This document shows positions 1 through 47,726 of a stretch of DNA of 47,726 nt, piece by piece. Origin of the DNA: Sphingobacteriaceae bacterium (GTDB lineage: Bacteria; Bacteroidota; Bacteroidia; Sphingobacteriales; Sphingobacteriaceae); NCBI GenBank assembly GCA_014380615.1, contig JACMJM010000046.1:1-47726 (forward strand), written 5' to 3'. A program made the translations under genes and the position numbers. The notes under the pieces are model-generated. The model saw nothing but the letters and a program-made list of their open reading frames with translations, had not been told where the DNA came from and made no database searches. The number at the start of each line of letters is the position of its first letter. The stretch's first letter is position 1.

Positions 1-1
1 T

Positions 2-265
2 GAGAAGTTCTTATCTCTGGTGGCGCAATCCAATCCTCATTCTGAAAACTGCGAAGCTGCTACTGTAAGCTACTTTGCCAACAAGCTTTCTGTACATCCA
101 AACTACCTGAGTACGGTGGTAAAAAATATTTCCGGCTGCAATGCCCTTTGTTTCATCCATGAACTGAGCATAGAAACGATTAAAAGCCACCGAAAAAATA
201 TAATCGCAAATGCAGGTGCGGCTAATATGGCCGCAGCGATTAACTTATTGGCGAAACAAAGCTAG
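2..265 (+). CDS. AraC-family transcriptional regulator, C-terminal HTH portion; 5' end lies outside the window
   Basis: The reading frame is open from position 2 (EKFLSLVAQSNPHSEN...), so the M at 20 is probably internal. The segment LSVHPNYLSTVVKNISG ... FIHELSIETIKSHRKN fits the second helix-turn-helix of AraC/XylS regulators. Confidence 0.45.
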   Translation, partial: EKFLSLVAQSNPHSENCEAATVSYFANKLSVHPNYLSTVVKNISGCNALCFIHELSIETIKSHRKNIIANAGAANMAAAINLLAKQS

Positions 266-332
266 GGTTGCGTCGAAAGAACTTCGAAGAGAAAACTCCG
301 ACCGGTTTCAGCTTGATTAAATTCATTAATAG

Positions 333-2531
333 CTATTTACTCTGTGCCAGCAGTTTTTCAATTTCAACCTTAAAATTATGCATCTCGAAATCATCATTTA
401 ACACCTGCCCTTCTTTGTTAATTACAATATAGCGTGGTATGCCGTTAAACTTAAACAATTGGCGTAAATACAGGTACTCGTCTGATGATAAGCGGTAGGT
501 ATTTACAAGCTCATTTTCATTTACAAAATCGGTGTACCGAGGTTCGGGCGACTCCGAATCTGAGGTTATAAACACAAATTCCAGATCTTTACTACCCTTA
601 TACTTCTCTCTGACATCCTTGTTGGCTTTTATTGATGCAATGCAAGGGCCGCAAAATATAGCCCAGAAATCTACAAACACAATTTTTCCTTTATATTGAT
701 CTATGATCTTTTTAAAGATATCAGTCCCTTTGCCGCGAGGTAAATCATATGCCGCCTTTGGAACCAGCGGATACGCTTTCCGGAACATGATTTCAGCCTC
801 TTGCATTACAGCAGCATTTGCGATACCTTTTTCCAGGGATGTTAAAAAAGTGCGGGCCTGATCTTTATCGTTTTTCATCACCCGATCGAACAAAAACTTT
901 AAAGTTCTTACCTTGGCAATTTCGATGATTAAACCTGGTTGAATCTTTAACGAGTTTATTAAAGTAGCATTTGTAGCATCCCATTCCCGAAGCATGCTGG
1001 CACTGTTGGGGTATAATTCTTCTTTTTCCGGATACTTCTTCTTGTAAAGCTCAAACTGCGTAGCATATTTTTTATAAAAAGGGTCGGCTTTTAGTCCGTG
1101 TTGTTTCAAAAGCTCATCAGCTTCTTTCTGTCCTATTTCAGCCTCAAACTTCTTTTCCAATTCTTTAGTAGCAGCAATGTAACTCAAATCATCCTTCGTT
1201 GGTTTAAGCAACAACTCTTTAAATAAGTATGCTTCGAATGGAATTCTGCGGTTATCAGGAGCATTCCGTTTCGACGCCATTATGGGTTCTGAAAACTCAA
1301 ATCGATTAATAAAAGTCGAGAAATGTGACGAAATCAACAGACTTTGATCATTTTGCGGGATACGCTGTAAAAAATCGTAAAATGATGAATCTGGTTTTAC
1401 CCGTGAGGCTTTGAAAGCCGGATTATTCCTGGCTTCTGATTGCTGTCGCATCACATAATCAAAATGATAGCTTGCACCAGATAATAGGATCTGATTTTTT
1501 AGAATAGTTTTAGTTTGCTCAGTAAAGTCCCTGCCTTTTAAATCGTGTTCAAGCTTTTCTTCACGATTTTTTAAAACAGCCAACTGACTGGCCTTAAAAT
1601 CGTTTGGATTTTGAGTTTTTACATATTTCTCCAATTCCTGATAATCGTTTGGATTAATCGATACAGACATTAGTTCCTGATTGATGCGGGCAGCCGGACC
1701 CATAAACTGAATATCTTTATATTTATGATTATAATGATCGGCGGTTAAAAGCTCTTCCCAACTTAATACAATAGCCAGTGTTTGGCCGGGCTCCAAATAA
1801 TAGTTTACCGAATTATCTTTCAATATCAGGTAGTGATAACGGGGATAATTCATGGGTATGCTAGCTTGAAATCTACCGTCAGGCTCGATACTAACCACCA
1901 TTGGAGAGTCATCATTTGATATTTCATTGCTCGCATAAACAATTCCGGTTGAAAAACCAAGTCGGCGGTCATAGCCTTTAATATATCCGATAACCCTCGC
2001 CGTATCTGTGTTAAAAAACTGCGGAGAAGTATAGTTTACCAGGGTATTGTTTTTTGATTTTGCCAACTCGGCATCGAGCCAGGCATTTACATTAGCAGGT
2101 ACTTCATGCGATCTGCTTTGCTGTTTTTTCGGATCCAGCGAAAGTCCGAAAATAATAGTCCTGTCTTTTTCGCCAAAGTTTATTTTGGTTGTTGCTTTCT
2201 TAACAGCAGGAAAAATCAGCACAAAACTGGAATCGCCCGAAGCAGGCATATAAATCTGCTTATCAATTTCACCCCCTCGCATGGCTTTTATGAAAAGCTT
2301 TTCACCCGTATCTGGGTTTTCAATAAATGTACTTTTAAGAAACCTGATCCATAAGTTGGGCTTGAACTTGCAGTGAACAAACAGGCGTGTTTCTTTGCTG
2401 CTCAATTCAATTTTAGAAATATTATAGATGCCGGATGTTCGAACTTCATACGGTGGATTTACAACAACCTTGTTTTTTGCATTCGAATTAAGAGCAAGGG
2501 CCAGCAGGATATAGGTGAGGAAAAATTTCAT
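333..2531 (-). CDS. Secreted thioredoxin-fold (TlpA/AhpC-TSA-like) thiol-disulfide oxidoreductase with a ~580-aa N-terminal domain of unknown function
   Basis: The probable start is the internal ATG at 2531, which gives MKFFLTYILLALALNSNA as a signal peptide; the longer ORF start at 2624 lacks one. The C-terminal region has FVDFWAIFCGPCIASIKAN with the CxxC active-site motif typical of TlpA-like thioredoxins. Confidence 0.6.
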   Translation of the reverse strand: MKFFLTYILLALALNSNAKNKVVVNPPYEVRTSGIYNISKIELSSKETRLFVHCKFKPNLWIRFLKSTFIENPDTGEKLFIKAMRGGEIDKQIYMPASGDSSFVLIFPAVKKATTKINFGEKDRTIIFGLSLDPKKQQSRSHEVPANVNAWLDAELAKSKNNTLVNYTSPQFFNTDTARVIGYIKGYDRRLGFSTGIVYASNEISNDDSPMVVSIEPDGRFQASIPMNYPRYHYLILKDNSVNYYLEPGQTLAIVLSWEELLTADHYNHKYKDIQFMGPAARINQELMSVSINPNDYQELEKYVKTQNPNDFKASQLAVLKNREEKLEHDLKGRDFTEQTKTILKNQILLSGASYHFDYVMRQQSEARNNPAFKASRVKPDSSFYDFLQRIPQNDQSLLISSHFSTFINRFEFSEPIMASKRNAPDNRRIPFEAYLFKELLLKPTKDDLSYIAATKELEKKFEAEIGQKEADELLKQHGLKADPFYKKYATQFELYKKKYPEKEELYPNSASMLREWDATNATLINSLKIQPGLIIEIAKVRTLKFLFDRVMKNDKDQARTFLTSLEKGIANAAVMQEAEIMFRKAYPLVPKAAYDLPRGKGTDIFKKIIDQYKGKIVFVDFWAIFCGPCIASIKANKDVREKYKGSKDLEFVFITSDSESPEPRYTDFVNENELVNTYRLSSDEYLYLRQLFKFNGIPRYIVINKEGQVLNDDFEMHNFKVEIEKLLAQSK

Positions 2532-2863
2532 TATGAAGGTTTTTGATAGCTTATTTAGGCGATGTTTATGGTTTAAATATAAAAAATTTAGTCTAAACTC
2601 AAATCTAAACAACAATACATTCAAAATCCATGATCCTTATTATGCCAGATTATTGAAGGCTTCGCTAACAATTCCTTACTGAGAAGGATAAAAAATGTTA
2701 GTTGGACAGCTAATTGAAGCGTAGCACTTATGTAGTATAAAAAACGATATAAAGTGGAAATCCAATTATAAAGGACATAGATCCGGCTAAACTGGCTGAA
2801 TCTGAGAAAACTTGCCAAAAGTTTTGGAACTTTTGGCAAGTTAGTTTGGTAAAGTAAAAACGG

Positions 2864-3204
2864 CTAACCTACTGTTTTAGATTTATTGGTGTTATTCAAA
2901 ATAACAGATGCGACTATTACCACAGAAGTTATTAAAACTCCGGCAACAGCTTTTTTAACAAATGTTTCCCTGTTGTACTTCCACTCTGCGGTCCAGCCGC
3001 GCTCAACAAACCAGTTGGGAACATGTCCGTTTTAAAGTCATCTACGATTCCTTCAAAAACGTTTATTCGGCCTGCAAACATAAGCGGCAACCAATGCCCG
3101 TAACTAGATTCGCTGTATTTAAAGACGTAACGGCGAATTTTACCACTCAGGCCCGAAGGCGGTACAGAAGTTCCGAAATGCTGCGGTAATGTTGGGCCGC
3201 TCAA
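2864..3204 (-). pseudogene. Small tail-anchored membrane protein gene split by a frameshift (N-terminal part 2932..3204, C-terminal part in another frame ending at 2864)
   Basis: The 90-aa ORF stops at 2932 (..GIVDDFKTDMFPTG..). A second minus-strand frame reads NGHVPNWFVERGWTAEWKYNRETFVKKAVAGVLITSVVIVASVILNNTNKSKTVG-stop, a clean C-terminal transmembrane helix. The frames switch at gacTTTAAAAcgg (~3036-3046). The apparent start is TTG. No family is recognised. Confidence 0.3.
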
Positions 3205-3341
3205 CCGAATTCAACACTTCTACTTCAACCGGCTGTTAAGAGGTGCGTTCTCAGTATCCTGTTATTATAATTACTGAGCGAGAGCTTTAGTTCAGTTTGG
3301 TTATCAATCAACAATCTCAAAGTGTATGTTTGTACCCTTAA

Positions 3342-4556
3342 ATGAGAAATATTCTCCGGCTATACCTTCAGTCCTACAAGGGCTTATCTACATCCGCATG
3401 GATTTTGGCACTTATTATGCTCATCAATCGAAGCGGAGCGATGGTAATTCCGTTTTTAGGAGTATACCTTACGCAGGCTTTACACTTCACACTAAAGGAC
3501 ACAGGTATTATTCTGGGCTGCTTCGGCATAGGTTCTGTATGCGGATCCTGGCTGGGCGGATGGTTAACCGATAAGGCGGGGCATTTTAAAGTGCAGCTAT
3601 TTTGTCTGATGCTTTGTGTGCCGGTGCTTTGTATTTTACCTGAATTAAGAACAGCTTATGAGTTGTCGGTGGGCGTGTTTTTTCTGGGATTAATTACCGA
3701 AACATTCCGCCCGGCTAATTCGGTTTCTATGGCTTCGTATACCAATCCGGAAAATCTCACAAAAGCTTTTTCTTTAAACCGGATGGCAATAAATCTGGGC
3801 TTTTCTATTGGCCCTGCGTTGGGTGGCTTTCTTGCCGGATTTTCGTATCAATCCTTATTCTACTGCAATGCCTTGAGCAGTGCGGTAGCCGCACTTGTTT
3901 TCTTCTTTTATTTTAGAAAACGCGAATCTGTTACACAAGATATAAAGCCAGTGGCGGCAGCTTCTGTTATTGAAGACAAATCTCCAATGAAGGATAGACA
4001 CTTTATTTATTTCACCTTCTTCTGCGGCCTGTACGGTATTTGTTTCTTTCAGCTGCTCAACACCATCCCGCTTTTTTACCGGTCGGTGCATCAGCTTAGC
4101 GAATGGAACATCGGTTTAATCATCTCATATAGCGGATTTATCGTTTTTTCGCTTGAAATGCTTCTGGTACATTTTGCTGAGCGAAGGTTTCGGGCCTCCA
4201 CGGTGATTATTGCAGGAACGATTTTGTGTGCTGCTTCCTTTTTCATGCTTTTGCTTCCGGGTAAATATCTGGTGCTGTATGCTTCTATGTTTATTCTTTG
4301 TATTTCTGAAATACTAGCCATGCCGTTTATGGCAACCGTAACCATGCAAAGGGCCTCTACTACCAAACAAGGCGCTTATATGGGTATGAATGCCATTGCG
4401 TTTTCTGCGGCACATATCTTATCGCCTGTATTGGGAACACATATAGCAGAGTATTATGGCTTTGGGGTATTATGGATTTCTACAGGAATTCTTTGCAGCC
4501 TTACAGCAATGGGCTTTTGGTGGATAATGAACAGAATGCGTGTAAAACCAGCATAA
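3342..4556 (+). CDS. MFS (major facilitator superfamily) transporter
   Basis: The 404-aa product is predicted to have about 12 hydrophobic helices. Glycine-rich helix pairs (GCFGIGSVCGSWLGGWLTDKAG, LGFSIGPALGGFLAG) are typical of MFS permeases. Confidence 0.8.
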   Translation: MRNILRLYLQSYKGLSTSAWILALIMLINRSGAMVIPFLGVYLTQALHFTLKDTGIILGCFGIGSVCGSWLGGWLTDKAGHFKVQLFCLMLCVPVLCILPELRTAYELSVGVFFLGLITETFRPANSVSMASYTNPENLTKAFSLNRMAINLGFSIGPALGGFLAGFSYQSLFYCNALSSAVAALVFFFYFRKRESVTQDIKPVAAASVIEDKSPMKDRHFIYFTFFCGLYGICFFQLLNTIPLFYRSVHQLSEWNIGLIISYSGFIVFSLEMLLVHFAERRFRASTVIIAGTILCAASFFMLLLPGKYLVLYASMFILCISEILAMPFMATVTMQRASTTKQGAYMGMNAIAFSAAHILSPVLGTHIAEYYGFGVLWISTGILCSLTAMGFWWIMNRMRVKPA

Positions 4557-4633
4557 GCTAGTTTCGAATCTTGTTTAGCTCTAATATGCTCCTGTCTTGC
4601 GATTACAGTACAGGAAGCATATTGAATGCCTAC

Positions 4634-4888
4634 TTAAAAGTCGAAAAAATCATCCAGAAAAGATTTCTTCTTATGCTGCGGATGCTTCTTAAAATCCTGA
4701 TCATATCCGTAACGCTTATGATCCGATTCATAATTTTCTCTCTTAGAATAATGCTCGGCGGATCGTTCGATGATTTTTTCCAGTTCTCCGCGATCTAACC
4801 ATATTCCCCGGCACTCCGGGCAATAATCAATTTCAACATCTTTTTTATCGGCTATTAATAAGGTTGCCTGGCAGTTGGGACATTTCAT
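4634..4888 (-). CDS. TFIIB-type zinc-ribbon domain protein
   Basis: MKCPNCQ ... DYCPECRGIWLDRGELEKI gives four Cys in a CPxC...CPxC arrangement plus the GIWLD signature of the zf-TFIIB-like small bacterial proteins. A basic, His-rich tail follows. Confidence 0.6.
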   Translation of the reverse strand: MKCPNCQATLLIADKKDVEIDYCPECRGIWLDRGELEKIIERSAEHYSKRENYESDHKRYGYDQDFKKHPQHKKKSFLDDFFDF

Positions 4889-5147
4889 AATTTGAATTTA
4901 TAGAATAAGCAATTAAAATACTTAGCAGTTTTTAAAAAAATCAAATCTGGCGGCTACCAGAGTGGGCATGAGGCGTTTTATCGTTAACCATAATCTCCGG
5001 CGAAAAACTCTGCTATAAAACTCACCGCTCTAAAAGCGTTGTTTACCGAAAACTTGCCCTAACTAACCTAATTAGCGTTTGCGGGCATTTAATCTCATCC
5101 TACTTTTGATTCAACAAAACGAAACAAATCATTAAAAAACAACAAAC

Positions 5148-5572
5148 ATGAAAACTTTAAAAACTCTTGCAGCAACTCTTTTAACAGTATTATCTTTTAG
5201 CGCATTCGCAGCCGAAGACCTGACAAATTACAAACATCAGATGGATTACACGATTAAAACCTACGTTGATGCCGTAGCGCATGGTAAACTTAAAGGCGTT
5301 GCCGAAGTACTCGATTCGGAGGTAAAGTACACTCTTACCCGGGGCGATAAAATTCTGAATTACGGAAACAGGAAATTTTAAAATCGTTAAAAGCCACGGA
5401 GAATACAGATCAGAATTGCACAACCGAATCAACTGTAATTGAAAGGACGCCGACACAAACAATTGTAAAGATTACAATGAAGTACGAGGGTTTTTCGCGG
5501 GTAAACTACCTGAGCCTGGCAAATACCAAAACAGGATGGAAAATTACTAATATTACAAGTACTTTCAATTAA
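5148..5572 (+). pseudogene. Secreted NTF2-like/DUF4878-like small protein disrupted by a -1/+2 frameshift near 5351-5368
   Basis: Frame 3 carries signal peptide MKTLKTLAATLLTVLSFSAFA and stops at 5381 (...ILNYGNRKF). Frame 2 continues coherently from ~5351 (KQEILKSLKATENTDQNCTTESTVIERTPTQTIVKITMKYEGFSRVNYLSLANTKTGWKITNITSTFN) to a stop at 5570-5572. The switch lies at ggaaaTTTTAAAAtcg. Confidence 0.5.
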
Positions 5573-5593
5573 TAAGTATCCACTGATAAAATA

Positions 5594-5618
5594 GAAAAAG
5601 GCATGTGAGGCCTTTTTC
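5594..5618. terminator. Putative bidirectional intrinsic terminator between convergent genes
   Basis: gAAAAAGGC-atgtgag-GCCTTTTTc forms an 8-bp stem (aaaaaggc 5595-5602 pairing with gccttttt 5610-5617) with a 7-nt loop 5603-5609. The A-tract stem arm on one side and T-tract arm on the other let it read as a terminator on both strands. It sits between the stop of the + gene at 5572 and the stop of the - gene at 5622. Confidence 0.4.
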
Positions 5619-5621
5619 TAT

Positions 5622-6851
5622 TTACTGAAACTTCACCGAACCATAATTTGAACTGATCTGCACACGCGAGTTTGAATCTTTACCGAAATTGCCTTTATAG
5701 TTTCTGGTGAATTGAATACCGTTACCATCCTCGGGAGTTTTGCTGGTTATGTTAACCCGGCTTCTGGGATATTGAAAGCCCCCCATATGAACAGTTACGT
5801 CGAAATCAAAATTTGCTGAAGGGGAAATCCCTATTTGCACCGAGCCTTTATCAGCGCTAATGATCAGATTCTTCACATTGTCATCCAGCTCATCTATCTT
5901 TAAACTTCCGTATCTGTTTTCCAGATTGCCTCCGTTTATAACCCTTCCGATCTTAGTTGATCCGTATCTTACATCAGCATTAACCTGATTCGCACTTGAA
6001 ATACTCAAACTCCCGTAAGAAACTTTAATGCTTCCGGTGGTGAATTTTCCAATACTCGCCGAACCATAACTTACTTCAATTACATTTGAAGAATGATTTA
6101 AATCTGCGGCGGATAAAGAGCCATAACTATTTTTGATGCTTACCTGACCATCAAAGTCCGGCAAACTTATACTCCCAAATTTATTATTGACAGCCAATGA
6201 ATTACGCGATGGCATATAAACAATATAATCAACTAAAACTCCCCGATCATCCCGCCCGTTCCCTCGTTGAATCCCGCCATTTGATTGCTTATCGATATGT
6301 GTTTTAAAGTGTATCAGATCACCCTTTTTACTTTCTTCTATCCTCACCCCATCTAATAGAGCCTGAGCCTTATCATCAGATCCTTCGAAAGCTCGTATTT
6401 CCACATCCACTTTTATCTCATTCTTAGCCCAAACATTAATTACAACCTTCCCAAACTGGTTTGCAATGGATAGCTTGTCTTTTCCATCGACAGGATATGA
6501 TTTACTGATCCTTTTAACTTTTTCAACCAGATTGCCGCTCATTGCAAAATTTTCAGGCTGCTGCCTATTAGGGAATGACAGGCTTTTAAAGTCTTCAAGG
6601 TCGCCGAGATCTTTAAGAGCGGCATCAAGCCTGACATTAACTTCATTGTTAATCCTTGCGCTTAGATCACTCAATTTTGTATTCAGCTCTGAGAGTCTGA
6701 CATCCAACTCAGTTTGGTTTAAAGCTTTAGGCACATTAGGCTTTTCCGCAGGCGATGGAACGGGCGGAACTGGCGGCTCCTGAGCCAGTGTAATCTGCGA
6801 TAGGATGAACAGAAACGCGAACACCATCTTACTATATACTTTGTACTGCAT
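5622..6851 (-). CDS. DUF4097-type putative adhesin/beta-helix repeat protein (YvlB/LiaG-like C-terminal repeats), secreted
   Basis: It has a signal peptide (MVFAFLFILSQITLAQ); the alternative start at 6827 would avoid overlap with the upstream gene. A proline-rich linker and a coiled-coil segment precede repeated YGS(L/I)x(I/V) beta-strand units (SYGSLSA, SYGSASIG, SYGSLSI, RYGSTKIG, RYGSLKI, NYGSVKF) characteristic of DUF4097 right-handed beta-helix proteins. It is the last gene of the ECF-sigma triad. Confidence 0.65.
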   Translation of the reverse strand: MQYKVYSKMVFAFLFILSQITLAQEPPVPPVPSPAEKPNVPKALNQTELDVRLSELNTKLSDLSARINNEVNVRLDAALKDLGDLEDFKSLSFPNRQQPENFAMSGNLVEKVKRISKSYPVDGKDKLSIANQFGKVVINVWAKNEIKVDVEIRAFEGSDDKAQALLDGVRIEESKKGDLIHFKTHIDKQSNGGIQRGNGRDDRGVLVDYIVYMPSRNSLAVNNKFGSISLPDFDGQVSIKNSYGSLSAADLNHSSNVIEVSYGSASIGKFTTGSIKVSYGSLSISSANQVNADVRYGSTKIGRVINGGNLENRYGSLKIDELDDNVKNLIISADKGSVQIGISPSANFDFDVTVHMGGFQYPRSRVNITSKTPEDGNGIQFTRNYKGNFGKDSNSRVQISSNYGSVKFQ

Positions 6852-7389
6852 TTTTTTCCTGTTTTTTAAATTTGTTTACTTGTTCAATTATCTGTAATTG
6901 TTGGTTAAGTACCTGGATCTGAACCTGCAGATTCTTCACCATCGCCTTAACTGTCTCCTCCTGATTAGGACTGGTTGATAATTCTCTTTTTAATTTTTGA
7001 TAATTCTCATCCATAACCTTAATCTCGGATGAAAATTCGCGGTATAAATGAGGGTTTTCCTTCTCAACTTCTTTCAACTCATTTCTTTTCTCCTCAATTT
7101 GCGACGCATATATAAATTGTTGTTTAGCAAGCTGCGGGTCAATACTGCTAATATCTGTAGCCGATTTTTTCTGATAATAAAAGAATAGCAAGCCGGCACT
7201 CAGCGTAATGATCAGCAGTGCTGCCACCTTTAAAATAAATTGACTTTGATGATACGAGATTTTTATCGACTTTATTTTATCCTGCTCATTAAGTTTTTCT
7301 TCAATTTTATCCCATATTCCAGCAGGAGGTTCGGAGAGGTTAAACTGTTTTCTGTTATTCCTGATAAAATTTTCTAATCGTTCACTCAT
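6832..7389 (-). CDS. Single-pass membrane protein with a C-terminal coiled coil; probable anti-sigma factor partner of the upstream ECF sigma
   Basis: It lies 5 nt downstream of the ECF sigma gene, with a cytoplasmic N-terminus, one TM (FILKVAALLIITLSAGLLFFYY) and a heptad-rich C-terminus (VKNLQVQIQVLNQQLQIIEQV). The anti-sigma call rests on position and topology only. Confidence 0.45.
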   Translation of the reverse strand: MSERLENFIRNNRKQFNLSEPPAGIWDKIEEKLNEQDKIKSIKISYHQSQFILKVAALLIITLSAGLLFFYYQKKSATDISSIDPQLAKQQFIYASQIEEKRNELKEVEKENPHLYREFSSEIKVMDENYQKLKRELSTSPNQEETVKAMVKNLQVQIQVLNQQLQIIEQVNKFKKQEKNAVQSI

Positions 7390-7394
7390 CTCTT

Positions 7395-7994
7395 CTACTT
7401 ATTAATATTCATTCCCTGATTCTTTAGAATCGCAATTAATTTTCTCTTCGCCCTTAATAGCTGGCTCCTTGAGGTATTCTCGGTTATTTTAAGAATATGG
7501 CCAATCTCTTCATGATCATAACCTTCTAACAAATAAAGCGAGATTACTATTCTATAATTATCGGGAAGTAAGTGTATTCCATCTTTAACCCGCTGTACCT
7601 GGTAGTTTACCTCTTCCTGATCCGTAAATTCTGTATCAGGTATATCCTCTACACCGCCCTCATCAAGTGGAATAAAGTCGAATTTGCGTTTCCTGTATGC
7701 GCTAATAGCCTTATTTACTACTATCTGTTTCATCCACCAGCCAAATGTAGACTCGTGCCTAAAATCCACGATACGTGTAAAAGCATGTATAAACGAATCT
7801 TGTAAAACATCCGCGGCCTCATCTTCATCGTTTACAATTCGCAGGGCAACGTTATACATCCCTTTTGAAAAAAGATTGTACAATTCGTACTGTGCTTTCC
7901 TGTTTCCTTTTTTGCATTCAACCACCAGGTTGTAATGCGGATCTTCATAAAGGGTTTCCAATATCCTTAGCTTTCGTAACAATAGACGCCGCAT
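7395..7994 (-). CDS. ECF-type RNA polymerase sigma-70 factor
   Basis: The sigma-70 region 2 pattern (VVECKKGNRKAQYELYNLFSKGMYNVALRIVNDEDEAADVLQDSFIHAF) and region 4 HTH (LPDNYRIVISLYLLEGYDHEEIGHILKITENTSRSQLLRAKRKL) are present. The size is typical of ECF sigmas. Confidence 0.85.
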   Translation of the reverse strand: MRRLLLRKLRILETLYEDPHYNLVVECKKGNRKAQYELYNLFSKGMYNVALRIVNDEDEAADVLQDSFIHAFTRIVDFRHESTFGWWMKQIVVNKAISAYRKRKFDFIPLDEGGVEDIPDTEFTDQEEVNYQVQRVKDGIHLLPDNYRIVISLYLLEGYDHEEIGHILKITENTSRSQLLRAKRKLIAILKNQGMNINK

Positions 7995-8081
7995 TTTTGC
8001 CAGCGTTGCAGGTTGATTTTTTTGACGCTACTTTTTTTTTAAAAAATTACACGTAGGGATTTATTTTTCAATACGTATTAT

Positions 8082-8089
8082 TATCTTTG
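8082..8089 (+). promoter_or_regulatory. Candidate Bacteroidota -7 promoter element (TAnnTTTG) for the toxin-antitoxin operon
   Basis: TATCTTTG sits 18 nt upstream of the ATG at 8107 in an AT-rich divergent intergenic region that also contains T7, T9 and A6 tracts (8013-8046). Confidence 0.25.
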
Positions 8090-8106
8090 TGTAAAACATT
8101 TATACC

Positions 8107-8361
8107 ATGGACACTAAAGTTACATTAAGCTTTAACGATGAAGTAATTAATCGCGCCAAGAAATATGCCGCTGATAACAACATTAGCTTATCAAGGCTTA
8201 TAGAGTTTCTTTTAAGTAAAGTAACCTCAAACAATTACAGGTCACTCGAAGATTTCCCCATCTCAGATTGGGTTAATCAGGTTGCCGAAGGCGAAGCAAC
8301 ATACCTTACCAAACGAACCCGTAAGGCTACAAAAAAGGAATTTTTCGCTTCAAAAAAATGA
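8107..8361 (+). CDS. Putative antitoxin of a VapBC-like type II toxin-antitoxin pair
   Basis: This 84-aa protein overlaps the downstream PIN-domain gene by 4 nt (ATGA). The N-terminus (KVTLSFNDEVINRAKKYAADNNISLSRLIEFLL) resembles ribbon-helix-helix/AbrB-like DNA-binding antitoxins. The C-terminus is acidic/aromatic, as is typical for the toxin-binding tail. Confidence 0.5.
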   Translation: MDTKVTLSFNDEVINRAKKYAADNNISLSRLIEFLLSKVTSNNYRSLEDFPISDWVNQVAEGEATYLTKRTRKATKKEFFASKK

Positions 8362-8789
8362 ATATATTTCTGGATGCGAATATTCTGGTTTCGGTACTTA
8401 ATAAAGAATACCCCCTATTTCCATTTACATCACGAATTTTAAGTCTTGCTGATAATAAAAGGTTTAAGATTTATACCTCGCCACTATGTCTGGCTATCGC
8501 GTTTTACTTCGCCGAAAAGAAGCACCGTACGGTTAAAGCCAAAGAAAAAATCAGCGTTCTAAGTAAACATCTGAAAATTGCGGGCAATACTGCCGATGGG
8601 GTTCTTAAAACTTTGGACAATAAAAAGATTCATGACTTTGAAGACGGGCTGGAATACTACGCCGCCGCAGAACAGAATTGTTCTTGCATTATTACAGAAG
8701 ACAAAAGTGATTTCTATTTCTCCGATCTGGAGATATTAAACAGTACAGAGTTTTGTTCAAAATATTTGAATTCTCTCTATACTAAATAA
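8358..8789 (+). CDS. PIN-domain ribonuclease toxin (VapC-like)
   Basis: MNIFLDANIL carries the first conserved Asp. Further acidic positions are DFEDGLEYYAA and IITEDKSDF. The 143-aa length and translational coupling to a small upstream gene match the PIN toxin pattern. Confidence 0.7.
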   Translation: MNIFLDANILVSVLNKEYPLFPFTSRILSLADNKRFKIYTSPLCLAIAFYFAEKKHRTVKAKEKISVLSKHLKIAGNTADGVLKTLDNKKIHDFEDGLEYYAAAEQNCSCIITEDKSDFYFSDLEILNSTEFCSKYLNSLYTK

Positions 8790-8875
8790 GTTTTAGGGAT
8801 TTTAATCTTCGATCAACAGAACCTACGATAGGCTTCGCAATTAAAAATATAGAAGAGCTACAATCCCCTTAACAA

Positions 8876-10093
8876 TCAATACTTAAGTTTCATAATATAC
8901 ACTTGCCTACTCCCTGTATGGGTAGAATTAAAACCAATCATATCACCATTAGGGCTCCAACGGCAATGAATATCACATCGCCAGCCTGCATTAAATTCAG
9001 CAGGTTCAGGGTATCTGCCCAGCGGAAGCACCGCTTCGGTTTTCATGTCCATCAGGTAAATCTTTTGCTCGCGCATCCCACCAGTCGGGTAAGTATCGGT
9101 AACCATCCATTTTCCATCAGGCGAAAAAGTACCATGCCCGTCGTAATCCAGTAAACCGTTTCCAAGGCGCTTAAAGTTGGTTTGTCCGGGTGTAAACAGA
9201 ATGTGGGCATCTTGTTTCCCTTCGTATTTAGCAGTAATCATCAGGTCCCTGTCGTCAAGCCAGTCGAAATGAGAACCACCCCAATTATCAGGAAAACTTC
9301 GCAGCAGATTCGATCCGTCTTTATTAATCGTGAATGAAGTGGTATTCCAGGTCGGCACCGCCCTTGCCAGGAAAAATAACTTTGTCCCTCCCCTGCTAAA
9401 CAGCACATGACCGATATATTCGATCCCCTTCGCATCACTTATCTCGGGCACCATAGGTTTTAATTTGGCATACGACACGATCAGCTTTGCTTTACCCGTT
9501 TTCAGATCAATTAAAAACAATCCGTCGTCTTCCGGAAACTGAACATCTGGCTGCGCTACCTGCCCCGGGCCGTCGTAACCATAATCGGTTCGTGTTAGGC
9601 GCAGTCGCGAAAAGTTGATACTAATGGCCTCTTTCCCATCCGGCGAGACCGCAGCTATGGGGTAAGGCAATTCTTTAATTTCTTTTCGGCTCAAAACGTT
9701 TAAAATAACCGACACAAATTTGCCTTTACGATAATCGTTGTAAATAACCAAAGAATCCGGATTGGTAGCCAGCCAATGCGCCATACACCCTTGCTGCAGG
9801 TTCCAAGCCGTTGTTTTAGCAACCGGAATGAATTTATTCGTTCGTAAATCGATCAAACCAAGTGTGGCTGTATCCAGAGCCGTTGGAATACTAACCCTCA
9901 CATCTGTCTCAAGCACCGTAACATAGCGTTGATTTTTACTCCATGAGTTAATGCCGTAATAGCTGGCAAAAAGATGTTCTTTACCGTTCGACGTTATTTG
10001 AACAGGTGCGCTTACCTGCGGGAACTTTATATTTTGAGCCTGAGCAAAACCCGTAATAAAAAGAGTGGCAAAAATAAATTGAAGGCGGTTCAT
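8876..10093 (-). CDS. Secreted beta-propeller protein, oligogalacturonate lyase (PL22)-like/TolB-like
   Basis: It has a signal peptide (MNRLQFIFATLFITGFAQAQ). Repeated SPDGK/SPNGD-type blade motifs (AAVSPDGKEA, GTFSPDGKWMV, RWSPNGDMIGF) run through a ~385-aa mature domain. The C-terminal CDIHCRWSPNGDMIGFNSTHTGSRQVYIM resembles the Ogl family. Pectin-related neighbours support the call but do not prove it. Confidence 0.45.
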   Translation of the reverse strand: MNRLQFIFATLFITGFAQAQNIKFPQVSAPVQITSNGKEHLFASYYGINSWSKNQRYVTVLETDVRVSIPTALDTATLGLIDLRTNKFIPVAKTTAWNLQQGCMAHWLATNPDSLVIYNDYRKGKFVSVILNVLSRKEIKELPYPIAAVSPDGKEAISINFSRLRLTRTDYGYDGPGQVAQPDVQFPEDDGLFLIDLKTGKAKLIVSYAKLKPMVPEISDAKGIEYIGHVLFSRGGTKLFFLARAVPTWNTTSFTINKDGSNLLRSFPDNWGGSHFDWLDDRDLMITAKYEGKQDAHILFTPGQTNFKRLGNGLLDYDGHGTFSPDGKWMVTDTYPTGGMREQKIYLMDMKTEAVLPLGRYPEPAEFNAGWRCDIHCRWSPNGDMIGFNSTHTGSRQVYIMKLKY

Positions 10094-10530
10094 GGTTTAA
10101 TGCAGTATATGATAGCAAATGTATTGTTTTCCAAGCAATCAAAAAAGATGATTAGTAAACGGATGGACAGTGCTGCTATCTTCTGCCGCCCTGCTGTACG
10201 CGGCAAGTCCTCTCCCGAAGAAAAATCGGGATGCGGGCTTTATGCTGCCATCAGGTTTAAGGTTGAAGTGCTGTTCCGTTTTTGGAAAAAACATCCAAGT
10301 GATTCAATTTTCATTTAAAAAAATCTTTCAGTCCAAAGTCCTCTCACATTGATTTACCTGAAGCTGAGCTATAGCAGCAAGTACTGGCCAGGAGATAAAT
10401 GAATCATTTTACGATAGAACCGAATGATAGTTTTTGATCAAACTCTTAGACATATCTATCATAATACCGCCCGAAACCCGTCTATTAATTACATTTCAGA
10501 CAATGTACCGTTGGTAAATGCACAAACAAA

Positions 10531-11667
10531 ATGAAACACACGTATTACCTCACACTATTGACATTGCTTATTTTAACCGGCTGCACTAAAAAGCTTGCGA
10601 CAGCCGATCCTAAAGCAACCAAAGAAACCATCGCCTTATTCAAATCAATGTGGAACCTGCAACAAAAAGGGGTAATGTATGGCCATCAGGATGATTTAAT
10701 GTATGGCAGAACATGGTGGCATGAAAAAGACAGATCAGACACAAAAGACTTTACCGGCGATTATCCTGCCATTGCGGGCTTCGAGCTGGGCGACCTGGAA
10801 CTTGGCAAACAGCGAAGCCTGGATTCAGTAGATTTTTCACAAATCGCGGAACAAATAAAAGCTCATTATAAAAGAGGGGGAATTATCACGCTCAGTTGGC
10901 ACTTAAACAACCCATTAACCATTCAGCTGCCCGAAAACGCCCGTAAAAGCAAGCCAACTTCCTGGGATGTATCATCAGATAAGGTTGTCGCCTCGATACT
11001 TCCTGCCGGTGAAAACCATGTATTATTTAATTCATGGCTGGATAAGTTATCGGCTTTCTTCTCAAACTTAAAAGATGATCGCGGGAAACCAATTCCCTTT
11101 ATTTTCAGGCCATATCACGAACATTCGGGCAACTTTTTCTGGTGGGGAGATTCTCTTGCTACCGATGAAGAGTATGCGGCGCTGTGGTGCTATACCGTTA
11201 GCTATTTGAGAGAAAAGGGCTTTCACAATATTTTATACGCCTACAATACCGACCGAACTACCAGTTTGCAGCAATATTTAAAGGGTTATCCGGGTGATGA
11301 TATCGTCGATATGTTATCATTTGATATGTACGACCGCGGCCCTCAATTCAACGCCGAATTAGATAGCGCTCTTAATTATGTTACAAAAACCGCTATAGCA
11401 AGGAGAAAACTTACCGCACTAAGCGAAACCGGTCCGAGACGCGGTATGGAGAATTGGTGGTCATCGGTATTATTGCCCATTTTGAGTAAATATCCTGTGG
11501 GATATACGCTAACCTGGCGGCATACCTACAACCGCAGAGCAGCACAGTCTCCCAATCCTCCGAAACCCTTCGCCGCAGATTTTATAAATTTCTACAATAG
11601 CCCTAAAACCCTATTTTTGAAAGACATTCAAGAAGCTGATGTTTATAAATTGAAAGGAAGGAAATAA
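10531..11667 (+). CDS. Glycoside hydrolase family 26 (beta-mannanase-like) lipoprotein
   Basis: A lipoprotein signal is present (LLILTGC). VMYGHQDDLMYGRTWW matches the GH26 fGHQdd motif, and FRPYHEHSGNFFWWG matches the catalytic-acid region (rpghE..g.WWg) of GH26. Confidence 0.7.
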   Translation: MKHTYYLTLLTLLILTGCTKKLATADPKATKETIALFKSMWNLQQKGVMYGHQDDLMYGRTWWHEKDRSDTKDFTGDYPAIAGFELGDLELGKQRSLDSVDFSQIAEQIKAHYKRGGIITLSWHLNNPLTIQLPENARKSKPTSWDVSSDKVVASILPAGENHVLFNSWLDKLSAFFSNLKDDRGKPIPFIFRPYHEHSGNFFWWGDSLATDEEYAALWCYTVSYLREKGFHNILYAYNTDRTTSLQQYLKGYPGDDIVDMLSFDMYDRGPQFNAELDSALNYVTKTAIARRKLTALSETGPRRGMENWWSSVLLPILSKYPVGYTLTWRHTYNRRAAQSPNPPKPFAADFINFYNSPKTLFLKDIQEADVYKLKGRK

Positions 11668-11670
11668 TAC

Positions 11671-11934
11671 ATGGAAAATCAAAATAGCGGCAAATTGGTG
11701 GAAGTATTTTCGGGAGAATTATGGCAGGTTACCATGATGCAAAACATTCTGGCAGACAACCAGATCCAGTCGTACCTCGAAAATTCTTTAATGAGTACCA
11801 TAGAGCCATGGGTAGTTACAGCAGGTGGATTTAAAACCGTTAAACTTATTGTATCTGATAAGGATTATGCTAAATCGTTAAATTTAATTGAGGAATACAA
11901 TCGAAGCGAACCGCTTGAAGACACAGATGAGTGA
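11671..11934 (+). CDS. DUF2007-like small putative signal-transducing protein
   Basis: The 87-aa product lies 4 nt after the GH26 stop. LVEVFSGELWQVTMMQNILADNQIQSYLEN resembles the DUF2007 pattern, in which the N-terminal strand is followed by a helix ending at a GI motif. Confidence 0.45.
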   Translation: MENQNSGKLVEVFSGELWQVTMMQNILADNQIQSYLENSLMSTIEPWVVTAGGFKTVKLIVSDKDYAKSLNLIEEYNRSEPLEDTDE

Positions 11935-11993
11935 TTATTGAAGCTTAACAGAATTTAACAATTTAGGGCAAATTCGCTTGCGTATATTTAAGG

Positions 11994-12584
11994 ATGCAAA
12001 GGCATCTCATATTCCTACTTCTTTTATCTTCTAATTTTTGTGCGGCCCAGGGTCAATCTAGTTTCAATTTTAAACTCTCAGAAGCCGCAATCTCCTTAAC
12101 CCGCCAACACATTACCTACGACCCCGCCTATTACAATATCCCCTACCCCAACGGCGATGTCCCTGCGGGTAAAGGCGTATGCACAGATGTGGTGATAAGG
12201 GCCTACCGAAAACTGGGCATCGATCTTCAAAAAGAGGTACATGAAGACATGAAGGCCAACTTTTCTAAATACCCTAACAACTGGGGGCGAACATCTACCG
12301 ATAGAAATATTGATCACCGAAGGGTTCCAAACCTCATGGTTTTCTTTAAACGCCATGGCAGCGTAAAACCAATATCACGAAAAGCGCAAGATTATTCGCC
12401 CGGTGATATTGTTTGCTGGAACTTAAGCGGCGGGCTTACACATATCGGAATTGTTGTGAACAGAGTTTCAATAGATCGAAAAAGATATTTGATTGTTCAC
12501 AATATTGGCGGCGGACAGGTTCTGGAAGATTGCTTATTTAAGTATAAGGTTATCGGACACTATAGTTATCGCCCTCATCTTTGA
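11994..12584 (+). CDS. DUF1287 family secreted protein
   Basis: A signal peptide is present. YDPAYYNIPYPNGDVPAGKGVCTDVVIRAYRKLGIDLQKEVHEDM ... DHRRVPNLMVFF matches the conserved core of DUF1287 (YDPsYy.i.YPgGDvp...GvCtDvviRa...DHRRvpnL). Confidence 0.65.
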   Translation: MQRHLIFLLLLSSNFCAAQGQSSFNFKLSEAAISLTRQHITYDPAYYNIPYPNGDVPAGKGVCTDVVIRAYRKLGIDLQKEVHEDMKANFSKYPNNWGRTSTDRNIDHRRVPNLMVFFKRHGSVKPISRKAQDYSPGDIVCWNLSGGLTHIGIVVNRVSIDRKRYLIVHNIGGGQVLEDCLFKYKVIGHYSYRPHL

Positions 12585-12659
12585 TTCCCTCCCCAAGTTG
12601 GCACAAGAGCTAATTAGATTTGACAACTTTCTAAAAGTTGTCAAACCTCCGATCAACTA

Positions 12660-15089
12660 CTATTTTGATTTCAAAACGACATTTCCATCCACTAAGCCCT
12701 TCCCTTTTACCAACAGCTTTATATCGCCTGCACTTGTACCAGATTGAACAAGTACTACTAATTTCCCGCTAAATAACTTCATGCTTGGTACGTGAAACTG
12801 CTCGAGCGAAGTTGCGTCGCCATTACATGCGGCACGATAACTTCCGTTTCCGGTAACGGTAAACTGCAGCTGGTTAGTAGCAGTAGGACAAGGATTTCCC
12901 TTTTCATCAACCACTGATACGGTTACAAATGAGATGTCCTTTCCATCGGCCTTAATTTCTGTACGATCGGGATCGAGTACCAATTTGTAAGATTTTCCAG
13001 CTGTTACAACAGTTTTCTCAGCAGCTGTTTTACCATTTTTATCGTATGCCACTACTCTTACCGTACCCGGCTCATACTTTACATCCATCCACATCAAACG
13101 GTATTTGCTCTGTGCGGTTGAAGGATTTTTTTTCTGCACACCCATGCTTTTACCATTGATAAACAGCTCGGCACTATCGTAATTGGTATATACAAATACC
13201 GGTGCAACCTGGCCTTCTCTGCCATGCCAGTTCCAATGCGGTAGAATGTGAAGTGTTTCTGAACTGGTGTTCCATTTACTGCGATATAAATAATACCTGT
13301 CTTTAGGAATCCCCGCCAAATCTACCATACCGAAATACGAGCTCCGTGCAGGCCATAAGTTATCATAAGGAGTTGGTTCTCCTAAATAGTCGAAACCGGT
13401 CCAAACAAATTGTCCCATAACCCAGGGTTTGGTATCCTCCAGAATAAAATCATCTTCCGGAAGGTTCGACCAACTGCAATACTCAAGGTCGTAGGAAGAA
13501 CATTGGTGATCGGGGTATTGCTTCTCAATTGCCTTCACCACCGGAAATTTATACACTCCTCTTGAACTTACGGTAGAAGCCGTTTCAGAACCCAGAATAA
13601 AACCTTGCGGAAAAGCTTTGAAAGCATCTTCGTAAAGATGAGTACGATAGTTGAGTCCCGGAATATCAAGCAAGGCGCCGAAACCTGATGCCATAGTGGC
13701 TTTAACCTGGTCCATTCCTACGGTAACGGGCCGGGTTGGATCTTCACGGTGGAAGATATCTTGTAACCACTTAGCCCTTTTTACTCCCTCCGCACCCCAC
13801 TGATCGGGAACTTCATTTCCTGAACTCCACATTATAATACTGGGATGATTACGTGTAGCGTGGATTAGATTTACCACATCTTTTTCAGCATCGGTATTAA
13901 AGAAGCGGTTGTAACCGTTTTTTACTTTAGGTTTCGCCCATTCGTCGAAAGTTTCTGCCAGAAACATAAAGCCCATTTCATCGCATAATTCAAGCTGCTC
14001 GATAGAGGGCATATTATGCGAGCTTCTTATCGCGTCAACGCCCATATCCTTTAAAATACGCAGTTGCCTGCGCAAGGCAGATACGTTAATTGCCGAACCA
14101 AGCGGACCCAAATCATGATGAAGGCAAACACCTTTAAATTTACGTACTTTACCATTCAGGCTAAAGCCAACATTGGGTTTATAGCTTATTTCCCTGATTC
14201 CGAAACGTGTGCTTGTTTCATCTTTAAGTTCATTCCCTTCATACAACTGTGTTACCGCAGTGTATAGATAAGGCGTTTCTGGACTCCATAACTGAGGATT
14301 AGATACCGCTATATTTTGCTCGAACTGGTTTCCAAACAAGGCTTGTGTTTTGTCGGAGGCTATAGTATCTCCTTTAGCATTTAAAATATAGGTTTGCACA
14401 CGCGGATTGATTCCCGAAATCTTTGTTTTGATATTAACTTTTGCTGTTGTAGCCGAAATAAACGGCGTGGTGATGTAAGTTCCCCATTGATCGACGCTGG
14501 TAGGGTTCTTCACAATTATTCTCACCTTGCGATACAATCCGGCTCCCGGATACCAACGTGACGATAAGCCCACATTATTCAACTGGACAGCTAGTGTATT
14601 TTCCTTTCCGACTGATACTGCATTAGTGATATCAAAATAAAAATAGTTGTAGCCATAATTCCATTCGCCAACTTTCTGGCCATTTAGAAATACCCGGGGT
14701 TCGCTCATAGCTCCTTCAAATACAATAAGCACTTTTTGGCCTGCTTTATATTGAGGAAGCGTGAACGATTTCCGGTACCAACCCTGGCCAATGTACGGAA
14801 GGGCACCGGTTCTGCCCGTTTTTTCGCTGGCAACCTTCTCGCCGTTTTGCTCAATGGCTACCACTTGTTTGTCAACTTCCTTGTCGAAAGGGCCATAAAT
14901 AGCCCAGTCGTGAGGAACAGACACGGTTTGCCACTTTTTATCATTGAACACCTTTTGCCAGGCCAAATCATTTGATCCCTTTTGAAATTTCCAATTATCG
15001 GCGAGTTCGATCTCTGTGCGTGGTTGAGAAAAGGCCAGTTGAGATAGAAATACTAAGGATAGAAATAAAGCTTTTCGTTTTGTGAGCAT
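12660..15089 (-). CDS. Glycoside hydrolase family 2 (beta-galactosidase-like)
   Basis: A signal peptide is present. The GH2 sugar-binding N-domain carries WQTVSVPHDWAIYGPFD. The TIM-barrel region carries GVCLHHDLGPLGSAIN ... WSSGNEVPDQW (catalytic NE). The 809-aa length includes C-terminal beta-sandwich domains. Confidence 0.8.
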   Translation of the reverse strand: MLTKRKALFLSLVFLSQLAFSQPRTEIELADNWKFQKGSNDLAWQKVFNDKKWQTVSVPHDWAIYGPFDKEVDKQVVAIEQNGEKVASEKTGRTGALPYIGQGWYRKSFTLPQYKAGQKVLIVFEGAMSEPRVFLNGQKVGEWNYGYNYFYFDITNAVSVGKENTLAVQLNNVGLSSRWYPGAGLYRKVRIIVKNPTSVDQWGTYITTPFISATTAKVNIKTKISGINPRVQTYILNAKGDTIASDKTQALFGNQFEQNIAVSNPQLWSPETPYLYTAVTQLYEGNELKDETSTRFGIREISYKPNVGFSLNGKVRKFKGVCLHHDLGPLGSAINVSALRRQLRILKDMGVDAIRSSHNMPSIEQLELCDEMGFMFLAETFDEWAKPKVKNGYNRFFNTDAEKDVVNLIHATRNHPSIIMWSSGNEVPDQWGAEGVKRAKWLQDIFHREDPTRPVTVGMDQVKATMASGFGALLDIPGLNYRTHLYEDAFKAFPQGFILGSETASTVSSRGVYKFPVVKAIEKQYPDHQCSSYDLEYCSWSNLPEDDFILEDTKPWVMGQFVWTGFDYLGEPTPYDNLWPARSSYFGMVDLAGIPKDRYYLYRSKWNTSSETLHILPHWNWHGREGQVAPVFVYTNYDSAELFINGKSMGVQKKNPSTAQSKYRLMWMDVKYEPGTVRVVAYDKNGKTAAEKTVVTAGKSYKLVLDPDRTEIKADGKDISFVTVSVVDEKGNPCPTATNQLQFTVTGNGSYRAACNGDATSLEQFHVPSMKLFSGKLVVLVQSGTSAGDIKLLVKGKGLVDGNVVLKSK

Positions 15090-15114
15090 TTTGATATTCT
15101 TAATTCTGTGTATG

Positions 15115-17694
15115 TTATTTTTTAAGCCAGATCGATTCGATCTGCAGGTTATAGGGTTTGTTTATTAGAGATGAAATTACACCTGAGCCGATGGTTACCT
15201 CCAGCCTTTCGATCTCATTTATCTTTAAAGGAGATCTTGTATCATATCTGTACCAAAGCGGCATAAAGTCGGGATAGGGCCTCGGCAATAAAAGAAAAGC
15301 TCCTGGTTTAAATTGAGACAGAGGTAGTTCAATATCTTGAAATTCATTGCTTAAGGATACATTAGTTTCGTACGATGCGGCATCCTTATTAATTAAAGCG
15401 ATCCGGGCGGTAGCGGCACCTGCAATGCTTCTCGCACGAATTACAATTTTATTAAATGAGGCGAGTTCATTTGCACTGCCTTTTACCTTATCAGCAAAGA
15501 AATGCTGCATGCCCATTACTTGCTCTTTAGGAAGCTTACCGGCTGAAATACTCCAAATTAATTGTTGTGGTTTTGAAGCACTTGTGTAGCTGGCTTTAAC
15601 ATCGCCACCCCAGGTTGATGGGTATGCGCGCACGTTCCTATCAGTATTCGGATTAAAAATTTCGAGCACGTTATTTTGGGCAGCTACATAGGTATGCCAA
15701 TTTTCATTGATATAGTTATCCCATGCAAATGGATTGCCTTTGTGATTACCGGGAAACACACTGTAATCATTTCCTTGTTGAACCACAATTAGATAATTGA
15801 GCATGCCCGGAGTGATAATTTCTGCTGGAATTTCCGCAGTATAGTCGTATGCTGATTCACGAATCATTTGAATGGTTTTGTATTGGCTTGCCAGGTTATT
15901 AGCATAGAGCGTAACTTTAGTACCGGCATCAACTCCAACCAATATCGCATGAATTTTCAGCGACTCACCCGCTGTTATTTCGGCAAAAGGCTGATGCGAT
16001 AGAAACACTTCTGCGCTAAGAGGTTTCGGTGCAACAAACTCATTTAACCCGAGAGCGCCAACCAACTTGTCCGCGGTCCATTTGCCAGCACTTTTACCTT
16101 TCCTGCTCAGCAAATAAGTGCCGGGAAACACGTTAAATTGGGCAGCATTTGCGGTTGAGGTAAAATCGTTTCCGCTATTCAAAGCCTTTATGGCAAAACT
16201 ATTCCCAAGATCAGGAAGGATGATTTGAATAGCCTGATTCTCGAATTGAATGCGGGTAACTTCTTTTTTAAGCGACGCTTTTTCAAAAGGATCACGAATA
16301 AGGATAGCATCCGGCATTACCTCCAGCCGCCAGATTCCGTCTTCAAGCTTGTCGAGAAAATAGGCGCCATAACCTTTATACGTTACAATTGGGGAGCTTC
16401 CCACCCCTGCAATTTTTTTCAAAACTTTAACGTTTACCGGCTTCGTTCTGGTGCTGTTGGAATAGTAGAATTCTTCGGCACTGTTCATTTCGCTTAACGA
16501 CTCTTTGTGGCTTACGCGGAACACATCGAAAATACTGTCGGCAGGATAAGTACCGTAATTTTTTAACCTTGGAAGTTTATGAAAAGCTTTAGACGCTATC
16601 ATCAAGCTGATTGCTTTTGAAGGCGTATAAGCCAGATTCATATAGTGGGTTTGATATTCTGTATTGGCATACGCAATTGCCATAGGATCGTAAGCAAACT
16701 GCGTGGCCCATTGAAATCCCGCTTTACGGAAGCTACGTGCTATCGCGGGATAAATGTTCGATTGCATGATGTCGGCAGCATCAAATTCATAAACCATTTT
16801 CGGCTTATTTTTATAAGCCGGAATAGTATCATACGGTATAGCGTATTGATCTACATGAGGAAGGAAATTGCCTTTAATCTCCCGGTTGGCTACGAGGCCT
16901 ACCGGGTACCATTGAAAAGTAAAGCCGTTAACGTCCGATTTTGCTACCGCATCGGCATAATAAGGTGTTTGGCTGATGTTGTAAAATATTGGCTTTGTGT
17001 AGCCTGTATTTCGGATAGCTTTATTTAACCTGTTAATATATTCTGTTACAGCTTGCTTGGGCCCCGAATGACTTGGCTCGTTGTTTATCTCAGCAGCTAT
17101 AATATCAGGATCATCGCAATAAGTTAAACCGGTGTAGGGATTTACATGTTTAAAAAACTGATCGAGGTATCTTTCCTGCGCAATAATCGCCTTTTCTGTT
17201 ACCAACACCTTCCCTTTGTTGTAGATACTCGAAAAGCCCGCTGTTTTTTCATCACGCTCAGGATAGCCATTACCCCAAAAAGCAATTGGTGTAATGAAGG
17301 TTTTGATGTTCCGCTTTTTAAGTTCCGCTATTAAAAAATCGAATAAACGCAAGTGATCGTTATTCAGGATGTTCCCTACAGAATCGGTTATTTCAGTATC
17401 CCACACATGGACTCGAAAGGCATCAAATCCCAAACGAGCAATATGATATACATCTTGTTTAATGGCGTTTTCAAGATCTGCGTTAAGCACCTTATGAGCA
17501 CGAAAGGCGTAAGCAAATGGCGCGGTATAATTTACCCCAAAAAATGCCGCCTCTTTATTGCTCGATTCCCATCGCAACACTCCGGATTTATCCACATAAA
17601 TACCATTTTTATCTGTTGGCGCAACCTTTTGAGCACCAGCGGGTAATGATGTAACCAAACATGAAAACAGTATCAGAATTCTTAAAGATTTCAT
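15115..17694 (-). CDS. Secreted clan GH-A glycoside hydrolase, GH5-like, with C-terminal beta-sandwich domains
   Basis: A signal peptide is present (MKSLRILILFSCLVTSLPAGAQ). The motif IAAEINNEPSH is the NEP catalytic acid/base signature of GH5/clan GH-A (8 beta/alpha barrels), preceded by GFDAFRVHVWD. The family assignment is tentative. Confidence 0.5.
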   Translation of the reverse strand: MKSLRILILFSCLVTSLPAGAQKVAPTDKNGIYVDKSGVLRWESSNKEAAFFGVNYTAPFAYAFRAHKVLNADLENAIKQDVYHIARLGFDAFRVHVWDTEITDSVGNILNNDHLRLFDFLIAELKKRNIKTFITPIAFWGNGYPERDEKTAGFSSIYNKGKVLVTEKAIIAQERYLDQFFKHVNPYTGLTYCDDPDIIAAEINNEPSHSGPKQAVTEYINRLNKAIRNTGYTKPIFYNISQTPYYADAVAKSDVNGFTFQWYPVGLVANREIKGNFLPHVDQYAIPYDTIPAYKNKPKMVYEFDAADIMQSNIYPAIARSFRKAGFQWATQFAYDPMAIAYANTEYQTHYMNLAYTPSKAISLMIASKAFHKLPRLKNYGTYPADSIFDVFRVSHKESLSEMNSAEEFYYSNSTRTKPVNVKVLKKIAGVGSSPIVTYKGYGAYFLDKLEDGIWRLEVMPDAILIRDPFEKASLKKEVTRIQFENQAIQIILPDLGNSFAIKALNSGNDFTSTANAAQFNVFPGTYLLSRKGKSAGKWTADKLVGALGLNEFVAPKPLSAEVFLSHQPFAEITAGESLKIHAILVGVDAGTKVTLYANNLASQYKTIQMIRESAYDYTAEIPAEIITPGMLNYLIVVQQGNDYSVFPGNHKGNPFAWDNYINENWHTYVAAQNNVLEIFNPNTDRNVRAYPSTWGGDVKASYTSASKPQQLIWSISAGKLPKEQVMGMQHFFADKVKGSANELASFNKIVIRARSIAGAATARIALINKDAASYETNVSLSNEFQDIELPLSQFKPGAFLLLPRPYPDFMPLWYRYDTRSPLKINEIERLEVTIGSGVISSLINKPYNLQIESIWLKK

Positions 17695-17901
17695 CCGCTC
17701 AAGTTAGAACCTTTTACATTAATCAAGAAATGCGTCGAGAGCAATAGTTGCCTTGCCTATAAAGGCGAATATATTGGGGCCTGGCTTTTAATAATTCTGT
17801 TAAATAAAAAATTTAATATTCGCCCTGCAAATCTCTTTCCTTACTTAGGTAATACGATTGTGTAAAAGGGGATACGCAGCAAATGAGGGGATGTTTTGGA
17901 T

Positions 17902-17943
17902 TTGGCTAAAAAACGTTCAGTTTTTTGCCAAGTGTGATTTTTT
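17902..17943. other. Hairpin with downstream T-run between two minus-strand genes (terminator-like structure)
   Basis: ttggc(t)aaaaaac-gttca-gttttttgccaa is a 12-bp stem with a one-base bulge, followed by gtgtgattttttac. It lies 40-85 nt downstream of the stop of the 916-aa gene. Confidence 0.3.
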
Positions 17944-17984
17944 ACATGTTGCGTGTTATCCTGACCACAAAGGTGCAGAATAGC

Positions 17985-26294: not shown

Positions 26295-26921
26295 CTACTC
26301 TTCTGATTCGTTTGCCAGTTCCTTAAGGTTTGTTTCAAGAGCCGAAATTTTCTTAAAGTACTTCTCTCTGTAATACAGGTGGTTGAAGAGAAATGTGAGA
26401 GCTGTTACGCCCGCCGACAGAAACATTAAATTATCTTTCCCTAAATCTAAAGGCCCTAGAATCATCTTTAGAATTATAAAGAATGTAACGGGAAACAAAA
26501 AGAGATAAATTAAATTCATCCGCACATAAAACCTTCTGAACCGGAGGGTTGCTTTCGCTAAAGTATCTTTGAGGGCATGCGTAGTGTCGAAATCAAATAT
26601 CGCGGCCTGGTACCTAAATACCCTGATCGTGATAACGGCATATAGTGCTAAAAACGCGATTTCAATTAAATTATATCCCGGCGGATTAAATCGGGCGGGT
26701 AAAATAATATGCAATAAAATATTTACCGCCAATACACCAAGCAAAATCCCGCAGGAAACATCGCCCATTTTCTTCCAATACAAGTTCTTTGCCTGTAATT
26801 CATTTACCGTGCTTATAGTTTTCATAATTATTTCATTTAGTTTTTCTGCTGTTTGGGCCCGAAATTCAAATTCGGGCCCTTTACCGTCCTGCCAGTACCT
26901 TTTAAATTCGTCTAGTTCCAT
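26295..26921 (-). CDS. Polytopic membrane protein downstream of an ECF sigma; possible anti-sigma factor
   Basis: The 208-aa product lies 3 nt after the ECF sigma stop. It has a cytoplasmic N-terminus followed by about four hydrophobic helices. No conserved anti-sigma motif is recognised, so the call rests on position and topology. Confidence 0.4.
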   Translation of the reverse strand: MELDEFKRYWQDGKGPEFEFRAQTAEKLNEIIMKTISTVNELQAKNLYWKKMGDVSCGILLGVLAVNILLHIILPARFNPPGYNLIEIAFLALYAVITIRVFRYQAAIFDFDTTHALKDTLAKATLRFRRFYVRMNLIYLFLFPVTFFIILKMILGPLDLGKDNLMFLSAGVTALTFLFNHLYYREKYFKKISALETNLKELANESEE

Positions 26922-26924
26922 TTT

Positions 26925-27404
26925 TTACTTCTTTATAAGTATGCGCAGCTTAGTTTTTATTTTATTTAATTTAAACCCAATGTTAGATTCAGAAATCCCC
27001 AGTATTTCCGACATCTCTTTGTAACTGCAATCGTCAAGGTAAAGCATGGTTAACGCCCGTTCCACTTCAGAGAGTTTTTTAATAGCCTCATACATCTTAG
27101 TCAGTCTCTCTTCCTCGGGGCTTTCTACAAAGGCGGCGAAATTGCAGGTTCCATCACTTAATTCTTCAAATTTCTCCCGCCTGCTCTCCTTTCTAATCCG
27201 GGTTATAGCTGTATTTAGCGCAACTCGATACATCCAGGTAGATATTTTTGAATCGCCCTTGAATCCGGGATACGCTTTCCATAGCTGGAGAATAATATCC
27301 TGAAAAAGGTCCTCTATATCTTCTTTACCCCGGCAATAGAGATTGCATACCTTAAAAATTAAGCCCTCATTTTCTGAAATTATCTTTACAAATTGCTCTT
27401 TCAA
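26925..27404 (-). CDS. ECF-type RNA polymerase sigma-70 factor
   Basis: Region 2 (EDIEDLFQDIILQLWKAYPGFKGDSKISTWMYRVALNTAITRIRK) and region 4 (LSEVERALTMLYLDDCSYKEMSEILGISESNIGFKLNKIKTKL) are present. The product is 159 aa. Confidence 0.8.
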   Translation of the reverse strand: MKEQFVKIISENEGLIFKVCNLYCRGKEDIEDLFQDIILQLWKAYPGFKGDSKISTWMYRVALNTAITRIRKESRREKFEELSDGTCNFAAFVESPEEERLTKMYEAIKKLSEVERALTMLYLDDCSYKEMSEILGISESNIGFKLNKIKTKLRILIKK

Positions 27405-27564
27405 GATTTAGTTTTACCAATTAGTCGGCATTGTGAATAAAAACTTAGAGTTTTGAGAATATTTTTTTTTAACAATATGTGGGATAGATACGGGCCATTA
27501 ATTATTCTAATTACTTGAGCATCTTGATCGAATATAATAAAATGGCCTCAATTATACCTGAATC

Positions 27565-28281
27565 ATGAAATACTCTACGCATTATTTACTCTGTATTTTA
27601 CTTGTGTGCTGTCCGTTCTACGGCTTTCGCCCAGACCGGAAGCCCACACTTTTCATTATCGGAAACTCTCATGCCAGGAACGGTTCATTGGCTAACGGAG
27701 GCTTCGGCCAATGGGGATGGGGAAGCTTTATCCATAATCTCTTAGATACCACCAAAATATCAATACAAAACAGGGCGATGGGCGGAAGCAGTTCCACGAG
27801 TTATATCCAGACTGGCTTATGGGACAAAGTGCTGGCCGTTTTAAAACCAGGTGATTTTGTATTGATACAATTTGATAAATCCGAAAAGTATATTCAAGAT
27901 AGCAAATCCAAGGGGGCCACTCCGTTTATCTGTTCGCCCGGTGTTCGAAACGTTTGGATAAATAATAAAATAAACCGAAGGAATACCCGAAACGTCGAAG
28001 CGATGAAGGAGCAATATAAACTAAGCAAGGTTCCTTTTATCGACCTCTACACCCCCCTTTGCGATCATTACGATAAAATGGGACAAGATTATGTTTCGAG
28101 TATTTATTTCGGTATAGATTCCGTTCATACTATCGAGGGGGGTGCTAAAATGTCGGCCAGCCTGATTGCAGGAGGATTGAGAAATTTAAAAAAGAATCCG
28201 CTAAAAAAGTATCTCCTGAGGAAACCCCGGGACATGAAAAACTGGAAATACGCACCTAGTCCGGACCCTCGAAAGCTCTAA
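27565..28281 (+). CDS. SGNH hydrolase, rhamnogalacturonan acetylesterase-like (CE12-like), secreted
   Basis: TLFIIGNSHARNGS...GGFGQWGWGSF...GDFVLIQF aligns with the RGAE N-terminus ([25 protein letters not shown]...GDYVIVEFGHND). The block V DxxH is DSVHTIEGG. Block I reads GNS rather than GDS. Confidence 0.6.
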   Translation: MKYSTHYLLCILLVCCPFYGFRPDRKPTLFIIGNSHARNGSLANGGFGQWGWGSFIHNLLDTTKISIQNRAMGGSSSTSYIQTGLWDKVLAVLKPGDFVLIQFDKSEKYIQDSKSKGATPFICSPGVRNVWINNKINRRNTRNVEAMKEQYKLSKVPFIDLYTPLCDHYDKMGQDYVSSIYFGIDSVHTIEGGAKMSASLIAGGLRNLKKNPLKKYLLRKPRDMKNWKYAPSPDPRKL

Positions 28282-28507
28282 TAACGGCTTTATTTCGCTG
28301 CCGTTTGATACGCTGACAGTCCGGTTACTTCCTGAAAAATTATTTACAGATCATCCCAGATTACCTGAAAACAAAATTTAACCTGAGGCCAATTTTGAGC
28401 TGCCTGTGCCGATCCGTCGACTGCCATAATTAACACCTAAAATATCAACTGATGTTCGAATATAGGGTTCTCACTCTTTAAATCCATTTTCACTTCTTTA
28501 TTGCCAG

Positions 28508-28582
28508 GAAAATCGCTTTTAAATAGAATTTCAAGCTATGCAATGAACGTCAGACTGCGTTTAGACACTGTCTGACGTTCAT
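28508..28582. repeat. Repeated intergenic palindromic element, copy A (3' of the cgs-like gene)
   Basis: ggaaaatcgcttttaaa ... atgaacgtcagac (28543-28555) / gtctgacgttcat (28570-28582) forms a 13-bp perfect stem with a 14-nt loop. It shares GAAA(A)TCGCTTTTAAA and the GAACGTCAGAC...CTGTCTGACGTT core with copy B at 38197-38299. Confidence 0.6.
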
Positions 28583-28629
28583 TTCGAGATATTAAGCCAT
28601 AACATAACAGCATCGTATATCTCATTCCA

Positions 28630-31600
28630 TTACCCTGCTTCGCAATACATCTCCACATCATGTGTTAGTCCGTCGTCAACCAATTGCAGTACATTTCCTT
28701 CTGTTTTAATACTTCCGGTTTTACTATATGAGCTTCCCTCGTTTAACTGAAAGACCGTGATTTTATAAACCGTGCGCCCATACTTGTAAATCACGTTAAC
28801 CGATGGCCAGCTGAGAGGGAAACAAGGTTTGAAAATTAAATTATTATGCCGCAGTTCAATACCGAGTAAAGAGCCGGTTATAAACTGGTACATCCACCCT
28901 GCCGAACCGGTGTACCAGGTCCAACCGCCACGGCCTTTATGCGATTCATTGGCATATACATCCGCAGCCATTACATAGGGCTCTACTTTATACACCTGAA
29001 CGGCATCGGCGTCTAAAGCATGGTTTAGAGGCTGAACAAGGTTAAATAACTCGTAAACTTTTTTGCGCTGGCCCAAAGCCGCGAAAGCCATAAGCGTCCA
29101 GATAGCGGCATGAGAATATTGTCCGCCGTTTTCACGAACGCCGGGAACGTAGCCACGGATATAACCCGGATTAGGCCCTTTCGAATCAAAAGGAGGATCG
29201 AGCAACTGGATTAGCTTTAAATCGGTTTTTACCAGATACTTGTTAAGAGAGGCCATACCCTGCGCCCTGCGCCCTTCATTAGCCGCACCAGATAATACAG
29301 ACCAGCTTTGAGCGATAGCATCAATGCGGCACTCCACGTTTTGGGCAGACCCTAAAGGACTTCCGTCGTCAAAATAGGCACGCCGGTACCATTCGCCGTC
29401 CCATCCCGATTCTTCAATATTGGTTTGCAATTTCAGAGCCTCTGCCTGGCACCTTTCGGCGAAAATAGTATCCCCGAAACCTTCTGCCACGGAAGTAAAC
29501 TTCGACAGTACATCATACAGAAAGAAGGCAAGCCATACACTTTCACCCTTGCCCCTCAGGCCAACCTGATCCATCCCGTCGTTCCAATCGCCGGCACCGA
29601 TAAATGGCAGGCCATGCGTACCGAATCGTAAACTAACCATAATAGCACGTTTACAATGTTCATATAAAGAAGCCTGCATGCCGGCACTTACCGGTAAATC
29701 ATATAATGTTTCTTCGTCTTCAAAAAGAGTACGGCTTTCTAAAAATCCTACCGAGGAATTTAATATTGCGGTATCGCCGGTCGCCGAAACATACCTCGAT
29801 ACTACAAAAGGCAGCCAAAGCATGTCGTCCGAACAGCGGGTTCGCACTCCCCTGCCCTCAGGCGGGTGCCACCAGTGCTGAACGTCGCCTTCGGCAAACT
29901 GGCGCGAGGCACTTAATAAAATTTGCTCGCGGGCCATATCAGGCCGGTTGTGCAACAACGCAAGAACATCCTGCAGCTGATCTCTGAAACCAAAAGCTCC
30001 GCCCGATTGATAGAATCCGCTTCGGGCAAACATACGGCAGGCCATTGTTTGATATGTCAACCAGCCGTTGGCCAGTACATTCAAGGCCATATCGGGTGTA
30101 TTTACCTGTACTTTTCCTAAAGTATCATTCCAGTATTCCTTTACTTCCCGCAAGGCTTCGATAACCATTTCGCGGACAGTAAACTTCCTTATCAGGGCAC
30201 TGGCAGCCTGGGTATTTTCTCCATTGCCCAGCATGAAAATAATCTCTTTTTCGGCACCGTCAAGCAAATCAAATTTTACCTGTAAAGCCGCACAGGGATC
30301 TACGGCAGCACCGGTTTTTCCGGAAAGCCTTTTTCGGTACATGGCCTGAGGCTCGTGTAATGTGCGATTACGGCCGATAAATTCTGTGCGATCTGCGGTA
30401 TAACTAAAATTCACTCCGCCGTCTACCTTGAAGAAAGTAACGCGTTCGGCGAAAGCAGAGTTATAACGGTTTCTCAATAACACCGCTCCGGTATTGGGGT
30501 CTTGTTCGGAAACGATGTGCATATGGGTTTTCGACCGAACATCACCCAAAACAGCCTCTATAAACCCAGTGGCAGAAAATTTACCTTCGCGGCCCGATTG
30601 GTTTTTAATTGTGAGAACGATAAATTTAACCGGTAGCTCTTTATGCGCAAACACGCACATTTCTGTGGCAATACCATTTTCAATATGCTCGAAAGTAGAA
30701 TAACCAAAGCCATGAGTAATGATATAAGGAGATGAGCCGTTTGCGGGAAATGCCGAAGGCGACCAAAAATCCCCTGTTTCCTCATCTCGTAAATAGAAGG
30801 CTTCGCCGCCGGTGTCGCTTACTGGATCGTTGCTCCATGGCGTAATGCGGTATTCGTGGGCATTTACCGCCCAGGTATAGGCCGATCCGCTCTCCGAAAT
30901 TACCGTACCGAAGCCCGGGTTAGCAATAACGTTTACCCATGGTGCCGGAGTAGTTTGACTGCCATTTACAGTAATCTTGTATTCCTTACCATCGGGTGTA
31001 AACCCGCCGGTACCATTAAAGAACAACAGTCCGTCCGGCAGGGCCAGGGTTTGTGATACGGGCTGGTTGATAATTATTTTAGGTTCGATAAGAGCAGGAA
31101 GCACCCTGTCTGATTGTCGGGAGTTTACCTGCTCGGATAAGGTACCGCGATTATCATAGATAATTACCCTTGCTACACTCTCAAAAAGAATGCGGTCTTC
31201 TGAAGACAGCTGGTCGACCGATTTTACATAAATAGTACCCGGGGTGTTATGAGTAAGGTTTGTATTTACTTCGGCGGTTATTAAACCGAGAATCTGATCC
31301 TGCAATACCTGACGATAGGTTCCGTGGTCTTCATTCCAGATTACCAGGTCGACAGCGAGGCCTTTTAAACGCCAATACGCATGGGCCTGCACCATCTGCC
31401 TCACCAGTTCCATACTCTCCGCATCGTAAATATGAAGTAGTACGATGGGTAAATCACCGGATACAGAATGGCTCCAAAGCCAGGACTGCCCGCGGAAATT
31501 ATTTTGAATAACCGAAGCCTCTGCCCGTAAATTAGCGTTGCCGTAAATTACAGACGAAGCCAGCCTGCCGTAAAGCTGGGCATCGCCTTCGGTAGCGTTA

Positions 31601-34600
31601 ATCTGTCGTAACAAAACCTGGCTATGGGTCCAGGAAAGTTCAAACGCACGGTTCTTTAGGTGCCTGTCGTGGTATTTGTACATCAGGGCGATACAAGCAT
31701 CTTTCGTTTCGCTGATACCGTAAATAAGGTCGAAAGTGATAGTTTGATTGGGCCTGATAGTTACCCTGTAACGGATAGATAGAATAGGATCCAAAACCGA
31801 ACCCTGCTTGCCCGAAAGCGAACTGGTATCCATTGCCTGAGGATGGGCAAGCGTTTTACCCCGACCAGTAAACTGCATCCTGTCTGTTTCGAATGAGATG
31901 GCTTCGGCAGCGGCACCCCTCACATCCATCATGTGGAACATCCAGGGCGGAGTTTCGCCTTCAGATCTGGGGCGGCGCGTACAGAGCACCGCATTCTGCT
32001 CTTCCATTATTTCTGTCTGCACAAAGAGATTACTGAAAGCGGGATGCGCTTCATCCGACGGCTGGCTCGCCATAACTATTTCGGCATAGCTGGTTACCTC
32101 CAACACCTTTACTACTTGGCCTTTATTAGTAATCCTGATACGCCTCATCTCGGTATCATCTTCGGGAGATACCACAATCTCGGTGCGAGTATCTATTCCG
32201 AAATCATTTCTGCGAAACTCTACGTGCCCCTGAGAAAACGTCGCCTCATAATTTTTTGCCGGATGAAGGGTCGGCTGGTAAGTATTTGACCAGAAAACAC
32301 CGCTTTTAACATCTTTTATATAGCAAAATATTCCGCGGTCGTCTTTAGTAGTATCTTCTCTCCAGCGGGTAACCGCGATATTTCGCCAGCGGCTATACCC
32401 CCCGCCCGAATTACTTATCATTACCTGGTAATTACCATTGCTTAACAGCTGAATTTCGGGTACTGGCGTATTAGGTGTGCGGATATTACGCACCTGTATA
32501 TTGCTTTCGGTGGTATGGGTTTCGATAATATCAGCCGTATGGGCATAAAACAGAGTGGTTCGTGGAATGCGCTCCTGTAAAAGCAATAAGGTAGCCTGAA
32601 ACCTTAGCTCGGCCGCAAAGCGTTGCTGCATGGGTTTATTAAGCAGCACATAAGCCAGTGAAAGAAAACCCATTCCCTGGTGATGCACCATATAAGAACG
32701 TACAATACTATTGGTTTTTCCCCGGGGTAAACGGCTAGCGGTGTAATCTATGGCTTCAAAAAAGCCATGTTCGCCTTCAAAACCCTCTCTTGATAAAAGC
32801 TGCAAATTGGCGCATGCCTTAACAGGAGAAACCATTAAGGCCAGCATAGTTGCGTAGGGTGCAATAACCAGGTCTTCTTCAAGTCCGCGCTTTAAGCCTA
32901 GGCCCGGTACACCAAAAGCCCGGTACTGATAATTCAAATTCGCGTCTACGGTATTATACCCCGATTCTGAGATACCCCAGGGCACTCCCCTTTGGGTAGC
33001 GTATTCTATCTGGCGCTTAACAGTGGCTTTACTTGTTTGGTGAAGCAGCGTATTTTCATACGATGGCATTACCAGCTGCGGCATAAGGTATTCGAACATT
33101 GAACCGCTCCAGGATAAAAGAATGGGATCTCCGCCTGAGTTGGTAAGTAAGCGGCCTAAAGCGAACCAGCTTTCCTGAGGAAGCTTACCCTGGGCTATGG
33201 CCACAAAAATACCCAGCCGGGCCTCGGAAGCAAGCAGATCATAGAAACTGTCATCTTTTCGCTGATCGTCAACGTTGTACCCGATACGCAGCAGGTTGGT
33301 AGATTTATCATAAAGAAAATCGTACTCAATTTCACTAAGCTCTTCGCATTGCCCTGAAAGTTTTTCGAGGAGCAGGATTTGGCTTTCAGCATATCTGCCG
33401 CCGGTTTCTAATAAAGTCGCGAATTTGGTTAACCATTCTATATTCGTTTCTCCAGCTTTCTTAAAACCTTCAATTACAACATCAGATTGAACACCTTTAA
33501 TATCTGACAAAGAGGGGATTACATCTAAATAAGTTAAATTATCGGGCAAAGGCATCTCTAACCACGGCACCAATTTAAGCAGATCATTGAGGATATAATT
33601 TACCTGGTCAGACAGACGAACCGCCCACTTATACAGTTCGGATTCGGCATCTTCTTGTTCAACAAGCTTCCCGCTGAGTAGGGCAAGATTTGAAAGATCT
33701 TTTTTTACGGAACTAAGGGTTGCATTTTCAGACAGCAAGGCGGTATCCAATAAGGCCTGGATCTCCTCAATCAAACCGTTTTCATGAGGATTACTTAGGC
33801 CCTGTATTATTTCGGTAGTAGTTATAAACCCGTGGAATACCTGCTTGCTGAAAATGGGCTGCCAGGGAACAGCCAAAAGCCCCTGACGCAGGGTGAGTAA
33901 ATGCCCGGCAAGATTTCCGCTATCAACCGTAGAAACATAACGCGGATGAAGAGGGGTTAAACTTAAGGTATCATACCAATTGTAAAAATGCCCTTTATAA
34001 CGTTCCAGCGCAAGCATCGACCGAAGTGTATTATCGCATCGAGAGGCAAGTTGTGAAGCTGTGATATAACCAAAATCATACGCTCCAAGATTGGCAAGCA
34101 AGGCCAGACCCATATTGGTTGGCGAAGTACGGTGGGCGATAACAGCTGCGGGGTGTTCCTGAAAATTATCAGGCGGAAGCCAGTTTTCCTGTGCGCTTAC
34201 AAAATTCTCAAAAAACGACCATGTTTTGCGGGCCGACTGATGAAGGAAGGTTAACTGTTCTGGCGAGAAATCGGGACTTTCCTCCTTCTCGGGCTTACTA
34301 AGCAGCCAGGCGATTGCTGGAGCAAAAAACCAGAGAATAAGTATTGGAGAAGCAACTATAACCGCATTAGAATTAATTAAAGAAAGAATTACCAGGCCAG
34401 CTACTGAAAGGAAGGGGGTAATCCACATGGTTTGATACTCAAACCAGACCGTATAATTTAATGGGGCAGATATTGTAGCCGAGGGTGTCCATTGCAAAAG
34501 TTTTTTACCTGAAACAAACATGCGCCAGTTGGTACGAACAATTGCGTCGAGATTTTTAAAAGCTTCGTAAGGCAGTACGGCCAAACCAAAAACAAAACGG

Positions 34601-37290
34601 ATAATAAGATCTCGTAATGTAATACCTACTTCGACAAGATGGGCGTTTAGAGTTAGTTCAATAGGTTTATTTAATAGCTGCCAGCATGCGGCGATTATAA
34701 CGGGTAACAATACAATAATAGTTACCATTAGTGTCCAAAACCAGGGAAGCGGCAGCACCGACCAGCCAAGCATCAGAAGCAGAATTAGTGAAACCGGAAG
34801 AATACTTCTTCGCAGGTTATCCAGAATTTTCCAGCGCGACAAAGCAGATATCGGATTTGACCTGAGACCGCCCTCCCCTCCGATTATAAATGGCAACATC
34901 CAGGCTGCTATCTGCCAGTCGCCCCTTATCCAGCGATGATGGCGCCTGATATCCGCGCTGTATTGCGCCGGACCGTCTTCGTATAATAAAACATCGCTTA
35001 TTAAACCCGACCTGGTATAGCAACCCTCGAGTAAATCGTGACTCAAAATGCGATTTTCAGGAAAAACCCCGTGAACGGCACGCTCAAAAACGTCTACATC
35101 ATAAATACCTTTACCTATAAACGATCCCTCTTCAAAAACATCCTGATACACGTCTGAGGATACGCGGGTATAAGGGTCAATTCCGGTAACGTTGCCCTGC
35201 ATACGCAGATATAAGGAAGTAGCCGTTTTGGGAATACTGGACGCAACACGAGGCTGAAGAATACCATAGCCTTCGGTTACCCGCTTTTTAGAAACATTAA
35301 ATACCGCCTGATTAAGCGGATGCGCCATGGTAGCTATAAATTTCCAGGCGGCATCCCTCGGCAACTGCGTATCTGAGTCGAGCGTTATAACGTATTTTAC
35401 ATTGCTTAAAAGAATAGTATTTCCAACCACGGCCGAAAATTCATTCGTACCACGGCCTCTTAAAAAGGCGTTCAGAGCTGATAGCTTTCCTCTTTTACGT
35501 TCATATCCCATCCATACTTTTTCGGATGGATTAAACGTACGAGGGCGGTGAAAAAGGAAAAAGGTATCGCCTTCGGAGGGGTTATATTTTTGATTGAGTG
35601 CCTCTATGCTCTTTGTGGCGGCCGCTACCAGGTCATCGTCGCCGGGCATGGTTTCGCTTTTGGCGTCTGTAAAATCTGTAAGGAGGGCAAAATGCAAGTT
35701 CTCTTCTTTATTTGCCAGAAAACGGATCTCCAGGCCTTCTATCAGTTCTTCAACATAGCTCAGGCTTGAAAGCATAGTCGGAATTACTACCATGCTTCGG
35801 TATTCGGTAGGAATTCCTTCCGAAAAATCCATCCGCGGTAAAAGGAAAGGCCTTACCCATATAGTAGAAAACCAGTTCACTAAAGAAACCGCCAGTTGCG
35901 AAGATCCGATAAAAGCGAGAATAGCCACTACAGATAACATCGCCCAGCCCTGGGCACCATTTATATAGGCTAATGCCCACATTGCTACGGCTCCTGATAC
36001 GGCTAGAATAACTATAGCAAAAAAATAAAGGAATACGGGAAACTCCCGGAGCGTACGGTTGAGCTTTTTCTTGATGGTGTAGCGCATTTTAGACGCTCGT
36101 TCGGCTTCCTTAAGGCCCTTATCAACCAAATAATAACCCAAATGCTTTTTCCGCCCACCCATTTCGGCAGATTCATGGGGCTTTTCGGTAAGGTTGAGTA
36201 CTATTTGCGCAACTTCTGTTTCTGAGAATAAAGAATTTTTAGAAATAGACTCTACAACATGCCGATACCTGTCGCGTGTGGCAAAGTCCATCAGCGGATA
36301 AACGCCTGTTGTATCCTGTCGTAAAACCTGTTCAACGCTGCTAAGTGTTTCTACAAATTCGCGCCAGTCGTTAGCCCCGATAAAACGAAGGGTGCCGATA
36401 CTATTACGCACCGAAACTTGGTCTGAAGCTTGTTTTTGTGTTTCCTGGCGGATAAGATCGCTGCTGCTTACACCCAATGCGGATAGCTGTTGTTCCATCC
36501 AACTTAAAGGAAGTGCCAACGCAGGCCCTTTTCCCTGTAGCGCACGGGTAAAACCAGCAACAAATGCTGAATTCAGTATAGGTTTAGACCTTGCCATATC
36601 CGCAATACTGAGAATTAGATTCCCGGGCTGTTCCTTAACGGTTGTAAGCATATTCCCCGCCCAGTAGTCGGCCATGTTCTGGTCAATCATATCTAATGCG
36701 ATCAAACCCGCTACTCTCCTAAGATTTTCGATTATGGCAAGGCGCACCATAATGGGGATAGCCCATAATTCGCCCAGGGTAAGAATAGTATGTGTTTGAT
36801 AAGCGGCGATAAAACTACTCAGGCTGTTTACATCAACGCGGCCATCGCTGTGCGAGATAAGCTCGAGTACAATATCATAAACGCGTGGTATACCGGTTCC
36901 CAGATAAGGCAAGCCTTCGCTATACCCCTTAGGTAAATGCTTCCTGGCTATAACAACCTGCTCTTCAATAAGATAAAAATTATCGAGCAGCCATTCGGCA
37001 CCTGGCGTAATATCACTACCCTGCCTGATTCCCTCTACAAGCATATTTCGCACGTCGAGTAATGATTTCTCATTGGCGTCGAGCCTTTTCAGCAACTGAT
37101 CTGAGGATATCCTTTTTTGAAGTTTATGTGAGCGAGCTACCGATTTTGCGTGGAGTTCCATCTGGCCCGAACTAAAGAGTTCTGAATGGAAGCGCAGATC
37201 ATCATCACTGGTTCTCATAGTATCGTCTTTTTGAAAGGTACTGCGAAGGCCTGATAACATGTCGAAAACGGTGGTGGTGATGTCTTTCAT
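28630..37290 (-). CDS. Cyclic beta-1,2-glucan synthase (Cgs/NdvB/ChvB-type; N-terminal GT84 glycosyltransferase with 6 TM helices, central duplicated domain, C-terminal GH94-like phosphorylase domain)
   Basis: The 2886-aa size is characteristic. The N-terminal region carries GELWAIPIMVRLAIIENLRR. TM helices flank a GT-A domain (VVIPTMLSS..., ITLDSDTQLPRDAAW as the DxD region). A duplicated beta-sandwich/(alpha/alpha)6 region is present (RNIAVTRWREDTTKDDRGIFCYIKD... and GFGTVISESGSAYTWAVNAHEYRITPW...). The C-terminal GH94-type motif is GAGDWNDGMDQVG. Confidence 0.85.
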   Translation of the reverse strand: MKDITTTVFDMLSGLRSTFQKDDTMRTSDDDLRFHSELFSSGQMELHAKSVARSHKLQKRISSDQLLKRLDANEKSLLDVRNMLVEGIRQGSDITPGAEWLLDNFYLIEEQVVIARKHLPKGYSEGLPYLGTGIPRVYDIVLELISHSDGRVDVNSLSSFIAAYQTHTILTLGELWAIPIMVRLAIIENLRRVAGLIALDMIDQNMADYWAGNMLTTVKEQPGNLILSIADMARSKPILNSAFVAGFTRALQGKGPALALPLSWMEQQLSALGVSSSDLIRQETQKQASDQVSVRNSIGTLRFIGANDWREFVETLSSVEQVLRQDTTGVYPLMDFATRDRYRHVVESISKNSLFSETEVAQIVLNLTEKPHESAEMGGRKKHLGYYLVDKGLKEAERASKMRYTIKKKLNRTLREFPVFLYFFAIVILAVSGAVAMWALAYINGAQGWAMLSVVAILAFIGSSQLAVSLVNWFSTIWVRPFLLPRMDFSEGIPTEYRSMVVIPTMLSSLSYVEELIEGLEIRFLANKEENLHFALLTDFTDAKSETMPGDDDLVAAATKSIEALNQKYNPSEGDTFFLFHRPRTFNPSEKVWMGYERKRGKLSALNAFLRGRGTNEFSAVVGNTILLSNVKYVITLDSDTQLPRDAAWKFIATMAHPLNQAVFNVSKKRVTEGYGILQPRVASSIPKTATSLYLRMQGNVTGIDPYTRVSSDVYQDVFEEGSFIGKGIYDVDVFERAVHGVFPENRILSHDLLEGCYTRSGLISDVLLYEDGPAQYSADIRRHHRWIRGDWQIAAWMLPFIIGGEGGLRSNPISALSRWKILDNLRRSILPVSLILLLMLGWSVLPLPWFWTLMVTIIVLLPVIIAACWQLLNKPIELTLNAHLVEVGITLRDLIIRFVFGLAVLPYEAFKNLDAIVRTNWRMFVSGKKLLQWTPSATISAPLNYTVWFEYQTMWITPFLSVAGLVILSLINSNAVIVASPILILWFFAPAIAWLLSKPEKEESPDFSPEQLTFLHQSARKTWSFFENFVSAQENWLPPDNFQEHPAAVIAHRTSPTNMGLALLANLGAYDFGYITASQLASRCDNTLRSMLALERYKGHFYNWYDTLSLTPLHPRYVSTVDSGNLAGHLLTLRQGLLAVPWQPIFSKQVFHGFITTTEIIQGLSNPHENGLIEEIQALLDTALLSENATLSSVKKDLSNLALLSGKLVEQEDAESELYKWAVRLSDQVNYILNDLLKLVPWLEMPLPDNLTYLDVIPSLSDIKGVQSDVVIEGFKKAGETNIEWLTKFATLLETGGRYAESQILLLEKLSGQCEELSEIEYDFLYDKSTNLLRIGYNVDDQRKDDSFYDLLASEARLGIFVAIAQGKLPQESWFALGRLLTNSGGDPILLSWSGSMFEYLMPQLVMPSYENTLLHQTSKATVKRQIEYATQRGVPWGISESGYNTVDANLNYQYRAFGVPGLGLKRGLEEDLVIAPYATMLALMVSPVKACANLQLLSREGFEGEHGFFEAIDYTASRLPRGKTNSIVRSYMVHHQGMGFLSLAYVLLNKPMQQRFAAELRFQATLLLLQERIPRTTLFYAHTADIIETHTTESNIQVRNIRTPNTPVPEIQLLSNGNYQVMISNSGGGYSRWRNIAVTRWREDTTKDDRGIFCYIKDVKSGVFWSNTYQPTLHPAKNYEATFSQGHVEFRRNDFGIDTRTEIVVSPEDDTEMRRIRITNKGQVVKVLEVTSYAEIVMASQPSDEAHPAFSNLFVQTEIMEEQNAVLCTRRPRSEGETPPWMFHMMDVRGAAAEAISFETDRMQFTGRGKTLAHPQAMDTSSLSGKQGSVLDPILSIRYRVTIRPNQTITFDLIYGISETKDACIALMYKYHDRHLKNRAFELSWTHSQVLLRQINATEGDAQLYGRLASSVIYGNANLRAEASVIQNNFRGQSWLWSHSVSGDLPIVLLHIYDAESMELVRQMVQAHAYWRLKGLAVDLVIWNEDHGTYRQVLQDQILGLITAEVNTNLTHNTPGTIYVKSVDQLSSEDRILFESVARVIIYDNRGTLSEQVNSRQSDRVLPALIEPKIIINQPVSQTLALPDGLLFFNGTGGFTPDGKEYKITVNGSQTTPAPWVNVIANPGFGTVISESGSAYTWAVNAHEYRITPWSNDPVSDTGGEAFYLRDEETGDFWSPSAFPANGSSPYIITHGFGYSTFEHIENGIATEMCVFAHKELPVKFIVLTIKNQSGREGKFSATGFIEAVLGDVRSKTHMHIVSEQDPNTGAVLLRNRYNSAFAERVTFFKVDGGVNFSYTADRTEFIGRNRTLHEPQAMYRKRLSGKTGAAVDPCAALQVKFDLLDGAEKEIIFMLGNGENTQAASALIRKFTVREMVIEALREVKEYWNDTLGKVQVNTPDMALNVLANGWLTYQTMACRMFARSGFYQSGGAFGFRDQLQDVLALLHNRPDMAREQILLSASRQFAEGDVQHWWHPPEGRGVRTRCSDDMLWLPFVVSRYVSATGDTAILNSSVGFLESRTLFEDEETLYDLPVSAGMQASLYEHCKRAIMVSLRFGTHGLPFIGAGDWNDGMDQVGLRGKGESVWLAFFLYDVLSKFTSVAEGFGDTIFAERCQAEALKLQTNIEESGWDGEWYRRAYFDDGSPLGSAQNVECRIDAIAQSWSVLSGAANEGRRAQGMASLNKYLVKTDLKLIQLLDPPFDSKGPNPGYIRGYVPGVRENGGQYSHAAIWTLMAFAALGQRKKVYELFNLVQPLNHALDADAVQVYKVEPYVMAADVYANESHKGRGGWTWYTGSAGWMYQFITGSLLGIELRHNNLIFKPCFPLSWPSVNVIYKYGRTVYKITVFQLNEGSSYSKTGSIKTEGNVLQLVDDGLTHDVEMYCEAG

Positions 37291-37625
37291 AAAAACAAAC
37301 TGATATTTATCACGGGATTATGATAAAATATCTGGAATTATTAATGCCTGAATACAGATAATGTTTTAGAGGATAGTGTTAACAAACCCGTTTGGCCAGA
37401 AAAACCAGCCTAATTTACAATGGCAAAGTAATAGCTTAAAGATAGGATATTAATAGGCATTTACAGTAATACAAGTATTTTACCCGGTTTTTTTTTCGGA
37501 TTATAGGAAACGTCATCATAGCCAACCTGTTAGCGAAGTTTATAAATTCATAATTAAACCGAGGGGGGGGAGGTACGGTGCTATAATTAGAATTCGAAAG
37601 TTCTTAAATAAAATATATTCAGCAC

Positions 37626-38021
37626 TTAAACTTTTTCATAAACCTTCGATTCGGGAAGGCTTACAAGTTCAACATCCTGCTCTTCGTTTTGATTTACCCG
37701 CCTCGAATTTAAAAACAGGTAATAATATGCCATAACCAACACACCCGACACAAAGAATACGGTTGCGTAAGGCCTTGTTGTATCATCGTAGAAAAATTCG
37801 CCGATCATCCAAACGCTATTGGCGCATACCCAGCAACAAACCGCTATGTTATGAAATAGCTCTGTAATAATTTTCCTGGTACGCCAGGTGATAAAAAACG
37901 CCACCAGAATGGTAGGAAGGATCATAAAAACACCCAAAATCTGGAAGTCCATCACCCAGCAACTATCTTTTAGCAACCACAAAAAAATATGAACATTTTC
38001 TACTCTACGAACCGATTTCAT
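37626..38021 (-). CDS. Small 4-TM membrane protein, hypothetical
   Basis: The 131-aa product has about four hydrophobic helices (LGVFMILPTILVAFFITW; IAVCCWVCANSVWMIGEFF; TVFFVSGVLVMAYYYLFL). No family is recognised. Confidence 0.45.
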   Translation of the reverse strand: MKSVRRVENVHIFLWLLKDSCWVMDFQILGVFMILPTILVAFFITWRTRKIITELFHNIAVCCWVCANSVWMIGEFFYDDTTRPYATVFFVSGVLVMAYYYLFLNSRRVNQNEEQDVELVSLPESKVYEKV

Positions 38022-38196
38022 TTAATACGCTATAACTATTGGGAACATTCTACGAATACTCAATACAAGAATTTCTAAATATTGAAGGTTTGAATATACA
38101 AAAAATCCTAATACACGACAGGAAATTTAAGAGTTTACCAAAACCACTTTAAATAATATTTTGCTTACACCCAACATATCCTTCCGGTATATCAGA

Positions 38197-38299
38197 GAAA
38201 TCGCTTTTAAACTTTTATAGAACGTCAGACAGCGTTGGAAACAACTGTCTGACGTTGCTTTTTCTTTAAACAGTTCGCACGGTTTTCAAAAGCGATTTC
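38197..38299. repeat. Repeated intergenic palindromic element, copy B: nested inverted repeats with a plus-strand terminator-like hairpin (3' of the flotillin gene)
   Basis: Outer IR gaaatcgctttt (38197-38208) / aaaagcgatttc (38288-38299), 12 bp perfect. Inner hairpin aacgtcagacag (38221-38232) / ctgtctgacgtt (38245-38256), 12 bp perfect, 12-nt loop, followed by gctttttcttt. Confidence 0.6.
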
Positions 38300-38326
38300 C
38301 CTGTCGGGTATATGGGTGAAATTAAT

Positions 38327-40261
38327 TTAAACCTTAGCCACCGGATCGGCCCGCAATTCTTTAAGATCCTCTTTTTTCCCAGGATTCATCATCTCCATTA
38401 ACTTCAAGCCAAGCATCCCTTCTATGGCGGAACCATTACCACCATTTGCGCCAATCAGCACATCCGGAATTAGCTTTATATTTCCTTTTGAAAGCTCCTC
38501 AGTAATTTTGTAACGGGTAAAGTTTTCGCCACCTAAAGCCTTAACCGCTAATTGATAAGCTTCGGCAGTAGATTTGCCTACAGCAAGTATTTTACCTGCG
38601 TCGGCTGTACCTGTTAATGATATTTGTTCGGCCTCGGCTGATGCACGAAGTTTAATCGCTTCAGACTCTGCTACCGCTCTGGCTTTTGTAGCCTCGGCTT
38701 CGGCATGTGCCCGCATTTTGGTGGCTTCCGCCTCGGCCCCTACAGCTAGTTTAACACCTGCGGCATCTCCTTCAGATTTTTTAACGGTTGCGCTAGCTGT
38801 TTTTTCGGCTATTTCAACACTCTGTTGTGCCTTAACAATATCCTTTTGCATATCCGCAATAGCGGTTTCTTTTTCCATACCCTGCCTTTGTTCCTGAGCT
38901 TGTTTTTGAGTGTCGTAAGTTACTCGCTGCTCCTCCGCGATTTTTCGGTCGGTTAAAGTTTTCATAAGCGATTCGGGCGGAACAATATCCCCTATCAGCG
39001 TATCTACGGCATTTACATTATATTCATCCAGCACCTTTCTGATGTGTTCACGGGCCGACTCTTGTCTTTCTTTACGGGTGCTTAAGAAAGCGATTACATC
39101 ACTGTCCTGTGCAGAATTTCGGAAATAGTTACCAATGGTGGGTTCGAGAACCTGCGAAACAAGGTTAACCATGTTCCCGAAACGGGCAATAACTTTCGGA
39201 GCCTCGGTGGTAGGTACGTGAATAATCTGCGCCACATCGAGGTTGAACGGAAAACCATCTTTTGATCGAACAGTTATAGTAGACAAGTTCTTATCCAGGT
39301 TATGAGCTTCACTTCTTGCGGCTGCCCAGTTCAATACAAGATTGGTGGTAGGAACTAATTCTACTTTCATAGTGTATTTGTTGATGGGATATTTACCCGG
39401 GCCGAGTGGCTGAAGCCAAACACCTTTTGAACCTTTCTCAACAATATTTCCATGCTTAAAATCATCTCCTGTAAGATCCGGGCCGTCATGTCCGATGTAC
39501 GAAATCACCACCCCGACAAACCCTATAGGGATTTCTGTCATTGGAGTTTCTTCCAATTGAATGGCCCATGGATTAAGATTGTACGAACCCGCTAAAATTA
39601 CCTGAGGCTGCAATCCGCGGTTACCCCCGTTTAAAATGAATTTATCAAAGTCCTGAAAGTTATTATGGCCTTCTACCAGCTTACCTGCAATCTGTCCGGC
39701 TTCAATGGGTAAACCGTCTAAAGTGGTAACAATACCTACCATACTTTCCTGAATTCTGATCATATCGGTAACCGACACTTGAAACAGCATGGTATTGATA
39801 CGGTATGAGCCGGATGTTATATAGGATGTTTGCCGTCCTCTCTGTCCGCCGTTTTCCAGAAATTTTACCGCATCCTGAAAGTTATCAGAGTCGACATTTT
39901 TTCCGAGTATATTGCCGGTTGGTATTTCTGAACCGTCTTTCGCAAGTACTAACCCGATTTTACCTTCCGGTATTACTGTAAAAAGCTCCATGGTTACATC
40001 AAACTGCCAGAACCACATCCAGAAATAAATTCCGGGAGCGAGTGTTCTGCCCTGAAAACCTGCCTCACCCAGTGTGGCAATAATGCGCCCGTCGGGCAAT
40101 TCTTTATTTTTTCCGAACAGAACAAATTTTTTGGTTACCAAACCTATTTTATCCTCTGGCACTATGACCATTCCGAATAAAAATCTTAGAACGAATTTGT
40201 ACAACACGATAACAACGATGAGTGCAAGCACCCACCAATAATGTAACATTGGATTTTCCAT
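38327..40261 (-). CDS. Flotillin-like SPFH/band-7 protein (FloT/YqiK family)
   Basis: An N-terminal TM helix (YWWVLALIVVIVLYKFVL) precedes an SPFH domain. A long C-terminal coiled coil has the flotillin-typical Ala/Glu repeat (AVGAEAEATKMRAHAEAEATKARAVAESEAIKLRASAEAEQ). The 644-aa length also fits. Confidence 0.8.
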   Translation of the reverse strand: MENPMLHYWWVLALIVVIVLYKFVLRFLFGMVIVPEDKIGLVTKKFVLFGKNKELPDGRIIATLGEAGFQGRTLAPGIYFWMWFWQFDVTMELFTVIPEGKIGLVLAKDGSEIPTGNILGKNVDSDNFQDAVKFLENGGQRGRQTSYITSGSYRINTMLFQVSVTDMIRIQESMVGIVTTLDGLPIEAGQIAGKLVEGHNNFQDFDKFILNGGNRGLQPQVILAGSYNLNPWAIQLEETPMTEIPIGFVGVVISYIGHDGPDLTGDDFKHGNIVEKGSKGVWLQPLGPGKYPINKYTMKVELVPTTNLVLNWAAARSEAHNLDKNLSTITVRSKDGFPFNLDVAQIIHVPTTEAPKVIARFGNMVNLVSQVLEPTIGNYFRNSAQDSDVIAFLSTRKERQESAREHIRKVLDEYNVNAVDTLIGDIVPPESLMKTLTDRKIAEEQRVTYDTQKQAQEQRQGMEKETAIADMQKDIVKAQQSVEIAEKTASATVKKSEGDAAGVKLAVGAEAEATKMRAHAEAEATKARAVAESEAIKLRASAEAEQISLTGTADAGKILAVGKSTAEAYQLAVKALGGENFTRYKITEELSKGNIKLIPDVLIGANGGNGSAIEGMLGLKLMEMMNPGKKEDLKELRADPVAKV

Positions 40262-40461
40262 GATTTGTGATTTTAAGTTTATTTTTATAGGGTTTAGAAA
40301 GCTTTTTATCAGCTATTAAGAAAGCTGGTGTCGTGTTGTTGTACTATATCAGCCTGGGCGGAGTTGAAGCCCAAACGAATTACCCTTCGACAGAGCCTGT
40401 ACTGAGCTTTACGAAGTACTTATGGCCACAATCAACACGACTTTTTATCGTTAACCCGCCC

Positions 40462-40848
40462 CTAAGGCGAATCCTGAAATCCTGAATAAACGATTACATC
40501 GCCAACTTGTAATTGCGTGACCTCGTAAGTATTTGTCATGGGATGAAAGTGGCTAAAAAAGCCTGGTTTTAAATAGGAAACGACCACTTCTTTATTAACC
40601 AGATTCTTCGTCAAAGTGTCTGAATTTAATCCCATACTATCCGCTTGAGCGATAGAATACACTCCTCGGGTGTTATAAAAAGACAGCACTAAATTATTTA
40701 ATCCACCCTGCTTCACACCTGTCGCGATTGCTGTAAAAACGATGCTGTTTTGCCTGGTAACCGGCAAGGGCTTAATAATGAAGAATATTACGACTATAAA
40801 TATTAAGCCGGTAGTTATGGGCCAAAAGTATTTTAAAAATTTATACAT
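40462..40848 (-). CDS. Small membrane-anchored protein upstream of the flotillin gene; possible short NfeD/YuaF-like partner
   Basis: The 128-aa product has an N-terminal TM (ITTGLIFIVVIFFIIKPL) followed by a beta-rich soluble domain (VVVSYLKPGFF...VGDVIVYSGF). It sits immediately 5' of the flotillin gene in the same orientation, as in yuaF-floT type operons. Homology is not established. Confidence 0.4.
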   Translation of the reverse strand: MYKFLKYFWPITTGLIFIVVIFFIIKPLPVTRQNSIVFTAIATGVKQGGLNNLVLSFYNTRGVYSIAQADSMGLNSDTLTKNLVNKEVVVSYLKPGFFSHFHPMTNTYEVTQLQVGDVIVYSGFQDSP

Positions 40849-40892
40849 GTCAATCGTATCTAAATTTTAAGAGCCTGCTAAAATTATAAGTA

Positions 40893-42830
40893 CTATCCTA
40901 TCCTCTTCAACTGTATTCTTTTGGTATGGTCGATAATTAAGGGAACCTTTTCTACCGCTACAGAGCTTAAATCGAGGCCAAAGTTCTTTTCATCAGACAG
41001 GCTTAACTTTTTAAGCATTTGGTGATAAATTATAATTGATCGCTCGATAAATCCCAGACTGGCCGAATTAGTTATTACCTTTTCGATAACCACAAACCTA
41101 AAGTCTCCGGCGATATTAAATTCTCTTAGCGATGGGTAGTTACTTAGAATCTCTACCTCCGATTCCTTAACCAAATCTTCTACAACCGTTCGAAAGAGGA
41201 TATTGATTCTTTGATCTGCCTTAAATCCCAATTTAAAATCGACCCTGATAAGCTGCTTAGGGATAAATGAAGTTACTTTATACTCCATGGTATAAGGTTC
41301 GTCGGTAACATCAACATGCAAAAGCCAGTAAACATCTGCCCTTTTTGGGTTTTTTTGAATTATTGAGTAGATAATGGATTGCTCGATTTCGCTTTTAAAG
41401 TTAGCACTGGTAAGGTATACCAAATGCGAGGCATATTTAGGAACCGTGGTATCTTTGCTGAGTTTACTTATTACGGGGAAGTATTTATCAATCTCCACGA
41501 ACTTCATATAGCGGTTTCTGATTTGGCGGCCGTTAGACCATGCCCACATAACCGAAAATAAAATTGCGCCCAGAATAACGGTAAACCAGCCACCATGCAA
41601 TATTCTGGGGAGATTACCGGCCAGGAAGGTTAACTCGATTATGCCGTAAATGATGAGAAACATAACAACAAGATATAGGGGATAGTGCTTTCGGCGGAGG
41701 AAAACCGCTACCAGAATAGTTGTCATTAACATGGTGATAGTAATAGACAAACCGTAGGCATGTTCCATACTATCAGAGTCGCGAAAAATAAACAACACCA
41801 CCATACAGCCAACCCACAAAATCCAGTTCATTGAAGGGACATAGATTTGGCCTTTTTGCAGCGAGGGAAAGTTAATTTTTACTTTGGGCCAAAGGTTTAA
41901 CCTTACCGCTTCCGCAATCAAAGTAAACGAACCCGATATCAAGGCCTGGCTTGCGATGATAGCCGCAAGAGTGGCTACCGCGATTCCGTATATTAAGAAC
42001 CAATGAGGCATTATGCTGTAAAATGGAACTCTGCCTTCCAAATAGTGGCCCTGTTGCTGCCAAAGCCAAACTCCCTGTCCAAAATAATTAAGCAACAGGC
42101 AGGTTTTAACATAAATCCAGCTGATTCTGATATTGGCCCGTCCGCAATGCCCTAAGTCAGAATATAAGGCCTCCGCTCCAGTTGTACAAAGAAATACCCC
42201 GCCGATAATAAGAAATGCCTGAGGGTGAGTTGTGAGGGTATGATAGGCGTAATAAGGGTTAATACTTTTCAGGATTCCGGGAAACTGCGTTAAGTAAGAG
42301 AGCCCTAAAACCGCAATCATTGTAAACCAAATCCACATGATAGGCCCGAATGCTTTTCCAATAATAGAGGTTCCAAACTGTTGAACAATGAAGATAACCG
42401 AGAGAATTATGATTACGATAGGTATGGTAGGGATATTCGGATACCGAAGGGCAAGTCCTTCTATAGCGGCCGAAACTGTAAACGGAGGTGTAATTATACC
42501 ATCGGCCAAAAGAGCCGCACCACCAACAGCCGCCGGAATTATCAGCCATTTACCCTTATTTTTAACCAGCGAGAAAAGTGAAAATATTCCGCCTTCACCC
42601 TTATTGTCGGCCTGAAGTGTTATGATAACGTACTTTATGGTTGTTTGTAGGGTAAGCGTCCAAAACACGCACGATAATCCGCCCAGTATAAGTTCGGGTG
42701 TTATCAGCCTGGGGCCGATTATAGATTTGAATACATATAGAGGAGAAGTGCCGATATCTCCGTAAATAATACCTAAGCTAATTAATAGGCCGGCGGCTGA
42801 TAATTTATGTACATGTTTATGAGTACCCAT
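40893..42830 (-). CDS. kup: KUP/HAK/KT family potassium uptake transporter
   Basis: GLLISLGIIYGDIGTSPLYVFKSI is the hallmark GD(I/V)GTSPLY motif. There are about 12 TM helices plus a ~200-aa cytoplasmic C-terminal domain. The length is 645 aa. Confidence 0.9.
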   Translation of the reverse strand: MGTHKHVHKLSAAGLLISLGIIYGDIGTSPLYVFKSIIGPRLITPELILGGLSCVFWTLTLQTTIKYVIITLQADNKGEGGIFSLFSLVKNKGKWLIIPAAVGGAALLADGIITPPFTVSAAIEGLALRYPNIPTIPIVIIILSVIFIVQQFGTSIIGKAFGPIMWIWFTMIAVLGLSYLTQFPGILKSINPYYAYHTLTTHPQAFLIIGGVFLCTTGAEALYSDLGHCGRANIRISWIYVKTCLLLNYFGQGVWLWQQQGHYLEGRVPFYSIMPHWFLIYGIAVATLAAIIASQALISGSFTLIAEAVRLNLWPKVKINFPSLQKGQIYVPSMNWILWVGCMVVLFIFRDSDSMEHAYGLSITITMLMTTILVAVFLRRKHYPLYLVVMFLIIYGIIELTFLAGNLPRILHGGWFTVILGAILFSVMWAWSNGRQIRNRYMKFVEIDKYFPVISKLSKDTTVPKYASHLVYLTSANFKSEIEQSIIYSIIQKNPKRADVYWLLHVDVTDEPYTMEYKVTSFIPKQLIRVDFKLGFKADQRINILFRTVVEDLVKESEVEILSNYPSLREFNIAGDFRFVVIEKVITNSASLGFIERSIIIYHQMLKKLSLSDEKNFGLDLSSVAVEKVPLIIDHTKRIQLKRIG

Positions 42831-42914
42831 TTTTATAATTATGTTATAGCAGTGTTATGATAAGCCTAAACCGGCCGATCGAAATCTATTTATGCTGTTA
42901 TTAAGTTTTGATAT

Positions 42915-44639
42915 TTAAATTTCATTAGTTATTCTTTTCGAGATCGGGATAATGAAACCGAAAGTGCTTCCTTCTCCCACTTTGCTTTTCAGAAAAATGC
43001 GGCCCTTTTGCGCTTCAATAAAATCTTTTGAGATGGCCAGCCCTAAGCCCGTGCCGGTTTTTTGCTTTTCGTGGGAAGGCACCTGAAAGTACCTGTCAAA
43101 AATTCGCTTCTGATACTTTTCTTCAATTCCCGGCCCTGCATCGGTAACCAAAAATTCCACTACATCCTCGCCCGACTTCAGGTGTAAAAAAATTGTTCCG
43201 TAATCGGGACTGTAGCGCAACGCATTTGATAAAAAATTCACCAATACCCAGGCGGTCTTTTCCTCATCTGCGACAACATTGGGCAGGTTTTCATCGCACT
43301 TAACGTCGATAACAACATTCTTCTGGCTTGCCTGAAATTGAACGGTATTTTTGGCATATTCCACTATCGCCATCGGAGCAGCTTCATTCAAATTCAAATG
43401 GATATTGCCGCTTTCCACCTGAGATAAATCAAGAAGTTCGCCGGTAATTCGTAAAAGCCGGGAGGTATCTTCCTTAATATTTTTAATTAGCGACCGCTGC
43501 TCGGTATTAACCAATCCAACACGCTCGTCTTCTAACAATTTCAGGCATAGCTTTATCGATGAAATAGGTGTTTTTAACTCGTGAGATATGGTAGCTATGA
43601 AATTTGTTTTAGCCGCGTCCAGCTCATGGAACCGGGTGATATTTTTCAGGATAATTACCTTTCCCAAGGCCTCGTCGTTATTTCTTACCTCTATTGTCTC
43701 TTTAGTGAAATACCTTTCACCCGACTTGCTTTTAAATGCTATTTCCTTATTATTCTCGCGTGTAAGGGCCTGCCTGAACAAACCATTAGTTAAAGCGATG
43801 TCGGGTGCGTAAACACCAATCAGCCGGGTACTATCCAAGCCGAAAAGCTCGGCCGAAACCGTATTTATAAAGAGGATATTTTGTTGCTCATCTAAGCCCA
43901 CGATAGCATCGTTCATGCTATCAATAAGGGTTTCTATTCTTCTTTTCTCAGATAATATCTGTGCCAGATTAATACTTTCGAACTCTTTTAATTTAATGGC
44001 CATGGCGTTAAAAGCCCGGGCCAATTCTCCGAGTTCGTCGTTGGTTTCAATATTAAGTTGTTGATTATACTCCTTATTTGAAATTGCTTTAATACCTGAT
44101 AAAAGTTCATGAAGCGGGTCGGCGATATAGCCCGGAAAGTTGACCATGAAACTAAAGCCTATTAAAAGGCAAAACACCGTAAGTATTCCCAGCGTAAAAG
44201 ACGCGTTTTTTGCTACTCGCTGCGTTTTAACGTTTTTCGAATACACAGACGCTAAGTTTAGATCCTGTACTTTGTCTAAAATATTTTGAATATCGATGAT
44301 AAGCGATGGTTTCAATTGCTCATTTTTAGGATCTTTAAGCATATTGAAGCTGTTTCGTAGCTGTCCTGTAAGTTCCGCTTCCCCGGGTTCGGTTATATTA
44401 ACTTCCTGCAGGTGCAAATACTTCTCGAACGATGCGATTTCCCTGTTACTGAAATTATCCGAATTATGGAGCAGAGTATTAAGCTTCCTGGTGTATTGAA
44501 GGCTTTTGTAATTCTCAGAAAGAATAGACTTAGAATTATCGGATAATCGTTGCAAATAAAGGCTGGCAAAAATCCCGACAATTAAATTAAGTAAAAAAAG
44601 CAGGCCGATTCCTAACCGAAGTTTGCTTTTAATGTTCAT
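42915..44639 (-). CDS. Sensor histidine kinase (two TM helices, HAMP, HisKA, HATPase_c)
   Basis: TM1 is LGIGLLFLLNLIVGIFASLYL and TM2 is FTLGILTVFCLLIGFSFMV. A HAMP-like linker follows. The H-box is FIATISHELKTPISSI. The C-terminal HATPase region has G-boxes (TDAGPGIEEKYQKRIFDRYFQ, GTGLGLAIS). Confidence 0.85.
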   Translation of the reverse strand: MNIKSKLRLGIGLLFLLNLIVGIFASLYLQRLSDNSKSILSENYKSLQYTRKLNTLLHNSDNFSNREIASFEKYLHLQEVNITEPGEAELTGQLRNSFNMLKDPKNEQLKPSLIIDIQNILDKVQDLNLASVYSKNVKTQRVAKNASFTLGILTVFCLLIGFSFMVNFPGYIADPLHELLSGIKAISNKEYNQQLNIETNDELGELARAFNAMAIKLKEFESINLAQILSEKRRIETLIDSMNDAIVGLDEQQNILFINTVSAELFGLDSTRLIGVYAPDIALTNGLFRQALTRENNKEIAFKSKSGERYFTKETIEVRNNDEALGKVIILKNITRFHELDAAKTNFIATISHELKTPISSIKLCLKLLEDERVGLVNTEQRSLIKNIKEDTSRLLRITGELLDLSQVESGNIHLNLNEAAPMAIVEYAKNTVQFQASQKNVVIDVKCDENLPNVVADEEKTAWVLVNFLSNALRYSPDYGTIFLHLKSGEDVVEFLVTDAGPGIEEKYQKRIFDRYFQVPSHEKQKTGTGLGLAISKDFIEAQKGRIFLKSKVGEGSTFGFIIPISKRITNEI

Positions 44640-44681
44640 CAGAGTATACCGTTTAAAGAGTAAGAAACCTGCCTGTGCTTT

Positions 44682-44699
44682 TTATGGCCCCGGCCATAA
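44682..44699. promoter_or_regulatory. Perfect 18-bp palindrome TTATGGCCCCGGCCATAA upstream of the histidine kinase gene
   Basis: The site is exactly self-complementary and lies 43-60 nt upstream of the HK start codon (44639), in the 221-bp spacer between the response regulator and kinase genes. Confidence 0.45.
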
Positions 44700-44770
44700 G
44701 GAGCGAGTTATAAACTCATGCAGGATTCATTAATTTTTTATGGTACGCTAATGGTGTGCCGAAAACAGAA

Positions 44771-44798
44771 AGTGCCCTTAATTTGCATTAAGGGCACT
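44771..44798 (-). terminator. Putative intrinsic terminator after the sigma54-dependent response regulator gene
   Basis: agtgcccttaat-ttgc-attaagggcact is a 12-bp perfect stem with a 4-nt loop. On the minus strand it is followed by ttctgttttcgg (U-rich). It lies 63-90 nt downstream of the stop at 44861. Confidence 0.5.
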
Positions 44799-44860
44799 GT
44801 TACTAAAAATAAGGGATACGTTTTTATCAAAATGAAAAATTAATTTTTCATTTTGGGGTT

Positions 44861-46192
44861 TTACAAAATCTGGTACTCATCAATTTTTCGGTATAAAGTA
44901 GTTAAACCTATGTTGAGAATTTTAGCAGCTTCGGCCTTATTTCCCTGGGTAATTATCAAAACTTTTTGAATATGTGCTTTTTCAATGCTGTTTAAACTAA
45001 GGCCCGGGTTTGCTTCATTTGATTCCAGGCGATAATCAATCGGGAGGTCATCTTCCGAAAGGATTCCCCCGTTAGCCAGAATCACCATTCTTTCCATTAC
45101 ATTTTTAAGTTCTCTCACATTCCCTCTCCAATTCAGTTCTTTCATTTTGCTTAACAATCCTCCGCTTAACTCGCTAACCTTGCCATTACATTTCAAATTA
45201 AATTCCTCCAGATAATAGCCCGCCAGTATAGCAATGTCTTCTTTTCGGTCGCGCAGGGGCGGTAATGTTATTTTGAACGTAGAAAGCCTGTAATACAAAT
45301 CTTCTCTAAAGTGTCCTGTTTTAATCTCCTCCAGTAAAGTTCGGTTGGTGGCGGCAATCAGGCGCATATCAACTTTCGAGCTTTTTGTTTCGCCCACTTT
45401 TATAAATTCTCCCGATTCGAGTACCCTTAACAGCTTTGCCTGCAGGTCGGGGCTCATTTCACCGATTTCATCGAGGAAAAGCGTACCTCCGTCGGCTTCT
45501 TCTAACAGGCCCCTCTTATCTTTCACCGCACCCGTAAACGCCCCGGCTTTGTGGCCAAATAGCTCACTTTCCAAAATCTCCCTCGAAAACGCACTGCAAT
45601 TTATCGCGACAAACGACTTGTCGGCACGCTTACTTTCGTGATGAATAGACTGAGCAAACACCTCCTTCCCTGTTCCGGTTTCGCCGGTTAGTAAAACGGT
45701 GGCATCAGTTTTTGCAACCTTCCGGGCCAATTCTATTGCCTGCTTTATGGCGGCAGATTCGCCCGTGATTTTATCGAAGCTATATTTTCGCGAAACTTTA
45801 TGCTCCAGCTCTTTGATACGGGCATGAAGCTTAATTTTTTCGAAAGCCTTGCTGGTTAAAGGAATTATTCTTTCGTTATCATCGCCTTTAGTTAAGTAGT
45901 CAAAAGCTCCGTTTTGCATGGCTTTTACACCGTCGGAGATGGTGCCGTAAGCCGTTAATACAATCACTTCAATAGCCGGATAACGGCTTTTAATAATTTT
46001 ACAAAAGTCGACCCCGTTGCCATCGGGTAAGCGGACATCACTTAAAACCAGATTGACTTCTTCCTTTTGCAGGATAAATTCGGCCGATTTAACAGACTCC
46101 GCTTCCAATATCCGATAGCCTTCAAGCTTTAATATTCTGGCTAAAAGCTCTCGCAACTTTGGTTCGTCGTCTATAATAAGAATGGATTGCAT
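44861..46192 (-). CDS. Sigma-54-dependent response regulator (NtrC/ZraR/AtoC family: REC, AAA+ sigma54-interaction, Fis-type HTH)
   Basis: The REC domain carries IIDDEPKLRELL...LVLSDVRLPDGNG. The AAA+ domain carries Walker A (GETGTGKE) and the GAFTGA motif (FGHKAGAFTGA). A C-terminal Fis-type HTH (HIQKVLIITQGNKAEAAKILNIGLTTLYRKI) completes the domain set. Confidence 0.9.
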   Translation of the reverse strand: MQSILIIDDEPKLRELLARILKLEGYRILEAESVKSAEFILQKEEVNLVLSDVRLPDGNGVDFCKIIKSRYPAIEVIVLTAYGTISDGVKAMQNGAFDYLTKGDDNERIIPLTSKAFEKIKLHARIKELEHKVSRKYSFDKITGESAAIKQAIELARKVAKTDATVLLTGETGTGKEVFAQSIHHESKRADKSFVAINCSAFSREILESELFGHKAGAFTGAVKDKRGLLEEADGGTLFLDEIGEMSPDLQAKLLRVLESGEFIKVGETKSSKVDMRLIAATNRTLLEEIKTGHFREDLYYRLSTFKITLPPLRDRKEDIAILAGYYLEEFNLKCNGKVSELSGGLLSKMKELNWRGNVRELKNVMERMVILANGGILSEDDLPIDYRLESNEANPGLSLNSIEKAHIQKVLIITQGNKAEAAKILNIGLTTLYRKIDEYQIL

Positions 46193-46277
46193 AATACCAC
46201 TAAGGTGAAAAAAGAATTTTGCTTTTTTGATACTAAATTCGGCCCGGAATTAAATATGAGGTGTGTATCAGATTATA

Positions 46278-47024
46278 TCACAATTCCTTTAGAAAGTGCT
46301 TCCTCTGCCGACTGACAGGCACGCTCATCTGGTTGTCCATAATCAAATAACCGCCATCCGCCTTCTTAAACGACTCAACCCGGCTTTTGTTAATGAGCCA
46401 GGATTGGTGGATGCGGATGAATCCGTACATACTGAGAATCTGCTCATATTCGGAAATTGGCTTTGAGACAATGATCGGTTTACTTTCGTTATTGAGATAA
46501 AAGCTGGTATAGCTATTGTCGGAACCGCAGCAGACGATATTTTCGATTAGCACATACCTAATCTCGTTCTGATCTGCCAATGCTATTCGTTTCTGCGTGT
46601 TAAAATGCTGTTGCTGGTATGATTGAAGAAGCATATCAACCTGTTCTGTATGCCGATTTTTATTTTGCAGGCTTACCTTGTGTACCGCGGCAATTAATTC
46701 TTCCGGCACTACCGGTTTTAGCAGGTAATCTGTTGCGGAAAATTTGATGGCCTGTATGCCGTACTCATCGTGTGCTGTAACAAATATCAGGTGCGATGAA
46801 TTTCCCGGGAGGAGCTTTAAGAGATCAAAACCTGATTCCTGTTTCATCTTAATATCTAGGAATAAGATGTCGACCGCATTGGCTTTCATAAATCCGAGCG
46901 CAGGTTCAACTCCGTTGGCACTACCAGCAACTGTTAAAAAAGGGCAATACCGTTCAATCAGGGCAATAAGCGTTTTAACCGCACCCGGCTCATCGTCTAC
47001 GATAAAACAGCTAAGATTATTCAT
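46278..47024 (-). CDS. LytTR-family response regulator (REC + LytTR DNA-binding domain)
   Basis: The REC domain carries CFIVDDEPGAVKTL...ILFLDIKMKQESGFDLL. The C-terminal LytTR domain is ...IRYVLIENIVCCGSDNSYTSFYLNNESKPIIVSKPISEYEQIL...FIRIHQSWLINKSRV. A 4-nt overlap with the upstream kinase gene indicates an operon. Confidence 0.85.
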   Translation of the reverse strand: MNNLSCFIVDDEPGAVKTLIALIERYCPFLTVAGSANGVEPALGFMKANAVDILFLDIKMKQESGFDLLKLLPGNSSHLIFVTAHDEYGIQAIKFSATDYLLKPVVPEELIAAVHKVSLQNKNRHTEQVDMLLQSYQQQHFNTQKRIALADQNEIRYVLIENIVCCGSDNSYTSFYLNNESKPIIVSKPISEYEQILSMYGFIRIHQSWLINKSRVESFKKADGGYLIMDNQMSVPVSRQRKHFLKEL

Positions 47025-47726
47025 GCAAACCAGTTTCGAAAAGTAAATTTAGTAATTGTTCCGCTTCCGGGATGGCAGTTTATCGCCATATGGATAGCCA
47101 TTCCCTCTAGCTTTTCGTTATAAACGGCGATGCGCTTTCTAGTTAATGATAAGCCATGGCCCTCCCTCACCCCATCAGCATTCCACACGGTGCTGCCGTT
47201 ATCGGTAACCTTAACGCAAAGACTATTACTGTCTCTGGTAACCTCTATGCTTAACGCAGGATGGTAAAGTTCGTCTTTAAACGCATGTCGGATACTGTTT
47301 TCGAGTACAGGCTGCACTAACAGGGGTGGAAAATCGATTAACGAGGGCTCGAGACCCGGCGCAATGGATATATTATAGGAAAAAGCCCTTCGTTCCTGTT
47401 CGAGTTTTAAATAATCCTCTTCAAGCTTTAGTTCTTCCTTCAAGGATACAAATTCCTTCCGGCCATTGTCCATCACATCGCGCATAAAACCCGCTACATT
47501 GCCAATATAGGTATTTGCCTTTTCGGGATTACTGCTGTTGATAGTGCCCTGTATGGCGTTTAGTGAATTGAAAAGAAAATGGGGATTGAGTTGGCCGCTA
47601 AGTAATGAAAGGCGGGTTTCTACATCTTCATTTTTGCGTTTCATCGCCGCAAGCTTTTGCTTATTTCGTCTGTTCCAGAGATAAAAACCGATACTTCCTG
47701 CTGCTAACAAAAAGATACTGATAGCA
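47021..47726 (-). CDS. Sensor histidine kinase, LytS/His_kinase (PF06580)-type, partial; 5' end lies beyond the window
   Basis: The reading frame is open to the window edge, and the TTG at 47710 is probably internal. LNPHFLFNSLNAIQ is the signature H-box of LytS-type kinases. The HATPase domain follows (LLVQPVLENSIRHAF...GHGLSLTRKRI...). Confidence 0.8.
   Translation of the reverse strand, partial: AISIFLLAAGSIGFYLWNRRNKQKLAAMKRKNEDVETRLSLLSGQLNPHFLFNSLNAIQGTINSSNPEKANTYIGNVAGFMRDVMDNGRKEFVSLKEELKLEEDYLKLEQERRAFSYNISIAPGLEPSLIDFPPLLVQPVLENSIRHAFKDELYHPALSIEVTRDSNSLCVKVTDNGSTVWNADGVREGHGLSLTRKRIAVYNEKLEGMAIHMAINCHPGSGTITKFTFRNWFA

Follow-up and report, generated by a model that had tools for sequence, protein, structure and literature searches.

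What are the two similar palindromes that lie shortly past the stop codons of two minus-strand genes in this sphingobacterial genome, and how did they come to be there? A reading of the sequence alone had taken them, here called copy A and copy B, for members of one repeat family, either REP/MITE-like or associated with terminators. The DNA that we analysed, referred to below as the window, is one whole contig of a MAG and measures 47,726 bp. Our analysis leads us to regard A and B, with good though not complete confidence, as a truncated and a complete copy of a MITE with ISAs1-type ends.

Setting of the two repeats and their shared sequence

The order of features in this part of the window is a 238-aa ORF, copy A, a cyclic-beta-1,2-glucan-synthase-like (cgs-like) gene, a 131-aa gene, copy B and a flotillin gene. 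The genes and the parts of the two repeats are as follows.

27565-28281 (+): ORF of 238 aa, with a weak, N-terminal, sub-threshold GDSL-lipase match
28505-28583 (+): copy A, 79 bp, consisting of a left end and a hairpin only, as delimited by alignment to B
28505-28523 (+): left terminal repeat of A, CAGGAAAATCGCTTTTAAA, 17/19 identical to each arm of B
28508-28523: motif GAAAATCGCTTTTAAA in A
28542-28583 (+): hairpin of A, a 14-bp perfect stem AATGAACGTCAGAC / GTCTGACGTTCATT with 14 nt between the arms
28630-37290 (-): cgs-like gene, 2,886 aa, with its stop codon at 28630-28632
37626-38021 (-): membrane-protein gene, 131 aa, with its start at 38021
38183-38192 (no strand): left copy of the target-site duplication, TCCGGTATAT, 10 bp, adjoining the left terminal repeat of B
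38193-38303 (+): copy B, complete non-coding element, 111 bp, between the flotillin stop and the start of the 131-aa gene
38193-38211 (+): left terminal inverted repeat of B, CAGAGAAATCGCTTTTAAA, 17/19 complementary to 38285-38303
38197-38211: motif GAAATCGCTTTTAAA in B
38221-38256 (+): internal hairpin of B, a 12-bp perfect stem AACGTCAGACAG / CTGTCTGACGTT with 12 nt between the arms
38257-38267 (+): T-rich tract of B, GCTTTTTCTTT, after the hairpin on the plus strand
38285-38303 (-): right terminal inverted repeat of B, read from the outside in as CAGGGAAATCGCTTTTGAA
ending at 38299: inverted partner TTCAAAAGCGATTTC of the first motif in B
38304-38313 (no strand): right copy of the target-site duplication, TCGGGTATAT
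38327-40261 (-): flotillin gene, with its stop codon at 38327-38329

The 238-aa ORF and the cgs-like gene are convergent, and copy A lies between them. Non-coding DNA of 223 nt separates the ORF from A (region 27565-28504), and the ORF itself may be a decaying gene. At the other end of this stretch, the flotillin protein has its best relatives among Daejeonella and Pedobacter proteins, with 88-91% identity. A run of eight G residues (37563-37570), located in the 335 nt that separate the 131-aa gene from the cgs-like start, could be a slippage-prone tract or a weakness of the assembly. On the other side of the 131-aa gene, the ~45 nt immediately 5' of its start (38022-38066) are partly conserved in the locus of its closest homolog (L111, 442-486), where the motif CGTAGAAT..TCCCAA..TTATA recurs. 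The 131-aa gene therefore probably has its own promoter or 5' UTR close to its start and does not obtain it from copy B.

All sequences described by the sequence-only reading were found at their places, and A and B indeed share one orientation, each 3' of the stop of a minus-strand gene. Their common end motif was there too, only longer than noted: it comprises 19 nt, CAGRRAAATCGCTTTTRAA, and begins with the CAG at 28505 in A and at 38193 in B. The window holds it three times, at 28505 (plus strand), 38193 (plus strand) and 38285-38303 (minus strand), compared with 0.24 expected when three mismatches are allowed. The hairpin common to both copies has the stem arms GAACGTCAGAC / GTCTGACGTT, the next base being C in A and G in B. 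The loops that separate the shared 11-nt arms measure 14 nt in A and 16 nt in B, which corrects the spacing of 12-14 nt given earlier.

Shared 14-mers taken alone are at chance level in the window (12 pairs vs 9.4 in Markov simulations). A shared 14-mer followed within 45 nt by a co-linear shared 11-mer was found once in the real sequence and in 0 of 300 simulations, so the likeness of A and B is no coincidence, as had been proposed. The repeat is real and non-random. Its conservation is block-wise: ends and stem arms agree almost perfectly, and the linker from end motif to hairpin, 22 nt long in A but 9 nt long in B, cannot be aligned. In the alignment, similarity between the copies stops exactly at the 3' end of the hairpin.

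Complete and truncated copies of a putative ISAs1-type MITE

The structure of copy B is that of a transposed unit. Its terminal arms of 19 nt, alike at 17 of 19 positions, are the sole pair reaching at least 17/19 in the window for element sizes of 78-338 nt, where 0.1 was expected. Both ends of B are abutted by the 10-mers TCCGGTATAT and TCGGGTATAT, which match at 9 of 10 positions with a single mismatch; a pair of 10-mers that agree at 9/10 or better at the geometry of B, 111 nt apart, occurs at 1 of 47,595 window positions. Neither this flanking direct repeat nor the extension of B to 38303 had been part of the sequence-only reading. We also considered a 7-bp repeat with a 3-nt offset at the ends of B (p ~0.008) and discarded it, since the 10-bp reading removes the offset. 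No frame is open across B, and all six frames of A and B are stopped, leaving only chance ORFs of 24-41 aa. For the whole element as RNA, the predicted folding energies are -46 kcal/mol (z -8.4) for the minus strand and -38 kcal/mol for the plus strand; for its internal hairpin in minus-strand RNA, the value is -19.9 kcal/mol (z -6.9). The flotillin stop lies 24 nt from the end of B.

The term MITE, taken broadly, denotes non-autonomous elements that an IS transposase mobilizes (PMC3281130). Copy B is shorter than ~500 bp and non-coding, and it has terminal inverted repeats and an abutting target-site duplication. Since a short non-coding segment with such repeats and such a duplication is the footprint of DDE-type transposition, we read B as a MITE. 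Of the options left open by the earlier reading, the MITE-like one is favored by the 19-bp terminal inverted repeats of B, by its abutting 10-bp duplication and by ends of the ISAs1 type.

Elements of the ISAs1 family have IRs of 14-22 bp that start with CAGGG, and a 10-bp DR (PMC11946415); the range of DR lengths that we applied is 8-10 bp, with 10 as the typical value. ISArsp11 carries a 19-bp IR, CAGGGCTGATGCAAAGTCG, which also starts with CAGGG, and a 10-bp DR (PMC6305408). In our window, the right end of B begins with CAGGG, the left end of B with CAGAG and the left end of A with CAGGA, the last two deviating by one mismatch each. Because IR length, first bases and duplication length all agree, B fits ISAs1, an assignment made from the ends and the length of the duplication only. 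Elements of the IS4 type likewise produce duplications of 9-12 bp.

Individual members of the family allowed a closer comparison. A copy of ISOan1 on a plasmid of Octadecabacter arcticus, 1,248 bp long, has the IRs CAAGGCAATCGC / CAGGGGAATCGC (in a longer reading, CAAGGCAATCGCATGA / CAGGGGAATCGCATGA) and a 10-bp duplication, TCGGTATCCC / GCGGTATCCC, that matches at 9/10. The right end of B agrees with the right IR of this copy in 11 of the 12 terminal nt and in 14/19 overall; its agreement with ISAs1-type elements of K. grimontii and E. coli is 9/12. With CAGGG discounted, a rough estimate puts the chance of such likeness at ~0.01-0.02 over the ends compared. The H-repeat of E. coli K-12 (yhhI), 1,291 bp, is bounded by CAGGGAAAGATCA / CAGGGCAAGATTA. 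Other candidates for comparison were set aside: the ends of an ISAs1 fragment on a Tenacibaculum plasmid were too degraded, and the copies of ISKpn31 and ISAs12 were truncated or lacked a clean duplication. As a separate observation, the duplications of the ISOan1 copy (T/GCGGTATCCC; L114, 263-1530, pOA238_118) and of B (TCCGGTATAT / TCGGGTATAT) contain CGGTAT or GGGTAT, which may reflect a shared target preference of the ISAs1 type or a coincidence.

Members of the ISAs1 family such as ISOan1, ISEc1/H-repeat and ISArsp11 thus resemble B in their CAGGG-type IRs of ~19 bp and their 10-bp duplications, but they are ~1.2-1.4 kb long with one ORF, whereas B has 111 bp and no transposase gene. Among classical short repeats, Correia elements of Neisseria, ERIC/IRU of enterobacteria and RUP of Streptococcus pneumoniae are, like B, short and non-coding, with terminal inverted repeats and a target duplication; they too are intergenic, lie near gene ends and would form a stem-loop of the whole element if transcribed. 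B has no sequence relationship to any of them, and differs by an additional conserved internal hairpin. Copy numbers differ as well, with two copies visible in the 47.7-kb window, one of them incomplete, against tens to hundreds for classical MITE families.

Copy A is another matter. The earlier reading had described a nested palindrome in both copies, which holds for B and fails for A: the best candidate for a right arm of A, at 28619-28637 over the cgs stop codon, matches at only 12/19, a score that 18% of random stretches attain, and no direct repeat flanks the copy. With neither a significant right arm nor a duplication, A is best interpreted as a copy that has been truncated and may belong to a diverged subfamily. 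The hairpin of A is predicted to be very stable as well (-24.7 kcal/mol in minus-strand RNA, z -7.7). The cgs-like stop lies 47 nt from this hairpin, that is, from the break of A. As the cgs-like protein does not stand out from its homologs in the length of its C-terminus, A apparently left the coding sequence unaltered.

The history that we propose runs as follows. A DDE transposase of the ISAs1 family, whose gene would lie elsewhere in the genome or have since been lost, would have bound the 19-bp ends; the element would have inserted 14 nt 3' of the flotillin stop, and staggered cuts 10 bp apart would have given rise to the duplication. The right half of A would have been lost by a later deletion or rearrangement beside the cgs-like gene, so that A and B would now be passengers in 3' intergenic DNA. 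Two predictions go with this scheme: an allele with the site of B empty would join TCCGGTATAT directly to GGGTGAAATT, and the parent ISAs1-family element would be bounded by IRs like CAGGGAAATCGCTTTT. If transcribed with the upstream gene, A and B would form very stable 3' stem-loops that could pause transcription or protect the mRNA, as a side effect and not as the repeat's raison d'etre. An influence of A and B on termination or mRNA stability is thus plausible as a by-product.

We reconstructed the empty site by deleting B and one copy of the duplication (38314-38326 joined to 38150-38192). The result is predicted to form a hairpin, CACCCAUAUACC...GGAUAUGUUGGGUG, 14 nt past the flotillin stop (-13.1 kcal/mol, z -1.9). 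Since the reconstructed site folds into this modest structure, B possibly landed in, and may have split, the original 3' stem-loop of the flotillin gene. Natural counterparts of the empty site were looked for at the loci of flotillin orthologs (L080-L083), of the closest cgs homolog (L093) and of homologs of the 131-aa gene (L094, L111, L112); as these loci are not syntenic with the window, they yielded no pre-insertion allele.

Searches for further copies and for the parent IS gave the following results. The hairpin pattern AACGTCAGAC-N8-30-GTCTGACGTT matched 79 loci in GTDB representative genomes, a set that excludes the source genome; none of these carries the 19-nt end motif, and the majority, spread over many phyla, are unrelated terminators whose hairpins have A-runs and T-runs at their sides. 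The pattern AAATCGCTTTT-N8-38-AACGTCAGAC matched nine times in JGI metagenomes, and as the second hairpin arm is absent in all nine, we take them for chance matches. In viral contigs (IMG/VR), the two-arm pattern and the arm-plus-hairpin pattern each had 0 matches, and a 16-nt version of the end motif had 14 chance matches with no inverted partner; two of the 14 (L099, L107) contain all 19 nt of the end motif, inside a 742-aa ORF. BLASTN of B against plasmids and phages returned chance fragments only (E 0.3-4). No transposase was present among the 8 ORFs scanned beside A and B (23490-28281 and 37626-42830), no cognate autonomous IS with the same ends as B was found in the collections searched, and a literature search for the stem sequence produced nothing relevant.

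Alternative readings of the palindromes

Could the palindromes instead be terminators or 3'-UTR stabilizer hairpins of the cgs-like and flotillin genes, derived from a duplicated terminator module? Both copies sit 24-47 nt past the stops of minus-strand genes and have very stable hairpins, and in a scan for perfect stems of at least 9 bp, A is the sole strong structure between its two convergent genes. Perfect hairpins at gene ends are, moreover, common in this window, which has eight with stems of at least 11 bp where ~0.4 would be expected. Besides those of A and B, these are the following, with stems of 12-18 bp.

2809-2842: perfect intergenic hairpin
5589-5623: perfect intergenic hairpin
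12619-12645: perfect intergenic hairpin
21557-21603: perfect intergenic hairpin
44771-44798: perfect intergenic hairpin
44828-44855: perfect intergenic hairpin

The eight are without exception intergenic, several being at gene ends, and the six are unrelated in sequence to A and B. Several of the six look like bidirectional terminators; those at 2809-2842 and 21557-21603 precede start codons and could function as operators or as structures of a 5' UTR.

Like A and B, intrinsic (Rho-independent) terminators have a G+C-containing hairpin soon after a stop codon, but they also have a U-tract on the sense strand. Neither A nor B has one after its hairpin on the minus strand, where the tails read GCAUAGCUUG... 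in A and CUAUAAAAGU... in B. At the two copies, a terminator scan flagged only a plus-strand site in B (38230-38257), antisense to both neighbors, and the terminator-associated option of the earlier reading finds no support on the sense strand. The hairpin of B together with GCTTTTTCTTT does resemble an intrinsic terminator directed from the left end into the element, again antisense to both neighboring genes, and it could be a relic of a read-through barrier of the parent IS.

Evidence from related genomes bears on the same question. Flotillin orthologs with 90-91% amino acid identity end in ordinary, unrelated terminators composed of an A-run, a hairpin and a T-run, with no element of this kind; nothing similar lies downstream of the closest cgs homolog; and homologs of the 131-aa gene have other neighbors. 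The element is therefore not an ancestral part of the neighboring genes. A terminator function would, furthermore, leave the 19-bp terminal repeats and the abutting 10-bp duplication unexplained, and we consider it unlikely as the basis of the repeat.

The MITE reading has a gap of its own, since a plain MITE model does not explain why A and B are conserved in blocks, with the stem kept and the linker not. This pattern hints that the hairpin sequence itself may be under constraint. One could imagine that an ISAs1-type MITE took up a hairpin module recognized by a Bacteroidota-wide factor, and that the cyclic-glucan-synthase gene arrived by horizontal transfer, with A at its junction. Chitinophagaceae carry both the AACGTCAGAC[AG] stem and the closest cgs relatives of the GC-rich gene that abuts A. 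We regard this combined scenario as a long shot.

The same stem invites a comparison with REP and REPIN palindromes spread by a REP-associated tyrosine transposase, of which A and B would be members related to hairpin arrays on AACGTCAGAC in Chitinophagaceae. A stem of 10-12 bp, AACGTCAGAC(AG), recurs in 10 fetched loci of Flavihumibacter stibioxidans, several of them tandem arrays in which the orientation of the motif alternates, as well as in Flavihumibacter sp. CACIAM 22H1 and in Chitinophagaceae MAGs, and between A and B it is likewise the stem sequence, not the linker, that is conserved. This likeness arises partly by construction, the shared stem being the search pattern with nothing beyond it in common, and none of the Flavihumibacter or Chitinophagaceae loci has the 19-nt end motif. 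As the sole shared part is the 10-nt stem used as the query, the connection to Flavihumibacter is a lead and not a case of homology.

In F. stibioxidans YS-17 the arrays are intergenic and built on AAACGTCAGAC(G) in alternating orientation (L036, 7138-7638; L032, 6123-6469; L008, 880-1060), examples being 7.1 copies of a 71-nt unit and 3.9 copies of an 88-nt unit. They resemble REP/BIME arrays.

REP, BIME and REPIN elements, which are present in high copy number, share with A and B the form of stable intergenic palindromes past gene ends. They are not expected to make target-site duplications or to carry terminal repeats of the IS type, whereas B has IS-type repeats and a 10-bp duplication, and neither arrays nor a RAYT gene are seen beside A and B. 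The REP option named in the earlier reading thus does not fit, being contradicted by the duplication and the IS-type terminal repeats of B, and we hold membership in such a family to be very improbable.

A further possibility concerns the DNA between the two copies. The cgs-like gene stands out from its surroundings: its GC content is 0.44-0.50, compared with 0.36-0.43 in the rest of the window, and its C-terminal 600 aa have their best homologs in Chitinophagaceae (Puia, Ginsengibacter, Sediminibacterium) at no more than 75%, while its neighbors have best matches of the Sphingobacteriaceae type. Composition and homology suggest that the gene was horizontally acquired. A and B might then be direct repeats bordering the acquired segment, either as att-like sites or as the borders of a MITE-bounded composite transposon, for they are in direct orientation and bracket 28505-38303, and the gene between them is GC-richer, with best homologs in Chitinophagaceae and not in Sphingobacteriaceae.

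Several observations speak against such an arrangement. Having complete ends and a duplication of its own, B must have been inserted by itself, as a unit of 111 bp. No duplication is common to the outer flanks of the two copies (TCTTTATTGC vs TCGGGTATAT). The 131-aa gene inside the interval has homologs of the Sphingobacteriaceae type, and no integrase or transposase is found among the ORFs scanned beside the copies. Matching orientation of two copies, finally, has a chance of 50%. Because B has ends and a duplication of its own and the outer flanks share none, we judge both the composite-transposon and the att-site version highly unlikely.

We give next to no weight to the idea that A and B act as cis-regulatory RNA or encode a small RNA, such as one transcribed from the plus strand and ending at the hairpin. 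The plus strand of B does offer a hairpin followed by a T-tract, and sequence blocks are conserved between the copies. Against this, Rfam had 0 matches at the gathering threshold over the whole window, yielding only generic hairpins of miRNA models with 12-19 bits where the thresholds are 40-100 bits; no promoter of the Bacteroidetes type (TTTG ... TAnnTTTG) occupies a consistent position near A or B; A has no T-tract; there is no downstream gene on the minus strand for A or on the plus strand for B; and the element is not conserved in relatives.

Integron attC sites were rejected; these follow a cassette gene as imperfect palindromes that have an inverse core RYYYAAC and a core GTTRRRY at their ends, and an integron integrase or further attC sites in an array lie close by. 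In our case, the candidate cores on the gene strand, GTTCTAT in B and GTTCATT in A, do not fit GTTRRRY, no integrase is among the 8 ORFs scanned around the copies, and the flanking genes are large or core genes.

Significance for annotation and genome dynamics

In conclusion, the truncated and the complete copy of what is probably a MITE with ISAs1-type ends add a real but ordinary finding, a mobile element of a well-known kind that opens no long-standing question. A and B are not a new regulatory or terminator system. For annotation, the appropriate labels for the palindromes are MITE (B) and MITE fragment (A), with ends of the ISAs1 type, and not terminator or new RNA element. To our knowledge, MITEs are poorly catalogued in Sphingobacteriia, and a search of the full genome for the family and for its parent IS can start from the 111-bp consensus. 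As a marker, the element could also help to trace recent genome dynamics near the cgs-like gene, which is apparently foreign.

What the first reader, a model, noticed from the sequence alone, without database searches (positions are those of the whole stretch)
28630..37290. Complete 2886-aa cyclic beta-1,2-glucan synthase homologue in a Bacteroidota context, without an adjacent NdvA/Cgt-type exporter
The architecture is complete: the N-terminal GELWAIPIMVRLAIIENLRR region, a 6-TM GT84 domain, the duplicated central domain and the GH94-like C-terminal domain with GAGDWNDGMD. Cyclic beta-1,2-glucans are best known from Rhizobiales and Brucella, where they act in osmoadaptation and host interaction, and there the gene usually neighbours its ABC exporter ndvA/cgt. 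Here the neighbours are a 4-TM protein and an SGNH esterase. A soil or rhizosphere Bacteroidota making cyclic glucan would be of physiological interest. The gene also ends next to a repeat element (copy A).
Basis: partly seen in the sequence, partly recalled or inferred. Interest (0 to 1): 0.55.

Follow-up and report, generated by a model that had tools for sequence, protein, structure and literature searches.

The report
This is an intact gene for the giant enzyme that makes ring-shaped beta-1,2-glucan, in a Sphingobacteriaceae genome fragment; such genes are common across Bacteroidota and this one is already named so in GenBank, so it is ordinary, although nobody appears to have shown the sugar in this phylum.

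Summary
Window 28630-37290 (- strand) is one uninterrupted 2886-aa ORF. [quoted passage not shown] All 18 residues shown by mutagenesis or structure to matter in A. tumefaciens Cgs and T. italicus CGS are present. They are also invariant in 78 full-length homologues.

The window holds no NdvA/Cgt exporter and no OpgC/Cgm homologue. That absence is not special. None of 80 related loci has either gene within 10 kb, and cgs has no conserved neighbours in this clade.

- At least 481 species-level genomes encode relatives. About 66 of the best 80 are Bacteroidota, including Pedobacter at 76-79% identity.
- The raised G+C of the gene is a family-wide trait, not a sign of recent transfer.

Most likely it makes cytoplasmic cyclic beta-1,2-glucan from UDP-glucose on a tyrosine-linked primer. 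How the glucan is exported is unknown. It is a new member of a known kind, of low interest. The one open point is that I found no report of the product in Bacteroidota.

The parts
28630..37290 (-). [quoted passage not shown]
36046..37290 (-). N-terminal scaffold domain (residues 1-415), containing GELWAIPIMVRLAIIENLRR; no Pfam model matches it
   Evidence: 26% identical to S. meliloti NdvB. Role as side scaffold and primer-glucan binder inferred from PMC10901819.
35851..36045 (-). TM helices 1-2 (residues about 416-480)
   Evidence: hydropathy
34861..35850 (-). GT84 glycosyltransferase domain (residues about 481-810). Key residues: D539, R598, D638-x-D640, primer tyrosine Y707 (GIDPY), catalytic base D752, R786-W787, R789.
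   Evidence: Residues 470-900 align to 8rf0, E 4e-99. Positions. All invariant in 78 homologues.
34291..34860 (-). TM helices 3-6 plus an interface-type hydrophobic helix (residues about 811-1000)
32521..34290 (-). Cyclization (CY, GH189) domain (residues about 1001-1590). Key residues: S1120, D1123, acid/base E1356, E1400, nucleophile E1442, H1536/H1537. A variable ~180-aa insert lies at about 1140-1320.
   Evidence: residue roles from PMC10834661
28633..32520 (-). GH94 phosphorylase (GP) half (residues about 1591-2886): two supersandwich domains, a Rossmann-like insert and the catalytic barrel. D2437 lies in GFRDQLQD and the catalytic acid D2571 in GDWNDGM.
37291..37625 (-). 335-bp upstream intergenic region, presumed to hold the cgs promoter; no convincing motif found
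28509..28583 (.). Palindromic element, copy A. The 14-bp-stem hairpin at 28542-28583 starts 47 nt after the cgs stop. It may act as a transcript-end hairpin, but no U-tract follows it.
   Evidence: RNA fold z = -5.3
38197..38299 (.). Palindromic element, copy B: outer arms GAAATCGCTTTTRAA around the inner GAACGTCAGAC...GTCTGACGTT hairpin, upstream of the 131-aa ORF
   Evidence: RNA fold z = -7.0

Best explanation
[quoted passage not shown] The mechanism is inferred from A. tumefaciens Cgs and T. italicus CGS. The GT84 domain sits under a compact six-helix membrane anchor. It glucosylates Tyr707 and extends a beta-1,2-glucan primer from UDP-glucose on the cytoplasmic side. The GH94 domain trims the growing chain with phosphate and so sets its length. 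The GH189 domain (nucleophile E1442, acid/base E1356) transglycosylates the chain onto itself and releases a ring of roughly 17-25 glucoses. The primer stays on the tyrosine for the next round. The gene is a stand-alone unit inherited within Sphingobacteriaceae/Bacteroidota. Any export to the periplasm must use an unlinked transporter. The physiological role is inferred, not shown: envelope or osmotic (possibly cold) stress adaptation in a free-living bacterium.
For: Shown here:
- The ORF is uninterrupted and colinear with S. meliloti NdvB (35% identity, no indel over 48 aa) and with A. tumefaciens Cgs (E = 0).
- All functionally tested residues are conserved: GT D527/R586/D624/D626/Y694/D739/R773/R776; CY S1101/D1104/E1300; TiCGS E1356/E1400/E1442/H1536/H1537; GP D2393/D2528.
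- The same 18 positions are invariant in 78 full-length homologues, while only 2-32% of columns per domain are 95% or more conserved. That points to purifying selection on all three active sites.
- Six TM segments.
- The closest relatives are Pedobacter (79%, 76%) and Daejeonella (72%), which matches the contig's Sphingobacteriaceae label.
From the literature:
- Purified Cgs alone makes the cyclic glucan in proteoliposomes, Y694 carries the primer, and the residue roles are defined (PMC10901819).
- The CY domain alone cyclizes linear glucan (PMC10834661).
Against: No product has been demonstrated for any Bacteroidota Cgs. No Cgt/NdvA or Cgm/OpgC lies nearby, so where the glucan ends up is unknown. 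Identity to the characterised enzymes is moderate (35% to NdvB). The CY insert and TM regions are poorly conserved, so ring size or regulation could differ. No promoter or expression evidence exists for this gene.
Confidence: 0.85

Rival explanations
1. The gene lies on a recently acquired segment. The 131-aa ORF plus cgs would be bracketed by the two palindromic repeats and brought in by horizontal transfer from a donor with higher G+C.
For: cgs G+C is 0.464 against 0.406 in the flanks. Two copies of one palindromic element lie just outside the 131-aa ORF + cgs block. The immediate neighbours are not shared with any of 80 related loci, including the 79%-identical Pedobacter locus. Cgs homologues occur on conjugative plasmids and in many phyla.
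Against: The G+C excess is family-wide: 95% of 73 loci, median +3.5 points, and +6 to +7 in the Pedobacter and Daejeonella relatives. The nearest homologues follow the host's taxonomy. A LytTR two-component pair 9 kb upstream is 70-74% identical to one 3.4 kb upstream of cgs in the Pedobacter contig, which suggests a shared ancestral neighbourhood later rearranged. No integrase or transposase lies nearby. The palindrome is absent from all fetched loci. It looks like a REP-like intergenic hairpin.
Confidence: 0.1
2. The enzyme makes or handles a different product: linear beta-1,2-glucan, a cyclic glucan with an unusual ring size, or mainly phosphorolytic breakdown of imported beta-1,2-glucan. 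It would not be making the canonical periplasmic cyclic glucan.
For: No exporter or succinyltransferase is linked. The CY insert (residues 1140-1320) is almost unconserved: 1.7% conserved columns and 19% identity to NdvB. The GP active site is dispensable for function in A. tumefaciens, so it alone says little.
Against: The cyclase nucleophile, the acid/base and the supporting E1400/H1536/H1537 are all invariant. So are the primer tyrosine and the GT residues. There would be no reason to keep a complete three-site machine for a linear or purely catabolic role. Known beta-1,2-glucan catabolic enzymes (SOGP, SGL) are small soluble proteins.
Confidence: 0.05

Closest known systems
Agrobacterium tumefaciens Cgs (ChvB), cryo-EM structures 8RF0/8RF9 (PMC10901819)
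   Same: Same length class and the same order of NTD, 6 TM, GT84, CY and GP domains. Every mutated or structurally assigned residue is conserved: D527, R586, D624, D626, Y694, D739, R773, R776, S1101, D1104, E1300, D2393, D2528. E = 0, 1956 bits.
   Different: A different phylum. The NTD, TM helices and the 4-helix CY insert (the dimer contact in A. tumefaciens) have diverged. The chvA exporter sits next to chvB in Agrobacterium (my recollection, not tested here); no exporter is linked in this window.
Sinorhizobium meliloti NdvB with its locus ndvB-opgC-hyp-ndvA
   Same: 35.2% identity end to end and colinear, with no domain gained or lost.
   Different: The rhizobial locus carries OpgC/Cgm immediately downstream and the glucan ABC exporter 2.7 kb away. 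Neither has a homologue in the window or within 10 kb of cgs in 80 related loci.
Thermoanaerobacter italicus CGS cyclization domain, founding member of GH189 (8WY1; PMC10834661)
   Same: Residues 1008-1577 match at E 1.9e-125. E1356, E1400, E1442, H1536 and H1537 are conserved, and at identical residue numbers.
   Different: Only the isolated domain of the Firmicutes enzyme was characterised. The host is a monoderm thermophile.
Uncharacterised Bacteroidota Cgs homologues (Pedobacter superstes P351, Daejeonella, Algoriphagus, Dyadobacter, Chitinophaga and others)
   Same: 65-79% identical, full length, the same Pfam architecture, and also stand-alone genes.
   Different: Nothing of substance. 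The window's gene is one more member of this clade. Flanking genes differ from locus to locus.
GH94 phosphorylases (cellobiose phosphorylase; 1,2-beta-oligoglucan phosphorylase)
   Same: The C-terminal 800 residues match cellobiose phosphorylases at about 1e-87 and share the catalytic WND aspartate.
   Different: Those are soluble ~800-aa catabolic enzymes with no GT84, TM or GH189 parts. Database names such as 'cellobiose phosphorylase' or 'glucoamylase family protein' given to Cgs homologues are partial annotations.

Membership tests
[quoted passage not shown] | A single ~2800-2900-aa polypeptide with colinear NTD, TM, GT84, TM, cyclase and GH94 parts | tested here: met
[quoted passage not shown] | GT84 active site: UDP-binding D527/D624-x-D626, catalytic base D739, R773-W motif, R586/R776 (A. 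tumefaciens numbering) | tested here: met
   D539, D638, D640, D752, R786-W787, R598, R789; invariant in 78 homologues. The Pfam GT2_3 hit alone is below threshold.
[quoted passage not shown] | Autoglucosylated primer tyrosine (Y694) in the IF1-homology loop | tested here: met
   Y707 in a conserved GIDPY. The glucosylation itself cannot be tested here.
GH189 (CGS cyclization domain) | Nucleophile E1442 and acid/base E1356, with supporting E1400 and H1536/H1537 | tested here: met
GH94 phosphorylase domain | Supersandwich plus (alpha/alpha)6 catalytic domain, with catalytic Asp in the DWND motif (D2528) and D2393 | tested here: met
   PF06165 x2 and PF17167 above threshold; D2571 and D2437
[quoted passage not shown] | Six-helix membrane anchor | tested here: met
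   Six segments by Kyte-Doolittle scan, plus one extra hydrophobic stretch. This is a crude method.
[quoted passage not shown] | Makes cyclic beta-1,2-glucan (DP about 17-25) from UDP-glucose | not testable with these tools
   Needs biochemistry. No report for any Bacteroidota enzyme was found.
Rhizobial-type cyclic glucan locus (ndvB/chvB with ndvA/chvA/cgt exporter and cgm/opgC) | ABC exporter and OpgC-family succinyltransferase linked to the synthase gene | tested here: not met
   tblastn with S. meliloti NdvA and OpgC gives no hit in the window, and only weak generic ABC hits in a few of 80 loci. The two ABC exporters near cgs (L059, L076) best match ABCB/MsbA-type pumps. Whether an unlinked exporter exists elsewhere in this genome could not be tested.

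The most novel reading that the evidence does not exclude
The Bacteroidota Cgs clade works without a Cgt/NdvA-type exporter or a Cgm modifier. The cyclic glucan would then be kept in the cytoplasm as a compatible solute or cryoprotectant, or would reach the periplasm by a route unrelated to the rhizobial ABC exporter. It would serve abiotic stress tolerance (osmotic or cold) in free-living bacteria rather than host interaction. Loose hints only: Kup and flotillin lie upstream here; a P-type cation ATPase lies near cgs in 7 related loci; many hosts are cold-habitat taxa; cold-shock genes sit beside plasmid-borne cgs in Klebsiella.
Probability: 0.2. Interest if true: 0.45.

Novelty: new member of a known kind. 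Interest (0 to 1): 0.2.

Why it matters
It matters little for this gene on its own. It adds one more well-preserved member to a large, already annotated family. The broader point is modest. Cyclic beta-1,2-glucan is studied almost only as a host-interaction factor of Rhizobiales and Brucella. Yet complete, catalytically intact synthases are widespread in free-living Bacteroidota, with no linked exporter or modifier, and I found no report of the product in that phylum. Cultured relatives such as Pedobacter superstes, Dyadobacter and Algoriphagus would allow a simple test of whether these bacteria make the glucan, where it accumulates and what it protects against.

Tried and rejected
- Exact-sequence contig look-up found nothing, although the protein is in the collection as MBC8054110.1.
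- NCBIfam has no model that hits the protein or its small neighbours.
- Rfam and tRNA scans of the window were empty.
- The default repeat search (seed 12, minimum 30 nt) missed the palindromic element. It was found only with short patterns.
- The sigma-70 promoter and terminator scans were at background level, and no Bacteroidota-type TAnnTTTG motif lies upstream of cgs. No promoter is assigned.
- I tested whether the two ABC exporters near cgs in L059 and L076 are Cgt-like. Their best matches are ABCB1/MsbA-type pumps and they share 25-33% identity with NdvA, so they were rejected as dedicated exporters.
- I considered the 131-aa membrane ORF and the GDSL-like ORF as functional partners. Both were rejected because neither has a homologue near cgs in any of 80 loci. 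The GDSL-like gene is convergent and sits beside a GH28 pectinase-type gene.
- Raised G+C was rejected as evidence of recent transfer, because it is family-wide.
- I did not predict a structure. The protein exceeds the 1200-aa limit and solved homologues already cover it.

Full report
**Observation.** Window 28630-37290 on the minus strand is a single ATG-initiated ORF of 2886 codons. It is the only long ORF there.

Pfam finds two GH94 supersandwich domains (E 3.6e-165), the GH94 catalytic domain (E 1.5e-120) and a Glycoamylase-like stretch at 1350-1548. It also gives a sub-threshold GT2_3 hit at 760-861. A sequence search of the PDB returns the full-length A. tumefaciens cyclic glucan synthase (8rf0, 8rf9) at E = 0 and 1956 bits. 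It also returns the isolated cyclization domain of Thermoanaerobacter italicus CGS (8wy1) at E 1.9e-125 over residues 1008-1577. GH94 cellobiose and chitobiose phosphorylases follow, over the last ~800 residues.

A hydropathy scan gives two TM segments before the transferase domain and four after it, as in the six-helix anchor of the solved enzyme (PMC10901819).

I took the functionally tested residues from two papers:
- The A. tumefaciens cryo-EM paper (PMC10901819) gives the following.
  - GT domain: D527 and D624/D626 (UDP binding), D739 (catalytic base), R773 of the RW motif, R586 and R776.
  - Primer: Y694, which carries the glucan primer.
  - CY domain: S1101, D1104 and E1300.
  - GP domain: D2393 and D2528, the latter being the catalytic acid.
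- The T. italicus cyclization-domain paper (PMC10834661) gives E1442 (nucleophile), E1356 (acid/base), E1400 and H1536/H1537.

Counting along the HMMER alignments showed that chain 8rf0_A carries the paper's numbering: its DxD falls at 624/626. Every one of these residues aligns to an identical residue here. Their positions in this protein are:

| Domain | Residues |
|---|---|
| GT84 | D539, R598, D638, D640, Y707, D752, R786-W787, R789 |
| CY (GH189) | S1120, D1123, E1356, E1400, E1442, H1536, H1537 |
| GP (GH94) | D2437, D2571 |

In a MAFFT alignment of 78 full-length homologues, all 18 positions are invariant. By contrast, only 2-32% of columns per domain are at least 95% conserved. The protein is colinear with S. 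meliloti NdvB at 35.2% identity, and no insertion or deletion exceeds 48 residues. Nothing suggests decay or loss of a domain.

[quoted passage not shown] That contig is this window.

The 120 best database hits are all full length (2839-2955 aa) and 65-79% identical. The named ones come from Pedobacter, Daejeonella, Chitinophaga, Flavisolibacter, Flavihumibacter, Rhodonellum and Lentimicrobium.

I scanned one genome per GTDB species using six peptide patterns taken from this protein. It found 481 stretches encoding a relative. Because the patterns come from this protein, that is a lower bound biased towards close relatives. Of the best 80 loci, about 66 are Bacteroidota. They span Sphingobacteriales, Cytophagales, Chitinophagales, Flavobacteriales and Bacteroidales.

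Clustering by identity puts the window's protein in the largest group, 44 of 81 sequences. Pedobacter (79%, 76%) and Daejeonella (72%) are its nearest neighbours, which agrees with the contig's taxonomic label. A second Bacteroidota group is about 54% identical.

Homologues at 45-49% identity also sit on plasmids of Serratia, Rahnella, Klebsiella, E. coli, Salmonella and Pantoea. The gene is thus a common feature of the lineage, and of bacteria well beyond Rhizobiales.

Full-text searches found no paper that demonstrates or studies cyclic beta-1,2-glucan in Bacteroidota. The nearest item is a preprint reporting strong differential expression of a GT84 gene in an Arctic Flavobacterium under oil stress. 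That paper reads it as cell-wall modification.

**The exporter question.** In S. meliloti the annotated locus reads ndvB, an OpgC-family gene, a hypothetical gene, then the glucan ABC exporter 2.7 kb downstream.

I translated that NdvA and OpgC and ran tblastn against the window and the 80 related loci, each with up to 10 kb of flank. The window has no hit at E <= 1e-3. OpgC has no hit anywhere. NdvA gives only weak, generic ABC matches in eight loci. A motif scan found just three ABC ATPases in all flanks. The two of exporter size best match ABCB1/MsbA-type pumps rather than Cgt. The Klebsiella plasmid copy also lacks a linked exporter.

All-against-all clustering of flank ORFs shows no conserved neighbour in the window's clade. 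None of the window's own immediate neighbours has a homologue near cgs in any other locus. Those neighbours are the 131-aa membrane ORF, an SPFH/flotillin protein, a 128-aa ORF, the Kup K+ transporter and the GDSL-like ORF.

The absence of an adjacent exporter is therefore real, but it is the norm for this clade and not a peculiarity of this gene. Whether an unlinked Cgt-like exporter exists elsewhere in the genome cannot be tested from a 47.7-kb window.

**Horizontal acquisition?** The gene is richer in G+C than its flanks, 0.464 against 0.406. The same excess appears in 95% of 73 loci (median +3.5 points) and reaches +6 to +7 points in the Pedobacter and Daejeonella relatives. It is a property of the family, not a mark of recent arrival.

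A LytTR two-component pair lies 9 kb upstream. It is 70-74% identical to a pair 3.4 kb upstream of cgs in the 79%-identical Pedobacter contig, which hints at a shared ancestral neighbourhood later rearranged. Otherwise the flanks differ even between the closest relatives.

Two copies of a palindromic element lie just outside the 131-aa ORF + cgs block, at 28509-28583 and 38197-38299. Both fold far better than shuffled sequence, with z of -5.3 and -7.0. The element occurs in none of the other fetched loci, and no integrase or transposase is nearby. I read these as REP-like intergenic hairpins. Copy A starts 47 nt after the stop codon and may serve as a transcript-end hairpin, although no U-tract follows it.

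**Most likely mechanism.** Shown here: the architecture and the active-site residues. Inferred from the two characterised homologues: everything below.
1. The GT84 domain, docked under the compact TM bundle, autoglucosylates Y707.
2. It then elongates a beta-1,2-glucan from UDP-glucose inside a cytoplasmic chamber.
3. The GH94 domain phosphorolyses over-long chains and so sets the length.
4. The GH189 domain forms a glucosyl-enzyme intermediate on E1442. With E1356 acting through a substrate hydroxyl, it closes the ring. This releases cyclic glucan and leaves the primer on the tyrosine (PMC10901819, PMC10834661).

Because the TM domain of the solved enzyme forms no channel, the product is released in the cytoplasm. 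It needs a separate exporter if it is to reach the periplasm. I give this reading 0.85.

The rivals are less likely. One is a different product or a catabolic role. The other is a recently transferred island. The reasons are set out under each rival.

**Verdict.** This is a well-preserved new member of a known enzyme family. It is already correctly named in GenBank and is common in its phylum, so interest is low (0.2). One question remains and is cheaply testable in cultured relatives: do free-living Bacteroidota really make cyclic beta-1,2-glucan, where does it go without a linked exporter, and what is it for?

Noticed in passing
window 28509-28583 and 38197-38299: Two copies of a nested palindromic element: outer arms GAAATCGCTTTTRAA around an inner GAACGTCAGAC...GTCTGACGTT hairpin. 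They bracket the 131-aa ORF + cgs block. Both fold far better than shuffles (z -5.3 and -7.0). Copy A lacks a good right outer arm. The element is absent from all 82 fetched loci.
   Followed up: partly
L030, L032, L033, L034, L047, L052, L056, L061, L062 (about 8.3-10.0 kb in each locus): A second Bacteroidota Cgs clade, about 54% identical to the window's protein, has a phosphoglucomutase gene a median 10 bp upstream on the same strand in 9 loci. Transketolase and RpiB often lie further upstream. That looks like a sugar-phosphate supply or recycling link, which the window's clade lacks.
   Followed up: partly
window 38327-46192; L001, L003, L004, L015, L034, L036, L047: Upstream of cgs the window carries an SPFH/flotillin protein, a Kup K+ transporter, a HAMP/PAS histidine kinase and a sigma-54 response regulator. 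In 7 related loci, including Daejeonella and Algoriphagus, a P-type cation ATPase lies within 10 kb of cgs. This is a loose recurrent association with ion transport. It was not tested for significance and is confounded by shared ancestry.
   Followed up: partly
L023 and L031 (both from Aequorivita MAG JBARWQ01): One Flavobacteriales MAG carries two full-length cgs copies on different contigs, each 62-63% identical to the window's protein. Taibaiella and Puia species appear in more than one identity cluster.
   Followed up: no
L081 (Klebsiella variicola plasmid pKV1, NZ_CP009275.1) and other plasmid hits: Full-length cgs (about 47% identity) sits on IncF-type plasmids (L081, pKV1, typed conjugative) of Klebsiella, E. 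coli, Salmonella and Enterobacter. It has no linked exporter and lies next to cold-shock genes, lpxP (cold-induced) and pagP.
   Followed up: no
locus list: Many hosts in the window's clade are cold-habitat taxa: Rhodonellum psychrophilum, Algoriphagus antarcticus, Dyadobacter arcticus, Gelidibacter, Aequorivita and Antarctic 'ant_bin' MAGs. This could be sampling bias, or a hint of a role in cold or freeze stress.
   Followed up: no
window 10531-26010: A run of glycoside-hydrolase genes lies downstream of cgs: GH26 mannanase-like, GH2, a GH5-like 859-aa protein and a GH28/pectate-lyase-fold protein. Two ECF sigma factors with putative membrane anti-sigma partners lie at 6832-7994 and 26295-27404. 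No beta-1,2-glucan-specific families were seen.
   Followed up: no
window 27565-28281 (+): The 'SGNH esterase' neighbour matches Pfam Lipase_GDSL only just below threshold (23.1 vs 23.6 bits) and weakly resembles pectin acetylesterase PaeY. It has a signal-peptide-like N-terminus and is convergent with cgs, so it more plausibly belongs with the nearby GH28 gene.
   Followed up: partly
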